DNA of 64,000 bases from sequence record OP380604.1; one strand, 5' to 3'. This document shows, in pieces, positions 1-64,000 of this stretch. Both the position numbers and the translations under genes were made by a program. Within the stretch, counting starts at the first letter, position 1, and every line of letters begins with the position of its first letter. The notes under the pieces are model-generated. The model was not told the DNA's origin. It searched no databases and worked only from the letters and a program-made list of their open reading frames with translations.

Positions 1-23
1 GGGGCGTTTCCACCCCTCATTGA

Positions 24-2063
24 TTACTGTTGAAAACTACCAACGAGTTCATCGAAATCTGCACCGGTGCTAGTGGCAACGAACGACAGAGTGATATAGT
101 TGATAGAACGTGCTGGCTTGATCAGAATAGTAGCCACAAACTCGTTACGATCAATGATCGCAGGAGTGTTATTGCTTTCGTCACAAACAACGCGGAAATC
201 ATAAATACCGCCCAACGAACGAATGGTATCCAGATAAGATCCAACTTCCGAACGGAAACTAGAGCGTGTGAATGCGTCGTTCAATTCGAACAGTTTATAT
301 TTCGCGCTTTCGCTGATTGACTTTTTCAGCAAGTTAAACAGACGACGAACGTTTACACGATCAAACGGAGTCGGCGCTTGGCTTGCAGTCTTATCGCCGT
401 ACAGGATATATCCCTGTCCAGCAAAGCCAACGATTGGGTTAATACCGTTGGTATACATTTCATCGCGGTGTGCTTGACGGGTATCAACTGCTAGTTTAAT
501 AACGTTCACAATCTGTCCACGGTTAAATCCAGCAGGAGACTGCCATGGCTGTCCAACTGTATCGGTGCGAGCACACAGACCAGCAATATCAGCGGCAAGC
601 GGAATCCAACGGTTAACGTCATTATACTTGTCATATTGATATTTGTAGTTACCGTCAATGAAAGCATAAGTAGTGCCGATATTCATGTTATCATCAAGAG
701 AAATACCAGCTTGGTTAACACCACGTCTCCAGTCAACGAGTTTACGAACAACACTAGCCGCTGGCTGATTGATCATATATTCGCGAGGAGGAGAAATCAG
801 CACAAGACAATCGCGACGCTCGTCCGCAATAGCGACAACTGCCTTTTGAACAGTAGACGCGATTTTAGCTCCTTCTCCCGCAACTGCACCAGCGATAAAC
901 AAGTTAACGTCGGTGTGTTCGCGATCGGCAAACATATCCCAGCCCTTCATGAACTCAGCAGCAGTAATATCGGTATTAGCAGATTGTCCGCCACCTAGAG
1001 CAAGAACACCGGTATATCCAACAGGCCAAGACTCAGAAACGCCTTGTACGAATGCACTATATCCGTTGCCGAAATATTCGTCAATGAAGATACTTGTTCC
1101 GTAAATATCACGATCCCCTGGTTTGGTACTCAGAACTTTAGACTCAACAGCAACGCCGTTATTGAAAACAATGAAAGCAAACTGATTTTCATTCTGCGGA
1201 CCAAATTCCAGATAAGAACTAGGAGTTACGTTGCCGTAATCAAGTCCAGACGGGAATACTTTCGGATTAATAGTGTTAACGCTAACGATTTTACCCGCTT
1301 CGTTGAACTTGTAATAATCCTTATACGCAATCAACAACACTTTGATATTATCTCCGTATGTACCGGCATAACGAGCGGCAATAGCTGGAACTTTCATTTC
1401 TTCGCAAATATCAATGAAAGTGCGTTTAGTTTCGCTACGCTCAGAAATAGCAGACATTGCATATTCATCGTTAGGAACGAAAATTGTAGAGTCCAGATTG
1501 ATTCCAACGACGGTAGCAGTCGCAGCTTGTCCAGAACCAGGACCACCGGCAGCAAATTGAATTTGCCACGCATTATCAAGTGCAGGATAATCGTTAATCG
1601 CTTTTGCTCGGGTGATAATAGCAGCAGTTGGAACATAAAAAGCGACAATGCCGCCAGATGAACTAACTACGGTAACTTTACCACTCGCAATAACGTTTCC
1701 GCCTTGCAATACGTTTACCACATCACCGACTTTGTAATCAACGCCAGGAGAAGTGATTGTATAACTCAGACTCTCATACAGAGCAGAGGAGTTACGGCTC
1801 TTTGTTTCATTCAGAACACGGACAAGACGCAGATCGTTGCCGTAATTCAAGAAGTTGACTCCGCTAAAGAAACTATCAGCGGTTTGATCGTCGGGGCGAC
1901 CAAATTTATCTACCAAATCAACTTCTGAGACTACTTGGGAAATTTGATAAGCAGGACCCCAGTTGAACTTCCCTACAAGCGCGGCGCGCCCAGTAGAAGA
2001 ACGTGCAATAGTGGTCTGCAAATTAATCTCTTTAGTCTCTACACCCGGAGAAAGTAATGCCAT
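24..2063 (-). CDS. gp18: tail sheath protein
   Basis: 679 aa; MALLSPGVETKE N-terminus, GKFNWGPA, C-terminal FDRVNVRRLF...IKPARSINYITLSFVA typical of T4 gp18. Confidence 0.97.
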   Translation of the reverse strand: MALLSPGVETKEINLQTTIARSSTGRAALVGKFNWGPAYQISQVVSEVDLVDKFGRPDDQTADSFFSGVNFLNYGNDLRLVRVLNETKSRNSSALYESLSYTITSPGVDYKVGDVVNVLQGGNVIASGKVTVVSSSGGIVAFYVPTAAIITRAKAINDYPALDNAWQIQFAAGGPGSGQAATATVVGINLDSTIFVPNDEYAMSAISERSETKRTFIDICEEMKVPAIAARYAGTYGDNIKVLLIAYKDYYKFNEAGKIVSVNTINPKVFPSGLDYGNVTPSSYLEFGPQNENQFAFIVFNNGVAVESKVLSTKPGDRDIYGTSIFIDEYFGNGYSAFVQGVSESWPVGYTGVLALGGGQSANTDITAAEFMKGWDMFADREHTDVNLFIAGAVAGEGAKIASTVQKAVVAIADERRDCLVLISPPREYMINQPAASVVRKLVDWRRGVNQAGISLDDNMNIGTTYAFIDGNYKYQYDKYNDVNRWIPLAADIAGLCARTDTVGQPWQSPAGFNRGQIVNVIKLAVDTRQAHRDEMYTNGINPIVGFAGQGYILYGDKTASQAPTPFDRVNVRRLFNLLKKSISESAKYKLFELNDAFTRSSFRSEVGSYLDTIRSLGGIYDFRVVCDESNNTPAIIDRNEFVATILIKPARSINYITLSFVATSTGADFDELVGSFQQ

Positions 2064-2072
2064 TTGTTTTCC

Positions 2073-4468
<2,396 letters not shown>

Positions 4469-4476
<8 letters not shown>

Positions 4477-5299
4477 TGTGTTTTAATCCTCTCGGTCCCG
4501 GTTTAGTAGGCTCTTTTGGAATAGGAATATTCTCGCTTGTTGTCTGAATATATTTACCGTCCCAATTTTCTTTTGTGGCAGTTCTTGGGTCCACTTCAAA
4601 GTCAACGGATTCAAAATTTTCTTCGCTCGTTTTCAACTCAGTCTTGTTAGAATAGAAATCAAGATAGATTGTCTTAATTTCGCCCTTCAAGTTCGCAATT
4701 GGAGGATATAGCCAGCCGTCAAGTTCAAACGTAATATCCCACTGAATACGACGACGCTCGGTAGACGCACCTTCAAGATCTTCTGAAATAGAAATTCCTT
4801 GTATTGTGATCTGAATATCGCGATCAACCGGCGTTAAACTGTCGTGAAGTTCCGTGATCTTGGTAGTAAAGTTGGGTTGAAAATATGGCAATATTTGTTC
4901 AACAATTTGAAACATATCATCCTCAAATCGGGTAGCGATTGACAAGCCGAAAAGATACTTGTATGGTACCGGATTATTACGAGACACAGAAGCACCCGCA
5001 CCAAGCGATTGTGATCTGACGTTGACACCAGTCTTGAACATAGGGTTATATATCATGTCAAGCAGTTCCAAGTTCATACGTGGTAGAATCGTCTCGATGC
5101 GAGCAACTCCGTGTTCGTCAATGTTACTGTTAACGCTGTTGAGCTTCATAGTGAATCGCTCTTTACTAGCGTATGTGATCGGCACTTTCTGATACGAAAC
5201 TTTGCCGTCTCGTTCACGCGCTACCTGTACACCGTTGAACAGTTGTCCCATTAGAACAATGTAGCGTCTTGAAATACTGTTGTAAAAATACCCAAACAT
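4469..5299 (-). CDS. gp15: tail terminator / sheath stabilizer
   Basis: MFGYFYNSISRRYIVLMGQLFN, VPITYASKERF, EQILPYFQPNF. Confidence 0.95.
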
Positions 5300-5318
5300 T
5301 GGTATCCTCCTTTACTTG

Positions 5319-5326
5319 TATTTAGT
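5319..5326 (-). promoter_or_regulatory. T4-type late promoter (ACTAAATA) for gp15
   Basis: TATAAATA-like octamer about 20 nt upstream of the gp15 start and AGGAGG SD. Confidence 0.6.
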
Positions 5327-5462
5327 CGCAGACTGCGGCGCAGCCGCTAAAAAGACAAAATAAAATCTCTTATATATCTTTAATGAGAATCTATTTTATC
5401 TTCTTCAATAAAATCAATAAGTTAGCTTCGCAGTCGCTGGCGCGACTTTCTGGAAGAGTATA
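5324..5462 (-). repeat. dispersed ~130-bp palindromic repeat, copy A (inverted relative to B, C, D)
   Basis: reverse complement matches the 34029-34105 core with 3 mismatches plus flanking GC hairpins; 5428-5448 is the exact reverse complement of 63980-64000. Confidence 0.93.
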
Positions 5463-5466
5463 GATT

Positions 5467-6072
5467 ATGAACAGAATCGGTATGAAAATTGCTCATTTCA
5501 CTATCACACGTATAATTTGTGTTGACAACGCTAGGAACAAAGTGTATGCTTGTGTTTGTGAAGAGTGCTCAAAGAAAACATGGCTAGGTAATCCTGTGTT
5601 CCCTGGTACTTTTCAACAGATTGAACGACTCATGTGTTGGTGCAATCGACGCTACCCGTTCAACGCTCAACAAAAAGAAACATTGGTGCGTCGCAACTTG
5701 TCAAGCACAAAGTTTAAACTTCATATGCCGCCTTCTCCAAAAGAAGAGTGGCACAGGGAAAGCCAAATTGCTTTGACTTGCGAGCACGGTCACACCTTCT
5801 ATGAGAAGGTAGGTAAGGTCATGTTCGACGCACCAATTTGCACTGTATGCGCTGGTATACAAAATAAAAAGCCAAAGCATCTTGCTGTTCAGATCACCAG
5901 TGAGTATGCAAAGAAACACGGCTACGCTATTCGTCAAGTCTCCGGTTGGGCCGGCAACAGCACACAATATCAGGTAACTTGCAAGCAACACGGTAGTTTT
6001 GATCTCTCGTTGCGTCGAATAAAATCCGACGCGATTTGCGAAATGTGTTCCACATACAAAAAGAGCCCATAA
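5467..6072 (+). CDS. zinc-ribbon repeat protein (homing-endonuclease-type DNA-binding modules, no evident nuclease)
   Basis: CEHGHTF..CTVC, CKQHGSF..CEMC, CEEC motifs; opposite strand to the flanking late genes. Confidence 0.65.
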   Translation: MNRIGMKIAHFTITRIICVDNARNKVYACVCEECSKKTWLGNPVFPGTFQQIERLMCWCNRRYPFNAQQKETLVRRNLSSTKFKLHMPPSPKEEWHRESQIALTCEHGHTFYEKVGKVMFDAPICTVCAGIQNKKPKHLAVQITSEYAKKHGYAIRQVSGWAGNSTQYQVTCKQHGSFDLSLRRIKSDAICEMCSTYKKSP

Positions 6073-6081
6073 CGGGCTCTT
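6061..6081. terminator. hairpin / convergent terminator
   Basis: AAGAGCCC-ATAAC-GGGCTCTT between convergent ORFs. Confidence 0.6.
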
Positions 6082-6083
6082 AC

Positions 6084-6872
6084 TTAAAACGATTCGAGAT
6101 CATCGAATGCACTAACAGGAACAGGCTTAGTAAGCTTGTGCTCTGCTATTGGCGCACCGTTTCCGATAATGTTGTCAAACTCAACAACAAAATCTTCCGC
6201 CTCTTCGTTGAATGCGTCATCTTCTGCAAACTCGTCCACTGAGATATCCGCGCGTCCGTCAAGTGCCTTGATCTGAGATAGCGGGTCATCGTCTCCGAGC
6301 ACATAGCGATTTGGATCAAACTCAGGCTTGATTTCCTCACCACTGTAAATGAATTTCTGTGCCGTTACTTTATATTTGGCAAGTTGTTCGCGTTTTATAA
6401 CAGGCGAACTGGGCTCTACCCAAGTAACTTCAAACAGGCTGTTATTCAGTGGGAAATAAATCAGATCTCCTTCCTTAACTCGCTGTCCGTCTGCTTGGAT
6501 CTCAAACAGCTTAGGACTAACAGACAATGTGATTTCGTCATTGACTTGCATACCGAATTTCGAAAAGAAATCCCTCTGTCCACTATATTCATCGAAACTC
6601 TCCAAATACATCGCGACTTTATATGCTTTCTTAAACTTAGATTGCATATCTTCGCCAAAGATTCGGTCAAAGTTCACGAACTCACGACGAATATAATACA
6701 TTTCAACACCAGTCATCTGAATAGATTCAGCAACAAGCATTTCATGCAATGAAAGAGTCGGCTCGTATTCGTGTTTATTCACATACGGATTTAATACTTC
6801 GTTTTGATAAGTCTTACTGTACCCAGCTCCCGTTTCGAGCTGGGCGAACATGCTTTGATTACGTGCAAACAT
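6084..6872 (-). CDS. gp14: neck protein
   Basis: NPYVNKH, LVAESIQMTGVEMYYIRRE, FFSKFGMQVNDE, EGDLIYFP. Confidence 0.95.
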   Translation of the reverse strand: MFARNQSMFAQLETGAGYSKTYQNEVLNPYVNKHEYEPTLSLHEMLVAESIQMTGVEMYYIRREFVNFDRIFGEDMQSKFKKAYKVAMYLESFDEYSGQRDFFSKFGMQVNDEITLSVSPKLFEIQADGQRVKEGDLIYFPLNNSLFEVTWVEPSSPVIKREQLAKYKVTAQKFIYSGEEIKPEFDPNRYVLGDDDPLSQIKALDGRADISVDEFAEDDAFNEEAEDFVVEFDNIIGNGAPIAEHKLTKPVPVSAFDDLESF

Positions 6873-6875
6873 CAG

Positions 6876-7796
6876 TTACCCCATAATAATGGGAAGCGGC
6901 TCCTCCAAAAGCATTAGCTCTTGGCGCAACACTTCTTTTTCTTGTCTGGCCTCTTCAATCAGTCTAGTGCCGTCAACTGTAACGCCACCAGGCAATGACA
7001 TACCTTGATGTTTCGCTAATATTTCACCCCAAATCTCTTTGGTGAGCGTTGTAGCGTAATCCTTGAGCCATCTATTGTTGAACACACCCTGATCCGGGAA
7101 TTCGCTCCTAGCTCGTCCAGCGACGTTTGCTGGCATTCTAGCGTATGGATTCATCCACTTATCTCTGTTATCAGCAGACGTTGGGCCACCCGCAACGATT
7201 CCAGCACCGGCGATACCACGAACAGATCTTTCAAGCTCGACAAAGTTCTGAATGTGAACTTCCATGATAATAATATCGTTCTCTCTAAAGTTTCCTGTTA
7301 GTTGAACAACACCGTTAACTGGGTCGAGCCAATAATCCGGAAGAGGATCAAGCTGATCCATCATCAAATTCTGATAGCTCTGGAATTGTGCAAAGAATCC
7401 AATATTACCAAGTGCTCCGAAAGGACCATGATAACTAATGCCCTGTGGACCGCCACCAAGCGTAGTCAAAAAGTCGGTGAAAAAGTTTAGCGTAGCTCCA
7501 CCGCCTAATCCGCCCCATAGAGTTGATTTGTGACGAATGATTTTTGTGATTGCAAAAATTGGATAAGCAGAAATGTCAATATAGCCGGTTGCTGCTTGTT
7601 CTTGATTCAGTTTAACACTCAGATAGGCTTTATTCAAGCCGTCGTGGTGATATTCTTTGTACAATTCAAGTGCGCGTCCAATACAATCATAGATATGATC
7701 CTCTGTTACTTCCACTTGAATTACGGGAGCGCCAAGACGTCTCAAAATAAGATCTTTAAGCTCTCTTGGGTTCCTAACAAAATTATTTGACATCAT
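6876..7796 (-). CDS. gp13: neck protein
   Basis: NPRELKDLILRRLGAPVIQVEVT, WLKDYATTLTK, LPGGVTVDG. Confidence 0.95.
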   Translation of the reverse strand: MMSNNFVRNPRELKDLILRRLGAPVIQVEVTEDHIYDCIGRALELYKEYHHDGLNKAYLSVKLNQEQAATGYIDISAYPIFAITKIIRHKSTLWGGLGGGATLNFFTDFLTTLGGGPQGISYHGPFGALGNIGFFAQFQSYQNLMMDQLDPLPDYWLDPVNGVVQLTGNFRENDIIIMEVHIQNFVELERSVRGIAGAGIVAGGPTSADNRDKWMNPYARMPANVAGRARSEFPDQGVFNNRWLKDYATTLTKEIWGEILAKHQGMSLPGGVTVDGTRLIEEARQEKEVLRQELMLLEEPLPIIMG

Positions 7797-7811
7797 CTCG
7801 GCTAATCTCCT

Positions 7812-8009
7812 TTATTCTTTTCCTGGGTGTGCAATTGGCGCGGCGAACGGATCTTTAGCAACTTCAACGCGCTTTTCAATTGCATCAACGTCTTCTGAGC
7901 CAAAGTTATTATCGATACGCTTTTCCAGAATCTTTACTAACTGCTTTAGCATCTGCAACAGCACTTCGGTGCCAACTCGCTTGAGCATAAACAAAATAAT
8001 TGCTTGCAT
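7812..8009 (-). CDS. hypothetical protein (65 aa)
   Basis: co-oriented ORF with AAGGA SD in the late operon. Confidence 0.65.
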   Translation of the reverse strand: MQAIILFMLKRVGTEVLLQMLKQLVKILEKRIDNNFGSEDVDAIEKRVEVAKDPFAAPIAHPGKE

Positions 8010-8018
8010 TTTTAATCC

Positions 8019-8183
8019 TTAGCCTTTCAGCTTTAAGTTTGTTGTTTGGCTGTTTACCGGTTGGTATTTGCCGTTTACTTTAATATAGGCAGTTCCCGTC
8101 TTGTATTGTCCGTTTATTTTGAGACGCACTTCACAAGGCGTATTTGTGTTATTTATCTTGATAAACAAAAATCTTCCCTCCAT
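8019..8183 (-). CDS. small putative fibre-cap protein (54 aa)
   Basis: read manually: MEGRFLFIKINNTNTPCEVRLKINGQYKTGTAYIKVNGKYQPVNSQTTNLKLKG; fills the gap in the operon. Confidence 0.6.
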   Translation of the reverse strand: MEGRFLFIKINNTNTPCEVRLKINGQYKTGTAYIKVNGKYQPVNSQTTNLKLKG

Positions 8184-8210
8184 ATAACGGCGAGTTTCCC
8201 CGCCGTTCGA

Positions 8211-8816
8211 TTAATATTTGATGTATAGGTGTCCGTCTGGATATCCGTCGTTGTCATTTGGATCAGCGGTACCATAGGTATACACTGAGTTCATGTGTAT
8301 GACGAAATAATCCTTAAACAATCCCGTGTCGATCAAACGATAATCCGACCAATCATTATTTCCCGGCAAACTTTCGCGTCTAACAGTTATTTCATGATTG
8401 GATCCCTGAATCAAAGTCAATGAGGATTTATCGTCTCCGATAGTTACCTTGTTGTCATTCCCGAGTTTAATAAGACTCTTTCTTTCGCCTTCTGTGCTAA
8501 GTGCATTATAGCCGATGTTGTTCGGAACGGTAATGTTTTTCACTACCATACCAGACACATCCGCTTCAATCACGGGCTTAACACTTTTTGGTCCAAGATA
8601 GAAAGATTTGCCGTCTTGCGTTAACTCTATGACGTTTTTTACTCCGTCATTTGTTTCTGCATGAACTGTAAATCCACTGGGAATAACAATTTTGTTGTTT
8701 GAGTCTGCAAACAATAGAACGGCTTTCTTATTGCTGCCGTTCTGGATTATTTGTCCGAACTCGTTTCCAACATATTCATCGACTTTGGGTAGGTCGGAAA
8801 TTTTAATTGTAGGCAT
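8211..8816 (-). CDS. putative whisker/collar accessory fibre protein (201 aa)
   Basis: MPTIKISDLP N-terminus and TADPNDNDGYPDGHLYIKY C-terminus, both common in phage fibre proteins. Confidence 0.6.
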   Translation of the reverse strand: MPTIKISDLPKVDEYVGNEFGQIIQNGSNKKAVLLFADSNNKIVIPSGFTVHAETNDGVKNVIELTQDGKSFYLGPKSVKPVIEADVSGMVVKNITVPNNIGYNALSTEGERKSLIKLGNDNKVTIGDDKSSLTLIQGSNHEITVRRESLPGNNDWSDYRLIDTGLFKDYFVIHMNSVYTYGTADPNDNDGYPDGHLYIKY

Positions 8817-8825
8817 ATAGCCTCC

Positions 8826-10430
8826 TTAGGGCTTTTGGGTTTCGATTAACTTATCGTCCTCAGTACCCAACTGATCTCCCTTTTCGTCCTGGATCAATCG
8901 TCTAGGAGTAGGGAACTCGGAGATTTTTGTTTTTATTGTACTCACACTTCCGAATCGATTCTTATAAACTGCTTGATAAACAAGACTATAATCATAAGTA
9001 TCAGAAACAATAACACTTAGATTATTCGAGTTCGAATTCTCGATTGCTCCGTATTGAGTTCTCCATTCTATTGTGTCGTAATTGCTTCCGGATGATTTAA
9101 GCTCTACCGTCATACCAGATGTTCCGATATATTCAGAATCAGGTTGAACTGTAATCTTAGGCAGCAATGCGCCGAGCCACTCGTATTTCGTATCGTCTGA
9201 CCCAAAATCAACAGTCAACATATCAGGACTAGGAGTTTCACTCGAAATATTTCCCGTTCCTTCTTCGATGTTGAAAATATGGTTTCTTCCGTTTACGAAC
9301 ATACCGAATTGCTCAACTATGACTCCTTTAATAGGATACTGCTTACTACCGAACACAAAATTAGTAGCAGCAACAACCGAAGTTGTGTCTGGAATTCTAG
9401 CTATTAAATCTCCGTTTGCGTGTAATCTAATATTTCTAATGTATCCACCAGAAACATCATACCAGATTCCTGCACCAAATACCTGATTCTTCGGAATAGG
9501 AGTTATAATAGGTACTTCATGTGTAATAACGTTTTCTGCCATAACAAACAGCGTATTTTTAACGATATCAACTCCGATTCCGGAGGTCGAAATATCGTTA
9601 TTATATCCAATGATCATTATGCGATCCGATACATCATCAAGCAACTGAACACTAGACTCCAAATGATTTGTTCCTGCGATTGGAGGAAGCGTTTTATTCA
9701 GCTTCATGTATGTGTCTTTCATGATAATCGCATTGTAGTTGGCATCAACTGGAGTAGGCTGGTAAGCAAGCATAACACTCGACTTAGTTACCATGGGCTG
9801 ACTAACTTGGATTTCTCCACTGTCGTTGTAATCAACTCCAACACCGATATTAAACTGCACCAAACAATCTTTTAATGCTTTGAAAGTTGATTGCACTCTC
9901 ATACCTGCTTTCAATTCAGGAACAGTAGGAAACTGTGTAATGAACTGAATATATTCTTTCTGTTTATCAGATGAAACTCCGTCAACGTAGATATCAAATG
10001 ACTTTCTTCCTACTTGAAGATTAATAGAATGAACAAAAGCACTTGCGTTATACGTTTCACCAGCTTTAAGATAAATTCTAGTTCTAAAGAACATTCGACT
10101 TGTTGCCGCTTTGAATGTATACGCTCGGCTATATTCGTCCTCGCGATTCGAATAGAACGCATACGCATTTCCACCAACTTGAGGAGCATTAGAAAATGCG
10201 CTCCAGCCCGGTGGTGTAAATCCGATTACTCTTCCGTCCGCATACGTGAAATAATCTGTTCCGTTCAATAAACGGCTATTGATTAGCAAGTTTTCATCTT
10301 TTGGATCATAAGTTCTACGCCATGCTCCACCAGAATAAACCCAAGCAACGGCATTTCTCCAATATCCGTTATAAATTTTGGGGGCTGCATTATGCAGCAC
10401 CCCATTTTGATCAGCAATTCTAATTGGCAT
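8826..10430 (-). CDS. putative whisker-associated structural protein (beta-rich, Ig-like C-terminal region)
   Basis: 534 aa directly after wac; N-terminal AWVYSGGAWRR motif, C-terminal LIQDEKGDQLGTEDDKLIET motif. Confidence 0.6.
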   Translation of the reverse strand: MPIRIADQNGVLHNAAPKIYNGYWRNAVAWVYSGGAWRRTYDPKDENLLINSRLLNGTDYFTYADGRVIGFTPPGWSAFSNAPQVGGNAYAFYSNREDEYSRAYTFKAATSRMFFRTRIYLKAGETYNASAFVHSINLQVGRKSFDIYVDGVSSDKQKEYIQFITQFPTVPELKAGMRVQSTFKALKDCLVQFNIGVGVDYNDSGEIQVSQPMVTKSSVMLAYQPTPVDANYNAIIMKDTYMKLNKTLPPIAGTNHLESSVQLLDDVSDRIMIIGYNNDISTSGIGVDIVKNTLFVMAENVITHEVPIITPIPKNQVFGAGIWYDVSGGYIRNIRLHANGDLIARIPDTTSVVAATNFVFGSKQYPIKGVIVEQFGMFVNGRNHIFNIEEGTGNISSETPSPDMLTVDFGSDDTKYEWLGALLPKITVQPDSEYIGTSGMTVELKSSGSNYDTIEWRTQYGAIENSNSNNLSVIVSDTYDYSLVYQAVYKNRFGSVSTIKTKISEFPTPRRLIQDEKGDQLGTEDDKLIETQKP

Positions 10431-10440
10431 CTTTAGTTCC

Positions 10441-13400
10441 TTAGTTTACGAACTCAAAGAATACGTCACCTTCTGTTGGATTAGCCGGTGCGTTTGTAGC
10501 AAAGTCACCATAATAGTAACTCTGTACCCACTGACCGTTTCTACGAGAATAACGAATGTCGTTGCTAGGAACATCAAATGCGGAAGTGATTACCGCGTTT
10601 CCGTTAACATATGCGTTGATGCAATTCATTTGCAATTCAACGTTTGTATCACCAACAACAACTTGACTATTTCCAGCGACGTTATCTTTTACCGCAATTA
10701 CGTTGATTTCAGCGCCTTTCAACATACCTTTAACGGAAGTAAATGAGTTATCAACTGGTTGTGCCAATTGAATATCCATTACTTTGCCTTCAATCTTGGT
10801 ATATTGATTGTTTTGTCCAAGATGAACAAGATAATCAGCACCAACCTGTTCGGTGAAGCCAATATTTACGTTCTTAGACTTGTACGCTCCTGACGTATTT
10901 ACATCAGCGTTGGGGTCAATACCGTTGAACACTTCTGTCCAGTTGCCGTTACGACGGGCATAGTATTTTTGATCGCTAGGCGCATCGATACCGTCATGCC
11001 ATACTTTGTAAGAACTGTTATTGAAATCAACAAGCGGCTGTTTACCGAAATAAACTGCGGTGTTTTCATCACCAAGAACAATATCGTTTTCAAAGTCAAC
11101 TTTAACGATTGTACGAATTTCATCGGAAGTAGTCAGTCCCAACAATGCTTGCTCATTGCCCATTGTAAAGCTCTGAACTCTACCTTTGAATGTAATCGGA
11201 GATTTGCTGTTGTCGTATCCAATGCTAATAGCACCGGTTGCAAGAGGAGCAAATGCAGATACCAATCCATGGTCTGTCGTGTTGAAATTAATCGCAACGT
11301 TCGGACTCAGATTGATATTTTTTGAACCCAACGCTTCCCAAACAGAATTACCGTTTGTTGTTACGCGAACGTGAGGCAATCCGTTATTTGGGGCGTCATC
11401 AGCCAGTCCCTGTCCGTTTCCACCTGGGTTAAATGCTGTCCATGCTCCGTCTTTACGTGCGTAGAATGCACCGTCCTTTGGAGCGTCTAATCCGTCGTGC
11501 CACACTGTATACAGTGTGTTCGCTGAACCAGCAACGACTTTAACGGAACGAAGATCGTCGCCGAATGTTCTTAGTGCTGGACTTGCTTTAGTGTCACCAA
11601 CTTCAACATAATCTTTTGTAGCAAATACAGAAGCACCGACTTCATTAATAAGAACGTTCGCATCAGTATAACCGGTATAGTTTGCGCCAATTGCCAAACG
11701 AATTTTAGAAACTTCGCCAGCAAACTCAGTCAACATACCTTCGTCGGAAACGGTAACAGTTTTGTTCAGGAATCCCGACTTGATAACATTCTTGTTCCCA
11801 AGAGTTGTATCAGCAGTAATACCAACATCACGATTCAGCCTGAATCCAGTTCTAGGATCAATATCAGCAACATAATCCTTCAAGTTCAAAGAATGGATTA
11901 CTGTGCCAACGTTTGTACCAAATCTAACTACGAGCGAACTACCGGTATCGATTTTGAACTCGATTGGTTTATTGTTTCCAATAATGTGTTGAACATCACC
12001 AAACTTAATGACTTCTTGTGTTTTGAATTTAACACCAGGAATATCAATCTCATTCAATACTGTTCCTTTGATTTCAATCTCGGAGTTTTCTTGGCCGAAA
12101 ATTGTAACAGGAGCAAGTCCAGGTCTCAAATTGAAAGATACAGCGGATTGTCCGTCAAAGTTTCTCAGTGAACGATTTGATCCGATAACAAGATCGCTGT
12201 CAAACAGATTTCTCCATTCCCATTTATTGTCGATATAACGACGAACAAAAGACGCATCTACGTTTTGATCGGAAGTATCCAAAATAAATCCACTACCGGT
12301 TTTAAACGGAGTGTACATTTCGGTATACATACGCTGGTTAGTTGTTTTGATACCAAGCTTAACAATGTCAGAATCAGTATCTACTCCAGTTCCGTAAACG
12401 TCTGGATTAAGTTTAGCGACGTCTTCCTGTAGATCTCTAACGGCCGGAGTTGTCTCCAAGTTAACGAGATCCGTTACCGTTTTTACCATTCCTTCCAATC
12501 GACTTGCGTTATTCGCTTCTCTCAAATCAAGAGCGCGAACATCACCACGCAATCCGTCGGTAGGCTGAACACCAACAATAGATTCGAGTGTATCAAGACG
12601 CTGATCCGAACTAACATCAAAATCTTGTAGTGTTTTGATATCGGTAGTGTGTTTTGATACCGTATTAACGGTTGTGTTCAAGAGATTCTGATTTGCGCCA
12701 ACGTCACCACGAACGAGTTTGGTATATTCCCAAATGTTGTTTACTGTGATTTCTGTTCCGGCTTGATTCACATATTTGATCGGAAACTCAATCTTACCGG
12801 TGGCAGTATCATTATCACTCAATCTATCTTCGATATTAAGAGTTCGGGTTTCACCGTCTTTAATTCTTTGATATATTGTCTTATTGTTTTTGTCAGAAGA
12901 AGGACCAATTTCAGAACGAATATCACGAACGTTACGAATGAGAATATCAGGAGTATCTCCTTGCCAGAAACTTTCTAGGCTTTTAATTCTGTTTTCGTGC
13001 TGTACGGAACTCTCCCAGTTGCGCTCAACTTGACCCTTTACTCCCAAACCGGGAGCATTTACATCTGGATTACCGTCCTGATCGAAACCCTTGTAGTTAC
13101 CAAGCATCTTCTTGATATTAACGATTTGCGGGTCAACTGTGTCGGTAATACGCTTGTTGATTGCTTCCGTCTTTGCAACGTGCTCGATTTCATCGTCTTC
13201 AATTCGTTTCAATCTATCTTGATGTGTCTTGTTGACGATTTCTACCGCAGTCATTCGATCATATAGGTTTGTTCCGTCTCCCTGTGCATTCAGAATGCGA
13301 TCATGGGTTTCTGCCAAATCGATAACTTTGCTCAACGAGTCTTTTGTTTTATTCAATTCAACGTTAATAGCGTTAACGTTTTTCTGCACCTTAACCGAAG

Positions 13401-13548
13401 CTCTGTTAAGGGCGCCACCGTTATCAGTGGCGCTAACAGCTCCGTCGGTATATTCACCGTTTTGAATCCAGTCGATGCGAGTCTGTCCAACGGCAGGAAC
13501 GCCGTCAACAAATGGCAATTGTGACTGTGTTGGTTTTTCGATAGCCAT
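10441..13548 (-). CDS. wac: fibritin (neck whiskers), 1035 aa
   Basis: LPFVDGVPAVGQTRIDWIQNGE..GALNRASVKVQKN N-terminus, heptad coiled coil, foldon-like DAPKDGAFYARKDGAW. Confidence 0.93.
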   Translation of the reverse strand: MAIEKPTQSQLPFVDGVPAVGQTRIDWIQNGEYTDGAVSATDNGGALNRASVKVQKNVNAINVELNKTKDSLSKVIDLAETHDRILNAQGDGTNLYDRMTAVEIVNKTHQDRLKRIEDDEIEHVAKTEAINKRITDTVDPQIVNIKKMLGNYKGFDQDGNPDVNAPGLGVKGQVERNWESSVQHENRIKSLESFWQGDTPDILIRNVRDIRSEIGPSSDKNNKTIYQRIKDGETRTLNIEDRLSDNDTATGKIEFPIKYVNQAGTEITVNNIWEYTKLVRGDVGANQNLLNTTVNTVSKHTTDIKTLQDFDVSSDQRLDTLESIVGVQPTDGLRGDVRALDLREANNASRLEGMVKTVTDLVNLETTPAVRDLQEDVAKLNPDVYGTGVDTDSDIVKLGIKTTNQRMYTEMYTPFKTGSGFILDTSDQNVDASFVRRYIDNKWEWRNLFDSDLVIGSNRSLRNFDGQSAVSFNLRPGLAPVTIFGQENSEIEIKGTVLNEIDIPGVKFKTQEVIKFGDVQHIIGNNKPIEFKIDTGSSLVVRFGTNVGTVIHSLNLKDYVADIDPRTGFRLNRDVGITADTTLGNKNVIKSGFLNKTVTVSDEGMLTEFAGEVSKIRLAIGANYTGYTDANVLINEVGASVFATKDYVEVGDTKASPALRTFGDDLRSVKVVAGSANTLYTVWHDGLDAPKDGAFYARKDGAWTAFNPGGNGQGLADDAPNNGLPHVRVTTNGNSVWEALGSKNINLSPNVAINFNTTDHGLVSAFAPLATGAISIGYDNSKSPITFKGRVQSFTMGNEQALLGLTTSDEIRTIVKVDFENDIVLGDENTAVYFGKQPLVDFNNSSYKVWHDGIDAPSDQKYYARRNGNWTEVFNGIDPNADVNTSGAYKSKNVNIGFTEQVGADYLVHLGQNNQYTKIEGKVMDIQLAQPVDNSFTSVKGMLKGAEINVIAVKDNVAGNSQVVVGDTNVELQMNCINAYVNGNAVITSAFDVPSNDIRYSRRNGQWVQSYYYGDFATNAPANPTEGDVFFEFVN

Positions 13549-13582
13549 TATTCACCCTTATAAGTTATTTTGCTAATACTGT

Positions 13583-13590
13583 TATTTAGT
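13583..13590 (-). promoter_or_regulatory. late promoter (ACTAAATA) for wac
   Basis: octamer 35 nt upstream of the wac start. Confidence 0.6.
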
Positions 13591-13591
13591 A

Positions 13592-14902
13592 TTAAGACCA
13601 GTATTTTTTAATACCGTAGATGTTCCACAAATAACAGTTTTCTGTGGTCACATAAAATGTGCGACCGTCACCACCGAACTTACCGTACCAATAATAAGCT
13701 TCATTAGCTACCAGATCCCAGTTAGGATATTTGTTTTGCATCTGTTCTATTTGCCAGCGACTCACTTCACGAGTAAAGAATACATGACCACCGTCGCGGG
13801 AGCCTTCAATAACAAGAGCATCAAAGTTCCACCACGGCTGATTGATTGCGAAGTTTCCGCGATCTAATGGTCCTTGCCACAAATGTGTCCATACTTCTTG
13901 TGGAGTACCGTGTTGGTGGCCGTTTGGTGAGCGAGAATTAATTAAACCGTCCACATAATCTTTCCGTGTAAATGAGTTCGATGAACCACTTTGTGGAGAA
14001 AGTGTGAATAATCCACGAACTGTTAGATCTCCGGTCATTTGATCGCCGTTTCTGTTAATAAACAAAGTTGCTCCGTGTGCGCTTAATGCTTTGTTAGTAA
14101 CACCAGATTGCGCGTTGTGTAAAAGAGCAGTAATGCCGTATTGTGTATCGGAAGCGATTGGAAGCGTCGCTGGACTGATTGCCAAGTCGGCAGCCGTTCT
14201 AGCGTTAGCTTCCGCTTGGGTTGCCATACGAACTGTTCCAACGCGATTCTGTGCAGCTCTAGTCTCAATAAATCCCTTCGGAGTAACTGCGAATCCTGTA
14301 TGCAAAGCCGCGTTTGTTACCAGAGCAGGACTATTTTTTACTGTACCCGCAACAGTTTCGGTTGCACCAGAAATACTTGTCACTGCAAATGTGTCGATTG
14401 CTGCTTTTACTTTAGCTGGTGTCATCGCAGTTGTGTCGTCCACGCCAGCTTTGGCAGCTACCAGAGTTGAAAGACTAACAGACCCACGCTTAGACTCAGA
14501 AGATGTTGCCTTGTTACGCACAACGTCCCACAATGCACTTGTGTTTACAGTAATATCAACCTTAGCGGCGGCTTCTTCTCTCTCGGCTACAGTAGCATAA
14601 CGAACAAGTCCATAGATCGTATCACTTGCATTTGGACGCACCCATTTTTGTTGTAAAGTAAACGGAGTAACTAATCTCGTTTTGTCGTTACCAAGTAATA
14701 CTTCATCAACGGTGGCCAATTCAGCAATACCGGATACGGTTTCACTCGCAACAGGCAAAGCCTTCGTGGCGTGTACGTCAATTTTTTCTCCCAGCTTTTG
14801 CAAATCGGTAATTGTATTATCGAATGCCGGTGCTTTTGAGGGGTCGAAAACAACCGACCCCGCTTTAGAGCTAATATGCTGTGTAATATTATTTGTTCTC
14901 AC
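13592..14902 (-). CDS. gp12: short tail fibre
   Basis: MRTNNITQHISSKAGSVVFDP, VASETVSGIAELAT repeats, HQHG metal site; follows gp11. Confidence 0.9.
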   Translation of the reverse strand: MRTNNITQHISSKAGSVVFDPSKAPAFDNTITDLQKLGEKIDVHATKALPVASETVSGIAELATVDEVLLGNDKTRLVTPFTLQQKWVRPNASDTIYGLVRYATVAEREEAAAKVDITVNTSALWDVVRNKATSSESKRGSVSLSTLVAAKAGVDDTTAMTPAKVKAAIDTFAVTSISGATETVAGTVKNSPALVTNAALHTGFAVTPKGFIETRAAQNRVGTVRMATQAEANARTAADLAISPATLPIASDTQYGITALLHNAQSGVTNKALSAHGATLFINRNGDQMTGDLTVRGLFTLSPQSGSSNSFTRKDYVDGLINSRSPNGHQHGTPQEVWTHLWQGPLDRGNFAINQPWWNFDALVIEGSRDGGHVFFTREVSRWQIEQMQNKYPNWDLVANEAYYWYGKFGGDGRTFYVTTENCYLWNIYGIKKYWS

Positions 14903-15873
14903 GAAATTCTCTCCCAGTAATAAAGTTTAGATACCGCAGCATCTAATCCAGTAATGTTAGTTTCTGCAAATTTTTGCCACTGTCCATAACCCTTAGCAGC
15001 AGGAGACGCAACTAGACCGGTCATAGTAACTCCATATTGAGTCCAAGCAGGAGGAACATGATTTTTATGATCTCTATGCTCGAACGAAATAGAAGTTGCC
15101 GAAACAGAACTAACGTTCTTAACATAAAGTCCAGCGTTTTCGAAATCCGCAAGAATCGTTAAAACTTGATCTTTTACCTGCGCCGCAATACTCTTATCCG
15201 CAATCACAACTCTGCGTCCGAATACGTTCAAGACAACATCAACGTCGGCAACAGGAGAAGCAATGATTCCGTCAAATTGCAATACCGTTTGTTGTGCTTT
15301 GCCGCTAGGATCATTGTTCTTTCTTTCGATAATAACTGAACCAACAGGCAAAGTCATACCGTCTGCCAAATCAACAATCGCGGATTGGACGTTTGGATGC
15401 GTAATATTGTCTTCCGCGTCTTGTAATGTAGCAAGGCCAATATTATCACTCAGAAACGTATTATCTAGGGACGGATGAAGTTCAAACTCGGAATGTCTTG
15501 CTAGACGAGATCTAATAAGAACGGCATCGGAAGTTTTTGTTTTTGCTACCGACGTTCTTCCTTCGAACTTGATACCTTTGACAATAGAAGTTATTAACTC
15601 AGTTTTTTTAACTCCCAGATTATCAAATTCAGTAATGACACAACGGAAATCGTTTGTGTTATATACTGTTCCCATAGACGGAAGAATAACAACGCTCATT
15701 AAAGTGGCAGACGGATGTTGAATCGCTGCCCAGTTAGCTGTGCCGGGAGCAGTCCACTCCCAGCGATATGTTACATAGCCGTTGTCGATATCAGTGTTCG
15801 CACCAACGGAAAATGAAAATCTTGATCCGTAGGCAAAAGTAATATCAACCGGCTGTTGATAGATATTGATCAT
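14899..15873 (-). CDS. gp11: baseplate wedge subunit / tail pin, with N-terminal extension
   Basis: SRLARHSEF, VQSAIVDL, GYGQWQKF, LYYWERIS; position between gp10 and gp12. Confidence 0.85.
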   Translation of the reverse strand: MINIYQQPVDITFAYGSRFSFSVGANTDIDNGYVTYRWEWTAPGTANWAAIQHPSATLMSVVILPSMGTVYNTNDFRCVITEFDNLGVKKTELITSIVKGIKFEGRTSVAKTKTSDAVLIRSRLARHSEFELHPSLDNTFLSDNIGLATLQDAEDNITHPNVQSAIVDLADGMTLPVGSVIIERKNNDPSGKAQQTVLQFDGIIASPVADVDVVLNVFGRRVVIADKSIAAQVKDQVLTILADFENAGLYVKNVSSVSATSISFEHRDHKNHVPPAWTQYGVTMTGLVASPAAKGYGQWQKFAETNITGLDAAVSKLYYWERIS

Positions 15874-18030
15874 TTATAGAACCCTTAGCCACATATGAAC
15901 CGTAATAAACGGTTGCAGATTATTAACTGGCAACGCAATCTCACTCGGACGCGCTTTCACCAAGTCTTCTCGATATCTCTTAAACCCGGGACCCTGATCG
16001 TCTGGGTCAAATTGACAACCGCCAACAAGAACATCACCAGCAGGATCAACAATCAAAGCTTTCTCGCTTGATGTTACAGGAGGAATATTGGTGATACCAA
16101 GTGTGTTTGTTACAGCACCTCCAGTATTACCAGCAGAATGTCTTGGGTTTCCGTTGACGTCTTTATCATTGGTATTCAATCCAAAATTCGGGTCATTCGG
16201 ATTATCTTCGTTCCACGAAACTGGAACTCTACCTTGTCCAAATCTACGCCATTCTCCAAATCCCATATATGACTTTGGATTATTTGGGTTGTGTGCGTTG
16301 ATATAAATTGACCCAACAGGATAAACCGACTCAAGTAAACTATCTACACTTGTAAATCGGATTGCATCTTCCGTTTCTGGATCTGCTACAGCAGTTGATG
16401 CATTGGGATTATTTGTATCGGTGTACATAATTTTGCTATTTCGATTGAACGTTCTATCGGAAACTAGGAATCGAGCATCTGCCAACTCTTTGATTCCACC
16501 GTCGCCTTCCCAATCAAGTGTTGTCCCGATATCGTTATTATACCAGCGAATAGTAATGATATCTTTGTGATTTAGTGGTTGGTTGATAACAAACTCACGA
16601 TAGCGATCATTCAAATCTGTTACTGTAGAGAAATCACCGCCGGACGGTACCCATGCACCACCAAGTGCGATACAAGATGTTTCGTCATTCGCATTTGCGC
16701 CTTCACAAATAAACGCTGGCAAATCGCCCTCGCCTGCTCTGGTAAGAGTTCTACCGTTTACGAGTATCTCCATACTAAACGGGTTATAAGTCTCGTTCTC
16801 CAGCAGGTCAAAGTCGTTTAAGCTGAATCTAGCTTTCTTACTGAGATCCCCTACCCAACGTTGTCCTGGAACAGTCTTAATGTCAGAAGTTGTAAGTTTT
16901 TCGTCATACACTCTAAGAGTATAACGCTGATATGAGCTACGATATGACGCGATTCCGTCAAGATAAGTCACAACGGTAACAACGTCACCCGCAAAACATG
17001 GCTCTGCCAAACGAATAGAAAATCCGTCAAGTGTATTCAGTTTATATACCGATACCTTATATGTCTGACTCGCGGTAGATGTTAGCTTTGTAATCAGATC
17101 TGGATAAACACCAATATATGCGGTACGACTTGAATCATATTGTAAGAACCACGGTCCAGTCGTTCCGTTTTGAACGTAAATTACGTTTGCGTCCATCGGC
17201 TTAGCGCCGTTTGCAAATTGCATGATAACGGTATTTGTAGACACTTCTCCACGAAAATCAACAATAACAAGTCCTTCAACTTTATTTTTTGTTGCGTTGA
17301 TTGTTCCAACTACACCCTGAGAATAGCCAACGATATCATTTTTCTTGCCACCTGTAATAGTCACATCACTAACAACAGGAGTTTTTGCTGTCATTGATCC
17401 GTAGTCAGTATTCTCGGAAATGCGATCCCCGTAATATAGCAAGTTACCGCGACGATAAACCTCTACCGCAGCTGGGTTATAACTGGATTCGAAAATATTA
17501 ATGAAATCAGTTTGGCCTTCAACTGCAATGAATTCCTTTCTTGCAACAGTAGCACCGTTTGCGGTACTAATTCCGTTCACTCGCTTGTTATCTGCATATT
17601 CCCATTTACCAGGACTGCAATATACAAGTTCGGCATCGAGATAGTTCTTCCAAAGCTTGTGCTTTTTGGTTGTTCCTTTAACGGTATCTGTGCCGCCAGG
17701 AACTAAGTTAACTGGGTTAGTTGCCCAAGAGCCGTTAACATCGCGAAGACGAATTACTTTACCGTAATCGGATGGCTTACCAGCAGGCAAGTTAACTGTG
17801 ATTTGTCCACCGGTTGTGTCGATTGTGTATGCTTTACCGAACACAACATTAAGCGGTGTGCCGACTGTAGAATAACGCTTCCACGCGCCAGCAGCGTGAG
17901 GAACAGAACCGTCGCCCAATTCACTATATAGTTCAGTGAAGTTGTCGTTAATCTTCTGTCCACCACGACGCATGTAATCACCGGTGCCGTCATCAACTGC
18001 GTTACCGATGATAATAGATTGTTTACTCAT
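15874..18030 (-). CDS. gp10: baseplate wedge subunit / tail pin
   Basis: IIIGNAVDDGTGDYMRRGGQKINDNFTELY, VYPVGSIYINAHNPNNP, LQPFITVHMWLRV. Confidence 0.95.
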   Translation of the reverse strand: MSKQSIIIGNAVDDGTGDYMRRGGQKINDNFTELYSELGDGSVPHAAGAWKRYSTVGTPLNVVFGKAYTIDTTGGQITVNLPAGKPSDYGKVIRLRDVNGSWATNPVNLVPGGTDTVKGTTKKHKLWKNYLDAELVYCSPGKWEYADNKRVNGISTANGATVARKEFIAVEGQTDFINIFESSYNPAAVEVYRRGNLLYYGDRISENTDYGSMTAKTPVVSDVTITGGKKNDIVGYSQGVVGTINATKNKVEGLVIVDFRGEVSTNTVIMQFANGAKPMDANVIYVQNGTTGPWFLQYDSSRTAYIGVYPDLITKLTSTASQTYKVSVYKLNTLDGFSIRLAEPCFAGDVVTVVTYLDGIASYRSSYQRYTLRVYDEKLTTSDIKTVPGQRWVGDLSKKARFSLNDFDLLENETYNPFSMEILVNGRTLTRAGEGDLPAFICEGANANDETSCIALGGAWVPSGGDFSTVTDLNDRYREFVINQPLNHKDIITIRWYNNDIGTTLDWEGDGGIKELADARFLVSDRTFNRNSKIMYTDTNNPNASTAVADPETEDAIRFTSVDSLLESVYPVGSIYINAHNPNNPKSYMGFGEWRRFGQGRVPVSWNEDNPNDPNFGLNTNDKDVNGNPRHSAGNTGGAVTNTLGITNIPPVTSSEKALIVDPAGDVLVGGCQFDPDDQGPGFKRYREDLVKARPSEIALPVNNLQPFITVHMWLRVL

Positions 18031-18956
18031 TATTGACCCCCAATGGATTCGATTGCTTTAACGGTAACGTCAATTGCAGTCGAACCGATGTTCTTGACAT
18101 ACATTCTAACAACTCCATTCACAATTCTATAATCAGCTTCATATAGCAAATCGTCTTTTGAATTTGCAGTTGACTTAGTGCGGATACGAGCGTATTCCGT
18201 CATATAAACAGTGTTGTCGTTATTGTTGCTGTTATTTACGAGTACCAAAACTTCACTCGCTTCTTGTTGAATATTCGATCCACGCTCGGTAACAAATACC
18301 ATATGCTTAACTGCGTTATACTGGAATTTGTTGAACAGGGGAATATCTTTAGTTACTCCTGTGCCGATGTTTGAAATTACACTGTTATATGGAACAGATC
18401 CGTCACCAAACAAACTCTCAACTTTATAGCTCCAATGTGAACCAGTTGGGTTTGCTTTATCTACCCATAGACGGATAGAAAAATATGGTTTCTGGATTTT
18501 CATCTGTGTTCCTAGAGTTCCAATACTATCACCGGAACCACTCACACGAATAATAACTTCTTTGCCTGATCCAACACCAACAGACCCGTCTGTGTTAATA
18601 ACGTGGACATATTCTCCCTGGTGATTGTTACCGGCAGGGAGAGTAACAATCAAATCGCCGGCACCGTCTCTTGTAACAGAGAGATCGTGAAGCGACCCGA
18701 ACTCAACTGGGTTACCGCTGGGTTGCTCTGCTCCTGCATAATATGCACGGGAGTGCTTCTGATAATATCCACCGGCATGAAGAGTCATTACCTGATTTCC
18801 TTGTCCGGCATCAGACTTAAATTGTCTGTAATCACCAAACACATTATACAAGCTATTCAAGTTTCTATTAAGCGAAGTACCGCCTTGGTATAGGGTATCG
18901 CCTGTTCCTTCCACACCTTCTTCACCGGTGTCAATCAAAATCTTAGTTTGCTGCAT
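18030..18956 (-). CDS. gp9: baseplate wedge long-tail-fibre connector
   Basis: IDTGEEGVEGTGDTLYQGG..LYNVFGD, LHAGGYYQKHS. Confidence 0.92.
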   Translation of the reverse strand: MQQTKILIDTGEEGVEGTGDTLYQGGTSLNRNLNSLYNVFGDYRQFKSDAGQGNQVMTLHAGGYYQKHSRAYYAGAEQPSGNPVEFGSLHDLSVTRDGAGDLIVTLPAGNNHQGEYVHVINTDGSVGVGSGKEVIIRVSGSGDSIGTLGTQMKIQKPYFSIRLWVDKANPTGSHWSYKVESLFGDGSVPYNSVISNIGTGVTKDIPLFNKFQYNAVKHMVFVTERGSNIQQEASEVLVLVNNSNNNDNTVYMTEYARIRTKSTANSKDDLLYEADYRIVNGVVRMYVKNIGSTAIDVTVKAIESIGGQ

Positions 18957-18984
18957 TATAAAGTTCTCCGTTGTTATATTAACT

Positions 18985-18992
18985 TATTTAGC
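18985..18992 (-). promoter_or_regulatory. late promoter (GCTAAATA) for gp9
   Basis: octamer 29 nt upstream of gp9, just after the gp8 terminator. Confidence 0.55.
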
Positions 18993-19004
18993 AAAATCAC
19001 CAAT

Positions 19005-19027
19005 AAAAAAGCCACCCGAAGGTGGCT
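19005..19027 (-). terminator. intrinsic terminator after gp8
   Basis: AGCCACC-TTCG-GGTGGCT followed by a T-run on the minus strand. Confidence 0.85.
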
Positions 19028-19031
19028 CTCA

Positions 19032-20030
19032 TTAAAACTCAAATACTAAGTTGAACTCTTCCGTTTGATCTCGCGAACGAATAATAGGCTGTCTGTTTTC
19101 CATATAAATCATTTCGCCTGAGTGTCTTTCAAGTTGACTTGGCAAATAGTTTGCACCCGTCGCTTTAACATCAGGGCTTGCTGGGTTATTTTTCACCAAA
19201 ATAGGATCAAGAATAACACTCAGTTGACGGAAACCTTTGTTACCTACCATAGACGCTTCTTTAAAATAAATACTGTCAATGTACGCTCGGAATCGCAACG
19301 TATGACATTTCATTCTATAGATAACATCGTATTTATTGGGATACCACTTCAATACATGTTGATAACCCCAACGAGTTGGATTAGAAATCAATTCCTGTGG
19401 AGTCGGCACAACAATATGCTCGTTTGTGCATTCGTTAATTGCCACATCAGGCGGAATCGTATATAGATATTCCCAGATATATCCGTCTTTCATATCAACG
19501 CCGTCACTCTTACCAACAGGCAAAAGCGATTCACGGCTAGGTGTCCACTTACCGCCGATTTTCATACATTCGCCCTTTTCAACAATGCTTTTAATACTAC
19601 ATTGTCCGACGTTAGGAACATCAACGCAACGATAAATCATCCACCCAGAACCAATCTCTGTTCTATTATAGGGAGCACTGTTTGTTACAACAATATCACC
19701 GATATGATGAATAAACGGATCAGTAAATCGCTGATCTCCCCAGTCGTCACGAGGAACAACAGGACGTAATAAAGCTTGCTGGATTTTTACAGCACCCAAC
19801 ATACGGGACCATACATCAGCGATTCCCTCGATTGAATCATCTGGATACGGTGGAGCAAACTTAGAATCCGTCTCATTGTCCGCCCATTTATCTGGGCGGC
19901 CAAATGTCGCGTAAATCGTATGTTTGTCTGCCGTATCGCCAATCGAGTTATAAAAGTTCAGGAGGTTTTCTGTCCTGAACTTACTTGTTACAATTGAACG
20001 ATAGATAATAGAAGACATTTTATTCCTCAA
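19032..20030 (-). CDS. gp8: baseplate wedge subunit
   Basis: IYRSIVTSKFRTENLLNFY, FAPPYPDDS, WEYLYTIPPDVAINECTNEHIVVP, YMENRQPIIRSRDQTEE. Confidence 0.96.
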   Translation of the reverse strand: MRNKMSSIIYRSIVTSKFRTENLLNFYNSIGDTADKHTIYATFGRPDKWADNETDSKFAPPYPDDSIEGIADVWSRMLGAVKIQQALLRPVVPRDDWGDQRFTDPFIHHIGDIVVTNSAPYNRTEIGSGWMIYRCVDVPNVGQCSIKSIVEKGECMKIGGKWTPSRESLLPVGKSDGVDMKDGYIWEYLYTIPPDVAINECTNEHIVVPTPQELISNPTRWGYQHVLKWYPNKYDVIYRMKCHTLRFRAYIDSIYFKEASMVGNKGFRQLSVILDPILVKNNPASPDVKATGANYLPSQLERHSGEMIYMENRQPIIRSRDQTEEFNLVFEF

Positions 20031-23000
20031 TTCTTGTTTGTGACGGTTCTTTCAAAGCTACCAAACGACTAACATCACGAGGATCTCCCAAGTCGTCTTT
20101 CAGTCTTTGTTCTACGAGACGGCGATAATCACTGAATCGTGTACTAAAATCACTGAACAAAGGACTCCATTCTAAACGTCTTTCGGACGGTTTATAAACT
20201 TTTCCGTTCCAAGTAACGTTTGATTCGTTTGCGTCATAATTCCTGTTTCCGTAAGCAACACCGTTTGAATCTTTCGCAGTCTGCCATTTAGCAATATCAA
20301 AAGCAGTCTGTGCTTGTTGAACTTCGATCAATTCTCCGGTTTTACTATCAAATAACGGATCTGGATTATCTAGCGGCGAATCCGGGTTAACACTCGTTTT
20401 CAGTTTTGGAGTTACACTAGGAAGCCCTGAGTCCCATCTGTATGTCTTATTTATCTCAATCATGGTTTGCTGCGGCACCATACTAATACCACCGTTAATA
20501 AAAACAGTTAGCATAGCAATACCAATAAACCCGAATCCAACAGGATGAACAAAACGCAAAATATCGTCTCGATATCTAGCGGTGTTCAACTCGGAGCGAA
20601 TTTTCATCACATAGTAAGAACGATTCCGGTTGATATAATCAATGTCAGAATAAGCAAGTTCTTTACCTCGAACACCACGAACAATTTCACCCTCAAATGC
20701 GGAACTCTCTGATTTGATAATCTGCCCTTCGACGTACTTACCAATCAAGTTATGCAATGTAATCTTCCAGCGAAGCAGGCCGCTATCATAGATACGCTCG
20801 ATATAGGTAACGTTAGCTCTACCGGTAGGAGTGTATATAGTGCGTCCTACGAGACTTTGATCCACGTTTCCAGACTTAACAACGATATCATAATCAATAC
20901 CAACTGAACTCTCTACTTCGATTTCCACGTCCGCGTCATACAGCAGTTTAAACAGGAATTTATAACTCGCTTCTGTTCCCTTTGAGCTATAGAAATTCGC
21001 TGCTTTCGATTCGAAGAATCTAATAACTGAATCGCGCTTTTCCTGATCCAAATAAATGTTGCGACGTCTAATTTCTGACCACAGATATTCGAAGTTGTCT
21101 TTTTCTCTTGGATACTTATTACGAATCAGATTCAAAAGTCTGTTGTAATAAGTTTCAGATCCTTCTGAAATATATTTCAGATAGTATTCACCAAACTTAG
21201 AGAAATTGGATTCATCATCAAAATATACTTCCGGTCCCATTATTCTGATAAAGTGACTCAAGTCCGGATCAACAAGCCCGGTTTCGTCTTTCACAACAGG
21301 AGGTGTCGGACGTTCTTGATCTTGTAAGTTTGCCTCAATCGCTACCAATTCAGGTCTCCAAACAATCGTTGCATTATCACGAACACGATATGGATATTCG
21401 TAATAGGCAATTATTTCTCCTCCAGAAGCGCGTTCGCGATCATATCCCTTATGAATCATGATACCGTTACAGTATTGAGTGAATCCACTAAACTTGACGT
21501 TTTCGAGATAGAACTTGACGTTTCCTTTATTCCATACTTCCTTGTTTGTTTTGTAATCAGGGTCAAGTCTGTAGCTGTGTGTTTTTCTTGGATTAATAAC
21601 GACTGCTTTATTGTCATGAGAAATCCAGCAACGCTGTCCGTGCGTGGCCATCCAGCTAAAGTTTGCCTCGTTATAATAAGTCTGCGGACGTCTTGTATAT
21701 TCTTCGCCGTCCTCCGATTTCCATACATAGAAGTGGTGTCTCTTGTAAGACAAGTATGGATATTCGGAACTATATTTTACTGCCGAGCTAACATCATCTG
21801 GATATTTTTGTGGCAAATCAGAATCAACAACAGTTTCATCAAACTTATAAGCAGCGGAACTAACAAAGATGTTTACTCCGTCGGTACTCATGTTACTGAA
21901 CTTATGTTCAATGCTAAGTCTTTCCTGTTCGGTATTACCGAAAACTCTGACCCAAGAACCACCGTTTGGAATACCGGGTAGTACAATCTGGCCATTTTCC
22001 ATAATAAGCTCAAACTCATTTGGATTAGCAAATGCGGCATTGAATGCATCAACTTTAGCCTGCACCAAGTTTCCGTCAGCATCTTTCAAATCCGCATCAA
22101 AAATAAATGCATCTTTGTTCTTGCTGCTAATAGTGCGGACAACAGTCATTTGAACACCGTTCTTACCCCTGAATACTCTATTTTCCCATGAGGTTGTTAC
22201 TTGACCGGCATGTGACCCACCCGCAAAAGTAACCGACATTTTTGCAAAGTCAATTCCTTTTGTGTACCCGTTCGAGTTAATATTCCCAAGCTTGAATACT
22301 TCTGGTTTATATACTTCATCAAATCGATATACACCGGCTTCCGACGCAGGCAAAATATTATCCGGATTGCGACGATCTGTTTCCATAGTTGCAACTTTAC
22401 CAGTTACCAATGCGTAGCATTTGTCCTTGAATACATCAAGTTTCTTGACAACGCAAAGCGGGTTATTTGTGATATGGTAAACATTACTGTCCCACATCTT
22501 GATTGTGTTGCCTTCTGCGTCTGTGCCAATAGGAGCGTTCTTAACGAGAATGCGACGAAATTTATCTTCTGCTACAGCATAAATCCACTGATTGGACGCT
22601 GCCTGTGCTTCTACCTTGCGTCGAATATCTTCCGGATATGAAGTGTAGCGACCGAATACCAGAGTCTTAAATGGGATACTGGCATCGACGTCCATACGAA
22701 CGAATGTGATTTGATCGTCAGACCAGAAATGCGTATTGCTACTGAATCGGATTTCATCAGACTGACGTCCGTAGAAAACATCATCATAACCCAACAGGAA
22801 ACTACTGTTTGAGTTTTGATACATGATTGTACGAGCAACTGGATATCCAATTCTACCTGTTAGAGCTTGATAATACCACCAGTTTTGGCCTCCGTCATTC
22901 GATACTTTTGCCATATTCTGGAAACGCTCGAATGTATAAAGAACTTCGTCCTTATATCCGAGATAAGTACGGTCAACGCTAACACAAACCTTTTCAACTT

Positions 23001-23511
23001 CTTCTTGTATTAGGTGTGATTCCTCATCAGCGGCAATAAAGTTTTCTATATTGGTGATATTAGCAATACCCGGGTCATATACAAAGTTTTCGTTCATCAG
23101 CGTTGCATAGATCGGATCCTTGTCAAAGTTCACGTAATTTTTGTTATCAGTCAATTTGTTTTTTACAAAAACATTATTAGGAATCAACTGCGACATTGTA
23201 CTAACGGAATAAGCGTTTGTGTCGAATGTTTCAAAAACATCAGAATAAACCCAATCCGACGGCTCAAATCCAGAGAAAGTGGTAGAGATTCTAAAAATGT
23301 ATTTTGTGTTGGGTGCAAGGATTCTATCTTCGAACCAGTCGGGGTCTGGTGTGACCCCGCGCTGAATCCACGCATAATTTCCATCTCCGTTGTCAATGGA
23401 ATATTCTACGATGTAAAAGAAGTTAGAACCCACGTCATCCCATTTCAAGTGCAAGAAGTTTGCACCAAGCTTTGCTATACGCAAGCTGGTAATCGTGGGT
23501 GCCTTAATCAT
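20020..23511 (-). CDS. gp7: baseplate wedge initiator
   Basis: 1163 aa; KAPTITSLRIAKL..WDDVGSNF FN3 start, NFYSSKGTEASYKFLFKLLY, FVHPVGFGFIG. Confidence 0.95.
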   Translation of the reverse strand: MIKAPTITSLRIAKLGANFLHLKWDDVGSNFFYIVEYSIDNGDGNYAWIQRGVTPDPDWFEDRILAPNTKYIFRISTTFSGFEPSDWVYSDVFETFDTNAYSVSTMSQLIPNNVFVKNKLTDNKNYVNFDKDPIYATLMNENFVYDPGIANITNIENFIAADEESHLIQEEVEKVCVSVDRTYLGYKDEVLYTFERFQNMAKVSNDGGQNWWYYQALTGRIGYPVARTIMYQNSNSSFLLGYDDVFYGRQSDEIRFSSNTHFWSDDQITFVRMDVDASIPFKTLVFGRYTSYPEDIRRKVEAQAASNQWIYAVAEDKFRRILVKNAPIGTDAEGNTIKMWDSNVYHITNNPLCVVKKLDVFKDKCYALVTGKVATMETDRRNPDNILPASEAGVYRFDEVYKPEVFKLGNINSNGYTKGIDFAKMSVTFAGGSHAGQVTTSWENRVFRGKNGVQMTVVRTISSKNKDAFIFDADLKDADGNLVQAKVDAFNAAFANPNEFELIMENGQIVLPGIPNGGSWVRVFGNTEQERLSIEHKFSNMSTDGVNIFVSSAAYKFDETVVDSDLPQKYPDDVSSAVKYSSEYPYLSYKRHHFYVWKSEDGEEYTRRPQTYYNEANFSWMATHGQRCWISHDNKAVVINPRKTHSYRLDPDYKTNKEVWNKGNVKFYLENVKFSGFTQYCNGIMIHKGYDRERASGGEIIAYYEYPYRVRDNATIVWRPELVAIEANLQDQERPTPPVVKDETGLVDPDLSHFIRIMGPEVYFDDESNFSKFGEYYLKYISEGSETYYNRLLNLIRNKYPREKDNFEYLWSEIRRRNIYLDQEKRDSVIRFFESKAANFYSSKGTEASYKFLFKLLYDADVEIEVESSVGIDYDIVVKSGNVDQSLVGRTIYTPTGRANVTYIERIYDSGLLRWKITLHNLIGKYVEGQIIKSESSAFEGEIVRGVRGKELAYSDIDYINRNRSYYVMKIRSELNTARYRDDILRFVHPVGFGFIGIAMLTVFINGGISMVPQQTMIEINKTYRWDSGLPSVTPKLKTSVNPDSPLDNPDPLFDSKTGELIEVQQAQTAFDIAKWQTAKDSNGVAYGNRNYDANESNVTWNGKVYKPSERRLEWSPLFSDFSTRFSDYRRLVEQRLKDDLGDPRDVSRLVALKEPSQTRIEE

Positions 23512-25466
23512 TAGCGAACTACCGCCTCCATTTGAATAGTGGTATATTGTGGTCTGAGGTTATTCTCGAACACAATCATTGTTCCGTCGGAAGTATAAAT
23601 GTTATCTTCAACGGGTGTTGCATGAAGTTCAATATAAGCAGAACTAAACTTATCGATATTCTGATTTAGAACACCTAGATTGAAAGAAATTTCATCAGCA
23701 ACATAATCAACTTCACCAACCGCATAATATAGATTTCTGCCGTCAATAACTTTGCGATCAAAGTCGTTTCCTGTATATGCAGAAACACCGGTGATATCAC
23801 CGGCCGCAAAAGGTCCAATCAAAGTTATACCAGCGTCTTTGTTGACTTTGCCGTTAAATGAAACATTGTTCTTTCTTGTACCGACATAATGAACATTATA
23901 ACTTGTTCCCGCTCTTGGAGTATACTTGATATCAGAGCTGTATACTGATCCTTCGGTAATCTTATTCAAGTATTTAATGCCAATCATTGGAGAAGAATAG
24001 AAATTCTCGATTTCGCGAACAAGACCGATATTCGTAGTAGTACCAAGAATTGATATATCAGCATCATCAATTCGTCCGTTCAGTTTGGATGTATAGAAGC
24101 CCTTGTTGAAAATCTCAACTTCTTCGATGTAATAGCGGTCAATTGCGTCCAATACTTTACCCTGTAGCCACTCTTCTGTTTGGCTCAAGTTATTCATTGC
24201 GTATGTTACCTTCACGTTCGATTTGACATATAGGTAATTCGGACTATGAACAACAGGGGTAATTGTTGCCACGTTGTATTCGCGCAGGAAGTTTTGAATA
24301 TCTTCTTTCTGAACGGTAGTCAAATAAAGCCCGTCTTTTGGCTTGATAGCAATAAATGCATATCCAGGCTTTTCTGAATCTGTATAACATTGAACAGCTT
24401 GAACGATGTTACCAAAACGGTAGTTGACGAAAGCCTCATAATCAGATCGAGTAACCGCACGGCGCTGGGTCTCTCTCATAATAGGTCCAAGTTCGCGCAG
24501 ACGCTCAATATCTTCCTCTCCACCACCACCGGCTGCACCTGTATAATTTGGGTCATCTTTTCCAAGCGGAGAAGTTGGGTTTTCTTCGATGCGCTCAACG
24601 ACAATATTTGGAATAGTATCAACGTATGCAAAATTACGACACCCGTTAGCGACTTTGCCGTCTGTAGTCAGATATTCAATAACGATAGTTGAACCAACAG
24701 AAGGCTTTAATCCACCCACGAAGCTTGAACTCAATTGTCCGTTGGCTTTAATTACTTTCTCGCCTTCACCGAAGAAAATCTCGGTATATCCGTCGATTGT
24801 TTCACGCTGATAAAATACAGTGCTTGTACCACCAACACTAACAAGCGGTTTAGTGGTCCAGTCCGTCCAAGGAGCGCCGTCAACATAAACACGAACATAG
24901 TTTCTATCAATACTGGTATCGTTAATCTCAATAATACTATCTTTCTGATAAATCATTTCCTGACGGATAATTCTACCCTGCTTCAACGCAAGATCCGTAA
25001 TATAACGATTGTTAATACCGCGGATAACTTGAACATCATCCCAAGTTACATAATCATAGAAATCTATATTCTCAATAGATCCGGTGAACTTTGTGCCACG
25101 AGGAATCGTAATAGAAATAGGACTTGATTCCATAGGACTGTAATATCCGGTGAATCGAACAGTTGTTCCACTCGCGCTCGCCGTAGAAGGCAAATAACCC
25201 TGATCCTGTACATGCTGAACAACCGACGATCTCAGTTGTGCAAGACGCAAGAAGCTTTCAAATACAGCGGCATTGCCGAACTGTTGAATATACAGAGTTG
25301 CATATGCCAGTAAATCAGTCAAAACAGATAAGCGACTACCAGCGAAATTATAATCTTTAAATTCATCCTGATTCTGCAACCAACGAATCAGTTTTACTTT
25401 GATTTGCTCAAACGAAGCACCGGTAAAATCCTTCGGCAAATCTACTGCATTAATCTTATTAGCCAT
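23511..25466 (-). CDS. gp6: baseplate wedge subunit
   Basis: FKDYNFAGSRLSVLTDLLAY, ETQRRAVTRSDY, FENNLRPQY. Confidence 0.96.
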   Translation of the reverse strand: MANKINAVDLPKDFTGASFEQIKVKLIRWLQNQDEFKDYNFAGSRLSVLTDLLAYATLYIQQFGNAAVFESFLRLAQLRSSVVQHVQDQGYLPSTASASGTTVRFTGYYSPMESSPISITIPRGTKFTGSIENIDFYDYVTWDDVQVIRGINNRYITDLALKQGRIIRQEMIYQKDSIIEINDTSIDRNYVRVYVDGAPWTDWTTKPLVSVGGTSTVFYQRETIDGYTEIFFGEGEKVIKANGQLSSSFVGGLKPSVGSTIVIEYLTTDGKVANGCRNFAYVDTIPNIVVERIEENPTSPLGKDDPNYTGAAGGGGEEDIERLRELGPIMRETQRRAVTRSDYEAFVNYRFGNIVQAVQCYTDSEKPGYAFIAIKPKDGLYLTTVQKEDIQNFLREYNVATITPVVHSPNYLYVKSNVKVTYAMNNLSQTEEWLQGKVLDAIDRYYIEEVEIFNKGFYTSKLNGRIDDADISILGTTTNIGLVREIENFYSSPMIGIKYLNKITEGSVYSSDIKYTPRAGTSYNVHYVGTRKNNVSFNGKVNKDAGITLIGPFAAGDITGVSAYTGNDFDRKVIDGRNLYYAVGEVDYVADEISFNLGVLNQNIDKFSSAYIELHATPVEDNIYTSDGTMIVFENNLRPQYTTIQMEAVVR

Positions 25467-25888
25467 TATCCAGCTACTCCCATTTTAAGTTCATACAAAT
25501 AGTTGAGATCTGTTATCAGTCGATAATACAGCGTAACGATATACTCGTTTCTGTCATATACTGGAATAACGGATACGTTTTCAATTCGAACACGAGGCTC
25601 ATAGTTGCCTATTGCGTCGTATATCGAGCGTTCAATCGCGGTAGCCGATGCCTCGCTCATGTTTTCAAACAACGAGTTATGAATATCGCATCCAAAATTG
25701 GGATCGAATGGACGTTCACCACGTCGCGTTCCAATAATTCCTGCCATAGATTGTTGAACAGCACTAACATTCGTGACTACGCTAATATCGTTGTCTCGGA
25801 AGTCTCGGCTAAAATCAGCAGAAATATCGGAATAATACTCTTTTGTATCAACCGCTAACATTCGCAGTCGATTTTTAAACAAACTCAT
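25466..25888 (-). CDS. gp25: baseplate wedge subunit / sheath initiator
   Basis: YSDISADF, SMAGIIGTRRGERPFDPNFGCDI, IGNYEPRV. Confidence 0.95.
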   Translation of the reverse strand: MSLFKNRLRMLAVDTKEYYSDISADFSRDFRDNDISVVTNVSAVQQSMAGIIGTRRGERPFDPNFGCDIHNSLFENMSEASATAIERSIYDAIGNYEPRVRIENVSVIPVYDRNEYIVTLYYRLITDLNYLYELKMGVAG

Positions 25889-25897
25889 GATTTCTCC

Positions 25898-26191
25898 TTA
25901 TGAAGCAAATACGCTTGTTGCCGACTTTACCAATATTTCACCATCGGTGCATACGTCTCCAATTTGAGCAATTGGCTTTCCTTCAACAAATACCTTAGAA
26001 GTGCTTGCAATAACTTTGCCTTGCTTCCAATCGGGTCCGTCTGGCCTTTCGTGTCTTATTACTTGATCGTCTTGTTTAACTACGATTTGTTGGCCCTCCG
26101 CAAATACAGTAGAGCTAGTGCCAACAACTTTTGAAGGTTTCCATGGCCCCGGTCCAATAGTTGGGGCCATGTTTAATACAATTCCTGCCAT
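25898..26191 (-). CDS. gp5.4: PAAR-like spike tip protein
   Basis: 97 aa from MAGIV; GPWKP, STVFAEG, STSKVFVEGKPIAQIGD. Confidence 0.85.
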   Translation of the reverse strand: MAGIVLNMAPTIGPGPWKPSKVVGTSSTVFAEGQQIVVKQDDQVIRHERPDGPDWKQGKVIASTSKVFVEGKPIAQIGDVCTDGEILVKSATSVFAS

Positions 26192-26192
26192 G

Positions 26193-26747
26193 TTATATCC
26201 TCGGAAATGGTCCACTCTTATTTATGTAATCTTTGAGTTTATTTGCCCATCCCTGATATGAACCATGAAGCGTCTGAACGTATGTTTTTGAGGTGTTTTG
26301 AACTGTGCCAGGAAGTTCTGGCTTGAGGGGATCGTACTTTTTATAAGTAATAGTAGGTTTGTATATTATTTGAGCTGACAATTCACCGGGTGGATTAAAC
26401 TCAATAATATCACAAGTCTTTGGATCAGAAGGCAACTCAGAGAAACCGTTAGCAGTTTTTATTTGAAGTGTTTTCCGATCTCTATATTTTATTGTAAACT
26501 TAGCTCCGTTCTTTTCAAAATAATCAACAAACTTGGGCTCAACAAGCAAGCCTCTTCTATTTCCACCATAATCTTCGATTATCACATTAACATCAACGCG
26601 AATTGATAATACAACTTCCGTTAGTGGATCAATATTTGCACCAAACTCAATAGTCTGACGAACGGGCAGATTTCCTGCCCCATCGTAATACTCATAGATA
26701 TTGGCATATTGTTCCCATCCACCATCCGGATCGACTATATTTGCCAT
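26193..26747 (-). CDS. gp5.1: gp5.1-like conserved protein
   Basis: position between gp5 and gp5.4; KTYVQTLHGSYQGWANKLKDY C-terminus. Confidence 0.7.
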   Translation of the reverse strand: MANIVDPDGGWEQYANIYEYYDGAGNLPVRQTIEFGANIDPLTEVVLSIRVDVNVIIEDYGGNRRGLLVEPKFVDYFEKNGAKFTIKYRDRKTLQIKTANGFSELPSDPKTCDIIEFNPPGELSAQIIYKPTITYKKYDPLKPELPGTVQNTSKTYVQTLHGSYQGWANKLKDYINKSGPFPRI

Positions 26748-26756
26748 TATTTTTCC

Positions 26757-28571
26757 TTAGTTTAGATTAATAGTTGAGCCACTTACTTGAGCAGTAGCAG
26801 AAGCTTCCATGGTAGCGTTTTGACCCTTCATCTTAGCGTTACCGGTAGCAACAACATCATAGTTTCCTTTAACAGTTAGTTTATAGTTTCCGTCAACATT
26901 TGATGTTTGGTTTCCTTTAATTCCCTGCGTAACGTTGCCGTCGATGTTTTGGTTAACGTTTCCGCTAATAAGTTGACCCACATTACCTTCGATAAATTGA
27001 TCAACGTTCCCAACAACATGTTGATTAACGCTTCCTTCTACCGTCTCTTGGACATTACCGCGTATCATCTGAGTCATATTACCGTCGATTGTTTGTGTAA
27101 CATTTCCCATGTAATACATTTCTGCGTTGCCCTCGATAACAACTTTCAGATTACCCTTGACGTTTAGATTTCTTCCGTTTTTGACAATCAGATAATCCTC
27201 GCCGACAATTTTAACTAACCGAGTTCCGTCTGGACGTATTTCTTCAAATGTGCCAGTCGGATGTTTTCGGTGATAACGTTCTTTGCCGGGAGTATCGTCA
27301 AATTCTTGAATATGCCCACTCTCGGATTCATAAACGTGATTATATGGATATTGAGCTGCGTAACTTGACTTCGGCTCCTCGAACATTATACGAGTCTTCG
27401 GCTCTTCTGGCGGATTTTCTGGGTCATCGGAATCTTCGATTGTAGCTCTAGGAGAAACTGTGCCGATGGGGTCTTCGTTATTCACTCGCATAAGCTTTGG
27501 AGCCGCTTCTGGAGTCATTACGCCATACGACTCTAAGTTACCCGTTAGAATAATTTTTGAAACTCTGGCAGAGCGTCCTGGAGTCTGTCTAGCCCACAAT
27601 GAGTCGCGTAATCCATTGTAAGCTGCTTGCCAATCTTCACGCGCCATAGCCGCTAGTGTGTTCTTGAACTTAGCTAGACCTCCTGCACCCATTTGAAAGC
27701 ACATATTCTCGATTGCCATTTGACGAGATCTGTTTGCTTTCATATAAACTTGAGCAATAGAAGTGAATCGCATAATATCGGCGCGAACTTTATTCAAATC
27801 TTGTGCAAATAGTTTACTGACTTCCTCGGATGTAATAACACCACCAGTAACAACTCGTCCAAGTTGAGCACTCAGAATAGAGTTGATTGTTACCAAGTTG
27901 CTTGTTCTTTCTCTTATAATCAAATGACCAATGCCGATTGTTGGATATCCCTCCGAGTCAAGATACCATTTAGTACGAACACCTTCATCTTGAACAAGCA
28001 TCTTTTCAATCGTGAAATTCGGATCATCATCAGGAATATATTCTCCGGCGGGCGTATCATCCGGTTTAACAGCTAGTCCAGTATTCTCATTCTGAGTATA
28101 AACGGAAATAGGCTCACCGTTTGGACCTACCATAGCTCCGCTACCAGAACCCCCGCTTCCAGGTTGTCCACCACCCGCCAATACGTTTACGTCATTACCG
28201 ACATATCTCGGATATTGTCCGTTCGGATCAGCGAATCCTTTTGTTGAATCTGGCTTATTTTTATAAATCCCTGGTAGAGATCCTATAATAACACCGTCTT
28301 GACAAAATGAATCTCTAAAATATCCAACAACATGTGAGCCTTCTACTAATCCAGTTGGACTTTGTCCTATACCGGACATAGATGCAGATGTAATTGGGAG
28401 CATTGGATGCATCCACAATAACTCTTCCGTTGGGATACCGTTCTTGTCGTTCTTTGCTTTTTGATTGCTATGAATTCCCATAACACGAACACGAACACGT
28501 CCCAAATCGAGAGGATCAAATCGATCCTCCACAACTCCTTCGAACCACTTATATTGTAATCCGTAAAACAT
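26757..28571 (-). CDS. gp5: baseplate hub spike and tail lysozyme
   Basis: WFEGVVEDRFDPLDLGRVRVRV OB fold, EGVRTKWYLDSEGYPTIGIGH lysozyme, YPYNHVYESESGH, 8-aa beta-helix repeats. Confidence 0.97.
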   Translation of the reverse strand: MFYGLQYKWFEGVVEDRFDPLDLGRVRVRVMGIHSNQKAKNDKNGIPTEELLWMHPMLPITSASMSGIGQSPTGLVEGSHVVGYFRDSFCQDGVIIGSLPGIYKNKPDSTKGFADPNGQYPRYVGNDVNVLAGGGQPGSGGSGSGAMVGPNGEPISVYTQNENTGLAVKPDDTPAGEYIPDDDPNFTIEKMLVQDEGVRTKWYLDSEGYPTIGIGHLIIRERTSNLVTINSILSAQLGRVVTGGVITSEEVSKLFAQDLNKVRADIMRFTSIAQVYMKANRSRQMAIENMCFQMGAGGLAKFKNTLAAMAREDWQAAYNGLRDSLWARQTPGRSARVSKIILTGNLESYGVMTPEAAPKLMRVNNEDPIGTVSPRATIEDSDDPENPPEEPKTRIMFEEPKSSYAAQYPYNHVYESESGHIQEFDDTPGKERYHRKHPTGTFEEIRPDGTRLVKIVGEDYLIVKNGRNLNVKGNLKVVIEGNAEMYYMGNVTQTIDGNMTQMIRGNVQETVEGSVNQHVVGNVDQFIEGNVGQLISGNVNQNIDGNVTQGIKGNQTSNVDGNYKLTVKGNYDVVATGNAKMKGQNATMEASATAQVSGSTINLN

Positions 28572-29797
28572 TAAGTTCTCCTAATATCGGAATCACTCAT
28601 TAACTCAAGATCCATAAAATATTGCTCCCGAGTTAGGAAGTGACGAACAGAGAAAACGATCCACTTGCCACTATCTCTGTTATTGCTATTTCCACTCATA
28701 CTCGGCACTTTCAAGTCGATAACACTTCCGCTTGTAATGTCGGTATTTCCACCAATACGAGCGAATGCGCGTTTGGCATTAAAGTTTGATCTATTTACTC
28801 TTTGAATACCGAGGCTATTACCGTTAGAACCCATGTTCAAATATTGATACATCTGATCCTCACTAGACATAAGGATACATGAATCACGATTGTTTCCAAC
28901 TGTGCCTCCATACCACTTATCCGTATTCAAAGTCTTATATACCTCTTTGACACTTTCAACTTCCAAGGGAGTAACTTTATAACTCTTATCAACAAGACTG
29001 TTTGAAATAACAGTCACGCCAAAAGCACCGTTTCTTGCCTGATCCCGTAAGTTATATCCGCGATCTCGAACAAACTTGATTACTTTTCCTTGAAAATTCT
29101 GGTCGCTTGTCATGTTATAAACATAAGTCGCAACCGGAGCAGTGTTGACAATACTCGATCCACTAACAAAGTTGATCTGATCTCTGTTCTCAAAGAAATA
29201 AAAGTTGCTATCTCCTTTCGTAATACTATCACCCGATTGAGAATGATTAACAAGATGTCCTATCACTTCAATCGGAGTCAAATTAGGAATAACAATATCT
29301 TTGTTATAAAGAGTTGGCTCAATCTTCATGTCAATGTCTTTGTATCCAAGAAGTTTGAGCATATCAGCAACAATAACATGGGTACCAACGTTGGAATAAG
29401 ACTTAGAAACTCTAACGAACTCGTTATCAATAGACCCAATACTCTCAAAGTGAAATTCAATTACACCACGACTCATTGTATTTGCGTCGGTAAACTCTTT
29501 ATATGAGTTAACACGGAACAACTTGGTGAACTTTTTACCAGCAGCACCGCCTGGGTATTTGTGATAAAAGCTGATCTCGATGTATTCATCACCTCTAGGA
29601 TTCATAGCAACATCGAGAAAATCGGCATCATTCTTAATCGTAAGAACACCAGTCATAAATCCCTTAGTCATTCCCTCGTTTATCTCGATTGAGTAAAACG
29701 CATCACTGACTTCAAATCCGTTTTCACCTTGCATTACCAGAATTCGCTCAATCGTGAAATTCTCAAGCGAGTTGGTACTAATACGTTCAACTGCCAC
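28571..29797 (-). CDS. gp27: baseplate hub protein (gp27-like)
   Basis: 408 aa between gp53 and gp5; FYFFENRDQINF, DITSGSVIDL..DSGKWIVFSVRH hub-family motifs. Confidence 0.6.
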   Translation of the reverse strand: MAVERISTNSLENFTIERILVMQGENGFEVSDAFYSIEINEGMTKGFMTGVLTIKNDADFLDVAMNPRGDEYIEISFYHKYPGGAAGKKFTKLFRVNSYKEFTDANTMSRGVIEFHFESIGSIDNEFVRVSKSYSNVGTHVIVADMLKLLGYKDIDMKIEPTLYNKDIVIPNLTPIEVIGHLVNHSQSGDSITKGDSNFYFFENRDQINFVSGSSIVNTAPVATYVYNMTSDQNFQGKVIKFVRDRGYNLRDQARNGAFGVTVISNSLVDKSYKVTPLEVESVKEVYKTLNTDKWYGGTVGNNRDSCILMSSEDQMYQYLNMGSNGNSLGIQRVNRSNFNAKRAFARIGGNTDITSGSVIDLKVPSMSGNSNNRDSGKWIVFSVRHFLTREQYFMDLELMSDSDIRRT

Positions 29798-30353
29798 GAC
29801 GAACTCTCTCCATTCTACGAGTCAACATATCCAGAAAAGTCTGCAAGTCAGCCGGACTCAAAATAAAAATGTTTCTCTTGTTTTCATTCTCATTCAACTC
29901 ATGTTCAATCGCACTAACAGGAGCAAGCGCACCCGTGTGCTGAACAAATCTATGAAGTGTGTCTCCAATATCATACCAGTTCTTTGATCCAACAGGAAAC
30001 TCTTTCATTCTGTAATACCGTTTGCCGTCAGAGTCAACATGATATAATACCGTGTTTTCTTTGTCCGGTAGATTCTTATATTTTTGCGCGGCAGAGCTAT
30101 AAACTTGCTCCTGCGATTTAATCCATCCATGAAACGGATCATAGATATTATTCAACATCAACAGAATCCAGTAATACGAACTGTTTCCATAAAGTCTATG
30201 AGCCAGCAATTCGGGACGGGGATCACCCGTCACGAAATAACGACGCAATACGAAACTACCAGCGACTTCATTAAAATACTTACCGTAACTCTTAAAAATA
30301 TTCGCAGTTGGAATACCGTTGTAGTTAATCGGGTCAAAAAATTGCATCAACAT
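29787..30353 (-). CDS. gp53: baseplate wedge subunit (LysM-like)
   Basis: FFDPINY, RPELLAHRLYGNSSYYWILLMLNNIYDPFHGW, ENENKRNI. Confidence 0.95.
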   Translation of the reverse strand: MLMQFFDPINYNGIPTANIFKSYGKYFNEVAGSFVLRRYFVTGDPRPELLAHRLYGNSSYYWILLMLNNIYDPFHGWIKSQEQVYSSAAQKYKNLPDKENTVLYHVDSDGKRYYRMKEFPVGSKNWYDIGDTLHRFVQHTGALAPVSAIEHELNENENKRNIFILSPADLQTFLDMLTRRMERVRRGS

Positions 30354-31426
30354 TATTTGCTTTCCTTACTAGCATATGAGCCAAAGAAGAATTGACCGGA
30401 ATCTTGTGAGCCCAAATTCTTTGTCAGACTTTCCCAATATTCTTTGAACACTGGACGCAATTCGGTGAATGTTAGTTCCAAATCAATAGCAATTGGATCA
30501 CCGGCTGTTCCCTCGAATGAGTTATAAATCTGTTCCGGTGTACTTGTGATTCTAATATTCGTTAACGCACACGGCCCCATTGCAAACTTGGGAGTGTATC
30601 TGATTTCAGCCGACGCGGATTGGCTATTAACTCTCTCCTCAAGATACCACAGCGGAGGAACTTTTAGAACTTGGATACTCTCAGTACCACCACCCGCACC
30701 AATCGATCCAAGAGCGTTTGATCCACCAGTAATACTACCCACCATTTCGTTGATAGAAGTTGTTCCTGTAACGGATGCAGAGCTATAAATCAGAAACGCA
30801 CGTATGATCTGTCCAACTTCTTTCAATTCAGCCAGATTCTTTGGACGCAAGTTATATAGAAACGTCTGTGATCGCAAAGATGTATTTTTATACATGTTCG
30901 CGCTTCTGCTACCCAACACCTTGCCACTCAGTTGCGCATTATATTGTTGAGTCGCTTTACCTAAATTAACAGTTACTTGTTGAATCGCAGTTTTCGCAAA
31001 TGCCACACCAAGATCTTTACCAGTTTCAATGAGTCCAGATCCAGCAGAGCCAGCGTAATTCATCATCATATCTTGCAAGAATCCACCGTCATTATCGCTG
31101 TATTCGTGACCGATATTCTGATTAAGATTTGGCATATACATCTGAATAACGGCAATAGTCTTCTCGTTGAACTTACCACTAACGCTATTCAAGCTTCGGG
31201 TCTGAATATCTGCATTGCTCAAACCTTGAGCAGCGGCATCAACGGCATAAAAGCATAGGTAGTTCTTGTGTCTGTCTGCCTCTCCCTTCATTGCGAGAGG
31301 ATATTGTAGTGCTTGAATCCCTGTCTCTCCACTTGGCGAGCTAAGAAATTCACCAATAAATTTACCAGCGGCGTCTGAAATCGTCTTGACACCGTTGTTT
31401 AACATAGTGATCGTTTTGTTGGCCAT
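30353..31426 (-). CDS. gp48: baseplate tail-tube cap
   Basis: LQYPL, IQMYMP, RSQTFLYNLRPKNLAE, FAMGPCALTNIRI, IDLELTFTE. Confidence 0.8.
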   Translation of the reverse strand: MANKTITMLNNGVKTISDAAGKFIGEFLSSPSGETGIQALQYPLAMKGEADRHKNYLCFYAVDAAAQGLSNADIQTRSLNSVSGKFNEKTIAVIQMYMPNLNQNIGHEYSDNDGGFLQDMMMNYAGSAGSGLIETGKDLGVAFAKTAIQQVTVNLGKATQQYNAQLSGKVLGSRSANMYKNTSLRSQTFLYNLRPKNLAELKEVGQIIRAFLIYSSASVTGTTSINEMVGSITGGSNALGSIGAGGGTESIQVLKVPPLWYLEERVNSQSASAEIRYTPKFAMGPCALTNIRITSTPEQIYNSFEGTAGDPIAIDLELTFTELRPVFKEYWESLTKNLGSQDSGQFFFGSYASKESK

Positions 31427-31445
31427 ATTAAGCTCCTTTTATGAT

Positions 31446-31459
31446 TATTTAGCTAAATA
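31446..31459. promoter_or_regulatory. back-to-back late promoters (palindrome TATTTAGCTAAATA) for gp48 and gp4
   Basis: perfect 14-bp palindrome giving GCTAAATA on both strands between divergent genes. Confidence 0.7.
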
Positions 31460-31477
31460 CAGTTAAAGGAGTTAGTT

Positions 31478-31948
31478 ATGGCAGAAACATATAAAGGCAA
31501 GTTTGTGCCTGAAAACAAAGAAAAATATAGAGGCGATGCCTCGAAAATAACATATCGTAGTAGCTGGGAACTTTTCATCATGAAAATGCTCGATAGAAAC
31601 CCAGAAGTCAAGTGGTGGAATTCAGAGGAAACTGTGATTCCTTATTTCTCAGAAGCAGACGGAAAGAAGCGCCGGTACTTCATGGACATGACGGTATGCT
31701 GGAAAAACGGAGATATTTCACTCTGGGAAGTTAAGCCTCGGAAAGAGACAATGCCTCCACAAATGCCAGCCAGAAATACGGCAGCGGCAAAGAAACGATT
31801 TGCACAAGAAGTATATACTTGGGGCGTTAATACATCAAAGTGGAAAGCCGCGATTAAAATATGCGAGCAAAAAGGTTGGAGATTTAATATAATCACGGAA
31901 GATACCTTGAAACGGATGGGATTCAAAGGGGTGAAAGATGATATTTGA
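31478..31948 (+). CDS. gp4: head completion nuclease
   Basis: YKGKFVPENKEKYRGD, YRSSWE, WNSEETVIPYF, RYFMD, EVKP, VNTSKWKAA. Confidence 0.96.
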   Translation: MAETYKGKFVPENKEKYRGDASKITYRSSWELFIMKMLDRNPEVKWWNSEETVIPYFSEADGKKRRYFMDMTVCWKNGDISLWEVKPRKETMPPQMPARNTAAAKKRFAQEVYTWGVNTSKWKAAIKICEQKGWRFNIITEDTLKRMGFKGVKDDI

Positions 31949-32930
31949 GGAAGTTCAGATTCCGGAAACTCCGGCTGAAAAGCGCAATAAGAAAGCTTGG
32001 ATTGATATCGGCGTCCGTTTTCTTGACGCAAAGAAAAAGAATCCAAGTTTGACTGTGAAGAAGTTCGCGGACGATAACGGACTTAAATACGAAACGTTTG
32101 GACGTGCTATGCGTCGTTATAAAGACGATATCAAAGAATATTACAGCGCGATTAATCCAAACAAGAATAAAGCGCAATGGGTAGAGCTTGGTGTTGCTTA
32201 CCTAAGAGCTAAGGAGAAAGGTATTACAATCTCCCAATTCGCAGATGATAAGAATCTCAATAAAGAAACCATGAGTCGTGCTTTCAGAAAATTCAGGGAT
32301 GATATCATCATCAAGAAGAATTTGGAAGATAGCATGAAGAATAAGTCCAAGTTGACGGCAAAGCAGAAATATGATTTGCTGAAACAGGATTTCAATGCTC
32401 AAGTAAAGCTAAGAACTCGGGACAGTGTTCAGAAGAATGAGAAGAAATCTAACGAGTGGTTTACTGATATTATCAAAAAGAACGTTCGTGGATTCAGGCC
32501 GAATAAGCCACAGATTGGCAAACTGTATACCTACATATATGACGCGAAGCATAAAGACACGTTGCCATATTGGGACGTATATCCGCTTATTGTTTATCTT
32601 GGTCCGAGTTTAAGATACCCAGGATTAATGATGGGCTTGAACTTGCACTATATTCCGCCGAAAGCACGTAAAGACTTCTTGGAAGAGCTTTTGAAATATG
32701 CCAGCACGGATCGTATTACCAATAAAACTTCGTTGAAGATTAACTGGGACAAAGTTAAATCGATGCGTGGCGCAGAGCATATGATCAAGGCATATATTCC
32801 TCAGAGAATTAAAGGTGGTATGATTGAGATCAAACCACAAGACTGGGTAAATGCGGTGTTTTTACCGACGCAAAAGTTTTTGTCTGGTGGCAAACCGTTT
32901 GGTGCACAGAAAGTCTGGAAGGGCTATTAA
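31938..32930 (+). CDS. gp2: DNA end protector protein
   Basis: YDAKHKDTLPYWDVYPLIVYLG, GLNLHYIPPKAR, IKAYI. Confidence 0.95.
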   Translation: MIFEEVQIPETPAEKRNKKAWIDIGVRFLDAKKKNPSLTVKKFADDNGLKYETFGRAMRRYKDDIKEYYSAINPNKNKAQWVELGVAYLRAKEKGITISQFADDKNLNKETMSRAFRKFRDDIIIKKNLEDSMKNKSKLTAKQKYDLLKQDFNAQVKLRTRDSVQKNEKKSNEWFTDIIKKNVRGFRPNKPQIGKLYTYIYDAKHKDTLPYWDVYPLIVYLGPSLRYPGLMMGLNLHYIPPKARKDFLEELLKYASTDRITNKTSLKINWDKVKSMRGAEHMIKAYIPQRIKGGMIEIKPQDWVNAVFLPTQKFLSGGKPFGAQKVWKGY

Positions 32931-32940
32931 TATTTTACAC

Positions 32941-32963
32941 AAGGCGGCGAATGCCGCCTTTTT
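32941..32963 (+). terminator. hairpin/terminator after gp2
   Basis: AAGGCGGC-GAAT-GCCGCCTT plus T-run. Confidence 0.65.
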
Positions 32964-32979
32964 ACTAAAGGAGTTTATA

Positions 32980-33969
32980 ATGGGCTTATTAGATACAGCC
33001 GCGAATTACATCAAAGAGATTCCGGGTAAAATTCCAGGAATGGCGAGTACAGCATTATCAGACGGCATTGATTATATTGCGGATAGATTAGCAGATGATC
33101 CGAATTCTACTCCGGACTTTGCGCGTTTTATGCGAGTGATCGAAAATAAAGATTTAGCAAGATCGAATACGTTTCTTGTTCGATTTGGGGATTTTAAATC
33201 CGTTGCTTCCGCGGACGGTATTTTGGGACACTTGGGTCCTCTAGGAGAGACGATTGGTGGGATTGGCGATGCGATTAACAAATCAACTGGTGGATTCTTC
33301 GGAGGCACCAATTTTAGTTGGCATCGTATTCAAGATATCGCGATGAATCAGGGCAAAAAGTTATTGAGTCCGAAGATCAAAAATATTATGGGCGCGATTG
33401 ACCCAACTCTAGTGAGAATGATTCCGGGTGCAGGTGAACTGCTTGACGGATTCTTGGGGTCTGATTATGACGTAAACAGAGATCTGGCGCTTATGGTAAA
33501 ATCGGTAAGCTTGCCTGGTGTTAGCTTTGATACACAATCAAACTACAACGAAAGAAAGCCGTTTACCGAAGTTCGAAATAGAACGGTTGATCCGATCAGA
33601 ATGACATTCTATTGCTCTTCCGATTACGCGGAACGTATTTGGTTCCTAACTTGGATGAACTCGATTCATAATCCCAAGAAGGGTACATTCGGCTTTTATA
33701 GCAATTACGCTCGGGACATTGATATCGTGACTTTAAACAGACGCGGAGTAATGACTTCCGTTGTTCATAGTGATGGGTGTTTTCCAGTTCGAGTTGGCGA
33801 AGTTCAACTGGATTACGAAAACAATAATCAGGTAGCGACGTTCGAGGTAGAATTTACCGTTAGCACAATGATTCATGCTGAACATGCTGGTAAAGATAAC
33901 TTGATCAACTCCGTAGAGTCATTCTATAACAGAACTAAACAAATGGTACGTGGAATCAGGAATGCATAA
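32980..33969 (+). CDS. gp54: baseplate tail-tube initiator
   Basis: start at MGLLD with AAGGAG SD; DLARSNTFLVRF, MVKSVSLPG, DPIRMTF, GCFPVRVGEVQLDYENNNQVATFEVEF. Confidence 0.8.
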   Translation: MGLLDTAANYIKEIPGKIPGMASTALSDGIDYIADRLADDPNSTPDFARFMRVIENKDLARSNTFLVRFGDFKSVASADGILGHLGPLGETIGGIGDAINKSTGGFFGGTNFSWHRIQDIAMNQGKKLLSPKIKNIMGAIDPTLVRMIPGAGELLDGFLGSDYDVNRDLALMVKSVSLPGVSFDTQSNYNERKPFTEVRNRTVDPIRMTFYCSSDYAERIWFLTWMNSIHNPKKGTFGFYSNYARDIDIVTLNRRGVMTSVVHSDGCFPVRVGEVQLDYENNNQVATFEVEFTVSTMIHAEHAGKDNLINSVESFYNRTKQMVRGIRNA

Positions 33970-34027
33970 TCATTATATGATTGCAATACTATCCAGTAAA
34001 CATTGATCGTCAGATTGCGAGCGTAGC

Positions 34028-34143
34028 GAGCTAACTTATTGATTTCATTGAAGAAGACAAAATAGATTCTCATTAAAGATCTATAAGAGATTTTATTTTG
34101 TCTTTGATCAAATAGCGAGCGGCTACGCCGCAGTCTATCGACT
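34028..34143 (+). repeat. dispersed palindromic repeat, copy B
   Basis: 78-bp core identical to 34208-34285; followed by AGCGGCTACGCCGCAGTCTATCGACT. Confidence 0.95.
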
Positions 34144-34163
34144 GTTTACATTAGTTCAAATAG

Positions 34164-34334
34164 TATACTCTTCCAGAAATCGATGATCGCAAGATCGCGA
34201 ACGTAGTGAGCTAACTTATTGATTTCATTGAAGAAGACAAAATAGATTCTCATTAAAGATCTATAAGAGATTTTATTTTGTCTTTTTATAACGAGGTAGT
34301 AACAATCTAGCGGCTACGCCGCAGTCTATCGACT
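34164..34334 (+). repeat. dispersed palindromic repeat, copy C (tandem with B, 180-bp period)
   Basis: TATACTCTTCCAGAAA lead shared with copy A, identical core, same GC hairpin tail. Confidence 0.95.
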
Positions 34335-34458
34335 ATCTCGACTTGATTACTATCTCGTTGGAATGCTCTATAATCGATTCATTGGTGAGTTGATACGTTC
34401 ATACTCATATTGAGTCGAAACGCTTCACCAGTCGTTTGGTGAAGTTTACGAGCGTTTC

Positions 34459-34466
34459 TATAAATA
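34459..34466 (+). promoter_or_regulatory. late promoter TATAAATA for gp26
   Basis: exact T4 late consensus 23 nt upstream of ATG. Confidence 0.85.
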
Positions 34467-34488
34467 AGAACAAATAAGGAGTTTTTAA

Positions 34489-35265
34489 ATGGCAAAGTTT
34501 ACAAGGGACATGCTTCTTGAAGCTGTTCAACAATCGAGCGTCAAGCTGTCTAGTGGAAAGAAAGTTCGAGTTCGTGCTTTCTTGGTGAAAGAATATAAAA
34601 TTTTGATGTTGGCTCATGAAAGTGGCTCTCCTATGGAAGACGCTATGATCCAAATTCTGAAAAACTGCGTGATTGATACGTCTGGAATCGATTTGGAGAC
34701 GCTTCCGATCTTTGACATAGAGACTATCTATCTAGCAGTGTGGAAGCTCTCCAAGGGTACGTCAGTCGTTCCTGTGTCGTTTATTTGTCAGAATATGATC
34801 GACGCTTTGGACGAAGAGGGTAATCCCGTAATGATTGGCGATGAACCGGCTAAACGTCAGTGCTCAACTCAGATCAAGGTAAATGCGGATCTGCGTCGTG
34901 CGAAGTTGTCAAGAGTCCCGGAAAGTATGATTAAGATCAACGATAAGCTTTCTATCAAGATGCGTTATCCGACTGTATATGAATCTGAATTCTTTGACGT
35001 AGAAAAAGAATCCGATTTGTTTGATATCACTATGCGTTGTGTTCAGGAAGTTCATCTTAACGGCGATGTTATGAAAGTCGGAGAAGATATTCAACATGAA
35101 GAGTTGATCGAACTATTGGATTATTTGGACAAAGACGGCTATGAGAAAATGGCTAAGTTTGTTAATGATATTCCACAAACGACTCTTGACTTGGCAGTAA
35201 AATGTCCTCATTGCGGACATGCTGAACCTGTTACGCTGAGAGGGCTCTCCGATTTTTTCGACTAA
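34489..35265 (+). CDS. gp26: baseplate hub assembly protein (gp26/gp51-N family)
   Basis: KVRVRAFLVKEYKILMLA, LPIFDIETIYL, IKMRYP, CPHCG, ends LRGLSDFFD. Confidence 0.85.
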   Translation: MAKFTRDMLLEAVQQSSVKLSSGKKVRVRAFLVKEYKILMLAHESGSPMEDAMIQILKNCVIDTSGIDLETLPIFDIETIYLAVWKLSKGTSVVPVSFICQNMIDALDEEGNPVMIGDEPAKRQCSTQIKVNADLRRAKLSRVPESMIKINDKLSIKMRYPTVYESEFFDVEKESDLFDITMRCVQEVHLNGDVMKVGEDIQHEELIELLDYLDKDGYEKMAKFVNDIPQTTLDLAVKCPHCGHAEPVTLRGLSDFFD

Positions 35266-35435
35266 CCCTCGTGAATGATTCGGTTTACGATTTATTCAAC
35301 GTAAATTACGAAATGCACAAAGAGGGTTGGTCGATTGAAGAGTTGGAAACTACAACTCCCTTCGAACGTGCCATATATCGTACTCTATTCATTAATGACA
35401 GAAATAAACGAGCTAAGGAGGCTAGTGAGTCGTGA
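35259..35435 (+). CDS. gp51: gp51-like C-terminal module, in the -1 frame of gp26
   Basis: read manually: RLTLVNDSVYDLFNVNYEMHKEGWSIEELETTTPFERAIYRTLFINDRNKRAKEASES resembles the T4 gp51 C-terminus; alternative GTG start at 35271. Confidence 0.75.
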   Translation, partial: RLTLVNDSVYDLFNVNYEMHKEGWSIEELETTTPFERAIYRTLFINDRNKRAKEASES

Positions 35436-37285
35436 AAGAAACAAACGAAATACTGGAAGACTCTAGTTTAAAGCTCGCTGTGCAACTTGATGATACCCGA
35501 AAACAAGCGAGGGATCTGGAAACGGCATTCGATATGACTACCGATTCTAGTCTCGACGTTGCGAAAGCAGAGGACTCGCTTGTTAAGTCTATTTCGTCTA
35601 AAGTAAAGGCAACCGATCGCGCCACTGAATATATGGACACGGTTGCCTATGCTCAACGAAATAGTTCTCAAATTGAGGACGAATATCAGAAGGCATTACA
35701 GCGAAGAACAGAGTTGGAAAATAAAATATCGAGTCAGAGTCCTATTATTCGATATTCTGAACAAGCAGCTAATGCTGCCGCACAGACTGAAATTCCAGCC
35801 GGAGACACACCCAGTCCATCACCGACGCCGGAAACAAAACCGGACGTTGATGCGGAGCTGAAAAAGTTCCTGAAAGAGAAAGGTTTAACAAGTCGCAAGG
35901 AGTATGAGGACAAGAAGAAAGCAGACAAGCAGGAGCGAGAAGAAAATAAAGGATTTATTCGCAAGTCTGCCGAATCCCTTGTCAAGAATACTCTTTCCAC
36001 TATTCATGAAACTGCGTCAGGTGCGTTTAGTCAAATGGTCAGTGGAGTTGAATCTGCTGTGTTTAAAGATATTCCTGGATACGGCATGGCTCGATCTGCG
36101 GTAAATACAGTCGCTAGTAAAGGTTCTAAATTTATCAAGGACGTTGGTAGTAGAGGAATTGAAAAGCTCAAGGAAAATAGATTTGAGCGACTGAGAGAAA
36201 AAGAGATTAGTAAATTCCAATCTTCTCGCGAAGTTGAAACTGGCGAAGATGTTAATGCGGAAGAACAATCCAAAAAAGAGAGTCAAGAGCAGCGTCAGGA
36301 GAGAGGTGAGAATAGGAAAGAGCGCGGAGAAAACGACAAGCGTCACAAGACACTAATCAGCACACTGAAAGATCTTGGCAAAATGCTGTTGATCGGTGGC
36401 ATCATGAAGATGTTCGGTGGCTTACTTGGAGGATTAGCAAGTCTCGGCACAGGACTATTCTCGCGATTCGGATTATTGATCACGACTCTTGGTGGATTAG
36501 CTGCTAAATTTGCGTCTGCGATTAAATCGTCGCTTGGCTCAATGTTTGAGAAAGCTTTCCCTGGATTTAAAAAGCCGAAGCCCGATATCGATGTTGACGG
36601 CAAAAAGCCTAGACCGGATGTTGACGCCGACGGCAAAAATCCAAAACCGGATGTTGATTCAAAAGGTAAGCCTAGACCAAACGTTGATGTTGATATTAAC
36701 GGTAAGCCTAAGCCGACTATTGAGCCAGGTAAAACGCCTGATGTTGAAATGAAATCTGGCAAAGCTATTGGTGAAGCTGCTGAGACTATTGAAGGAAAAG
36801 CTGGACAAAAAGCCGCTGCTGCGGGCACAAAAGGTTTCCTTGAAAAAATCGGTGGTAAAGCTGCATTGACCGGAGCTGCTAAAGTTGTGGGTAGAGTTGC
36901 GACTAAGTTTATTCCGTTTGTCGGAACTGCGTTACTACTGAACGATCTTTACGATATTGCGGACTATGTTACCGACGGTAAAGTTTCTGAAATGGTAAAT
37001 AGCGCGGGTGACGCATTGAAAGAGAAACTATCTCCTGTTGCTAATATTCAAAGTGGTATGGCACCAGAAAGTGCTGCTGTTGAAGCAAGTGGAGAGAATT
37101 TGAAGCGAGCCGAGGCAGAAAAGAAAGAACGAGATAGACAACGCGACGCAACGGCGATGCGAGCACAAATGGCAATGACGAGTAACGTTAACAACAACAA
37201 TACCAGCATTTACACAAGCTCATTTGGATTCCCGTCAGATCACGGATATTCAAACTCAACACCATACGGGATGCAAAATCGATGA
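35432..37285 (+). CDS. gp29: tail tape measure / hub protein
   Basis: 617 aa, helical and charged N-half, glycine-rich hydrophobic segment, NVNNNNTS C-terminal motif; follows gp26/51. Confidence 0.75.
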   Translation: MKETNEILEDSSLKLAVQLDDTRKQARDLETAFDMTTDSSLDVAKAEDSLVKSISSKVKATDRATEYMDTVAYAQRNSSQIEDEYQKALQRRTELENKISSQSPIIRYSEQAANAAAQTEIPAGDTPSPSPTPETKPDVDAELKKFLKEKGLTSRKEYEDKKKADKQEREENKGFIRKSAESLVKNTLSTIHETASGAFSQMVSGVESAVFKDIPGYGMARSAVNTVASKGSKFIKDVGSRGIEKLKENRFERLREKEISKFQSSREVETGEDVNAEEQSKKESQEQRQERGENRKERGENDKRHKTLISTLKDLGKMLLIGGIMKMFGGLLGGLASLGTGLFSRFGLLITTLGGLAAKFASAIKSSLGSMFEKAFPGFKKPKPDIDVDGKKPRPDVDADGKNPKPDVDSKGKPRPNVDVDINGKPKPTIEPGKTPDVEMKSGKAIGEAAETIEGKAGQKAAAAGTKGFLEKIGGKAALTGAAKVVGRVATKFIPFVGTALLLNDLYDIADYVTDGKVSEMVNSAGDALKEKLSPVANIQSGMAPESAAVEASGENLKRAEAEKKERDRQRDATAMRAQMAMTSNVNNNNTSIYTSSFGFPSDHGYSNSTPYGMQNR

Positions 37286-37851
37286 TACATAGTAACCCAG
37301 CACACGTAACGAACTTCCGACTGGATATTCCAGACTCGGGAGGTACAATTGCGTTTGAGATGGCAGTCCAGGGATTGGGTATCCCTGGAATCAATATTAA
37401 TCCTATTGAGATACCAATTAACCCAATGACAACTGGTAAACTTCCAGGCACTGCTGTTGATTTCGAGCCGCTTAACATTCGTGTGTTGCTTGACGAGGAA
37501 CTAAGTGCATATGTGGAAGTTTACAAGTGGATGTTATCTGTAGTAGACTATGCAAAGCTAAACAGCACTGCACAAATCGAAGGCACTGTTCCTAGAACAT
37601 TGCTACTCCACGTTTTGGATAACTCCAAGAAGAAAATCGTTCTAACATTCAAGTTCATCGACGCTTGGCCGTCAAATCTAGGTGAGGTAGAATTTACATA
37701 CACCGATGAAAGTAATAGTCCGATAGTTCTTCCTGTCCAATTTATGTATAAGTCATTTGTCATAGAAAAAGACGGTGTAGAAATACGTCCTTACGTTGCC
37801 GGATCTAATGGCAGTGCTCCTACTTTGCATCCATTTTATTCTCACGCATAA
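37282..37851 (+). CDS. gp3: tail tube terminator / completion protein
   Basis: TNFRLDIP, IPGI, FEPLNIRVLLDEEL..YKWML, LHVLDNSKKKIV, AWPSNLGEVEF. Confidence 0.92.
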   Translation: MIHSNPAHVTNFRLDIPDSGGTIAFEMAVQGLGIPGININPIEIPINPMTTGKLPGTAVDFEPLNIRVLLDEELSAYVEVYKWMLSVVDYAKLNSTAQIEGTVPRTLLLHVLDNSKKKIVLTFKFIDAWPSNLGEVEFTYTDESNSPIVLPVQFMYKSFVIEKDGVEIRPYVAGSNGSAPTLHPFYSHA

Positions 37852-37859
37852 GGATCAGT

Positions 37860-38546
37860 ATGATATTCGGTATTCATGGTAAAAAGCGCAGCGGTAAAGA
37901 TACCGCTGCTAAATTCATTGCGGAATATGACAACTCAATCACCGTTTGTTCGCTTGCTACTCCTATAAAACGGGCATTGGAATTTGCTTCAATGAAAACC
38001 CGTGCTGGATTTAGCTACGCTGATATTGACGGCAAAGGAAAAGATAGAGACGTTGTTGAGTTTAAGCTTACTCGCCAATTCTGGCTTGAAGCAATAAAAT
38101 ATCTCAATGATACCTATATCAAATTCAGCAATGACCAATTTGACGTACTAAATAACATTATAATCGGACTCGACGTTGAACGTCCTATTACAATGCGACG
38201 GATGATGCAGTTGCTAGGTACCGATATTATCGTTGATCGTGTTGATCGCGATTATTGGATCAAGTGTATTGAATCGGAAGTCCGAGTTTGGGGACTCGAT
38301 GTTGTTATTCCGGACATTAGACAAGAACATGAAATCGAATACGTGAGAAAACACGGATTAATGTTCTTTGTTTATCGCGATACAAAAATGTGTGATAATC
38401 ATATCACAGAACGGGGTCTGACTCCGTTAGAACATGAACCAATTATTCATAACGATAGCACATTAGATAGCTTCCGTTATGACGTTTTAAACACTTATAA
38501 GGAATTGAAATGCAAGAACAAGTTCAACAACTGCAAGCACAACTGA
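37860..38546 (+). CDS. gp1: dNMP kinase
   Basis: IHGKKRSGKDT P-loop, RRMMQLLGTDI, VIPDIRQEHE, HITERG. Confidence 0.95.
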   Translation: MIFGIHGKKRSGKDTAAKFIAEYDNSITVCSLATPIKRALEFASMKTRAGFSYADIDGKGKDRDVVEFKLTRQFWLEAIKYLNDTYIKFSNDQFDVLNNIIIGLDVERPITMRRMMQLLGTDIIVDRVDRDYWIKCIESEVRVWGLDVVIPDIRQEHEIEYVRKHGLMFFVYRDTKMCDNHITERGLTPLEHEPIIHNDSTLDSFRYDVLNTYKELKCKNKFNNCKHN

Positions 38547-38743
38547 ACACCCTGAAAGTTCGTCTGTTTGACGCACAGGAAGCCCGTACCCAAGAAACTG
38601 AATTCTATCAGGGTTTCTTTGCTCAACTGGCTAAAGAACTGGGCCTGGAAGGCGAAGCTGCTACCCAACCGGAAGCTTATCTGAAAGCAATCGCTGAACT
38701 CAAAGCTCCGAAAGCAGTTGACGGCGAGCTGGTAACCGAGTAA
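38510..38743 (+). CDS. gp57A: tail fibre chaperone
   Basis: LKVRLFDAQE coiled coil; between gp1 and gp57B. Confidence 0.8.
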   Translation: MQEQVQQLQAQLNTLKVRLFDAQEARTQETEFYQGFFAQLAKELGLEGEAATQPEAYLKAIAELKAPKAVDGELVTE

Positions 38744-39237
38744 TGTTAAAGTCGTTTTCTGAATTCACAGAAGCGACTAAGCAAGACACGCGCGGCACTT
38801 ATGTAGCAGTACGTTACAAGCCGCGCACTGCAATGGCAATTGTTAGAAGATGCAGGGAAATGGGGATACCTAATCTTGTCCCCTATGATAAGCTGCACAC
38901 TACATTGATCTACTCAAGAAAATACTTGCCCGAATTTCAAGCAAGTGGTAAGATCGATAAAGTGTTGCAAGGCGTCATGATACCTGATATCTTTGAAACT
39001 CAAAGCGGCAAACGTGCTCTTGTGCTCAAGCTCACCGACCCATGGTTCGGTGCTAGACACAAAGAGATCAGAGAAAAGCATGGGGCGACTCATGATTATC
39101 CTGACTATCATCCACACATTACCGCTAGTTATGATGTTGGTCCTGATTTTGTTTTGCCAAAAAGCTTTACAATAGATTACAAGCTATGTATACTTGAAGA
39201 GTACACAGAAGATTTAGATTTTGACTGGAGTCCCTGA
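38743..39237 (+). CDS. gp57B: 2H phosphoesterase family protein
   Basis: two HxT/S motifs: LHTTLIYSR and YHPHITASYD. Confidence 0.92.
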   Translation: MLKSFSEFTEATKQDTRGTYVAVRYKPRTAMAIVRRCREMGIPNLVPYDKLHTTLIYSRKYLPEFQASGKIDKVLQGVMIPDIFETQSGKRALVLKLTDPWFGARHKEIREKHGATHDYPDYHPHITASYDVGPDFVLPKSFTIDYKLCILEEYTEDLDFDWSP

Positions 39238-39261
39238 TTCCAGTCTTTTAGAACACATTGA

Positions 39262-39363
39262 CGGGGATTAGTTCAGTGGGATAGAACAACTGCCTTCTCC
39301 TGTGCTTTCCAACGAGAGTACAGAAGAAGCAGTGGGTCACTGGTTCGAATCCAGTATCCTCGG
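39262..39363 (+). tRNA. tRNA-Arg-like gene with 28-nt hairpin insert in the anticodon loop
   Basis: CGGGGAT/ATCCTCG acceptor, D arm with A20, ACTGC/GCAGT stem, T arm; loop CTTCT[28 nt]AA. Confidence 0.8.
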
Positions 39364-39454
39364 CAATGTGTTTTACACAAAAGAAAAAGTCGCGTCGGAA
39401 CTGACACTCATAAAGTCCAATGTACACAAGAGAGTTCCGGGCGCGCATTATTTT

Positions 39455-39539
39455 GGGAGATTGGTGTAATTGGTAGCCGCAGGACACTCAAAATGTCCCG
39501 TCTTCTGACGTACCGGTTCGAGTCCGGTATCTCCCACCA
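39455..39539 (+). tRNA. tRNA-Leu(CAA)
   Basis: cloverleaf, GGACA-CTCAAAA-TGTCC, long variable arm, CCA. Confidence 0.93.
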
Positions 39540-39544
39540 AATTC

Positions 39545-39629
39545 GGGGATATGGCGTAATCGGTAGCCGCGGGGGATTTAAAATCCCAAGTCTTCGGACG
39601 TGTGGGTTCGAGTCCCACTATCCCCACCA
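39545..39629 (+). tRNA. tRNA-Leu(TAA)
   Basis: cloverleaf, loop TTTAAAA, long variable arm, CCA. Confidence 0.93.
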
Positions 39630-39649
39630 AACGAAAAGAGGTTGACACG

Positions 39650-39886
39650 TTGAAACTTGTCTGTATACTGGACCAAGATGAAGACGGAAGCTTTAGTGGA
39701 CGTGTTTATGGTCTAAACGGCATCTGTATTTTCGCTGGAAATCGTTCGGAATACCCGAGTGTAGTGGCATTAGAAGCTGCGAAAGCTCACATCGAAGCGT
39801 CAAAGGAAATGAATTTTGAAATTTTCGTTGACAACAACGCTGGAATCATTGAGAATGACCAGCATGTATTTTCTATCACTGTTTAA
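39650..39886 (+). CDS. hypothetical protein
   Basis: TTG start after GAGGT SD. Confidence 0.6.
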   Translation: MKLVCILDQDEDGSFSGRVYGLNGICIFAGNRSEYPSVVALEAAKAHIEASKEMNFEIFVDNNAGIIENDQHVFSITV

Positions 39887-39895
39887 GGAACTAAA

Positions 39896-40285
39896 ATGTC
39901 CCGTTTTGTTGTATCCCCTGTAGCTGGTAAAATCACCCGTTTCGTAGTCAACTCCGAGAAAGTTGTTGGTCTGGTAAAGCTGCATTCTGGTAAGACTCTG
40001 CTGACTGTAAAAGTTGACGGTCAACTGCCGACTGTGTATACTGTTGCCGAGCGTTTCGAAGATCTGGCGCTGAAACTGAAAGATTGCTACATCAAACGCG
40101 CTGTTGTTACTCCGGTTGAACATCGTGGCATTGCGAAGTTCGTAGTTGGTGCCGACAAGATCGTTGGTCTGCATGAGAACATTCACGGTGAAGTTCTTCT
40201 GAGTTTCCGCACTTCCGAGTATGACGTACCGAATCGCGTCATGATCGAAGAATCTCTGGAAGCTGTTCTGGAAGCTATCGCTTAA
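39896..40285 (+). CDS. hypothetical protein with internal tandem duplication
   Basis: AAGGA SD, terminator after; two similar ~64-aa halves. Confidence 0.8.
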   Translation: MSRFVVSPVAGKITRFVVNSEKVVGLVKLHSGKTLLTVKVDGQLPTVYTVAERFEDLALKLKDCYIKRAVVTPVEHRGIAKFVVGADKIVGLHENIHGEVLLSFRTSEYDVPNRVMIEESLEAVLEAIA

Positions 40286-40292
40286 TTATCAT

Positions 40293-40316
40293 AAGCCCCT
40301 TAACTGGGGCTTTTTT
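40293..40316 (+). terminator. intrinsic terminator
   Basis: AAGCCCC-TTAACT-GGGGCTT plus T-run. Confidence 0.8.
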
Positions 40317-40340
40317 GTAACCTAATCAAGGGAAAATTAC

Positions 40341-41447
40341 GTGGGTTCTTTCAATACTATTTGTGGCGTTAGTCGTCATATCGTTACATGTGGCGAACCG
40401 GTTGTTCTGCTGGCACTCGTTTGTAACGGAGAAACTATTCCAGCCGCACCTGGTTGCTATAACTGGGATCGATACCAGCTCGCTATGCATCTTCCGATGT
40501 ATGCGACATATGATGACTATGGTAACTTCGAGATCGAAGATAACGACGCATACCAAGCGTTCCAAGACATGGTAAAGACTTATATCGTTTGTGACGAAGA
40601 ACGTAATGTTAACATTGATGATCTATTCGATCCGAAAAAGCTGTCATATCAGGACTTGATGCGCGAAGAAGCTTTGTATATTCAGCCAGCTTTCTCATTC
40701 AGCGGTGCAAAGAAATCTCCCGTTATGTTCATGGTAATCAAGCGGAAAGTCTATGATCTGATGGTAGCAGAATATGACCGCACATTGGAACAATCATGGA
40801 ACAAAGACTACGCTATCAAGTCGCATAAAGAGATCCGCGGTACTTTCGCCAGGCTTGAAATTCGCGATCCAGATAAAAAACGCTTGACTAAAGAAGAACT
40901 AGCTTTTAGACTGGAAGAAATAGAGAAGGAGCCAGAGATCATTCGTGATGAACTGAGAAAGGATCTGTTCAATGAATATCTCAGTATGGGTTTCTCCTGG
41001 GAATATGATAGCGTTGTCAATGTAGGAATGGGTCCTTACTCTAAAAACAACTTGACAAACCGTGTTATTAAACTCACTGCTGCTAATGCAGATCTGCATA
41101 TCGGACTCCGTAAGTTTGTTAGCATGTTGTGTGAACTCAACATCGAGTTTAACCCACAACAATACGGCAGTCAGGACAACGATCATCTGTATCATGCCGA
41201 TCTGATGACTCGAATTGTGGTAGCTGGTGCTGAGAATGATCAGACTCGCGAATATCCACTGAAAATTAGTCCAAAATTAGTTGTTAACTTGAATTCGGAT
41301 GCTGTGTCAGAATACATGTATCCAGTCGGTAGCTGGAAAGAAAATCCGGATCTGATTCATGACAAGAACGGCAACATTGTTCCGTCAATGCAGAAGTACG
41401 GTGAGTTCAACGAGATTTCAAACATCGTGGAGTTCAAGGAGGTCTAA
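40341..41447 (+). CDS. hypothetical protein (368 aa)
   Basis: long ORF with GTG start and AGGG SD. Confidence 0.8.
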   Translation: MGSFNTICGVSRHIVTCGEPVVLLALVCNGETIPAAPGCYNWDRYQLAMHLPMYATYDDYGNFEIEDNDAYQAFQDMVKTYIVCDEERNVNIDDLFDPKKLSYQDLMREEALYIQPAFSFSGAKKSPVMFMVIKRKVYDLMVAEYDRTLEQSWNKDYAIKSHKEIRGTFARLEIRDPDKKRLTKEELAFRLEEIEKEPEIIRDELRKDLFNEYLSMGFSWEYDSVVNVGMGPYSKNNLTNRVIKLTAANADLHIGLRKFVSMLCELNIEFNPQQYGSQDNDHLYHADLMTRIVVAGAENDQTREYPLKISPKLVVNLNSDAVSEYMYPVGSWKENPDLIHDKNGNIVPSMQKYGEFNEISNIVEFKEV

Positions 41448-41522
41448 TCGTGAAAGACGAATGGCCTGATTTCTAAAAGGTGGCTCGAAAGAGCCGCCAT
41501 ATTAATGCGATAACGTATTACT

Positions 41523-41855
41523 ATGGCTAATGAGGAAATGAAGATGGAAATTGATAATCTGTTTGACTTTATGGACGCTTTGCGTAAACAAGACGCACCG
41601 GAAGAGTTCATTGACTCTGATGGACTTGGGGACGCGCTGGAAGAGATCATTAATGATATTAAAGGTCCGATGAAGCGTGGCTCACGCGATTTCTACAATC
41701 ACGGATATAAGCTTTCTATGGACGATATCGAAGTCTATTTTGAGGAAAGCCACTGTTCTTGCTGTCGTGCGGAACAAGAATCTTGGACTGTTAGCTATCA
41801 GCGTGTGTGGGATCATCTTGTAAAAACAAATCGAGTTGCGGAGATCGAAGAATGA
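41523..41855 (+). CDS. hypothetical acidic protein
   Basis: ORF in co-oriented string. Confidence 0.7.
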   Translation: MANEEMKMEIDNLFDFMDALRKQDAPEEFIDSDGLGDALEEIINDIKGPMKRGSRDFYNHGYKLSMDDIEVYFEESHCSCCRAEQESWTVSYQRVWDHLVKTNRVAEIEE

Positions 41856-42139
41856 AAGCTGCTGTGATTCTGCTTGCGCTGTTGAGCTTTGGTGCTCAGT
41901 CCGAAGAAATGTGCAAGGTAAAAGTCTGTAACAAGATCGAACGTTTCTCACTGTCTATCTGGTCACATATGAAAGATAAGATGGGTCAAACTTGCTTTGA
42001 GGCTATTCTGCCTAAGTCCGAGGCAGTTGTTGACAAAGTGTTGGACTCTGAGTCTCGCTGGTATCAGGGTAGCTCCATCAACGTTACCAAGCGTTCTGTG
42101 ACTCGCGTGAAAGAAGTGTATTCCTGCGATACTAAATAA
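41852..42139 (+). CDS. hypothetical exported protein
   Basis: MKAAVILLALLSFGAQS signal peptide; ATGA overlap with the upstream stop. Confidence 0.75.
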   Translation: MKAAVILLALLSFGAQSEEMCKVKVCNKIERFSLSIWSHMKDKMGQTCFEAILPKSEAVVDKVLDSESRWYQGSSINVTKRSVTRVKEVYSCDTK

Positions 42140-42164
42140 GTTTACTATACCAATAGGTGATGTT

Positions 42165-42389
42165 ATGATTAAGTTCTTGTTGATTACGTCTCTGATGGTT
42201 AACTTCGGTACAAACTTTGGCTCAAATAGCCATGCAATTCAGAAGTTTGACACCGAATCGGAATGCAGAGCCGCGCTGAAAGTCGCAGAAGAAGAAATGA
42301 AACTGCGATATGGCGAAAACAGAATGCAGATCATTGGTGGTAAAACCGAATTCAATGGTCAATGTAAGCCGTATTATTACGACAAGTAA
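42165..42389 (+). CDS. hypothetical exported protein
   Basis: hydrophobic N-terminus, AGGTG SD. Confidence 0.7.
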   Translation: MIKFLLITSLMVNFGTNFGSNSHAIQKFDTESECRAALKVAEEEMKLRYGENRMQIIGGKTEFNGQCKPYYYDK

Positions 42390-42432
42390 AGAATTTGATA
42401 AACCGTAAGATCTTTCCGAGCATGTATTGGTG

Positions 42433-42651
42433 GCAATATGCTCGTATGGACGGGACCAGCGCCCACCTAGCTGGTTGACAGTAGACACTAAATATGTTTA
42501 GTGGCAGTGGAACCCCATATTGTGCTAACACTGCGATGCGGACTGTCTTTATCACGGTATGCCGTAAATCTAAAGTGGAAGTGAACCCTTAGTCAGTCTT
42601 CGGACCAAACCGGCAGTAGCATGAAGCAATGTTGGGATACCGTGATAAAGA
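42433..42651 (+). ncRNA. two adjacent structured RNA candidates
   Basis: multibranch fold 42433-42523; 15-bp perfect helix 42546-42560/42637-42651 enclosing a GTC-TTCG-GAC hairpin. Confidence 0.45.
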
Positions 42652-42654
42652 TTG

Positions 42655-42863
42655 TTTACACTCTATAAACCGTATGCTATCATTATCACATGCTCTTAAA
42701 GTAGAGCATAAATAAAAGATAGTTTACAGCGTTGATAAAACGTGATACAATCTTTATAAGGCTCCGTTCAGCAATCAAAACTTTTCTGCGGATGAAAACA
42801 AAAAGTGAGCCTGTCAAAAATTTAAGAAGCTTTGTTTACAGTCACTAAATAGTAGTGTATAGT
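42655..42863 (+). promoter_or_regulatory. three tandem early/sigma70-type promoters driving the tRNA array
   Basis: TTTACA-17-TATCAT (42655), TTTACA-17-TACAAT (42723), TTTACA-17-TATAGT (42835); each has TG just upstream of the -10. Confidence 0.85.
42759..42813 (+). ncRNA. helix-CAGCAA RNA 1
   Basis: AGGCTC/GAGCCT helix with TTCAGCAA on the 5' side; starts at the predicted TSS. Confidence 0.55.
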
Positions 42864-42874
42864 AAACAAAGATA

Positions 42875-42938
42875 GGAATGAGTTCAGCAACACTTAAAAA
42901 AGCAAATTATTGGAAATATGCCTTAAAAGTTCATTCCG
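42875..42938 (+). ncRNA. helix-CAGCAA RNA 2
   Basis: GGAATGAGTT/AGTTCATTCC helix then CAGCAA; follows the third promoter. Confidence 0.55.
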
Positions 42939-42963
42939 TTTCTTATTTGAAAGTCGTTATTGC

Positions 42964-43045
42964 GGAGGTGTGGCTCAAAGGTTGAGCGGCAGACTGTTAA
43001 TCTGCGGGTAATAACCCTATGTTGGTTCGAGTCCAACCTCCTCCG
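42964..43045 (+). tRNA. tRNA-Asn(GTT) with long variable arm
   Basis: GCAGA-CTGTTAA-TCTGC, G73, GGGT-AATA-ACCC extra arm. Confidence 0.88.
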
Positions 43046-43070
43046 CAATGATGATTTAAAGATTTGTCAA

Positions 43071-43180
43071 TTGGAACATTGCAGCAAACAACACTTATTT
43101 TTCCTTTCACGAAAAACGATGAGGTTCGATTCCTCAGCTCGCGACAAACGAGTCCTCGGACGGTAGAAACAGTGTTCCAG
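43071..43180 (+). ncRNA. circularly permuted tRNA-like RNA (YrlA/Y-RNA architecture)
   Basis: 11-bp closing helix, CAGCAA, anticodon-like arm (TTC), T arm, capped acceptor, D arm, in that order. Confidence 0.7.
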
Positions 43181-43184
43181 ATAT

Positions 43185-43259
43185 AGCCGTGTAGCTCATT
43201 GGTAGAGCACTCCCCTGATAAGGGAGGGGTAGACAGTTCAACTCTGTCCACGGCTACCA
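43185..43259 (+). tRNA. tRNA-Ile(GAT)
   Basis: CTCCC-CTGATAA-GGGAG, CCA. Confidence 0.94.
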
Positions 43260-43387
43260 AATTCAACAACAATGAGAGAATAAAATGAATCTAATAATCC
43301 CGGTATTGTTCTTGTGTGATAACGATCATCAAGACTGTCACCCAGATGGATGTTTTTATTGTTCGCATTATTATTTGTAGTTTAAAC

Positions 43388-43462
43388 GGTGTATTAGTAT
43401 AATGGCTATTATTCGTGACTGTCTATCACAAGATACGGGTTCGATTCCCGTATACACCGCCA
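43388..43462 (+). tRNA. tRNA-Asp(GTC)
   Basis: loop CTGTCTA, G73, CCA. Confidence 0.92.
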
Positions 43463-43536
43463 GATTTTCTGCCTAGCAGGAAAGAAAGAACTTACCCGAC
43501 AAAAGTTTAGTTCTTAGTTCTTTGAATAGTTTGACT

Positions 43537-43680
43537 GGATTCACTTCTGCAAACACATACAAACTCGAAATCTACTATTAATGGATAGCACTCCTTTACT
43601 TCGGTACTTGGATGTGCGGCTGAGAGGGAACAGCATATAAAAGTAACGCGGGTTAGTCACCGCTCCCGTATGTGAATCCG
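43537..43680 (+). ncRNA. helix-CTGCAA RNA 4
   Basis: GGATTCAC/GTGAATCC helix followed by TTCTGCAA. Confidence 0.5.
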
Positions 43681-43748
43681 AAGACTTGCGATAATCACTT
43701 GCAAATAGTGATTATTCTAATGTATACTTTCGAGTATCTATTAGAATC

Positions 43749-43824
43749 GGGGGTTTAGCTCAGTTGGGAGAGCAACTGGTTTGCAACCAGTAGGTCAAGG
43801 GTTCGAATCCCTTAACTTCCACCA
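43749..43824 (+). tRNA. tRNA-Ala(TGC)
   Basis: ACTGG-TTTGCAA-CCAGT, G3:U70, CCA. Confidence 0.95.
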
Positions 43825-43831
43825 AATTTAA

Positions 43832-43906
43832 GCGGGATTAGCTCAGAGGTAGAGCGTCAGCCTTCCAAGCTGTTCGTCGCCGATTCGAATTCGGTATCCC
43901 GCTCCA
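43832..43906 (+). tRNA. tRNA-Gly(TCC)
   Basis: loop CTTCCAA, U73, CCA. Confidence 0.93.
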
Positions 43907-43912
43907 GACATT

Positions 43913-43987
43913 GTGCCGGTAGCCAAGTGGTAAGGCAAGTGATTGCAAATCACTTTATCGTCTGTTCAAATCAGATCCGGTACTCCA
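43913..43987 (+). tRNA. tRNA-Cys(GCA)
   Basis: AGTGA-TTGCAAA-TCACT, U73, CCA. Confidence 0.93.
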
Positions 43988-44123
43988 TAATTGAGGGTCA
44001 ACGATGTTGATTAAATCGATTTTAAAGATGTATACTGATAACTGTTGGCGTTGTGGTTATTACGGCAGTAAATGCATTTGTGATAGTCCATACGCTTGAT
44101 CAAACAACATTGAGAAATAAGTT

Positions 44124-44549
44124 ATGAGCTTACCTAGTTATGCGCTGTTCATGAAGAACGGCGATTGTGTTGGGTCATGCTTTATCAACTGCGGTTGGTG
44201 GCATGATGAACCTCGCACACTGAAACAAATAATTCGTTATACCGAAACCGATGAATGTCCTATTGACTATGATAGCGTAATCGCGTATGGTGTTACGTAT
44301 AGCAATGACTTAGAATTCGAGCTTCTGAAAGCAGAAGAAACGGAAGCTAAGTTAAAAGAGATCGCTGAAAATAAGCGTAAGCAAAGTTGGGAAGATTTAC
44401 ATCAGAAGATGATCGAACGGATGAAACCGATTGATCGAATGCTTCCTGAATTGATTGCTGCTGAAATATACGGAGTTCAGCCAATGAATGAACATGTTCC
44501 TAACGTTTTTTCGTTGAAGGTAGTTTACGGCGATGATATTTCTTGCTAA
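44124..44549 (+). CDS. hypothetical protein
   Basis: ORF within the tRNA array; C-terminal EIYGVQPM segment resembles major-capsid-derived peptides seen in small T4-like ORFs. Confidence 0.7.
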   Translation: MSLPSYALFMKNGDCVGSCFINCGWWHDEPRTLKQIIRYTETDECPIDYDSVIAYGVTYSNDLEFELLKAEETEAKLKEIAENKRKQSWEDLHQKMIERMKPIDRMLPELIAAEIYGVQPMNEHVPNVFSLKVVYGDDISC

Positions 44550-44733
44550 GATACGTTATATGAAAAGCGAATACATGGGTTCATCTAAATCATTCGATAC
44601 CATTAAACTGGTAGAAGCAGAAGATGCAGACGAGGCCGATAGCAAAGTTCGCGAATATTACAACGACAAAAGTTCAGATTATGGCACATATTATTCTGTG
44701 CTGGATGTTTCGATTGAAGAACCGATTAGGTGA
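44533..44733 (+). CDS. hypothetical protein
   Basis: overlapping co-oriented ORF. Confidence 0.65.
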   Translation: MIFLAKIRYMKSEYMGSSKSFDTIKLVEAEDADEADSKVREYYNDKSSDYGTYYSVLDVSIEEPIR

Positions 44734-44736
44734 ATT

Positions 44737-44925
44737 ATGAGTAAAGAAATTCGAATGAGGTTTACATTAAAAGAACTGAAACAAATGATTGAACTTGCGG
44801 AAACCAATAACACAACTCTCGTTGATGTTGGTTATACCCCGGGTAGTATCAGTTCTATGGTTAGAGCTAAACCTGTTGTTAAAGATGCCGAATTCGTAGA
44901 CATTACCGATTACGATAGTTGGTAA
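44737..44925 (+). CDS. hypothetical protein
   Basis: AGGTG SD, co-oriented. Confidence 0.65.
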   Translation: MSKEIRMRFTLKELKQMIELAETNNTTLVDVGYTPGSISSMVRAKPVVKDAEFVDITDYDSW

Positions 44926-44935
44926 AAATAATTAT

Positions 44936-45006
44936 AGGGGCGTAGCAAATCGGTTATGCGGCGGATTCCAAATCCGTTGAGGTGGGTTCGACTCCTACCG
45001 CCCCTG
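44936..45006 (+). tRNA. tRNA-Trp(CCA)
   Basis: GCGGA-TTCCAAA-TCCGT, G73; 3' CCA not encoded. Confidence 0.9.
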
Positions 45007-45015
45007 CAAAATAAC

Positions 45016-45091
45016 GCGCCGTTAGCTTAGTCGGTAGAGCATCGGACTTTTAATCCGAGGGTCGGTGATTCGAGTTCACCACGGCGCACCA
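45016..45091 (+). tRNA. tRNA-Lys(TTT)
   Basis: TCGGA-CTTTTAA-TCCGA, CCA. Confidence 0.94.
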
Positions 45092-45303
45092 AATAGTCGA
45101 GTCATGTTGTTAGTCATGACTAACAATGTGGCGACAGGCTATAAAAAAGCGATAGATTGAAGAAGGGGCGAATAACTTAAACGTTACTATTGACTTCCTC
45201 GCGCTTCTGTTACTGCGGCTTATGAGCGGTGGTAATAGTTAAATCTCTTTACAACACCAAGTGTTGATTATTGCCTCGGTATCTGATACTCTGGATACCG
45301 TCT

Positions 45304-45378
45304 AGTGAATTAGCTCAGAGGTAGAGCAAGTGCTTCATACGCACTGGGTCACTGGTTCGAATCCAGTATTCACTACCA
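45304..45378 (+). tRNA. tRNA-Met(CAT), elongator (or Ile2)
   Basis: AGTGC-TTCATAC-GCACT, CCA. Confidence 0.9.
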
Positions 45379-45420
45379 AATAATCGCGCTTAAACCGCTG
45401 ATTCACGTTTAAGCCTTCTC

Positions 45421-45494
45421 GGGGACGTAGATAACTACACAATCGCAGGTCACTGGGATCTGAGATACGGGTGGAAATCCCGTCGTCTCCACCA
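45421..45494 (+). ncRNA. atypical tRNA-like RNA with Ala acceptor identity
   Basis: GGGGACG/CGTCTCC-ACCA (G3:U70, A73), T loop TGGAAAT, D loop without GG, loop CACTGGG. Confidence 0.65.
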
Positions 45495-45502
45495 AATATA
45501 AG

Positions 45503-45621
45503 TGCATTGCCCTAAACATCATTGGACGAGATAAGCCCTCGTATGGAGCCAACGAGCCGCAAGCTTGTAGCAATCAAAGGCTAGTCAGTGGGTACTACCT
45601 GACGGGGATCGCGACAGTGCA
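45503..45621 (+). ncRNA. structured RNA candidate
   Basis: TGCATTG/CAGTGCA closing helix with ACGAG/CTCGT and GTCAG/CTGAC hairpins. Confidence 0.4.
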
Positions 45622-45665
45622 TTTAAATTTGGTACTAAATAGACTTGCTATTAAAGGAGTTTATA

Positions 45666-45905
45666 ATGAGTAATGATTTAGACGCTCGCGCCAATCGTGG
45701 CTCGGGTAATCAATGCAGCAAAGCATGGTACGACGCTCCATTGTGGAAAAACGTTGGTCCACTTGCTAGAAAGAAAGCAGCGGAAGCCGCTGAAAAAGAA
45801 AAACAAAAAGATGTTTACTCTACTGCGGAAACATGCGATAATGTTCCTGTTGTTGAAGAAGACTTAAAAGCAAAACAAAGACGATTGTTTAGTTTCGCTT
45901 ACTGA
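45666..45905 (+). CDS. hypothetical protein (late promoter ACTAAATA at 45634)
   Basis: AAGGAG SD. Confidence 0.75.
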   Translation: MSNDLDARANRGSGNQCSKAWYDAPLWKNVGPLARKKAAEAAEKEKQKDVYSTAETCDNVPVVEEDLKAKQRRLFSFAY

Positions 45906-45909
45906 CAGA

Positions 45910-45985
45910 TCTCCGTTCGTCTAGTGGACTAGGACACTGCCCTTTCACGGCGGTAACATGGATTCGAATTCCATACGGAGAACCA
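45910..45985 (+). tRNA. tRNA-Glu(TTC)
   Basis: CTGCC-CTTTCAC-GGCGG, CCA. Confidence 0.93.
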
Positions 45986-46005
45986 AATTGATTAGTGCGC
46001 TAAGA

Positions 46006-46079
46006 TGCGAGTTGGAGGAGAGGCCGTCCTCGCTGGGCTCATATCCCAGAGATCACCTGTTCGAATCAGGTACTCGCTT
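46006..46079 (+). tRNA. initiator-type tRNA-fMet(CAT)
   Basis: CTGGG-CTCATAT-CCCAG (three G-C pairs), 1:72 mismatch; U73 and no CCA, possibly degenerate. Confidence 0.8.
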
Positions 46080-46104
46080 CTTAGCGTACTAAATAAAGAA
46101 TAAT

Positions 46105-46196
46105 GGATGTGCTGCAATGACGGTGGTATTGCACCAGACTGTAAATCTGGCCCCACAGGGTAAACATTGTAGGTTCGACTCCTACCGCATCCACCA
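46105..46196 (+). tRNA. tRNA-Tyr(GTA)
   Basis: CCAGA-CTGTAAA-TCTGG, long variable arm, CCA; late promoter ACTAAATA at 46088. Confidence 0.92.
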
Positions 46197-46202
46197 AATT
46201 TC

Positions 46203-46274
46203 GCCTCTATAGCTCAGTGGTAGAGCAACTGCCTTGTAAGCAGTAGGTCCTCGGTTCGAGTCCGAGTGGGGGCT
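46203..46274 (+). tRNA. tRNA-Thr(TGT)
   Basis: ACTGC-CTTGTAA-GCAGT. Confidence 0.92.
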
Positions 46275-46358
46275 CAGTAAGAGGGATCCAGATGCCCCGT
46301 TTGCAGCATCTGGTATGTAACTCGTTACATAAATGCTTTCTTTCGAGTGATCATTTAT

Positions 46359-46434
46359 GTGACGGTAGTTCAGTTGGTAGAACTCCAGGTTGTGATCCTG
46401 GTAGTCACGGGTTCGAAGCCCGTCCGTCACCCCA
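46359..46434 (+). tRNA. tRNA-His(GTG)
   Basis: CCAGG-TTGTGAT-CCTGG, C73, CCA. Confidence 0.93.
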
Positions 46435-46439
46435 ATCAC

Positions 46440-46515
46440 GGGTCCTTAGCTCAGTTAGTAGAGCATATGCCTGAAGAGCATAGTGTCCTCGGTGCGATTC
46501 CGAGAGGGCCCACCA
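46440..46515 (+). tRNA. tRNA-Phe(GAA)
   Basis: TATGC-CTGAAGA-GCATA, CCA. Confidence 0.93.
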
Positions 46516-46540
46516 GTTTAATCGCTTTGAAAGGTGAAAT

Positions 46541-46646
46541 CGCTAATGCTTTTAAGTGCAATGAGATAACTTCTCGAAAGTCGGGATATAGATTGCCCCG
46601 TCGGTATTGATTTCATGTAGAGTTCGATTCTCTACCTTAGCGTCCT
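46541..46646 (+). ncRNA. tRNA-like RNA (acceptor and T arm, non-tRNA core)
   Basis: CGCTAA/TTAGCG helix plus GTAGAG-TTCGATT-CTCTAC T arm. Confidence 0.5.
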
Positions 46647-46662
46647 ATTATAAAAGAATATT

Positions 46663-46739
<77 letters not shown>

Positions 46740-47025
46740 GAGTTGCCTGTAAAGGCCCGTTAAAGAGAATGCTAACAATGTCCTAGGAAACTTTGTTAGA
46801 AGTCCAGCTGAAAATTCCCTCTCCCGTTTTGAACGGTGATGCGATTTAAGGGGCGAGTGATTCACTTGTGGATCATTTCAAAGTATTCTAATATAGAGTT
46901 CTTTGAATTGATTCAAGCGTTGCATCGTTTGAATATGTGGAGTTACCTTAGTAGGCCGTAGAGATACGTTGTCCGAAAGATAAGACGATGATCCACGTTA
47001 AACGTTCATATTCGTCCCAGTTTAT

Positions 47026-47101
47026 AGGGGATTCGCCTAGTTGGCCCAAGGCACCGGGTTTGATCCCGGTATCACAAGTTCGAATCTTGTATCCCCCGCC
47101 A
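47026..47101 (+). tRNA. tRNA-Gln(TTG)-like with a 6-nt anticodon loop
   Basis: CCGGG-TTTGAT-CCCGG; G73, CCA. Confidence 0.75.
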
Positions 47102-47240
47102 AATTTAGCTTGCAAAGGCTAAAATGAGCTGCTATGATTCCCGTAGCTCGTTAAATTATCAAACGGGAAGGTGATGCGCGTATGTAGCCAGAACGTAATG
47201 TTCAAGAGTCATGACGACATAGAGCCGTGTCGAAGAATTT

Positions 47241-47332
47241 GGAAGCGTGGCAGAGTATGGCTTATTGCAACTGACTTGAAATCAGTCAGTCGAGAAATCG
47301 GCCCGTGGGTTCAAATCCTACCGCTTCCGCCA
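47241..47332 (+). tRNA. tRNA-Ser(TGA)
   Basis: ACTGA-CTTGAAA-TCAGT, long variable arm, G73, CCA. Confidence 0.94.
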
Positions 47333-47356
47333 AATCAAACAATAGAGAGTTATATT

Positions 47357-47578
47357 ATGAAAGCGACAAAACAAGATCTTGAACTAGCATCCCGTTTCGC
47401 TGATAAAGCTGATTCATACGGTTTCGCTACTACTCAAGGTGATGCCAAATGTACCAATCAACAAATCGAAAAGCTGCTAAAGCTTGGACTGATTAAAGTT
47501 ACTCGCGGTGTTCACTGCATTGGTCAGAAAGATTTTGGTGGTTTTGTTCGAAGAGGCACTCACTATTGCAAAGCTTAA
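47357..47578 (+). CDS. hypothetical protein
   Basis: MKATKQDLE start after GAGAG SD (the longer track ORF overlaps tRNA-Ser). Confidence 0.7.
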   Translation: MKATKQDLELASRFADKADSYGFATTQGDAKCTNQQIEKLLKLGLIKVTRGVHCIGQKDFGGFVRRGTHYCKA

Positions 47579-47688
47579 AACGAGAGATCGAGGAAAATGT
47601 AAGAGCCTCGTTCGAGTTATCCGGCAAGCGTGTTACTGATTCTCAATGGGAACAGATTAAACGAGTTGCTGAATACATCAAAGAACAT

Positions 47689-47776
47689 GGAGAAATGACA
47701 GAGAGGCCGAACGTAGCGGATTGCTAATTCGTAGGCCCGCAAGGGTCCGTGGGTTCGAATCCCACTTTCTCCTCCA
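47689..47776 (+). tRNA. tRNA-Ser(GCT)
   Basis: loop TTGCTAA, long variable arm, CCA. Confidence 0.9.
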
Positions 47777-47778
47777 AT

Positions 47779-47856
47779 GCACCAATGATGGGAATTGGTC
47801 TACCTGGCTGATTTAGATTCAGTCGCTTCTCGGTTCGAATCCGAGTTGGTGCACCA
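47779..47856 (+). tRNA. tRNA-Leu(TAG) with short variable loop
   Basis: GCTGA-TTTAGAT-TCAGT, A73, CCA. Confidence 0.88.
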
Positions 47857-47902
47857 AATAAATTGGTAGCCGCATACGTCTAAATAATACAAATAAAGTA
47901 TT

Positions 47903-48631
47903 ATGGAGAACGTTATGGCTACTCATAGAAAACCGGAACAAATAGAAACTACCGATCTTTGTAAATATGGATGCGGAAATATCGCAAAATATAAAAGTGT
48001 TGGTGGGAATCTGATGTGTGAATGTTCGTCAAATAAATGTCCGGTTAATATAAAAAAGAATTCAGAAAAACTAAAAGCACTATATGATTCTGGTATGAGA
48101 AAATCCGGAGCGGAGCTGTATAAATCTCTTAGCCACGACATCAAAACTAGAATGTCGTGGAGTAAAGGATTAACAAAAGAAACCAATTCCGAACTGGAGA
48201 GACCAACTTTGGTTGGTAAACGGTTTGGTGCATCATTGTACGGCCACACAGAAGAATCAAAGCGCAAGATTTCCATAGCCAGAACGGAGTGGCTAAAGAA
48301 GACTGAAAACCGAACGAATCTTGGAAGATTCAAAAAGTCTTGGATGGAAGAAACATTTGAATCGTATCTAAATGAAAATAAAATTACGGGTTGGATAGCA
48401 GAGAAACACTTCTACTCTCCTGTTACAAAGAAAAATTATTATGTTGACTTTCTCTTTCAAGAAAAGATGCTTATATTAGAATTGGATGGAACCCAACATA
48501 GAAAGTCTATAGAACATGATAAACAAAGAGACTTGTGGTTCAATAGTATTGGATACAAAGTTATAAGAGTTCCGGTTGACGAATTCAAACGGAGATTTTT
48601 CTCCGGGGTTGGGTTTATCGATCTACTGTAA
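47903..48631 (+). mobile_element. free-standing homing endonuclease (NUMOD3-like plus DUF559/Vsr-like nuclease)
   Basis: GHTEESKRKISIAR, YYVDF..ILELDGTQH..HDKQRDLWFNSIGYKVIRV; late promoter TCTAAATA at 47879. Confidence 0.8.
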
Positions 48632-48640
48632 TAAATAAAA

Positions 48641-48662
48641 GGGAGCTTCGGCTCCCTTTTTC
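48641..48662 (+). terminator. intrinsic terminator
   Basis: GGGAGC-TTCG-GCTCCC plus T-run. Confidence 0.88.
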
Positions 48663-48676
48663 ATTAGGAGTATAAT

Positions 48677-49063
48677 ATGAGTTTCAAAGAGTTTAAAGGC
48701 GATACAAACTCAAGTGTTGGCGAACTAATTTCCAAGCTTCTGAAAAGCGTGGCATACGTTCATCACCAACACCTGACTACTACTATCTATAGCCGTCACA
48801 AAGCGCTCCAAGCGTATTACGAAGAACTTCCAGAGCTGATTGATAGCTTTGCAGAATGCGCTATCGCTCGTGGATATGCTCAGAGTTTTACAGCTACTCA
48901 TGCGGAAGTTGAAGTTGAAATGATGATTGACAATTTCCTGCAAGAGTGTACTATGGTGCATGAGTATTTGGAGACTAAACGCCATTTCGATCTGGTGAAT
49001 ACACTGGAAGATATCATGACGTTTTTGACTTCGATTAGATACAAATTGAATCTTAAAGGTTGA
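48677..49063 (+). CDS. ferritin-like four-helix protein (DUF5856-like)
   Basis: VHHQHLTT..YSRHKALQAYYEELPELIDSFAE..NTLEDIM..YKL. Confidence 0.7.
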   Translation: MSFKEFKGDTNSSVGELISKLLKSVAYVHHQHLTTTIYSRHKALQAYYEELPELIDSFAECAIARGYAQSFTATHAEVEVEMMIDNFLQECTMVHEYLETKRHFDLVNTLEDIMTFLTSIRYKLNLKG

Positions 49064-49103
49064 CTATCATTAGGAACTGTGTAATAATGGTTCCTATAAA
49101 CAT

Positions 49104-49178
49104 GGCCCCGTAGCTGGAGGGTTCAAGCTGGCAGCTCATAACTGCTTGATGTGGGTTCGATTCCCACCGGGGCCACCA
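49104..49178 (+). tRNA. tRNA(CAT), Ile2 or Met
   Basis: GGCAG-CTCATAA-CTGCT, CCA; own TTGACT..TAATAAT promoter at 49060-49088. Confidence 0.9.
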
Positions 49179-49199
49179 AATTCATCTGAGGAAATAATC

Positions 49200-49406
49200 A
49201 TGTTTTATGTTGTAATTCGTTCATTCTTTGATATAGAATACGGTGGAGAATACAAAGAGTTCTATGCCGTTCGTACCGACAAAAAGGTTGCTGAATCCGT
49301 TGTTGCTCGCGCTAGTGCTGAGTATGCCGAGAAGGGATATAGTGAAAGCTACCGATTCTCGATAGAAGAACATACCGAAGAAAGTTTTGTGGATTTGGAC
49401 ATATAA
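49200..49406 (+). CDS. hypothetical protein
   Basis: GAGG SD; MFYVVIRS start. Confidence 0.7.
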   Translation: MFYVVIRSFFDIEYGGEYKEFYAVRTDKKVAESVVARASAEYAEKGYSESYRFSIEEHTEESFVDLDI

Positions 49407-49717
49407 TGCATTATTACGACTTTGACAAACAGAAAAACATCCGGGTGTCTCAGTTTCAACGTCTTTATCTCGCACGTAAGTTCCATAACGGAGCTCGCGT
49501 TTGTCGTTACATCAACGAAATGCACCAACAAAACAGACTTGTTTATGTTGCGGAGTCGCCGTTTAACGCCGTAGAAGATAAAAAGATGTTGATTGCTTCT
49601 GTTAGTGAGTTCGCATTCAGGAGAGAACTAGCTAGACAGAAAGACGATTTCAACTTTAAAATGCACCAAGCTTTACATCAAGCTAACTGGGAATACGAAC
49701 ATGATTCTGATGATTGA
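49406..49717 (+). CDS. hypothetical protein
   Basis: coupled ORF. Confidence 0.7.
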   Translation: MHYYDFDKQKNIRVSQFQRLYLARKFHNGARVCRYINEMHQQNRLVYVAESPFNAVEDKKMLIASVSEFAFRRELARQKDDFNFKMHQALHQANWEYEHDSDD

Positions 49718-49970
49718 AGGCTATAAAAAGAAAGTTGTTCATCACCGTTGGGAAATCATTGCATTTCTGAATCAAAAAGATATTGTGGATGAGGATTACA
49801 TCGAAGATTGTGCCGATGAAATTCGAGATATCATGAAAAGTGGTGCCGAATACTGTTATGGTGATTTTTGTCCGTATCACAGTGAAATCGGCGAGTCTCG
49901 TTATCTGATCGTTAGTGACGATCAAGACAAATTGGCAGAAATGATTGCTGATGCCAGAGAAGAGATCTAA
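49701..49970 (+). CDS. hypothetical protein
   Basis: coupled ORF. Confidence 0.7.
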   Translation: MILMIEGYKKKVVHHRWEIIAFLNQKDIVDEDYIEDCADEIRDIMKSGAEYCYGDFCPYHSEIGESRYLIVSDDQDKLAEMIADAREEI

Positions 49971-49975
49971 ATAAT

Positions 49976-50060
49976 AGGTGTCAGTTGTAAGTCTCAATTG
50001 GAAGAGCTACTGGGCAGAAACCCAGTGGGGTGCGGGTTCGAGTCCTGCCTTCTGACGCCT
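49976..50060 (+). ncRNA. tRNA-like RNA with extended acceptor and non-anticodon loop
   Basis: AGGTGTCAG/CTGACGCCT, D-like arm, ACTGGG-CAGAAA-CCCAGT, T arm; late promoter TCTAAATA at 49966. Confidence 0.6.
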
Positions 50061-50076
50061 TTATTTGGAGATCTGT

Positions 50077-50238
50077 ATGGATTTTAAAAGTTTCATGTTG
50101 CTGGAGTTTGTTGAAAAACGAGGCGATGAATGGGTGGTTTTGAATCATGCTAAGACGAAAGTTCTTGGCACACACAAAACCAAAGAACAGGCAATAGATC
50201 AACTACAGGCTATTGAGATTGCAAAACATAAAGGCTAA
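50077..50238 (+). CDS. small hypothetical protein (53 aa)
   Basis: read manually: MDFKSFMLLEFVEKRGDEWVVLNHAKTKVLGTHKTKEQAIDQLQAIEIAKHKG; GGAG SD. Confidence 0.7.
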   Translation: MDFKSFMLLEFVEKRGDEWVVLNHAKTKVLGTHKTKEQAIDQLQAIEIAKHKG

Positions 50239-50293
50239 GATTAGTCATAAGGGACGGTTCTTTCATTGTTTTAACTAACGATGGAGAATCAAA

Positions 50294-50671
50294 ATGTCAA
50301 GAACGTTTAGAGTTAAGAACAAAGATGAAGTTAAGTACCTGATCGGTCACGACTTCTGGAAAGAGAACTGCAATGCATACCACCGCATAGGTAAGTACGA
50401 TTTCTGGCGCTATCATATTCAGCAGGAGCGTATCAATATGGACGTTTATGAGGAATATGAGCGTGAGAAAAACCAGATCATCCGTGGTTATGACTGTGAA
50501 GTGAGCAAAACTGGTAACTACTCCAACAAGAGTTGTCGAGAGTATGCCAATCTGGGTCGCGCCAAAGTTCGCGATCAACTGAAAAAGATCTCACTGGACA
50601 ACCAAGATGTTGAGATCATCGACCGTAGAAAGTACGATGCTTGCGCTTTTCGCTGGTTCATTCAATGGTAA
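50294..50671 (+). CDS. hypothetical basic protein
   Basis: GGAG SD, terminator after. Confidence 0.75.
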   Translation: MSRTFRVKNKDEVKYLIGHDFWKENCNAYHRIGKYDFWRYHIQQERINMDVYEEYEREKNQIIRGYDCEVSKTGNYSNKSCREYANLGRAKVRDQLKKISLDNQDVEIIDRRKYDACAFRWFIQW

Positions 50672-50674
50672 ACA

Positions 50675-50741
50675 AAATCCCGCTTCGGCGGGATTTTTTA
50701 TTTCCAAAAAGTGTTGACACTCTTTTGTGACCTGATATGAT
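50675..50741 (+). promoter_or_regulatory. terminator followed by early promoter
   Basis: AAATCCCGC-TTCG-GCGGGATTTT then TTGACA-16-TATGAT. Confidence 0.75.
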
Positions 50742-50767
50742 GGTCACATAGAAACAGGAGGTTAATC

Positions 50768-51001
50768 ATGAGTAAAAATATAACTTTCAATTCGGCAAGA
50801 GAGATTTTGCACTTTACCGCGACTGAGCTTAGTCAGTTTGAAACTATTACCGTGAAATTCGACGGCGAGCCGGAGTTATATAAGCGCAATCGTGGACTAG
50901 AGTTGTATTATCAAGTTCACAAAAACCGAAAAGTTGTTGCGTTTACATGCGATTTCGGTAACTATGATTTGATTAAACTGTATGGAGAAGATGGAAAATG
51001 A
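50768..51001 (+). CDS. hypothetical protein
   Basis: AGGAGG SD. Confidence 0.75.
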   Translation: MSKNITFNSAREILHFTATELSQFETITVKFDGEPELYKRNRGLELYYQVHKNRKVVAFTCDFGNYDLIKLYGEDGK

Positions 51002-51276
51002 AAGTATTTGTAAAGAATCTGGAAGAGTTATTGACAATGAGCCTTGTCGGTGTTCGCATCGTTGATTGTATGGGCTCAATTTATGAGCGAAACGATGATG
51101 CCGGTCAACTGTTCGAAAACGTCTTTGGAGTTCGTCCATTCGTTTTCACCAAGAATATGTATCACGACTGCGGTTCTATCATGTCCGAGTATGGCACAAT
51201 GGTGGCAATCGTTGGACAACGCTTTATCAAGTTCTATGGTGCCGATAACCTGTTCATGGATGTGCAAGGTGATTGA
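50998..51276 (+). CDS. hypothetical protein
   Basis: ATGA-coupled ORF. Confidence 0.72.
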   Translation: MKVFVKNLEELLTMSLVGVRIVDCMGSIYERNDDAGQLFENVFGVRPFVFTKNMYHDCGSIMSEYGTMVAIVGQRFIKFYGADNLFMDVQGD

Positions 51277-51493
51277 TAACTCCGAACTTCATATGATCAA
51301 GCGTATGATCGATGAAGATGAATTCCGCGGTGTCGTGAGCTGTCCCGACTGTAGCGGAATGGGCTTTGATGATCAATATTGCTGTACCACTTGTTGGGGA
51401 ACTGGCGGCGATTGTCACCGTTATGTTTCCAACATCGTGTCCGAAATGTACGATGAAATTAAACGTTTGAAAGAAAAGTGTGGTGAAAAATGA
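51269..51493 (+). CDS. small zinc-finger protein (CxxCxGxG pair)
   Basis: CPDCSGMG..CTTCWGTG; GTG start inferred. Confidence 0.65.
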   Translation: MIDNSELHMIKRMIDEDEFRGVVSCPDCSGMGFDDQYCCTTCWGTGGDCHRYVSNIVSEMYDEIKRLKEKCGEK

Positions 51494-51732
51494 AAAAAGT
51501 TCTTGCTTTTGTGGCTCTGATGATGTTTAATAGCTCTGTGTTCGCCGTTCCTGGCATGATTACTTGCTGGTTTCAAAATGGCGGATATGTAAAGACACCC
51601 GACGGTATGTTGATTAACGGCATCCGTGCTAGTGATTTGAATAGAAATAACAACGGTTGGATGTTTATGTTCAATGAGCGGAAATACTTTGTCACAAATG
51701 CCACTTGTTCTGTTCTCTGGGATGTGAAATAA
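51490..51732 (+). CDS. hypothetical exported protein
   Basis: MKKVLAFVALMMFNSSVFA signal peptide. Confidence 0.75.
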   Translation: MKKVLAFVALMMFNSSVFAVPGMITCWFQNGGYVKTPDGMLINGIRASDLNRNNNGWMFMFNERKYFVTNATCSVLWDVK

Positions 51733-51935
51733 TGACACAATATGTCGTATCGATCTATTACATCGATCAGGCTTACGAAACGTACTATCAACTTCCGAGC
51801 GAAAGTGGAGAGAAAATCCTTGCTAAGGATTTGATAGTTACCGACTTGAGTATTACCCGAGATTTTGTTGTGTTTAAGTATAACGGCAAGTCGTGTTATG
51901 TTGTCAACTGCAAACTAATTGCTAAGGAAATATGA
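51732..51935 (+). CDS. hypothetical protein
   Basis: MTQYVVS start coupled to the upstream stop. Confidence 0.65.
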   Translation: MTQYVVSIYYIDQAYETYYQLPSESGEKILAKDLIVTDLSITRDFVVFKYNGKSCYVVNCKLIAKEI

Positions 51936-52360
51936 TGAAAAAGATTATTCAAAATGTTATATTCGTATGTGCCATGCTGGCAGTCGGTGCTGTTAAAGCC
52001 GATACTCTGTATGAAGTAGAGACCTCTGGTCTGGTATTCAAAGATACTCTGAGTGTGGAAGTATTCAGCGATCCTGATTATCCAAACATCACCTGCTATG
52101 TCAATCTGCCGTCTCGAACTCTGAGTTTCGAAGATCAGACTGATGTTGCCATGCAGTGTGTTTCTGCTCCGTTCGAATCTGGGGTTGAATTGACGTCTCG
52201 CAAGAACGTATTCTCTCAGAAGAAAAGCTGGTTCTTCAAGAACATGGTGATCGACCGTGTGTATGACAAAGAGCATATGAACATGGTTTATGTTAGCTAC
52301 ACCAAGAAAATGGACGGCGACAACGCTAGTTCTGCTATCACTGTGGTGCCTGTTCTGTAA
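51932..52360 (+). CDS. CreA-like exported protein
   Basis: signal peptide; VEVFSDPDYPNITCYV..EDQTDVAMQC..VFSQKKSWFFKNMVIDRVYDK..SAITVVPV. Confidence 0.7.
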   Translation: MMKKIIQNVIFVCAMLAVGAVKADTLYEVETSGLVFKDTLSVEVFSDPDYPNITCYVNLPSRTLSFEDQTDVAMQCVSAPFESGVELTSRKNVFSQKKSWFFKNMVIDRVYDKEHMNMVYVSYTKKMDGDNASSAITVVPVL

Positions 52361-52369
52361 GGGAATTCT

Positions 52370-52696
52370 ATGTTCCGTGTAATGTTTCTTGTGTTCGTCG
52401 TGCTGTTATCTGGGTGCGGTGAACCAGAAAAACCAATCGTAGTTCGAGAAGTAACAGCACAGGCGACAAGATATAAGCCACAAGAGTGGAGAGGTAAGTT
52501 CTACCAGGAAGCTCGCGTTGAGTTTGAATATAACGGGATTCTTGTTTACTCAATCGAAACCGGTAGCTGTACGATTGTACCCGAGTTCAAACAAGAAACC
52601 GTTGTGTTGATGAAAGCTGTTTATTCGAGTGGAATCAAATACTACATCAAGGACGATTCATACCAAGCTAACTTTTTAGCAAAATATTGTTACTGA
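52370..52696 (+). CDS. putative lipoprotein
   Basis: LLSGC lipobox after a hydrophobic stretch. Confidence 0.7.
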   Translation: MFRVMFLVFVVLLSGCGEPEKPIVVREVTAQATRYKPQEWRGKFYQEARVEFEYNGILVYSIETGSCTIVPEFKQETVVLMKAVYSSGIKYYIKDDSYQANFLAKYCY

Positions 52697-52745
52697 TGTT
52701 TACTTGCCACGGAAGGCGAGTTAAAGTAACAGAAAAGAGGATTAA

Positions 52746-53345
52746 ATGGCGAAACTTTTTTTCACGCATAGTGCGATGAACGTGGGCAAGAGCACTCAAT
52801 TACTGCAAGTGGCTTTCAACTACAACGAGAGAAATCAAAACGTTCTGCTGTACAAACCTGCGTTTGACACTAGAACAGAAGGTACGATTGGATCACGTAT
52901 CGGTATCCAGCGTGAGTGTCGCTGTGTGCATGTTGACGAAAACATGTTTACAATGATCGAAAAAGAGAGTAAACTGTCCGATATCGCCTGTGTTCTTGTT
53001 GATGAAGCACAGTTCCTGACTGAAAAACAAGTGTGGGAACTGTCCGACGTTGTTGACAAGCTGGATATCCCTGTTATGTGCTACGGACTGCGTACCGATT
53101 TTCTCGGTAACTTGTTCCCTGGCTCTAGGGCATTACTTTCGATTTCAGATGAAATTAGACAACTGTCTGGTATCTGTGATTGTGGTAGAAAATCCTGTAT
53201 GGTAGCTCGCGTTGATGATAACGGCAATGTTATCCGTCGAGGTGAACAAATTTGCATTGGGGCTGAACAACGTTACATTTCGTTCTGCCGCAAGTGCTGG
53301 AAAAACAAACTGTCCTATGATTGGGACAAATTCAAACAAACCTGA
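52746..53345 (+). CDS. tk: thymidine kinase
   Basis: HSAMNVGKST, VLVDEAQF, CYGLRTDF, CDCG, YISFCRKC. Confidence 0.97.
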   Translation: MAKLFFTHSAMNVGKSTQLLQVAFNYNERNQNVLLYKPAFDTRTEGTIGSRIGIQRECRCVHVDENMFTMIEKESKLSDIACVLVDEAQFLTEKQVWELSDVVDKLDIPVMCYGLRTDFLGNLFPGSRALLSISDEIRQLSGICDCGRKSCMVARVDDNGNVIRRGEQICIGAEQRYISFCRKCWKNKLSYDWDKFKQT

Positions 53346-53358
53346 AAGAGGTAATTCT

Positions 53359-54795
53359 GTGTCTAATTTTATGAATGCAATGGTACAAGCTCAAGCCCGC
53401 ACTGCTAACGGTGCTGTCACTAACTACACCACTGGCGACAAGTGTCTGAATCTGTTTTCTCAGATTGGTTCCTCTCGCGGGAAAGATCTGACCCAGATGT
53501 TTGTTGATGCTTATACCGAGTCTCCTGACTGGGCTGTTCGCATTCTGCAATGGGCTCGCGATATTCGCGGTGGTGCCGGTGAACGTGAACAATTCATCCG
53601 CCTGCTGAAAGTCCTTGCGCATCGTCACCCTGTTGACGCCACCGTAGTTCTGATGAACACTCCTGAAATCGGTCGCTTCAAAGACGTGGTAGCAATGTTC
53701 AATTCTCCGATTCAGGACGCTGCTGTGGCTATCATGGTTGATGCAATCATGACCAAGCAAAACGGTCTTGCTGCAAAGTGGGCACCTCGGAAGGGCAAAG
53801 AAGCCGGTATTCTGGCCAAAGCTATGCGAATGACTGCTAAAGAATATCGTCACACTATCGTCCGTATGTCGAACACCGTTGAACAAAAGATGTGTGCTCG
53901 TCAGTGGGACGGTATTGAGTTCGGTAAACTGCCGTCTGTTGCATCTGCTCGATATCAGAAAGCATTCCTGAAAAACGCGAACGAGCGTTATGTTGCTTAT
54001 CTTGAGTCTCTGAAAAAGGGTGAGGCTAAGATCAACGCTGCTGCGGTTTATCCGTATGACATGATCAAATCCCTGCGTACCGGTTCTTCTGTTGCTGCTG
54101 ATGCACAATGGAAAGCACAACGCGACTGGATGGCTGGCTCCACTGAAAACGTAATCGCGATGGTTGACGTTTCTGGCTCTATGGGCACTCCGACCGCTGT
54201 TGCTGGCTTGTCTGCTATGGACATCGCGATTTCTCTGGGTCTGTACATCGGCGAACGCTCGCGCGGTGTGTTCAAGAACGAAGTGATTACCTTCGATGAT
54301 AATCCTGAGTTCTACAACATCAAAGCGAAAGGCGACGATCTGCAAAGCATGGTGAATCATCTGGGACGCGCTCCGTGGGGTGGCTCTACCAACTTTGCTG
54401 GTGCATTCAAGATCATTCTTGATCGCGCTGTACGCAATCGAGTTCCGCAAGAAGATATGCCGACTATGATGGTTGTCTTGTCTGACATGGAATTCAACGT
54501 TGCTGATGGTGGCTATAGTGGTTACTATCGTATGCGTGACCGTGAGCCTACCAACTTTGAGGTGATTCGTCAGACTTACCGCGACGCTGGTTACGAAATG
54601 CCGAAACTGGTGTTCTGGAATCTTTGCCCGCGTCCGACTAACAATCCGGTGACCAAAGATGATCAAGGCACTGCTCTTGTTTCTGGTTTTAGTCCCGCAA
54701 TCATGGAGACAATCCTGAGTGCGAAAGAGTTTAACCCGATGCAAATCATGCTCGACAAGATCATGAGCGACCGTTACGTCGGTATCGACTTCTAA
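53359..54795 (+). CDS. DUF2828-type helical plus vWA protein (Ro60/TROVE-like architecture)
   Basis: GTG start after GAGGT; RDIRGGAGERE, AAKWAPR, EQKMCARQW, VDVSGSM MIDAS, TFDDNP, WGGSTNF, SDMEF, LVFWNL. Confidence 0.85.
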   Translation: MSNFMNAMVQAQARTANGAVTNYTTGDKCLNLFSQIGSSRGKDLTQMFVDAYTESPDWAVRILQWARDIRGGAGEREQFIRLLKVLAHRHPVDATVVLMNTPEIGRFKDVVAMFNSPIQDAAVAIMVDAIMTKQNGLAAKWAPRKGKEAGILAKAMRMTAKEYRHTIVRMSNTVEQKMCARQWDGIEFGKLPSVASARYQKAFLKNANERYVAYLESLKKGEAKINAAAVYPYDMIKSLRTGSSVAADAQWKAQRDWMAGSTENVIAMVDVSGSMGTPTAVAGLSAMDIAISLGLYIGERSRGVFKNEVITFDDNPEFYNIKAKGDDLQSMVNHLGRAPWGGSTNFAGAFKIILDRAVRNRVPQEDMPTMMVVLSDMEFNVADGGYSGYYRMRDREPTNFEVIRQTYRDAGYEMPKLVFWNLCPRPTNNPVTKDDQGTALVSGFSPAIMETILSAKEFNPMQIMLDKIMSDRYVGIDF

Positions 54796-54800
54796 AAAAA

Positions 54801-54851
54801 GCCACCTTCGGGTGGCTTTTTTATTGACAACTGATTTGGATATGAGATAAT
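54801..54851 (+). promoter_or_regulatory. terminator followed by early promoter
   Basis: GCCACC-TTCG-GGTGGC-TTTTTT then TTGACA..GATAAT. Confidence 0.75.
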
Positions 54852-54874
54852 ACGAATCCAACTAGGAGAATGAT

Positions 54875-55288
54875 ATGTTCAAGAGTGAAGATTGTAAGAA
54901 GATTGTGGCGAAAGTAGAAGAGTTGCGAATTGATTGGAATCAAAAAGTTTCTCAGTTTCACGATAAAGATAACATTCGGAAGTTGACAGGAAAATATTCA
55001 AATGTTAGTATGGATCTCGAAGATATGACGATTAGCGTCACGTATGAGACTGGCTGGGATGACGACTTCCACGTTTGTAGCATTGATGTTGCCGTTGATG
55101 ACCGTGAGATTGATGATGTTCTGAAAGATATCGAGTCCGAGATTGCTCGTTCATTCCAGCATATCAAACAACGCGATGAAGACTATCGCGTTAAAAAAGA
55201 AAAATGGGACGCTAATCAGAAGCAACAACGTTTAGAGCAATACAAGCGGCTGCAAGCTGAGTTCGGTCAAATTTCAACTCCAATGTGA
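54875..55288 (+). CDS. hypothetical protein
   Basis: AGGAG SD. Confidence 0.75.
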   Translation: MFKSEDCKKIVAKVEELRIDWNQKVSQFHDKDNIRKLTGKYSNVSMDLEDMTISVTYETGWDDDFHVCSIDVAVDDREIDDVLKDIESEIARSFQHIKQRDEDYRVKKEKWDANQKQQRLEQYKRLQAEFGQISTPM

Positions 55289-55297
55289 GAATTAAAA

Positions 55298-55552
55298 ATG
55301 AGTTCGATTATTGAGTTTATCCTTGCTAACGTTAAGATGTATGGCGATGCAATGGCAAAAATCCACAATATGGAGTTTAAGGCCGATGATGTTTCGTTTA
55401 ATCTTATCAAGAATGAGATAGTGGTAAAATTTAATGCTAACGGCACGGATTTGGAACATAAGTTCGAAATGGATTTCTTCCGAAATCAAACTAGCGTGTC
55501 TGCTTGGATAAAGCAAGTGGAAGATTTCGTCAAACAGGTCAACGGAGAATAA
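55298..55552 (+). CDS. hypothetical protein
   Basis: co-oriented ORF. Confidence 0.7.
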   Translation: MSSIIEFILANVKMYGDAMAKIHNMEFKADDVSFNLIKNEIVVKFNANGTDLEHKFEMDFFRNQTSVSAWIKQVEDFVKQVNGE

Positions 55553-55553
55553 A

Positions 55554-55823
55554 ATGCAGAATACAACAATGCTGATTTACAATATCAAGACATTCAAACG
55601 CGCATTGGTAGAATATGCCAATCAGATCAAGCGTAACAACGATTCCAATTGGGAAGCGAACGACGCTATTATTGATGACGAAGGAAACGTTGAGTTCTGG
55701 ATTCATTCGTATCAAGGCGAAGGTGATTTTTATCGTGCCACTTTGAATCTGAAACTGTTTGCCGATGACCGTGTTATCGAACATCATTTGGCAAACTGTA
55801 AATTGGAGATTGCTGGTAAATGA
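55554..55823 (+). CDS. hypothetical protein
   Basis: GGAG SD. Confidence 0.7.
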   Translation: MQNTTMLIYNIKTFKRALVEYANQIKRNNDSNWEANDAIIDDEGNVEFWIHSYQGEGDFYRATLNLKLFADDRVIEHHLANCKLEIAGK

Positions 55824-56026
55824 TATCGGAGAATCTATCTCGAATTCTTCGGACTATCGAGTGTATTGGATATGACGAAGTAAGTACCGACCCTATGGAT
55901 AGAAGTGATTTCATTACACAACACGATCACACCGAGCTGTTGAGGAGTGGATACTCTTTCCATATTAGACAGATCAAACAAAACGGATATCACGTTTTCT
56001 TAGTGATGGCTCCGCGAAATGTTTGA
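55820..56026 (+). CDS. hypothetical protein
   Basis: ATGA-coupled ORF. Confidence 0.65.
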   Translation: MISENLSRILRTIECIGYDEVSTDPMDRSDFITQHDHTELLRSGYSFHIRQIKQNGYHVFLVMAPRNV

Positions 56027-56363
56027 AATTCTGTATATTCTCATTCTCGGCCATTTTGTGGCCGATTATGTTCTGCAATCCGATAGTATTGCTCGTGGTA
56101 AGAATCCAATCAATTCTCCGCTCTATGGCGTGCATTGGTTCTACTGGCTAACTGCTCATAGTGCTACTCATGCGCTTGTGGTATACGTTGCAACCAAGAG
56201 CGTTTGGCTTAGTTTGGCAGAGCTTGTGAGTCATTGGATCATCGATTATGCTAAGTGCAACAGCAAGATTGGATTACATCAAGATCAAGCACTTCATATT
56301 GTGTGTAAAATTTTGATCGCAATCGCGTATTTTTGCTTGACTGGTAATCCAGAGTCATTATAA
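56019..56363 (+). CDS. DUF3307-like membrane protein
   Basis: GHFVADYVLQS..AHSATHA..SHWIIDYAK..DQALH. Confidence 0.8.
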   Translation: MFEILYILILGHFVADYVLQSDSIARGKNPINSPLYGVHWFYWLTAHSATHALVVYVATKSVWLSLAELVSHWIIDYAKCNSKIGLHQDQALHIVCKILIAIAYFCLTGNPESL

Positions 56364-56391
56364 TGGTGACATTAACTAAGAGGAAGTTATC

Positions 56392-56868
56392 ATGAGTATG
56401 AAATATCTGACTAAACTGCTGTTTCCTAATACCTATACTGCTATTGTCGAAGAAGGCAAGTGGCTTGGCATGGAAGCAAAGCGTAAAGAACAAGAAGAAC
56501 AGAAAGAGAAAGATCGTCTGTTGTCACTTTCATACAAACGTCCTCTTGGTATTCCCATGATCTCGTTCGACGGTGCTGGTAATGTTCGAGTTGTAGTAAA
56601 CACGGAATACATGTATGATGGTGCCGTAACTCGTTCCGTTGATCTGATTTCAGGTGAGGAGTTTATTGACTTCACCACTCAGATTCGATACAGTGAGGAG
56701 TTGGCGGGATTAATTGCACGTAATAAGATCGAGGATGTTTACGCGCTGATTCATCGCGGTAACGCCAAGATCATGAAAGTAAATCCGAATCGGGAAACGT
56801 TGATTCGTTTGAAGTTCAAACTGGCAGTGAAAAATTTCAACGAAAAAGGTTTACCCTCTAAGAAATAA
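56392..56868 (+). CDS. hypothetical protein
   Basis: GAGG SD. Confidence 0.75.
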   Translation: MSMKYLTKLLFPNTYTAIVEEGKWLGMEAKRKEQEEQKEKDRLLSLSYKRPLGIPMISFDGAGNVRVVVNTEYMYDGAVTRSVDLISGEEFIDFTTQIRYSEELAGLIARNKIEDVYALIHRGNAKIMKVNPNRETLIRLKFKLAVKNFNEKGLPSKK

Positions 56869-56878
56869 GTGTTAAGAT
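56850..56878 (+). promoter_or_regulatory. early promoter for the tRNA-like trio
   Basis: TTTACC-17-TAAGAT with extended -10 TG; predicted TSS about 56885. Confidence 0.65.
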
Positions 56879-56888
56879 TGTTTTGTTG

Positions 56889-57005
56889 TCGCGATTAGTT
56901 CAGCGGGAGAGCGCCTCTGATCGCAGAGAAGTATCGGGACCGGTTCGATTCCGTTAAGTGTGGGCACATTGAGAAACGTCACTGGTTCGAATCCAGTATC
57001 GCGAC
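56889..57005 (+). ncRNA. tRNA-like RNA X1 with enlarged anticodon domain
   Basis: acceptor, D and T arms intact; 68 nt between D and T arms; acceptor helix extended to 14 bp; no CCA. Confidence 0.8.
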
Positions 57006-57022
57006 AACAAACAACATTATGC

Positions 57023-57136
57023 TGGCGGTTCGTCTAATTGGTAGGACACTGTAAAATTCATTCTGATAAGAATGTTTTCCGCAATAAATACTCGCCTGTT
57101 AAGCCTGTAATCTGGGTTCGAGGCCCAGACCGCCAG
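57023..57136 (+). ncRNA. tRNA-like RNA X2 with enlarged anticodon domain
   Basis: acceptor, D and T arms intact; 64 nt between D and T; 20-bp flanking helix; CTGTTAA heptamer. Confidence 0.8.
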
Positions 57137-57156
57137 CATAGTGTTGTTAAAAATTT

Positions 57157-57278
57157 GGGGAAGTAGCTCAGTGGTAGAGCAGTAGTCGCAAAAAGCGGAA
57201 TCTGATTAAGATTCTTTACCGCAAACCCTTGCAAAATCAAACTGTTGGTCGTGGGTTCGAATCCCACCTTCTCCGCCA
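57157..57278 (+). ncRNA. tRNA-like RNA X3 with enlarged anticodon domain
   Basis: GGGGAAG/CTTCTCC-GCCA, canonical D and T arms, 54-nt loop in the GTAGT/ACTGT stem. Confidence 0.82.
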
Positions 57279-57327
57279 ATATCTGTCATTAGTGATAGTG
57301 TATTAAAACCACCTGTAGGAAACAAAG

Positions 57328-57606
57328 ATGGAATTTCTAACTGAGAAAAAACTCCGCAATCTGACTACCGAACGTCTGAATGCACTGCGTAAAACTGTGT
57401 TGAAGTCTCGCGCTGCTGCACAATATCATGCAGATCAACAGGATTGTTCCGATGCAGATCGCGAACGCGCTCATAATCTGGCCGAGTATTACGATTTGAT
57501 CAAGTCTATCATGGAAGAGCGTGAGCACATCGAAAAACCAGCCAAAGACAAGTCTCGTCCTCGTCGCGACGGACGTAACGTAAAACGTTCTTGGGATAGT
57601 GAGTGA
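57328..57606 (+). CDS. hypothetical basic protein
   Basis: AGGA SD, terminator after. Confidence 0.78.
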   Translation: MEFLTEKKLRNLTTERLNALRKTVLKSRAAAQYHADQQDCSDADRERAHNLAEYYDLIKSIMEEREHIEKPAKDKSRPRRDGRNVKRSWDSE

Positions 57607-57622
57607 TCAGTTAAGATAAATT

Positions 57623-57684
57623 AAGGCACCTTCGGGTGCCTTTTTCGTTTTGGTGCTTGACATGCCAATCTAACCTGCTATTAT
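57623..57684 (+). promoter_or_regulatory. terminator followed by early promoter
   Basis: AAGGCACC-TTCG-GGTGCCTTTTT then TTGACA-16-TATTAT. Confidence 0.75.
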
Positions 57685-57712
57685 GGACATATCCAAACGA
57701 GAGGAACAAATC

Positions 57713-57967
57713 ATGACCTATATTCAAGAAGTTATCGCAACTCGTCCAGCGGACCACGAATTCAAATACATGCTGCTGAGTCGTATGAAATCCGATTGTG
57801 AGTTCTTTCTAGGATACGGAAATCGTTCTGAATCTCGCCTGTGGGCTGGCAGTGTTGACGAACAAATCGAAAGCATGAAAGCTCTGTATAACAGCTTCGA
57901 AACCAAGCCCGAGTGGATCACTATGCAGATGATCGAGGAATACGAAACTGATATGAAAGGGGAATAA
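57713..57967 (+). CDS. LPD11-like domain protein
   Basis: FKYMLLSRMKSDCEFFLGYGNR..LWAGSVDEQIESMKALYNSF..KPEWITMQMIEEYE. Confidence 0.75.
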   Translation: MTYIQEVIATRPADHEFKYMLLSRMKSDCEFFLGYGNRSESRLWAGSVDEQIESMKALYNSFETKPEWITMQMIEEYETDMKGE

Positions 57968-57968
57968 C

Positions 57969-58364
57969 ATGGACGAAAAGAAAAAGCGTATCAAGCAAAT
58001 AGACAATCAATATCTGGATGTAGTTGGCGTCCGTAGAATTACCTACTGGACGCAAGTCATGAAGCTTCGTATGCCACGGGCGTTTGAACTTGATCGACTC
58101 ATGATGATTCTGAAAGGCTACTATTCAGATTTCTCCGAGCAAGATGAAAGCTTTGTCCCAGTAACGATGATCGAGTTTCTGAAACACGATAAACGACCAT
58201 TCGGTAGTAAAGCAAAGTGGCAGTCTATCGCTTACAATCTTGGTTGGGACTACGGCCGTTGTCTATGTTTCGATCTACTGGATTTACCTGAATTTGTTGA
58301 ACTAGAAGCCAAATCTCTGTATACTGGACTCATTGAAATTCTGGAGAATGAAAATGCACACTAA
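57969..58364 (+). CDS. hypothetical protein
   Basis: co-oriented ORF with SD. Confidence 0.75.
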   Translation: MDEKKKRIKQIDNQYLDVVGVRRITYWTQVMKLRMPRAFELDRLMMILKGYYSDFSEQDESFVPVTMIEFLKHDKRPFGSKAKWQSIAYNLGWDYGRCLCFDLLDLPEFVELEAKSLYTGLIEILENENAH

Positions 58365-58920
58365 AGCAACCGATAGCATTGCCGAAATGCTGAAAGAAAT
58401 TGGAGCAACGTTCCGTTATCGTGATGTTATCATGGGTACTGGTAACCCGAAGAACGTTTACGCTATTTCTAAGGTAGTGGAAAATCAAGAAGTCTATCAC
58501 GTTTGCTTCTTTGATCTGGATGGAAAGTTCGATGGACGTTATTTGGGTCGAATTCCACTCTCGTTTCTGCGCACACTAGAGCACAACGACACGATTTTGG
58601 TAGACGTTGATGTTCCTAACGAAAGCAACTGTGATTGGATTCACATTCGAGTTTACGCGAATGATCGAGGAGTCAAAACCTATCGAACACCAATTCGCAA
58701 TCCTAGCGATAATAGCAAGTCCGTTCAAATCGCGAATGTTATAGGCACTACTGTATCACAAACAGTATTAAAATCGGACCTCGAAAAAGAAGAAAAGAAA
58801 CTGGTTGAAATTGCTGCCAAATCATTCTATAATAAAATGGTAATCGAGACTCGCCTTGCAAGAGACGAACAACTGAAAACTCTAGCTGACCTTCTTGGAG
58901 TAAAATATGTTTCTGAATGA
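58354..58920 (+). CDS. hypothetical protein
   Basis: MHTKAT start after GGAG. Confidence 0.75.
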   Translation: MHTKATDSIAEMLKEIGATFRYRDVIMGTGNPKNVYAISKVVENQEVYHVCFFDLDGKFDGRYLGRIPLSFLRTLEHNDTILVDVDVPNESNCDWIHIRVYANDRGVKTYRTPIRNPSDNSKSVQIANVIGTTVSQTVLKSDLEKEEKKLVEIAAKSFYNKMVIETRLARDEQLKTLADLLGVKYVSE

Positions 58921-59134
58921 AATGTTACCAGAAAATGCACGTAACGGTCTTCGCATTCAAGGCAAACCGAAGTCAATGAGTGATCATGATTTCAAAAATG
59001 CCCGTCGTGTTATGATGAACCTGATTAAACATCATGATATCATCATGCGACTGATTGAAGATGCGGCGTTTGATTGCAAAGACGAAACCGAACTAGCGGC
59101 ACTGTCGCAAATTCACAGAGATCTAACTGTATGA
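58907..59134 (+). CDS. hypothetical protein
   Basis: coupled ORF. Confidence 0.7.
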   Translation: MFLNEMLPENARNGLRIQGKPKSMSDHDFKNARRVMMNLIKHHDIIMRLIEDAAFDCKDETELAALSQIHRDLTV

Positions 59135-59322
59135 TCATATTCGGTTGGATTGTCCTTGTCGTTATTGCTGTTGTTGTCTCGTTCGCTACCGCCTTTGGTA
59201 CATATGCGCAACTTGCGTTGAGCGGCAAGATTGATATTGGAACTCTTATCCCAGTTGTAGCAAGCGGCGCACTTTGGTACGGTGTTTGCGTAAACTGCCC
59301 ATTTATGTTAGTAATGAACTAA
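59131..59322 (+). CDS. small membrane protein
   Basis: MIIFGWIVLVVIAVVVS; two hydrophobic segments. Confidence 0.7.
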   Translation: MIIFGWIVLVVIAVVVSFATAFGTYAQLALSGKIDIGTLIPVVASGALWYGVCVNCPFMLVMN

Positions 59323-59332
59323 GGAAATAAAA

Positions 59333-59590
59333 ATGATTGATACTCGAATGAAAGTAGACGGCAAGTGGAATTTCAAGGTAGACAATGTTATCTATCTTCT
59401 GCTGATGTTTCTAGGCTATTCATACATTTTCATGGATCTGTATGCTGGCTATGAAAACTATCAAGTGGAAGGCTCATTTGTAATCTCTGCTATGTCGTTC
59501 TTTGTGTTTCTGTGGATGATGGTAATCTCCCAGCGCCGTCATATTGATCGACTCTATGCGATGATCAAATCTCTGGAGAATCGGGGTTAA
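59333..59590 (+). CDS. small membrane protein
   Basis: two hydrophobic segments, AAGGA SD. Confidence 0.72.
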   Translation: MIDTRMKVDGKWNFKVDNVIYLLLMFLGYSYIFMDLYAGYENYQVEGSFVISAMSFFVFLWMMVISQRRHIDRLYAMIKSLENRG

Positions 59591-59606
59591 TTCCCCGATT
59601 TTTATA

Positions 59607-59879
59607 ATGAATCTACTTAACTATTTCAAGCGCAAATCGAAACTCAAGAAGTATGATGTTACTGTTTGGGTTAAACGTCGCGATTTTATGAGTTGCATTG
59701 TTCTTATTGGTGAGATAAAATTCACTGTAGAATCCGATGTTGAGCCACATGCGGAGAAAATGCGAAATCATCAAGACGTTATTGATTGCATTCAAGCAGA
59801 TTTGAAACGTCGGAACAAAGACTCAGATAACTACTGGTTAGAAGAATATCACGAGGAAGTAAATGATCAAGGTAATTAA
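59607..59879 (+). CDS. hypothetical protein
   Basis: co-oriented ORF. Confidence 0.68.
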   Translation: MNLLNYFKRKSKLKKYDVTVWVKRRDFMSCIVLIGEIKFTVESDVEPHAEKMRNHQDVIDCIQADLKRRNKDSDNYWLEEYHEEVNDQGN

Positions 59880-60504
59880 AGCAAGTGCCGGTGCAGGCAA
59901 GACTAGCAAAGCTATTGAACTTGCGGTAGAAGAAGCGAAGAAAGGCAAGTATGTCGTCTTTTTGAACAACGAAGAAACCCAAGAAAGTATCATTGGTAAA
60001 ATCTCAGATATCGATACCGAATTTGGCGACGGTGAAATCGCTGTTGGTGAAGTTGACGGCGTAACTATGAGTGCCCTACAGGACGCGGTTCATAACGCTG
60101 TGGTAGAGCTTGGCAGAGAGCGTAAAATCGATGTTATAGTTCTGGACTTCTCCGGTTATGCAGATTTCAACGGCTCTGCAAATCGACTGCTGAAATTTAT
60201 GTCTTACATCAAGAGGATTGAAGTAGTTCATGAAATCGATGTTATTTTCACTATACAAGTGATTAACAAGACCAAACGTGTAACTCGTCCGAAAGTTACC
60301 GAGATCTGGCAAGATCGTGAAGTCAAGTCGAAAGACGGTAAAACTCCGCCATGTTTCGATAACATCGATATGGTTTCAATCGACGTAACTAAGGCGAGTC
60401 CTATGCTGCCAAATCGCGATTCTCAGATTGTGATTTATCAGGATATGGAAGGTATCTACGTCGGTAAGTTTGTTGATTCCAAATATTACGGATGTAAAGC
60501 GTGA
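59863..60504 (+). CDS. P-loop NTPase-like protein
   Basis: N-terminal ASAGAGKTS Walker A-like motif, VIVLD Walker B-like motif. Confidence 0.6.
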   Translation: MIKVIKASAGAGKTSKAIELAVEEAKKGKYVVFLNNEETQESIIGKISDIDTEFGDGEIAVGEVDGVTMSALQDAVHNAVVELGRERKIDVIVLDFSGYADFNGSANRLLKFMSYIKRIEVVHEIDVIFTIQVINKTKRVTRPKVTEIWQDREVKSKDGKTPPCFDNIDMVSIDVTKASPMLPNRDSQIVIYQDMEGIYVGKFVDSKYYGCKA

Positions 60505-60866
60505 TTCATAAGTGCCTTGACGATCCAAAAATGAATCTCATTAACTATATGTCGAGTGGAATAACAGGCTATACGTTTTTGGGATTCATAGAAATACAGA
60601 AAGATGATTATTGGGGCATCAAAGTTGGCGAACGGACGTTCGCCGCTTGTCATTTGCTCAACGAACGTTCAACATGGCCTGTTTCCGAAGAAGAAGGAAA
60701 AGAGCAAAAATTCATTGACAGCGGACACAATACCGTTCTATATTTCAAGGGAACCGATAACACAAGTTATCTAAAACGGTTTAAATCTAAAGATAGTGCA
60801 ATCAAATGGTTTTATAAAACGAAAGTTTTTATTACCGATAACTCCTCTTGCTGGGTGAATAGCTAA
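60501..60866 (+). CDS. hypothetical protein
   Basis: coupled ORF. Confidence 0.7.
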   Translation: MIHKCLDDPKMNLINYMSSGITGYTFLGFIEIQKDDYWGIKVGERTFAACHLLNERSTWPVSEEEGKEQKFIDSGHNTVLYFKGTDNTSYLKRFKSKDSAIKWFYKTKVFITDNSSCWVNS

Positions 60867-61252
60867 TGAGAATAGAACGAATTCGAGACCACGACGAATA
60901 TTGCGACGTCGGAGAAGTAACTCATGATTATGTGGAAGTAAGCAAAGAAGAATTTGACAAGCTGCGAGATCTAGCGGAAGATCGCGATGTAACTGGGTTA
61001 TGTTCGCCTCCGATTGAATTTCTTTACTCAAAGCGGCTTCATTCTGACGGATGCGAAATTCTTGGCAAAGCGTTTCTGTATGAGTCTGAGAAACGTCCAG
61101 GGGCGCCACGCGAAACAAATCAATATTTGAAGTTGACAGAAATGCCGAAACCTTATAAGCTGGTAACACTGATGAAAGACGATTTGACTTTGGAGCAACG
61201 TCGAGCGTATCGCGAAAGAGTTAAATCCGGTTATTACAAATCAAAAGGGTAA
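60866..61252 (+). CDS. hypothetical protein
   Basis: coupled ORF. Confidence 0.72.
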   Translation: MRIERIRDHDEYCDVGEVTHDYVEVSKEEFDKLRDLAEDRDVTGLCSPPIEFLYSKRLHSDGCEILGKAFLYESEKRPGAPRETNQYLKLTEMPKPYKLVTLMKDDLTLEQRRAYRERVKSGYYKSKG

Positions 61253-61255
61253 AAT

Positions 61256-61804
61256 ATGTTTTATCATAAGAGCAATATCAAAGACGTTCCTGTGGAGCTT
61301 GTGGAAATTCACCTCGCCGGTAAGCCGTTCGTTGATGAAGCGAATAACGTCAAGTTCAAAAATTTTGTTCGATACGGAGTGAGCAATGGTTCCGGAGTAT
61401 ATTCTCCGTTCTATCGTGCTGAATCCGAAGACGGTAAAACCGAGCTTACTTTCCGTCTGTTCGGTGCGTATGAAGTCGAGATTACTCGGGTATATAAGGA
61501 TTCCAAAACTTATAGCGTAACTCGTCAACAAATGAAGCCTCTCGGTATTGTTCGCAAAGCAAGCTCCAACGGCTTGTTTGTTGAAAAAGCAGCATATCGG
61601 ATCGGTGTCGGTGCTCCACTTGATATCGCCGATGAAGTTGAAAGTCGGAACGGGAAATGCAAAGTTCTGTTGATTACTTCCGATGCCGTTGTTCTGAGTG
61701 ATGCTAAAGGTAAGACTATTCTTATCCGTAAGAACGACGAAGGCGCTATGGATGCACATGGAATCGGCTTTGTTGAGCTATGTGAGTCGGATAACGAATT
61801 TTGA
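61256..61804 (+). CDS. hypothetical protein
   Basis: AAGGG SD; hairpin terminator at 61808-61826. Confidence 0.75.
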   Translation: MFYHKSNIKDVPVELVEIHLAGKPFVDEANNVKFKNFVRYGVSNGSGVYSPFYRAESEDGKTELTFRLFGAYEVEITRVYKDSKTYSVTRQQMKPLGIVRKASSNGLFVEKAAYRIGVGAPLDIADEVESRNGKCKVLLITSDAVVLSDAKGKTILIRKNDEGAMDAHGIGFVELCESDNEF

Positions 61805-61836
61805 TCGAGGGCCTTCGGGCCCTTTTGGAGCATAAA

Positions 61837-62118
61837 ATGCATTACGAAACAAAACATTATCTAACGCATCCGGTATTGATAAATCGATTCGCCTACATTC
61901 TGCGAGTTCTGAATGACTTCTATGGCAAAACTAAGTCACAGAAGATCAGAGATACCGAGAGTTTCAAACAGTACAAACGCGACACCTATTGGCTGTTCAC
62001 TAAGCTGTGTCCTGAGATCACACAAGATCCAAAGTCCGGTATGGTCGAAGAGTTCTGTTATGAAGGCGGCATGATCTCAATGAAAATTTTTGTGAGAATA
62101 GTTCCGAAAAAAGATTGA
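61837..62118 (+). CDS. hypothetical protein
   Basis: MHYETK start after GGAG. Confidence 0.68.
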   Translation: MHYETKHYLTHPVLINRFAYILRVLNDFYGKTKSQKIRDTESFKQYKRDTYWLFTKLCPEITQDPKSGMVEEFCYEGGMISMKIFVRIVPKKD

Positions 62119-62172
62119 CACGAAATCCATAGCTGTTAATATAGCTACATCAAACGAACTGAGGAATAAATC

Positions 62173-62370
62173 ATGATGACTACTGCTGAACTGAAAGCAA
62201 AACGCGCCAAACGTGGATTCGGTATTGAGAAAGAAGTTTTGATCGAATCTCATGCATTCGCACAACGCGCACTGTCACAAGCTGTTATCATGGAACACAA
62301 AGAAAATATGGATTTGTTCCGCAGTCATATCAAAGCATACGAAACTCGTATTAACGAAATCACACACTAA
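62173..62370 (+). CDS. hypothetical protein (early promoter TTGACA..TAATAT at 62115-62142)
   Basis: GAGG SD. Confidence 0.75.
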   Translation: MMTTAELKAKRAKRGFGIEKEVLIESHAFAQRALSQAVIMEHKENMDLFRSHIKAYETRINEITH

Positions 62371-62379
62371 GGAAATATC

Positions 62380-62997
62380 ATGGCTTATTATCTGAAACAT
62401 CAAGTAGCTCTCCCGAAAGTAGAATACAACTATATCCGACTGATTGACATGAAACCAGGAGAATCGATTTCAATCAAAGATCGTTCTTATGTTCTTCTGA
62501 ATATCGAACGAACTGGTACCAACGTTGAGCCAGTCTACAACCTAGAAGCGAGCGATGAACGTGTTTCTATGCGTATTGTCAACGGCAACGCTCTGATCAC
62601 TCGGGTCAACAAAGTTAACTTTGGTATCACCAACGAAAGTATCGAAGTCGGCACAATGGGCTGGGTTAAGCGTGGCGGTTTCTACGCTCACAAAGTACGG
62701 AAAGTGATGAATCCTGGTCTGATTACAGGTCGTGCTATCGTCGAAGGTGACATGATCGAACTGTACCGGAATAGCGGTACTCGGATCGAAGTTCTGAAAA
62801 TGGGCGGTGAGCCTATGATCGACCCGATGACACAAGAATACATCCTGCTGAAAATTATCAGCAAAGACAACAGCAAAGATCAAGTTGTGTTCCACTCTGT
62901 CAAATCCGAAATGGATGATTGCAACCTGCAACGTGTTGCTGGTGATGTTGTCTATGTCAACAACTACATGGAATCAATTATTCCACATCGTCGTTGA
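62380..62997 (+). CDS. hypothetical protein
   Basis: AAGGA SD. Confidence 0.78.
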   Translation: MAYYLKHQVALPKVEYNYIRLIDMKPGESISIKDRSYVLLNIERTGTNVEPVYNLEASDERVSMRIVNGNALITRVNKVNFGITNESIEVGTMGWVKRGGFYAHKVRKVMNPGLITGRAIVEGDMIELYRNSGTRIEVLKMGGEPMIDPMTQEYILLKIISKDNSKDQVVFHSVKSEMDDCNLQRVAGDVVYVNNYMESIIPHRR

Positions 62998-63065
62998 TTT
63001 ACATAGAAAGTTGAAGTACAATCTGGGCCTATCGAGTAAGGCCCTTTTTCATTTATGAGGATATC

Positions 63066-63968
63066 ATGATCAACATTATCAAAAACACCACACAAGCTGC
63101 AATCATTGGCGATTGCGTAGGCGCATTCAACGAATTCAATTTCGGCACTAAAGGAAAGAAAAGACTGCGTAACGTAGATCTCGAACTCCTGAAAACAAAA
63201 CGCGATGTTTTTAACAATCAATACGGTAACTTCACAGACGATACCACTTGTGCGCTGATCACCATGCGCAACTTCAAATATGGTGAGTTTGATGTTCCAG
63301 CTATTAAGCGCGATATGAAGCGTTGGATCGAGCGTGGTGCGTTTTCTTCCACTGGCGAGTGCTTTGATGTTGGTACAGGTACTGCCTATGCCATACTCAA
63401 GGACCAACCGGTAACAGACCCATCTAAAGGTGCCGGTAACGGCGCGCTCATGCGTATGTATCCAGTCGCGATTGCAACTTACGGTAGAAGTCCAGAAGAT
63501 ATCGAGCGAATCGTTAAATACATGACGGAGTTTACCCATCCGGTTCCGTTGTGTCTGCATTACTCTATGCTATATGTTCGTATCATGCATCGGATATTCG
63601 ACGGAGTAAACAAAAGGACGCTATCCAAAGAGTTTGGAGCGTATTTCGATGAAGACTCATGCTTGCCTACTGGCTACGTTAAGGACTCGCTCACAATCGC
63701 TTGGAGAGTGTTCCTAGAGTTCGAACACAAAGAGTATGGGATTTTTCTCATAGCAAACATGGGATTAGATAGCGACACAATCGCAAGTATCTATGGATCA
63801 ATGATTGGCGCATATACAACTGTCCAGAACAAAAGTCAAGAGTTTACTCCTTGGCTAGTAGAGAATATCAAACGACAAGATCTAGTTGATAGTATTGTTA
63901 AAGAGTTCACTCACCGAGTTGTTTGTACAATGATTGATCATTTACCAAGTTATTTGCACAAAAGTTAA
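63066..63968 (+). CDS. ADP-ribosylglycohydrolase (DraG/ARH family)
   Basis: GDCVG, FTDDT, CFDVGTGT, GAGNGALMR, FTHP, DSDTIASIYG. Confidence 0.9.
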   Translation: MINIIKNTTQAAIIGDCVGAFNEFNFGTKGKKRLRNVDLELLKTKRDVFNNQYGNFTDDTTCALITMRNFKYGEFDVPAIKRDMKRWIERGAFSSTGECFDVGTGTAYAILKDQPVTDPSKGAGNGALMRMYPVAIATYGRSPEDIERIVKYMTEFTHPVPLCLHYSMLYVRIMHRIFDGVNKRTLSKEFGAYFDEDSCLPTGYVKDSLTIAWRVFLEFEHKEYGIFLIANMGLDSDTIASIYGSMIGAYTTVQNKSQEFTPWLVENIKRQDLVDSIVKEFTHRVVCTMIDHLPSYLHKS

Positions 63969-63979
63969 TCAGTTGTAGG

Positions 63980-64000
63980 AAGTCGCGCCAGCGACTGCGA
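63980..64000 (+). repeat. start of dispersed repeat copy D (truncated by the window edge)
   Basis: AAGTCGCGCCAGCGACTGCGA is identical to the reverse complement of 5428-5448. Confidence 0.8.

What the first reader, a model, noticed from the sequence alone, without database searches (positions are those of the whole stretch)
43071..43180. Circularly permuted tRNA mimic with YrlA/Y-RNA architecture inside the tRNA array
Seen: TTGGAACATTG (43071-81) pairs with CAGTGTTCCAG (43170-80). Inside, in order, are unpaired CAGCAA, an anticodon-like arm TTTTC-CTTTCAC-GAAAA (Glu-type loop), a T arm TGAGG-TTCGATT-CCTCA, a loop-capped acceptor-like helix GCTCG-CGACAAA-CGAGT, and a D-like arm TC-GGACGGTA-GA. 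This is a tRNA opened at the anticodon stem with its acceptor end sealed. Established: bacterial YrlA Y RNAs have this T arm / capped acceptor / D arm order closed by a Ro60-binding helix. Inference: a phage Y-like RNA whose likely partner is the DUF2828/vWA protein at 53359-54795; tRNA finders would miss or mis-call it.
Basis: partly seen in the sequence, partly recalled or inferred. Interest (0 to 1): 0.88.

Follow-up and report, generated by a model that had tools for sequence, protein, structure and literature searches.

The report
Phage Y-like RNA with tRNA-like domain
Between two tRNA genes this Aeromonas phage carries a conserved ~110-base RNA shaped like a tRNA cut open at the anticodon and sealed at the acceptor end; it belongs to a widespread, apparently undescribed RNA family encoded next to phage genes for a Ro60-like protein, its probable binding partner.

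Summary
Window 43071-43180 (Aeromonas phage avDM12-TAAL, an Aeh1-like T4 relative) folds into a closing helix, a variable hairpin, a canonical T arm and a capped acceptor-like hairpin. Only the 2-bp "D stem" is unsupported.

The helices covary in seven related phages and in 54 distinct relatives from viral metagenomes. In those relatives the D arm is a textbook tRNA D arm.

The element is the long member of a trio. Two ~60-nt RNAs upstream (42758-42813, 42874-42938), each with its own early-type promoter, share its terminal module: (A/U)AG-stem-UU(A/G)CAGCAA ... A-rich-stem-CUG.

The DUF2828/vWA protein (53359-54795) is predicted to fold like Ro60. In 80 viral loci chosen only for that gene, 59 of 70 RNA hits lie within 700 nt of it, all on its strand. 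The same adjacency occurs in Felix-O1-like, Campylobacter, Listeria and Mycobacterium phages.

The RNA is not a member of Rfam YrlA: there is no hit, the GNCGAA motif is absent, and the protein-binding module is different. I rate it a new variant of a known kind.

Unexpectedly, the short forms match the plan of Dictyostelium Class I RNAs.

Binding, expression and function are all inferred, not shown.

The parts
43071..43180 (+). Long-form RNA (el.3): Y-RNA-like RNA with a permuted tRNA-like domain, between tRNA-Asn and tRNA-Ile
   Evidence: Fold. CM R1 128 bits. CM R3, built from an unrelated metagenomic member, delimits exactly 43071-43180. Conserved in 7 phages.
43072..43081 (+). 5' strand of the closing helix; pairs with 43170-43179
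   Evidence: 9 pairs, 8 with changes on both sides, 94.4% paired. There is a recurrent U.G wobble three pairs from the CAGCAA end.
43082..43087 (+). CAGCAA, the family's signature single-stranded motif next to the closing helix
   Evidence: Invariant in the 7 relatives. Present in all three elements of the window and in nearly all family members.
43098..43116 (+).
   Evidence: Covaries; loop length is 7-9 nt in relatives. It aligns to the inner hairpin of the short forms.
43120..43136 (+). T arm with a canonical T loop (TTCGATT) and a G53-C61-type closing pair
   Evidence: 96-99% paired; the two GC pairs next to the loop are invariant.
43137..43153 (+). Capped acceptor-like (AS) hairpin, 5 bp with a 7-nt loop
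   Evidence: Compensatory changes: GCTCG/CGAGT, ACTCT/AGAGT, CCAG/CTGG. In the family, 7 of 7 pairs change on both sides.
43154..43169 (+). Degenerate D-arm remnant: a G-rich single strand with conserved GG dinucleotides, then an A-rich linker
   Evidence: No conserved stem in the Aeh1 or KVP40 groups. R3 aligns it with low posterior probability. Other members have a canonical D arm at this position.
43170..43179 (+). 3' strand of the closing helix, followed by the conserved terminal G (43180)
42758..42813 (+). Short-form RNA el.1 (AAG-stem-UUCAGCAA-hairpin-A-rich-stem-CUG)
   Evidence: R2 53.2 bits (it is in the training set). R1 E = 0.006. Conserved with compensatory changes.
42723..42751 (+). 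Early-type promoter TTTACA-17-TACAAT; it places the start at about 42758, the first base of el.1
   Evidence: conserved in relatives.
42874..42938 (+). Short-form RNA el.2
   Evidence: R2 29.0 bits, E = 8.6e-5, not in the training set. Its stem covaries: GGAATGA/TCATTCC against AGAGTGA/TCACTCT in PX29.
42835..42863 (+). Early-type promoter TTTACA-17-TATAGT in front of el.2
53359..54795 (+). Gene for the DUF2828 + DUF7788 (vWA) protein with a predicted Ro60 fold; the proposed protein partner
   Evidence: Pfam. AF2 model pLDDT 88.8. Foldseek finds Ro60/TROVE only at E <= 1e-3. Gene-RNA linkage.
42964..43046 (+). tRNA-Asn, the upstream neighbour; el.3 is probably cut out of the same precursor
   Evidence: No promoter was found between it and el.3.
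43185..43259 (+). tRNA-Ile, which begins 5 nt after el.3. RNase P cleavage at its 5' end would leave el.3 with a 4-nt 3' trailer (inference).

Best explanation
The element is the tRNA-like ('YrlA-type') member of a set of three small non-coding RNAs. These RNAs are the cognate ligands of the phage's Ro60-like DUF2828-vWA protein.

All three share a terminal module: 5' (A/U)AG, a 7-10-bp helix, UU(A/G)CAGCAA, and on the 3' side an A-rich stretch, the other helix strand and CUG. I infer that this module is the protein-binding site. It would play the role of the Ro60-binding stem of Y RNAs.

The long form carries in addition a T arm, a sealed acceptor stem and a D-arm remnant, inserted between the inner hairpin and the 3' strand. 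This gives a tRNA elbow with no anticodon and no aminoacylatable end.

By analogy with Ro60-Y RNA particles, this domain would tether a tRNA-recognising host or phage enzyme to the Ro-like ring. Candidates are an exoribonuclease such as PNPase, or tRNA repair or modification enzymes. The particle would then serve RNA surveillance or repair, or counter-defence, during infection.

Shown here: the structure, its conservation, the family, the gene linkage and the protein fold. Inferred: expression as a discrete RNA, processing by the tRNA-maturation enzymes, binding to the protein, and the downstream effector.
For: Structure
- Four helices covary in 22 sequences and five helices in 54 distinct relatives: 95.3% paired against 62.6% in shuffles. 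All 7 acceptor-stem pairs and all 4 D-stem pairs change on both sides.
- Single-sequence folds of unrelated members give the same five-helix plan.

Module
- The same module appears in el.1, el.2 and el.3 and in 25 short forms from unrelated phages. In a plain MAFFT alignment the stem is 92% paired against 65% in shuffles.
- el.3's CAGCAA plus V hairpin aligns to positions 12-48 of the short-form model.

Partner
- The protein is DUF2828 + vWA.
- Its model has pLDDT 88.8 and pTM 0.88. It matches Xenopus and human Ro60 and the Thermus phage phiLo Ro60 over its whole length, with TM 0.5-0.64. All 11 hits at E <= 1e-3 are Ro60/TROVE.

Linkage
- In 80 IMG/VR loci picked only for a DUF2828 gene, there are 70 R2 hits, all on the gene's strand. 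59 lie within 700 nt of the gene, a zone that holds 13.5% of the non-gene DNA (binomial 2.5e-40). 48 of the 80 loci have at least one such hit.
- The elements are adjacent to the gene in Felixounavirus warpig (one short, one long), Campylobacter phage CP81, Listeria phage LP-124 (three in tandem) and Mycobacterium phage DyoEdafos. In DyoEdafos the order is short, long, short, then a terminator, and there are no tRNA genes nearby.
- Long forms sit 16-600 nt from the gene in L162, L202, L196, L151 and L135.

Literature
- Bas63 gp130 is Ro60-like, lies upstream of the tRNA genes and counters the Ppl defence. The authors only guessed that some of those tRNA genes might be Y RNAs (10.1101/2024.10.10.617714).
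- The phiLo Ro60 binds phage Y-like RNAs and host PNPase (PMC12135203).
Against: - There are no expression or binding data for any member.
- In this phage the RNAs lie 10.2 kb upstream of the DUF2828 gene, not next to it.
- Rfam YrlA and Y_RNA do not match the element even at E <= 10.
- The GNCGAA(N)G motif thought to contact Ro60 is absent.
- The D arm is degenerate in this copy.
- Folding energy alone is unremarkable.
- The general long-form model R3 scores a tRNA-Ala/tRNA-Gly junction as high as el.3 (28.7 against 28.4 bits), so that one model does not discriminate.
- Alignments A3 and A9 were fitted to the models, which inflates the pairing percentages somewhat.
- The linkage could partly reflect a shared preference for tRNA arrays.
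Confidence: 0.8

Rival explanations
1. A free-standing tRNA mimic that works without the DUF2828 protein, for instance as a decoy or regulator for tRNA-binding enzymes. Its linkage to the gene would then be a by-product of both lying near tRNA arrays.
For: In this window and in KVP40 the RNAs sit in the tRNA array, not next to the gene. DUF2828 genes often flank tRNA arrays.
Against: Mycobacteriophage DyoEdafos has the three RNAs directly after the gene with no tRNA genes nearby. All 70 hits are on the gene's strand, many within 5-60 nt of it. The short forms have no tRNA-like part at all, yet share the terminal module.
Confidence: 0.08
2. Cis-acting leader or trailer structures that regulate or stabilise the DUF2828 mRNA or the tRNA precursor, rather than trans-acting small RNAs.
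For: Many short forms lie within tens of nucleotides of the gene's ends, on the same strand. No terminator follows el.1-3 in the window.
Against: Here the elements are 10 kb from the gene. el.1 and el.2 each start at the predicted +1 of a promoter of their own. Up to three copies occur in tandem, and they have conserved 5' AAG and 3' CUG ends like discrete RNAs.
Confidence: 0.07
3. A decayed tRNA gene, a relic of a tRNA dimer, or a mere processing spacer in the tRNA array, with no function of its own.
For: The T arm and the anticodon-like loop look tRNA-derived. CM R3 also scores tRNA-tRNA junctions. Chen et al. warn that tRNA dimers give such false positives.
Against: Compensatory changes maintain four helices across phage genera, although overall identity of this region falls to about 70-82%. 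The non-tRNA module (closing helix plus CAGCAA) is the most conserved part and recurs in RNAs that lack any tRNA-like part.
Confidence: 0.04
4. A circularly permuted tRNA gene that matures, by way of a circular intermediate, into a working tRNA, as in some red algae.
For: The order 3' half, linker, 5' half resembles permuted tRNA genes.
Against: The acceptor helix has only 5 bp and its cap varies from 6 to 8 nt. No anticodon loop would form where the ends join. In relatives the candidate loop has 8-9 nt, and the D arm is degenerate.
Confidence: 0.01

Closest known systems
YrlA, bacterial Y RNA (Rfam RF02553; Chen et al. 2014)
   Same: The order of parts is the same: terminal helix, V hairpin, T arm, loop-capped acceptor stem, D arm, terminal helix. 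It is encoded with a smaller sister RNA that lacks the tRNA-like part (YrlB). It is linked to a Ro60-fold protein gene. Rfam YrlA gives partial sub-threshold hits to the T/AS/D core of family members.
   Different: There is no Rfam hit on this element or on the warpig and DyoEdafos members. The 5' motif is UU(A/G)CAGCAA, not GNCGAA(N)G. The ends are conserved as AAG...CUG. The partner is DUF2828, not a Pfam TROVE protein. In the Aeh1 and KVP40 groups the D arm has decayed.
Thermus phage phiLo Ro60 with Yrl1/Yrl2 (PMC12135203)
   Same: A phage-encoded Ro60-fold protein with two or more small RNAs encoded beside it. The phiLo protein is among the best structural matches of the DUF2828 model (9kop, 9l5y).
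   Different: The phiLo RNAs were picked by a CGAA motif and, as quoted, have a stem-bulge-stem shape. No tRNA-like domain or CAGCAA module appears in those passages.
Dictyostelid Class I RNAs (Rfam RF01414; Kjellin et al. 2021)
   Same: This applies to the short forms. Both start with AAG, have a 6-7-bp terminal stem followed at once by (CC)UUACAGCAA, then an inner UUUC..GAAA hairpin, AAACC or an A-rich stretch, the 3' stem strand and CUG(U), about 60 nt in all. The Rfam Class I model lands exactly on phage elements. A profile of the phage RNAs finds 19 of 22 D. discoideum RNAs.
   Different: The Rfam scores are below the cut-off (16.8-26.9 against 41.5). Class I RNAs are eukaryotic, have DUSE promoters, and their known binder is the RRM protein Rnp1A. 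No long tRNA-like form is known among them. I did not check whether Dictyostelium has a DUF2828 protein.
tRNA-like domain of tmRNA
   Same: A T arm plus a degenerate D region without a proper stem, used as a structural mimic rather than for decoding.
   Different: tmRNA has an open, aminoacylatable acceptor end. Here the acceptor is sealed.
Phage T4 stable RNAs rnaC and rnaD (species 1 and 2)
   Same: Small stable RNAs of unknown function inside the tRNA cluster of a T4-type phage. rnaC also has a T arm.
   Different: There is no sequence or architectural match. rnaC has normal tRNA topology and lacks the CAGCAA module. R1 gives only E = 0.75 on it.

Membership tests
YrlA (Rfam RF02553) | Scores at or above the Rfam gathering threshold (69 bits) | tested here: not met
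   No YrlA hit on 42650-43400 even at E <= 10, and none at gathering on the window. The model is present and working: it gives 37-40-bit partial hits on distant family members.
YrlA (Rfam RF02553) | tRNA-like T stem-loop | tested here: met
   TGAGG-TTCGATT-CCTCA at 43120-36. The stem covaries and the loop is invariant apart from one Y.
YrlA (Rfam RF02553) | [quoted passage not shown] | tested here: met
   43137-53. Compensatory changes in the Aeh1 group. In 54 relatives, 7 of 7 pairs change on both sides.
YrlA (Rfam RF02553) | Conserved tRNA-like D stem-loop | tested here: inconclusive
   In this copy and in the Aeh1 and KVP40 groups there is no conserved stem; only the GG dinucleotides are kept. 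In other family members the feature is met: a 4-bp D stem, 98.5% paired, with 4 of 4 pairs changing on both sides.
YrlA (Rfam RF02553) | 5' motif GNCGAA(N0-1)G near the 5' end (proposed Ro60 contact) | tested here: not met
   The sequence read has UUGCAGCAA at that place. The only CGAA lies inside the V hairpin.
YrlA (Rfam RF02553) | Encoded next to a Ro60 (TROVE) gene | tested here: inconclusive
   Here the Ro60-fold gene is 10.2 kb downstream on the same strand, and Pfam calls it DUF2828, not TROVE. At family level the adjacency is strong.
YrlA (Rfam RF02553) | Bound by Ro60; carries tRNA modifications made by TruB and DusA | not testable with these tools
   Needs immunoprecipitation and modification mapping.
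Ro60 / TROVE proteins (for the proposed partner) | HEAT-repeat ring plus C-terminal vWA domain | tested here: met
   AF2 model with pLDDT 88.8. Foldseek against the PDB: the 11 hits at E <= 1e-3 are all Ro60/TROVE, with TM 0.36-0.64 (0.47 or more for ten of them) and alignments of 500-576 columns.
Ro60 / TROVE proteins (for the proposed partner) | Sequence match to Pfam TROVE or to solved Ro60 chains | tested here: not met
   Pfam gives DUF7788, DUF2828 and VWA_2 only. phmmer against PDB sequences finds no Ro60.
Dictyostelid Class I RNA (Rfam RF01414), for short forms el.1 and el.2 | Scores at or above the Rfam gathering threshold (41.5 bits) | tested here: not met
   16.8 bits on 42760-42813, 26.9 on L033, 25.4 and 22.8 on L137 and L188. 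All are full-length matches that coincide with R2 elements.
Dictyostelid Class I RNA (Rfam RF01414), for short forms el.1 and el.2 | AAG start, short terminal stem, adjacent ..UUACAGCAA motif, about 60 nt, CUGU end | tested here: met
   el.1 is AAGGCUC-CGUUCAGCAA...GAGCCUGU, 56 nt. The D. discoideum sequences are.

The most novel reading that the evidence does not exclude
The phage short RNAs linked to DUF2828 genes and the Class I RNAs of dictyostelid social amoebae would be the same kind of RNA. Class I RNAs are abundant, developmentally regulated and of unknown mechanism, and they are reported as unique to Dictyostelia.

On this reading Class I RNAs are Y-like RNAs whose real partner is a DUF2828-type Ro60-like protein. 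By my recollection the Pfam family also occurs in eukaryotes; I did not check this here, nor whether Dictyostelium has such a protein.

The AAG-stem-UUACAGCAA...CUG module would then be an ancient recognition site, or one transferred horizontally, shared by viruses and eukaryotes.
Probability: 0.35. Interest if true: 0.9.

Novelty: new variant of a known kind. Interest (0 to 1): 0.78.

Why it matters
Ro60-Y RNA particles are known in animals and some bacteria, and a few phage examples have been described. Here a second, much larger phage branch comes into view.

- DUF2828-type Ro60-like genes occur in 710 phage records, including Felix-O1-like, T4-like, Listeria, Staphylococcus, Campylobacter and Mycobacterium phages.
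- These genes come with their own RNA family. It has a different recognition module and occurs in short and tRNA-like versions.
- The family is absent from Rfam, and tRNA finders do not call the window's copy.

This gives the Ro60-like anti-defence protein of Bas63 (gp130) concrete candidate RNA partners. It also identifies the unannotated gaps in many phage tRNA arrays. And it provides conserved sequences for testing how a Ro-like ring reads its RNA.

If the link to Class I RNAs holds, it would offer a mechanism for a 20-year-old orphan RNA class.

Tried and rejected
1. Rfam at gathering and at E <= 10 gave no YrlA, Y_RNA or tRNA hit on the element. So it cannot be filed under any Rfam family.

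2. Homology to T4 rnaC or rnaD is rejected. They have a different topology and lack the shared module.

3. Folding energy as evidence is too weak (z = -1.49; z = -0.54 with flanks).

4. MAFFT alignments of the long forms (A1, A4, A7) put the acceptor and D helices out of register. I therefore built models from near-identical seeds and let Infernal align the rest.

5. R1, trained on the Aeh1 group, mis-aligns the D arm of distant members.

6. R3 gives false positives at tRNA-tRNA junctions, both partial hits covering model positions 25-98 and one full-length hit at 43761-43872. Its score on el.3 is therefore not used as evidence on its own.

7. R3's alternative 'D stem' GUCC/GGAC in el.3 would leave a 2-nt loop and has low posterior probability. 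Rejected.

8. The supplement of Chen et al. 2014 listing phage YrlA RNAs is not held, and the 2020 Ro60 review is not held. I could not check whether any DUF2828-linked RNA was already listed there.

9. Literature searches for DUF2828, 'Ro-like' phage RNAs and Dictyostelium with Ro60 found no description of this RNA family.

10. I did not test whether Dictyostelium encodes a DUF2828 protein. No tool here searches eukaryotic proteomes by organism.

Full report
**Source and context.** The window is Aeromonas phage avDM12-TAAL (OP380604.1). It belongs to the Straboviridae and is a T4-type phage of the Aeh1 group; the match is 100%. The finding lies at the head of a tRNA array of at least 23 genes, between tRNA-Asn (42964-43046) and tRNA-Ile (43185-43259).

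**The observation.** The minimum-free-energy fold of 43071-43180 gives:
- a 10-bp closing helix (43072-81 with 43170-79);
- a hairpin at 43098-43116;
- a T arm at 43120-36 with the canonical loop TTCGATT;
- a capped 5-bp hairpin at 43137-53.

Energy alone is not significant (z = -1.49). Neither ARAGORN nor Rfam calls anything here, even at E <= 10.

**Close relatives.** The same spacer in Aeh1, Ah1, PX29/AsFcp_2, phiWae14, phiAS5 and the more distant Ahp1_CNU holds the same element.
- All four helices change in a compensatory way. The closing helix reads GGAACA/TGTTCC, GAAAGA/TCTTTC, GGATCA/TGATCC or GGGAATA/TATTCCC. The capped hairpin reads GCTCG/CGAGT, ACTCT/AGAGT or CCAG/CTGG.
- CAGCAA and the T loop are invariant.
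- The loop of the first hairpin has 7-9 nt, so it is not an anticodon loop.
Only the GG dinucleotides are kept.

**Three elements, not one.** Upstream lie two shorter RNAs, 42758-42813 and 42874-42938. They have the same beginning and end: a closing stem followed by UUCAGCAA, and an A-rich stretch, the other stem strand and C(U)G at the 3' end. They have only one inner hairpin. Both are conserved with compensatory changes in the relatives. Each is preceded by a T4-early-like promoter, TTTACA-17-TACAAT or TATAGT, which puts the start at the first base of the element. No promoter precedes the long element, so it is probably cut from the tRNA precursor (inference).

**A wide family.**
- A covariance model of the Aeh1-group element (R1) found full-length matches in dozens of them. 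These include vibriophage KVP40 and its kin. It also found 55-65-nt matches that lack the inner domain.
- The consensus is 5' (A/U)AGGAUnnnUU(A)CAGCAA, a hairpin, a T arm, a capped acceptor stem, UA plus a plain tRNA D arm (such as GCUCAAUUGGUAGAGC or GUGUAACGGUAGCAC), A-rich, nnnAUCCUG.
- Single-sequence folds of unrelated members give the same five helices.
- A model built from one metagenomic member with all five helices (R3) aligned 54 distinct long forms. 95.3% of cells pair, against 62.6% in shuffles and at most 48% when partners are slid. Paired fractions are: closing helix 98.6%, T arm 98.9%, acceptor 94.6% (7 of 7 pairs with double changes), D stem 98.5% (4 of 4).
- These alignments are fitted to the model, which flatters the numbers. 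A plain MAFFT alignment of 25 short forms still gives 92% against 65% for the terminal stem.
- R3 delimits the window element exactly, but it scores a tRNA-tRNA junction equally. That score is not counted as evidence.
- The short-form model aligns the long element's CAGCAA and first hairpin to its own positions 12-48. The long form is therefore a short form with a T-acceptor-D block inserted before the 3' strand.

**Comparison with YrlA.** Chen et al. 2014 define YrlA by conserved T and D stem-loops, a capped acceptor stem between them, an optional V stem-loop before T, a 5' GNCGAA(N)G motif, and a location next to a Ro60 gene. Its small sister YrlB shares only the motif. The architecture here is the same. 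The 5' motif is not, and Rfam's YrlA model reaches only 37-40 bits on the T/AS/D core of a few distant members against a cut-off of 69. It gives nothing on the window, warpig or DyoEdafos copies. The element works like YrlA on present evidence but is not a member of that Rfam family.

**The partner.**
- ORF 53359-54795 is DUF2828 plus DUF7788/vWA. It has no sequence match to solved Ro60 chains.
- Its AlphaFold model, built from 48 sequences, has pLDDT 88.8 and pTM 0.88. The model matches the phiLo TROVE domain, Xenopus and human Ro60 and the phiLo Ro60 dimer over its whole length. These are the only hits at E <= 1e-3.
- Homologues occur in 710 phage records. Some are annotated 'Ro-like RNA binding protein'.

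**Linkage.**
- Felixounavirus warpig: a short and a long RNA follow the gene within 350-500 nt, in unannotated gaps of the tRNA array.
- Campylobacter phage CP81: a short form ends 20 nt before the gene. It lies under an annotated 'hypothetical protein'.
- Listeria phage LP-124: three tandem elements fill the gap before the gene.
- Mycobacterium phage DyoEdafos: no tRNA genes are nearby. A short element, a long one (T arm, capped stem, D arm UAGCUCAGGGGCAGAGC), a short one and a terminator follow the gene directly.
- In 80 IMG/VR loci chosen only for a DUF2828 gene, the short-form model gave 70 hits, all on the gene's strand. 59 were within 700 nt of the gene, where 13.5% would be expected (binomial 2.5e-40). 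48 of the 80 loci were positive.
- Long forms lie 16-600 nt from the gene in several of these loci.

**Literature.**
- The PhageMaP preprint reports that Bas63 gp130 is Ro60-like, sits upstream of the tRNA genes and counters the Ppl defence. It only speculates that some of those tRNA genes are Y RNAs.
- A 2025 paper shows that the phiLo Ro60 binds two phage Y-like RNAs chosen by a CGAA motif, together with host PNPase.
- A jumbo-phage survey notes TROVE proteins with a tRNA-like partner in a few phages.
- I found no description of the CAGCAA family.

**Mechanism.** The best-supported reading is a Ro-like ribonucleoprotein. The terminal module docks on the DUF2828 ring. The sealed tRNA-like domain of the long form recruits a tRNA-recognising enzyme. 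The short forms may compete or gate access, as proposed for YrlB-type RNAs (my own recollection, not taken from a paper read here). The steps after 'the structure exists and is linked to the gene' are inference.

**Side result.**
- Rfam's Dictyostelium Class I model repeatedly lands, full-length but below its threshold, exactly on phage short forms.
- The published description of Class I RNAs fits the phage short forms point by point: AAG start, 6-bp stem, adjacent 11-nt motif ending ACAGCAA, about 60 nt, CUGU end.
- The D. discoideum sequences also share the inner UUUC..GAAA hairpin and an AAACC stretch.
- A sequence profile built only from phage RNAs hits 19 of 22 distinct Class I RNAs. 12 of them score above the best of 1100 shuffles.
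- I did not test whether Dictyostelium has a DUF2828 protein.

**Verdict.** This is a new variant of a known kind.

Noticed in passing
window 57021-57140 and 57157-57278: Two RNAs with ordinary tRNA topology: open acceptor stem, D arm and T arm. The second ends in GCCA and scores 54 bits with Rfam tRNA despite a ~45-nt insertion. Where the anticodon arm should be, each has a capped hairpin followed by UUU(U/A)CCGCAA. That is the family's stem-plus-motif module in the opposite circular permutation to el.3. They lie 2.2 kb downstream of the DUF2828 gene and are 90% conserved in Aeh1. A short form with the ACCGCAA variant exists at L119 4112-4166.
   Followed up: partly
window 56886-57005: A third odd tRNA-like gene just upstream of those two. 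It has an acceptor stem, a D arm, a short hairpin and two consecutive T arms, and is preceded by a promoter-like TTTACC-17-TAAGAT. ARAGORN does not call it.
   Followed up: no
window 39262-39366: A tRNA-like RNA in which the anticodon arm is replaced by a ~20-bp extended hairpin. Rfam tRNA scores it 53.7 bits and ARAGORN is silent.
   Followed up: no
window 42758-42813; L033 3667-3722; L137 1535-1592; L188 1762-1813: Rfam's Dictyostelium Class I RNA model gives full-length sub-threshold hits exactly on phage short forms. The two RNA classes share start, stem, UUACAGCAA motif, inner hairpin, length and CUG(U) end.
   Followed up: partly
L132 4471-5022 (Listeria phage LP-124): A near-threshold match to ROOL RNA (87.4 bits; cut-off 99.1). 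It lies between the tRNA array and the three CAGCAA RNAs and DUF2828 gene. RtcB and an RNA ligase are encoded a few kb downstream.
   Followed up: no
L133 5861-5998 (Campylobacter phage CP81): The annotated 'hypothetical protein' ORF140 overlaps a short-form RNA (5894-5974) that ends 20 nt before the DUF2828 gene. The ORF call is probably spurious.
   Followed up: no
window 47026-47101: ARAGORN reports a tRNA of undetermined identity with a two-base 'anticodon' (tg). Rfam tRNA scores it 47.6 bits.
   Followed up: no
window 44124-44549 and 47903-48631: Protein genes sit inside the tRNA array. One is a 141-aa ORF with a weak match to the N-terminus of major capsid protein Gp23. The other is a 242-aa ORF with a DUF559 domain.
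   Followed up: no
window 42655-42683: A third promoter-like site (TTTACA-17-TATCAT, with TG) lies about 70 nt upstream of the el.1 promoter, so three promoters stand in tandem ahead of the array.
   Followed up: no
window 43079/43172 and the equivalent column in relatives: A U.G wobble is the commonest pair at one position of the closing helix, three pairs from the CAGCAA end (14 of 22 long forms). A conserved wobble of this kind is a typical protein-recognition feature.
   Followed up: no

What the first reader, a model, noticed from the sequence alone, without database searches (positions are those of the whole stretch)
53359..54795. DUF2828/vWA gene as candidate Ro60-like protein of a phage RNP system
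Seen: 478-aa ORF with a helical N-terminal region and a C-terminal vWA domain with MIDAS DVSGS, flanked by tk and a terminator. Established: Ro60/Rsr proteins are TROVE plus vWA rings that bind Y RNAs and act in RNA decay or repair. Inference: DUF2828 has a similar architecture, and this genome also carries a YrlA-like RNA and several tRNA mimics, so a Ro60-like/tRNA-mimic module, possibly countering host tRNA or RNA damage defences, is a testable hypothesis. I am not aware of an RNA partner assigned to DUF2828.
Basis: partly seen in the sequence, partly recalled or inferred. Interest (0 to 1): 0.72.

Follow-up and report, generated by a model that had tools for sequence, protein, structure and literature searches.

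The report
Ro60-like phage protein with partner RNAs
This phage gene encodes a distant relative of the Ro60 RNA-binding protein, and across many unrelated phages the same gene sits next to a previously undescribed family of small RNAs that look like Ro60's known "Y RNA" partners, so an uncharacterised protein family now has a concrete, testable RNA partner.

Summary
Window 53359-54795 (+) is a 478-aa gene (GTG start, good SD) after tk, ending at a strong intrinsic terminator. It has a helical N-half and a vWA domain with a complete invariant MIDAS (DVSGS...T...D). The window is Aeromonas phage avDM12-TAAL (T4-like).

For the full-length AlphaFold model, the top nine PDB matches are all Ro60 (TM 0.55-0.63). 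PHROG 850 holds both this protein and a canonical phage Ro60. Profile comparison links the last helix plus vWA to Ro60 (E 1.5e-5).

Caveats: Pfam TROVE is not matched, the helical domain alone finds no Ro60, and a closed ring could not be measured. "Ro-like RNA-binding protein" is already the annotation of family members in mycobacteriophages.

New here is an RNA family. It has a 7-9 bp stem, then CAGCAA, either as a ~60-nt hairpin or carrying a circularly permuted tRNA-like body (YrlA topology; sub-threshold Rfam YrlA hits). It flanks DUF2828 genes within 500 nt in 52 of 80 viral loci and within about 350 nt in 7 of 7 other phage lineages checked.

In this window the copies lie 2.3 kb downstream and 10 kb upstream. 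Function is inferred, not shown.

The parts
53359..54795 (+). DUF2828/DUF7788 gene, 478 aa: helical N-domain (about residues 1-260) plus vWA domain with MIDAS D270/S272/S274/T344/D376. Ro60-like fold.
54795..54822 (+). Intrinsic terminator closing the tk-DUF2828 unit
52746..53345 (+). Thymidine kinase, the upstream neighbour (context only)
57017..57142 (+). tRNA-like RNA, non-permuted form. It has an 11-bp terminal acceptor-type stem, a D-arm and a T-arm. The anticodon arm is replaced by hairpin CATTCT-GATA-AGAATG followed by UUUUCCGCAA.
57157..57275 (+). tRNA-like RNA with a 7-bp acceptor stem and an encoded CCA. A 54-nt insert replaces the anticodon loop: hairpin GAATCT-GATTA-AGATTC, then UUUACCGCAA, plus two more NGCAA motifs. 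Aeh1 annotates its homologue as a 122-nt tRNA-Val.
43070..43182 (+). Circularly permuted CAGCAA unit (YrlA topology). Order: terminal stem GGAACA/TGTTCC, CAGCAA, T-arm, closed acceptor-like hairpin, degenerate D-arm.
   Evidence: 48.2 bits
42873..42940 (+). Mini CAGCAA hairpin: stem GGAATGA/TCATTCC, then UUCAGCAA and an A/U-rich loop, with no tRNA body
   Evidence: 29.5 bits
56884..57012 (+). Third tRNA-like RNA of the downstream trio. It has a 12-bp terminal stem and two T-arm-like hairpins but no CNGCAA motif. Whether it belongs to the module is uncertain.

Best explanation
The gene encodes a divergent member of the Ro60 (Rsr) kind of RNA-binding protein: an alpha-helical repeat domain joined to a MIDAS-containing vWA domain. 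This is shown at the level of predicted fold and profile similarity.

Its likely partners are a family of small phage RNAs that share one module. The module is a 7-9 bp stem with conserved (A/U)GGA(U/C)...(A/G)UCC(U/A)G, then 2-4 nt, then single-stranded CAGCAA (CCGCAA in this phage). The RNA family and its linkage to the gene are shown. Binding is inferred by analogy with the Ro60-binding stem and GNCGAA motif of Y RNAs.

The module occurs in two forms. One is a ~60-nt hairpin, like YrlB. The other encloses a circularly permuted tRNA-like body in the order T-arm, loop-closed acceptor stem, D-arm, like YrlA. In this Aeromonas phage two copies have the un-permuted, tRNA-like order.

Inferred mechanism: the protein binds the stem/CAGCAA module, and the tRNA-like body presents a tRNA shape to tRNA-handling enzymes such as nucleases, ligases like RtcB, or RNase P and CCA-adding enzyme. 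The particle would then supervise, repair or shield tRNAs and other structured RNAs during infection. That fits the gene's habitual place beside phage tRNA clusters.
For: Protein:
- In Foldseek against PDB, the top nine hits are all Ro60/TROVE, including phage phiLo Ro60 9KOP. E is 1e-8 to 8e-6 and TMq 0.47-0.63 over 520-575 columns. The next hits are vWA only.
- A Gordonia phage Ro protein is also matched in BFVD.
- PHROG 850 'RNA-binding protein' matches this protein (2e-165, positions 1-474 of 476) and Bxz1 Ro60 (2.8e-140; Pfam TROVE + vWA_Ro60).
- hhalign of DUF2828 against TROVE gives E 1.5e-5 to 2.8e-5 over the last helix plus vWA, including the shared C-terminal VSGF motif.
- Pfam vWA_Ro60 is hit by 19 of 75 members.
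- Ro60 is the best full-size PDB sequence hit of the family profile, at E 0.3.

RNA family:
- 39 units align. RNAalifold finds four helices, and 20 of 22 pairs show compensatory changes.
- 96.4% of cells are paired, against 60% in shuffles and 32-44% when slid. Covariation is 0.89 against 0.21.
- The order terminal stem, motif, T-arm, closed acceptor, D-arm equals the published YrlA order (10.1101/312249).
- Rfam YrlA RF02553 hits the units next to DUF2828 in Enterococcus phage PEF1 (47.8 bits, E 7e-8; also 35.7 bits) and in Mycobacterium phage Lumos (39.3 bits, E 2e-5), all below the gathering score of 69.
- My model also finds the canonical YrlA just upstream of Bxz1 Ro60.

Linkage:
- 52 of 80 DUF2828 loci have a same-strand module within 500 nt.
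- Module density is 1.80/kb at 0-250 nt and 0.09-0.11/kb beyond 2 kb. Background is about 0.05-0.07/kb.
- In 7 of 7 further lineages modules lie 20-340 nt from the gene: Felixounavirus EC6, mycobacteriophage Lumos, Listeria LP-125, Campylobacter CPX, Staphylococcus 6ec, Enterococcus PEF1 and Bacillus Thrax2.
- Reverse search from the RNA pattern finds DUF2828 in 9 of 120 loci, against 1 of 115 control tRNA loci. The element is always on the same strand and usually within 700 nt.
- The T4 tRNA region and 50 kb of Bxz1 contain no CAGCAA module.

tRNA and repair context.
Against: - No binding data exist.
- Pfam TROVE is not matched by any of 75 members even at E<=5.
- The N-domain profile comparison is not significant (E 0.34).
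- The N-domain modelled alone has no significant PDB match, and Ro60 is not among its top 50. The Ro60 match therefore rests on the vWA domain plus the relative placement of a shorter (about 260 vs about 360 aa) helical domain.
- Ring closure and a central hole were not measured.
- The units aligned for covariation were chosen by requiring a terminal stem, which biases helix 1. It does not bias the acceptor-like helix or the D-arm.
- Modules also occur in several copies inside tRNA clusters, and in 20 of 115 control tRNA loci with no DUF2828 in the short flank held. Genome-level co-occurrence was not established.
- About a third of DUF2828 loci show no module within 500 nt.
- In this very window the gene is bracketed by tk and a terminator, and the nearest modules are 2.3 kb and 10 kb away, in other transcription units.
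- Many upstream modules end 20-70 nt before the start codon, which also fits a cis-acting leader.
Confidence: 0.6

Rival explanations
1. The CAGCAA hairpins are cis-acting signals of the tRNA/early region: leader operators, processing or stabilising sites, or cassette boundaries like the promoter-stem-loop cassettes of T4-type hyperplastic regions. They are not stand-alone partner RNAs. DUF2828 is either unrelated to them or binds them only to autoregulate its own translation.
For: - Upstream modules end a median of 72 nt (quartile 23 nt) before the DUF2828 start, often directly followed by GUU and a Shine-Dalgarno sequence.
- Downstream modules precede the next gene.
- Modules are multi-copy inside tRNA clusters and present in 20 of 115 control tRNA loci.
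- No transcript ends are known.
Against: - The full units carry a complete, covarying tRNA-like body that a leader or terminator does not need, and they are recognised by Rfam's YrlA model.
- In Lumos, three units sit between the stop codon and a terminator, downstream of the gene.
- In Staphylococcus phage 6ec, three minis follow the gene with no tRNA cluster nearby.
- Module density falls about 17-fold within 2 kb of this one gene. No other neighbouring protein family is conserved in more than 17 of 80 loci.
Confidence: 0.2
2. DUF2828 is a vWA/MIDAS protein-binding scaffold, for example a chaperone cofactor or a binder of a host protein. It has a generic alpha-solenoid N-domain. The Ro60 resemblance is superficial and RNA is not its ligand.
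For: - The N-domain alone matches only generic ARM/HEAT repeats (best E 0.75).
- There is no TROVE sequence signal.
- The MIDAS is intact and invariant, as in protein-binding vWA domains.
- ClpP and DnaJ are neighbours in some loci.
Against: - Full-length matches to Ro60 reach TMq 0.55-0.63. The vWA domain is only 45% of the chain, and vWA-only hits give 0.20-0.26.
- Ro60's own vWA also keeps its MIDAS (PMC12135203).
- PHROGs merges the two families over their full length.
- YrlA-type RNAs flank the gene as they flank rsr.
- ClpP and DnaJ neighbours occur in at most 17 of 80 loci of one lineage.
Confidence: 0.12
3. The tRNA-like RNAs work on their own, as decoys or substitutes for host tRNAs attacked by anticodon nucleases or as decayed tRNA genes. 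They merely share the tRNA-cluster neighbourhood with DUF2828.
For: - The window holds at least seven aberrant tRNA-like elements scattered over 39-57 kb.
- Canonical tRNA density around DUF2828 is flat over 0-5 kb.
- Two window RNAs keep tRNA order, and one has an encoded CCA.
Against: - Mini units have no tRNA body yet are the form most tightly linked to the gene: 48 of 80 distinct modules within 500 nt are shorter than 80 nt.
- The element-to-tRNA ratio is 0.32 within 500 nt of the gene and about 0.07 further away.
- The CAGCAA plus GGA/UCC module is conserved from actinophages to T4-like phages, which decay would not preserve.
Confidence: 0.08

Closest known systems
Bacterial Ro60 (Rsr) with YrlA/YrlB Y RNAs (Salmonella, Mycobacterium smegmatis; Chen et al. 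2014, PMC4201824; YrlA structure 10.1101/312249)
   Same: - A helical domain plus a MIDAS vWA protein.
- RNAs encoded within a few kb on the same strand.
- One RNA form with a permuted tRNA-like body (T-arm, closed acceptor, D-arm) and one short form without it.
- A conserved short motif next to the 5'/3' stem.
- Occasional linkage to RtcB.
   Different: - The N-domain is about 100 aa shorter and is not matched by Pfam TROVE.
- The motif is CAGCAA after a GGA/UCC stem, not GNCGAA(N)G.
- Units often occur in 2-4 tandem copies.
- The system lives in phage tRNA clusters.
- In the Aeromonas phage the tRNA-like copies are un-permuted, and one ends in CCA.
Phage Ro60 systems: Thermus phage phiLo phiRo60 + Yrl1/Yrl2 (PMC12135203, PDB 9KOP/9L5Y) and mycobacteriophage Bxz1 gp220 + YrlA/YrlB-like RNAs
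   Same: - A phage-encoded Ro60-type protein with Y-like RNAs in the adjacent intergenic gap.
- 9KOP is among the top fold matches.
- Same PHROG (850).
   Different: - Those proteins are canonical TROVE + vWA_Ro60 by Pfam, with CGAA-type motifs.
- BLASTP between Bxz1 gp220 and this protein reaches only E 0.003, over the junction and MIDAS.
Circularly permuted tRNA genes (Cyanidioschyzon merolae; cited in 10.1101/312249)
   Same: The gene order is 3' half, loop-closed acceptor, 5' half, with the ends in the anticodon-stem position.
   Different: The phage units have no anticodon loop. They carry the CAGCAA module instead, and nothing suggests they mature into decoding tRNAs.
T4 stable RNAs rnaC/rnaD (species 1 and 2) in the tRNA cluster
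   Same: Small stable RNAs of unknown function encoded inside a T4-type tRNA cluster.
   Different: The CAGCAA model finds no module in the T4 tRNA region. T4 was not among the listed tblastn hits, though only 45 of 710 records were listed.

Membership tests
Ro60 / TROVE family (Pfam PF05731 + PF25045) | C-terminal vWA domain with a MIDAS (DxSxS...T...D) | tested here: met
   VWA_2 1.1e-5 and DUF7788 2.6e-51. D270, S272, S274, T344 and D376 are invariant in 75 homologues.
Ro60 / TROVE family (Pfam PF05731 + PF25045) | The vWA domain is specifically of the Ro60 type (PF25045) | tested here: inconclusive
   19 of 75 members hit vWA_Ro60, with best E 1.2e-4, below the curated cut-off. hhalign gives probability 74-80% and E 1.5e-5 to 2.8e-5. 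The shared ...VSGF... motif follows the last strand.
Ro60 / TROVE family (Pfam PF05731 + PF25045) | N-terminal TROVE (HEAT-like repeat) domain recognisable by sequence | tested here: not met
   No PF05731 hit at E<=5 in any of 75 members. N-domain hhalign gives E 0.34, with only a 26-column N-terminal stretch aligned.
Ro60 / TROVE family (Pfam PF05731 + PF25045) | Overall fold: a helical-repeat ring closed by the vWA domain | tested here: inconclusive
   For the full-length model, the top nine PDB hits are all Ro60 (TMq 0.47-0.63). The N-domain alone gives no Ro60 hit. The coordinates could not be inspected for a hole. The N-terminal hairpin gains confidence (pLDDT about 55 to about 85) only when the vWA domain is present.
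Ro60 / TROVE family (Pfam PF05731 + PF25045) | Y RNA-type ncRNA encoded nearby on the same strand (criterion of Chen 2014: within 4 kb) | tested here: met
   Family-wide: and sub-threshold Rfam YrlA hits. In this window: tRNA-like CCGCAA RNAs 2.2-2.5 kb downstream on the same strand.
Ro60 / TROVE family (Pfam PF05731 + PF25045) | Binds Y RNA and misfolded RNA | not testable with these tools
   Needs RIP/CLIP, EMSA or a structure.
YrlA (Rfam RF02553) | Score at or above the family gathering threshold (69 bits) | tested here: not met
   The best DUF2828-linked units score 47.8, 39.3, 35.7 and 28.4 bits. There is no hit in the window (E<=1 over the whole window; E<=10 only over 38.8-43.4 kb).
YrlA (Rfam RF02553) | Permuted tRNA-like order: 5'/3' stem, T stem-loop, closed acceptor stem, D stem-loop | tested here: met
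   RNAalifold and pair counts on 39 units. The order was compared with 10.1101/312249.
YrlA (Rfam RF02553) | GNCGAA(N0-1)G motif near the 5' end | tested here: not met
   The motif is C(A/C)GCAA, invariant in the alignment. Bxz1 YrlA has GCCGAGAG / GGCCGAAGG.
PHROG 850 'RNA-binding protein' | Full-length match to the PHROG profile | tested here: met
   E 2.3e-165, positions 1-474 of 476.

The most novel reading that the evidence does not exclude
DUF2828 proteins and CAGCAA RNAs may form a second, unrecognised branch of Ro60-Y RNA particles that is far more common in viruses than canonical Ro60. Homologues occur in at least 710 sequenced phage genomes from seven or more unrelated lineages, and fold matches exist in giant viruses. 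Each gene would be paired with its own short and tRNA-like Y RNAs and wired to phage tRNA clusters and RNA-repair genes. If so, the same reading may extend to the uncharacterised DUF2828 proteins of plants and fungi. The aberrant 'tRNA genes' annotated in many phage genomes would then be protein-bound regulators rather than decoders.
Probability: 0.5. Interest if true: 0.85.

Novelty: new variant of a known kind. Interest (0 to 1): 0.78.

Why it matters
Ro60-Y RNA particles are a conserved but still poorly understood RNA-surveillance device. Only one phage example has been studied biochemically.

If DUF2828 is a Ro60-type protein with its own RNA family, three things follow:
- A domain of unknown function with thousands of members gains a testable role.
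- A new structured RNA class absent from Rfam is defined. It has two forms, one of them a permuted tRNA mimic.
- The long-noted odd tRNA-like genes and stable RNAs of large phages get a candidate protein partner.

The link to tRNA clusters, RtcB and RNA ligases points to tRNA protection or repair in the phage-host arms race. That can be tested in tractable systems, such as Felix O1-type coliphages and mycobacteriophages of cluster L.

Tried and rejected
- tmRNA idea. UAGUCGCAAA in the 57157 RNA resembles the E. coli tmRNA resume region, as I recall it. Reading from GCA gives no consistent short tag ORFs across family members (sequences), so I dropped it.
- MotA-box idea. The reverse complement of UUACAGCAAA resembles a T4 middle-promoter box, but it would face against all the genes, so I dropped it.
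- Conserved protein neighbours. Clustering ORFs within 6 kb of DUF2828 in 80 loci found nothing in more than 17 loci: ClpP, DnaJ, RNase HII, a metallophosphoesterase and Mom.
- N-domain homology. hhalign in local, low-mact and global modes and an isolated-domain fold search both gave nothing specific.
- PADLOC gave no match. NCBIfam gave only a weak cobaltochelatase vWA hit.
- Supplements of Chen 2014 and Iyer 2021 are not held. I could not check whether any DUF2828-type phage was in their lists.
- Literature. 'DUF2828' occurs in five papers, none about function.
- Genome-level co-occurrence could not be done, because only partial loci are retrievable. The control set therefore shows only that modules also occur in tRNA loci whose short flanks lack DUF2828.
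- Artefact. Plain tandem tRNAs score up to about 43 bits with my model (window 43760-43874; T4). Such hits were not counted.
Full report
**1. What is at the coordinates**

The window is identical to Aeromonas phage avDM12-TAAL. It is 92-98% identical to the T4-like Aeromonas phages Aeh1 and Ah1.

The open frame runs 53212-54795 (+). The 478-aa version starts at GTG 53359, 5 nt after AAGAGG, and matches the N-termini of homologues.

Thymidine kinase ends at 53345. A strong intrinsic terminator (54795-54822, -17.7 kcal/mol, z = -4.9) follows the stop codon. A near-consensus sigma-70 promoter comes next.

Pfam gives DUF2828 plus DUF7788, with a weaker VWA_2 match. The MIDAS residues D270, S272, S274, T344 and D376 are invariant in 75 homologues.

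**2. Is the protein Ro60-like?**

An AlphaFold2 model built on 75 homologues is confident (pLDDT 88.7, pTM 0.88).

Evidence for a Ro60-like protein:
- Against the PDB, the nine best matches are all Ro60: Xenopus, human, and the Thermus phage phiLo protein 9KOP. E is about 1e-8 and TM-scores are 0.47-0.63 across the whole chain.
- Everything below those nine is an isolated vWA domain with TMq of about 0.25. The vWA domain is 45% of the chain, so the helical half must contribute to the match.
- PHROG 850, named 'RNA-binding protein', matches this protein and the canonical TROVE + vWA_Ro60 protein gp220 of mycobacteriophage Bxz1, each end to end.
- Profile-profile comparison of DUF2828 with a TROVE alignment is significant (E 1.5e-5 to 2.8e-5). 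It covers only the last helix plus the vWA domain, including a shared C-terminal VSGF motif.
- Pfam vWA_Ro60 is weakly hit by 19 of 75 members.
- Ro60 is the best full-size hit of the family profile in PDB sequences, at E 0.3.

Evidence against membership:
- Pfam TROVE is never matched.
- The N-domain profiles do not align significantly (E 0.34).
- The N-domain modelled alone (pLDDT 84.5) finds only generic ARM/HEAT proteins at E>0.7.

I could not inspect the coordinates, so a closed ring is inferred, not shown. One hint is that the N-terminal beta-hairpin is confident only when the vWA domain is present.

My reading is a divergent Ro60-superfamily protein with a shortened helical domain. It should not be filed as a TROVE-family member in the Pfam sense.

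This reading is not new in databases. RefSeq calls the Aeh1, Ah1 and PX29 orthologues 'RNA-binding protein'. SEA-PHAGES calls the 30%-identical mycobacteriophage homologues 'Ro-like RNA binding protein'. I found no paper on DUF2828 function.

**3. Distribution and neighbourhood**

The family is very large: 8819 clusters at 50% identity.

tblastn finds it in 710 phage records. These include Felixounavirus, KVP40-like vibriophages, Campylobacter, Listeria, Staphylococcus, Enterococcus and Bacillus phages, cluster L mycobacteriophages, jumbo phages and a Lak phage. Fold matches also exist in giant viruses.

In 80 metagenomic viral loci, no protein-coding neighbour recurs in more than 17 loci. tRNA genes do recur:
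- 42 of 80 loci have tRNAs within 10 kb, always on the same strand.
- 27 of 80 have one within 2 kb.
- The gene can lie before, after or inside the cluster.

The same holds in EC6, LP-125, CPX, PEF1 and Thrax2. In Listeria phage LP-125 the gene is followed by RtcB and a second RNA ligase. In Lumos it is preceded by a band-7 protein and a tRNA.

**4. The RNA family**

I first looked for T-arms that ARAGORN does not assign to a tRNA. There were 69 in 1.25 Mb, all on the gene strand, where about 3 were expected.

Many of these carry C(A/C)GCAA upstream. Extending the sequences showed a common plan, in this order:
- 5' strand of a terminal stem
- 2-4 nt
- CAGCAA
- an A/U-rich spacer
- T-arm
- a 7-bp acceptor-like stem closed by a loop
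- D-arm
- an A-rich linker
- 3' strand of the terminal stem, then GUU

Thirty-nine such units align well. RNAalifold independently predicts the four helices, and 20 of 22 pairs show compensatory changes. Pair counts give 96.4% paired cells, against 60% in shuffles and 32-44% when slid.

The units were selected for having a terminal stem, so that helix is biased. The acceptor-like helix and the D-arm are not.

This order is that of YrlA, which the literature describes as resembling a circularly permuted tRNA with a closed acceptor stem.

A covariance model of the units gave three further results:
- It finds a short form of about 60 nt that keeps only the stem, CAGCAA and an A/U-rich loop. This parallels YrlB.
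- It finds the canonical YrlA just upstream of Bxz1 Ro60 through the shared tRNA-like part.
- All of its hits are on the gene strand.

Rfam's own YrlA model hits the full units beside DUF2828 in Enterococcus phage PEF1 and mycobacteriophage Lumos. E is 7e-8 to 2e-4, below the curated threshold. No other Rfam family covers them.

Conserved letters in the module are (A/U)GGA(U/C) in the 5' strand, (U/A)(A/U)CAGCAA(A/U), and (A/G)UCC(U/A)G(U) in the 3' strand. Canonical YrlA has GNCGAA instead.

**5. Linkage of RNA and gene**

I used a strand-aware search for stem plus motif, with shuffled and opposite-strand controls giving a background of about 0.05-0.07/kb.

| Measure | Value |
|---|---|
| Module density 0-250 nt from gene | 1.80/kb |
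| Module density 250-500 nt | 0.62/kb |
| Module density beyond 2 kb | about 0.1/kb |
| Loci with a same-strand module within 500 nt | 52 of 80 |
| Modules upstream of gene (within 500 nt) | 50, in 27 loci |
| Modules downstream of gene (within 500 nt) | 33, in 25 loci |

Canonical tRNA density is flat over the first 5 kb. The modules are therefore tied to the gene more tightly than tRNAs are.

In seven further lineages taken from annotated genomes, modules lie close to the gene in every case:

| Phage | Modules near the DUF2828 gene |
|---|---|
| Lumos | mini, full (90 bits), mini, then a terminator, starting 42 nt after the stop codon |
| Staphylococcus 6ec | three minis starting 20 nt after the stop codon |
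| Campylobacter CPX | two minis ending 22 nt before the start codon |
| Listeria LP-125 | three units in the upstream gap |
| Enterococcus PEF1 | two full units (86 and 94 bits) and a mini within about 560 nt upstream |
| Bacillus Thrax2 | three units in the upstream gap |
| Felixounavirus EC6 | minis from 340 nt downstream and a full unit at 1 kb |

Searching viral contigs from the RNA side (CAGCAA...T-arm) recovers DUF2828 in 9 of 120 loci, against 1 of 115 control tRNA-Met loci. These homologues are only 23-38% identical to the query. The element is on the same strand in all of them and mostly within 700 nt.

The T4 tRNA region and 50 kb of Bxz1 contain no module.

Limits:
- Modules are multi-copy in tRNA clusters and appear in 20 control loci whose short flanks lack the gene.
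- Whole-genome co-occurrence could not be computed.

**6. This window**

The gene is not flanked by modules here. The relatives found are:
- a mini unit at 42873-42940
- a permuted unit at 43070-43182 (48 bits)
- two tRNA-like RNAs at 57017-57142 and 57157-57275, 2.2-2.5 kb downstream on the same strand

In the last two, the same stem plus UUU(U/A)CCGCAA module replaces the anticodon arm, but the ends are in the acceptor stem. One has an encoded CCA. Aeh1 annotates its counterpart as a 122-nt tRNA-Val.

Rfam YrlA does not recognise any of these (E<=1 over the whole window; E<=10 only over 38.8-43.4 kb).

**7. Mechanism and rivals**

Shown:
- the fold-level likeness to Ro60
- the RNA family and its structure
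- the gene-RNA and gene-tRNA linkage

Inferred:
- The protein binds the stem/CAGCAA module.
- The tRNA-like body recruits tRNA-handling enzymes.
- The particle acts in tRNA or structured-RNA surveillance, repair or shielding during infection.

The phiLo study shows that a phage Ro60 with adjacent Y-like RNAs can bind host PNPase and damp it (PMC12135203). That is a plausible precedent.

The main rival is that the hairpins are cis-acting leaders or processing sites. This fits their position just before start codons. It does not explain the covarying tRNA body or the post-gene arrays in Lumos and 6ec.

A protein-scaffold reading of the vWA domain, and a stand-alone decoy reading of the RNAs, are less likely but not excluded.

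**8. Verdict**

The protein's Ro-like nature is already implicit in annotation. The paired CAGCAA RNA family and its tight linkage appear undescribed. This is a new variant of a known kind of system.

Noticed in passing
window 38743-39237 (+): Acb1 anti-CBASS 2H phosphodiesterase (Pfam PF23474, 1.3e-35), preceded by dNMP kinase (37860-38546). The order matches T4 gene 1, 57B, tRNA region.
   Followed up: partly
window 39262-39363 (+): tRNA-like RNA (Rfam tRNA 53.7 bits) that ARAGORN does not call. It has a roughly 15-bp terminal stem, D and T arms, and a ~20-bp hairpin in place of the anticodon arm. It has no CNGCAA motif and folds well (z = -5.1).
   Followed up: partly
window 56884-57012 (+): tRNA-like RNA with a 12-bp terminal stem and two T-arm-like hairpins. 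It is the first of a tandem trio with the two CCGCAA RNAs and has no CNGCAA motif.
   Followed up: partly
window 46618, 50032, 47026-47101, 45421-45494 (+): More aberrant tRNA-related elements: orphan T-arms at 46618 and 50032, an ARAGORN 'tRNA-???' with a 2-nt anticodon, and a weak tmRNA-like Rfam hit (E 4.7e-5).
   Followed up: no
L001 (Aeh1 NC_005260) 10852-10973: RefSeq annotates the homologue of window 57157-57275 as a 122-nt tRNA-Val(CAC). It has a 54-nt insert in place of the anticodon loop, so the annotation is probably wrong.
   Followed up: partly
window 54824-54851 (+): Near-consensus sigma-70 promoter (TTGACA, 16 nt, TG-GATAAT; 11 of 12 matches) directly after the DUF2828 terminator. 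It drives the next gene at 54875.
   Followed up: no
L322 (Listeria phage LP-125) 7855-9066 and 10626-11512; L321 (Lumos) 2759-3830: DUF2828 lies 1.3 kb upstream of an RtcB-like ligase and 4 kb upstream of a second RNA ligase in LP-125. In Lumos a band-7 protein and tRNA-Tyr lie upstream. LeBron gp53 (Ro-like, 472 aa) is moderately toxic when overexpressed in M. smegmatis (PMC13148394).
   Followed up: partly
L320 (Escherichia phage EC6 NC_027369) 7404-10669: The RefSeq record shows a 3.3-kb unannotated gap after the DUF2828 gene. ARAGORN finds 25 tRNA genes in the locus, 18 of them in that gap. The tRNAs are simply not annotated in this record.
   Followed up: yes
window 43760-43874; L327 (T4) 6323-6437: The CAGCAA covariance model scores plain tandem tRNAs up to about 43 bits. 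It reads the T-arm of one tRNA, the two acceptor strands and the D-arm of the next. This artefact must be filtered in any census.
   Followed up: yes
window about 30000-32000: GC skew changes sign from negative to positive near 31 kb, marking a switch of coding strand between two gene blocks.
   Followed up: no
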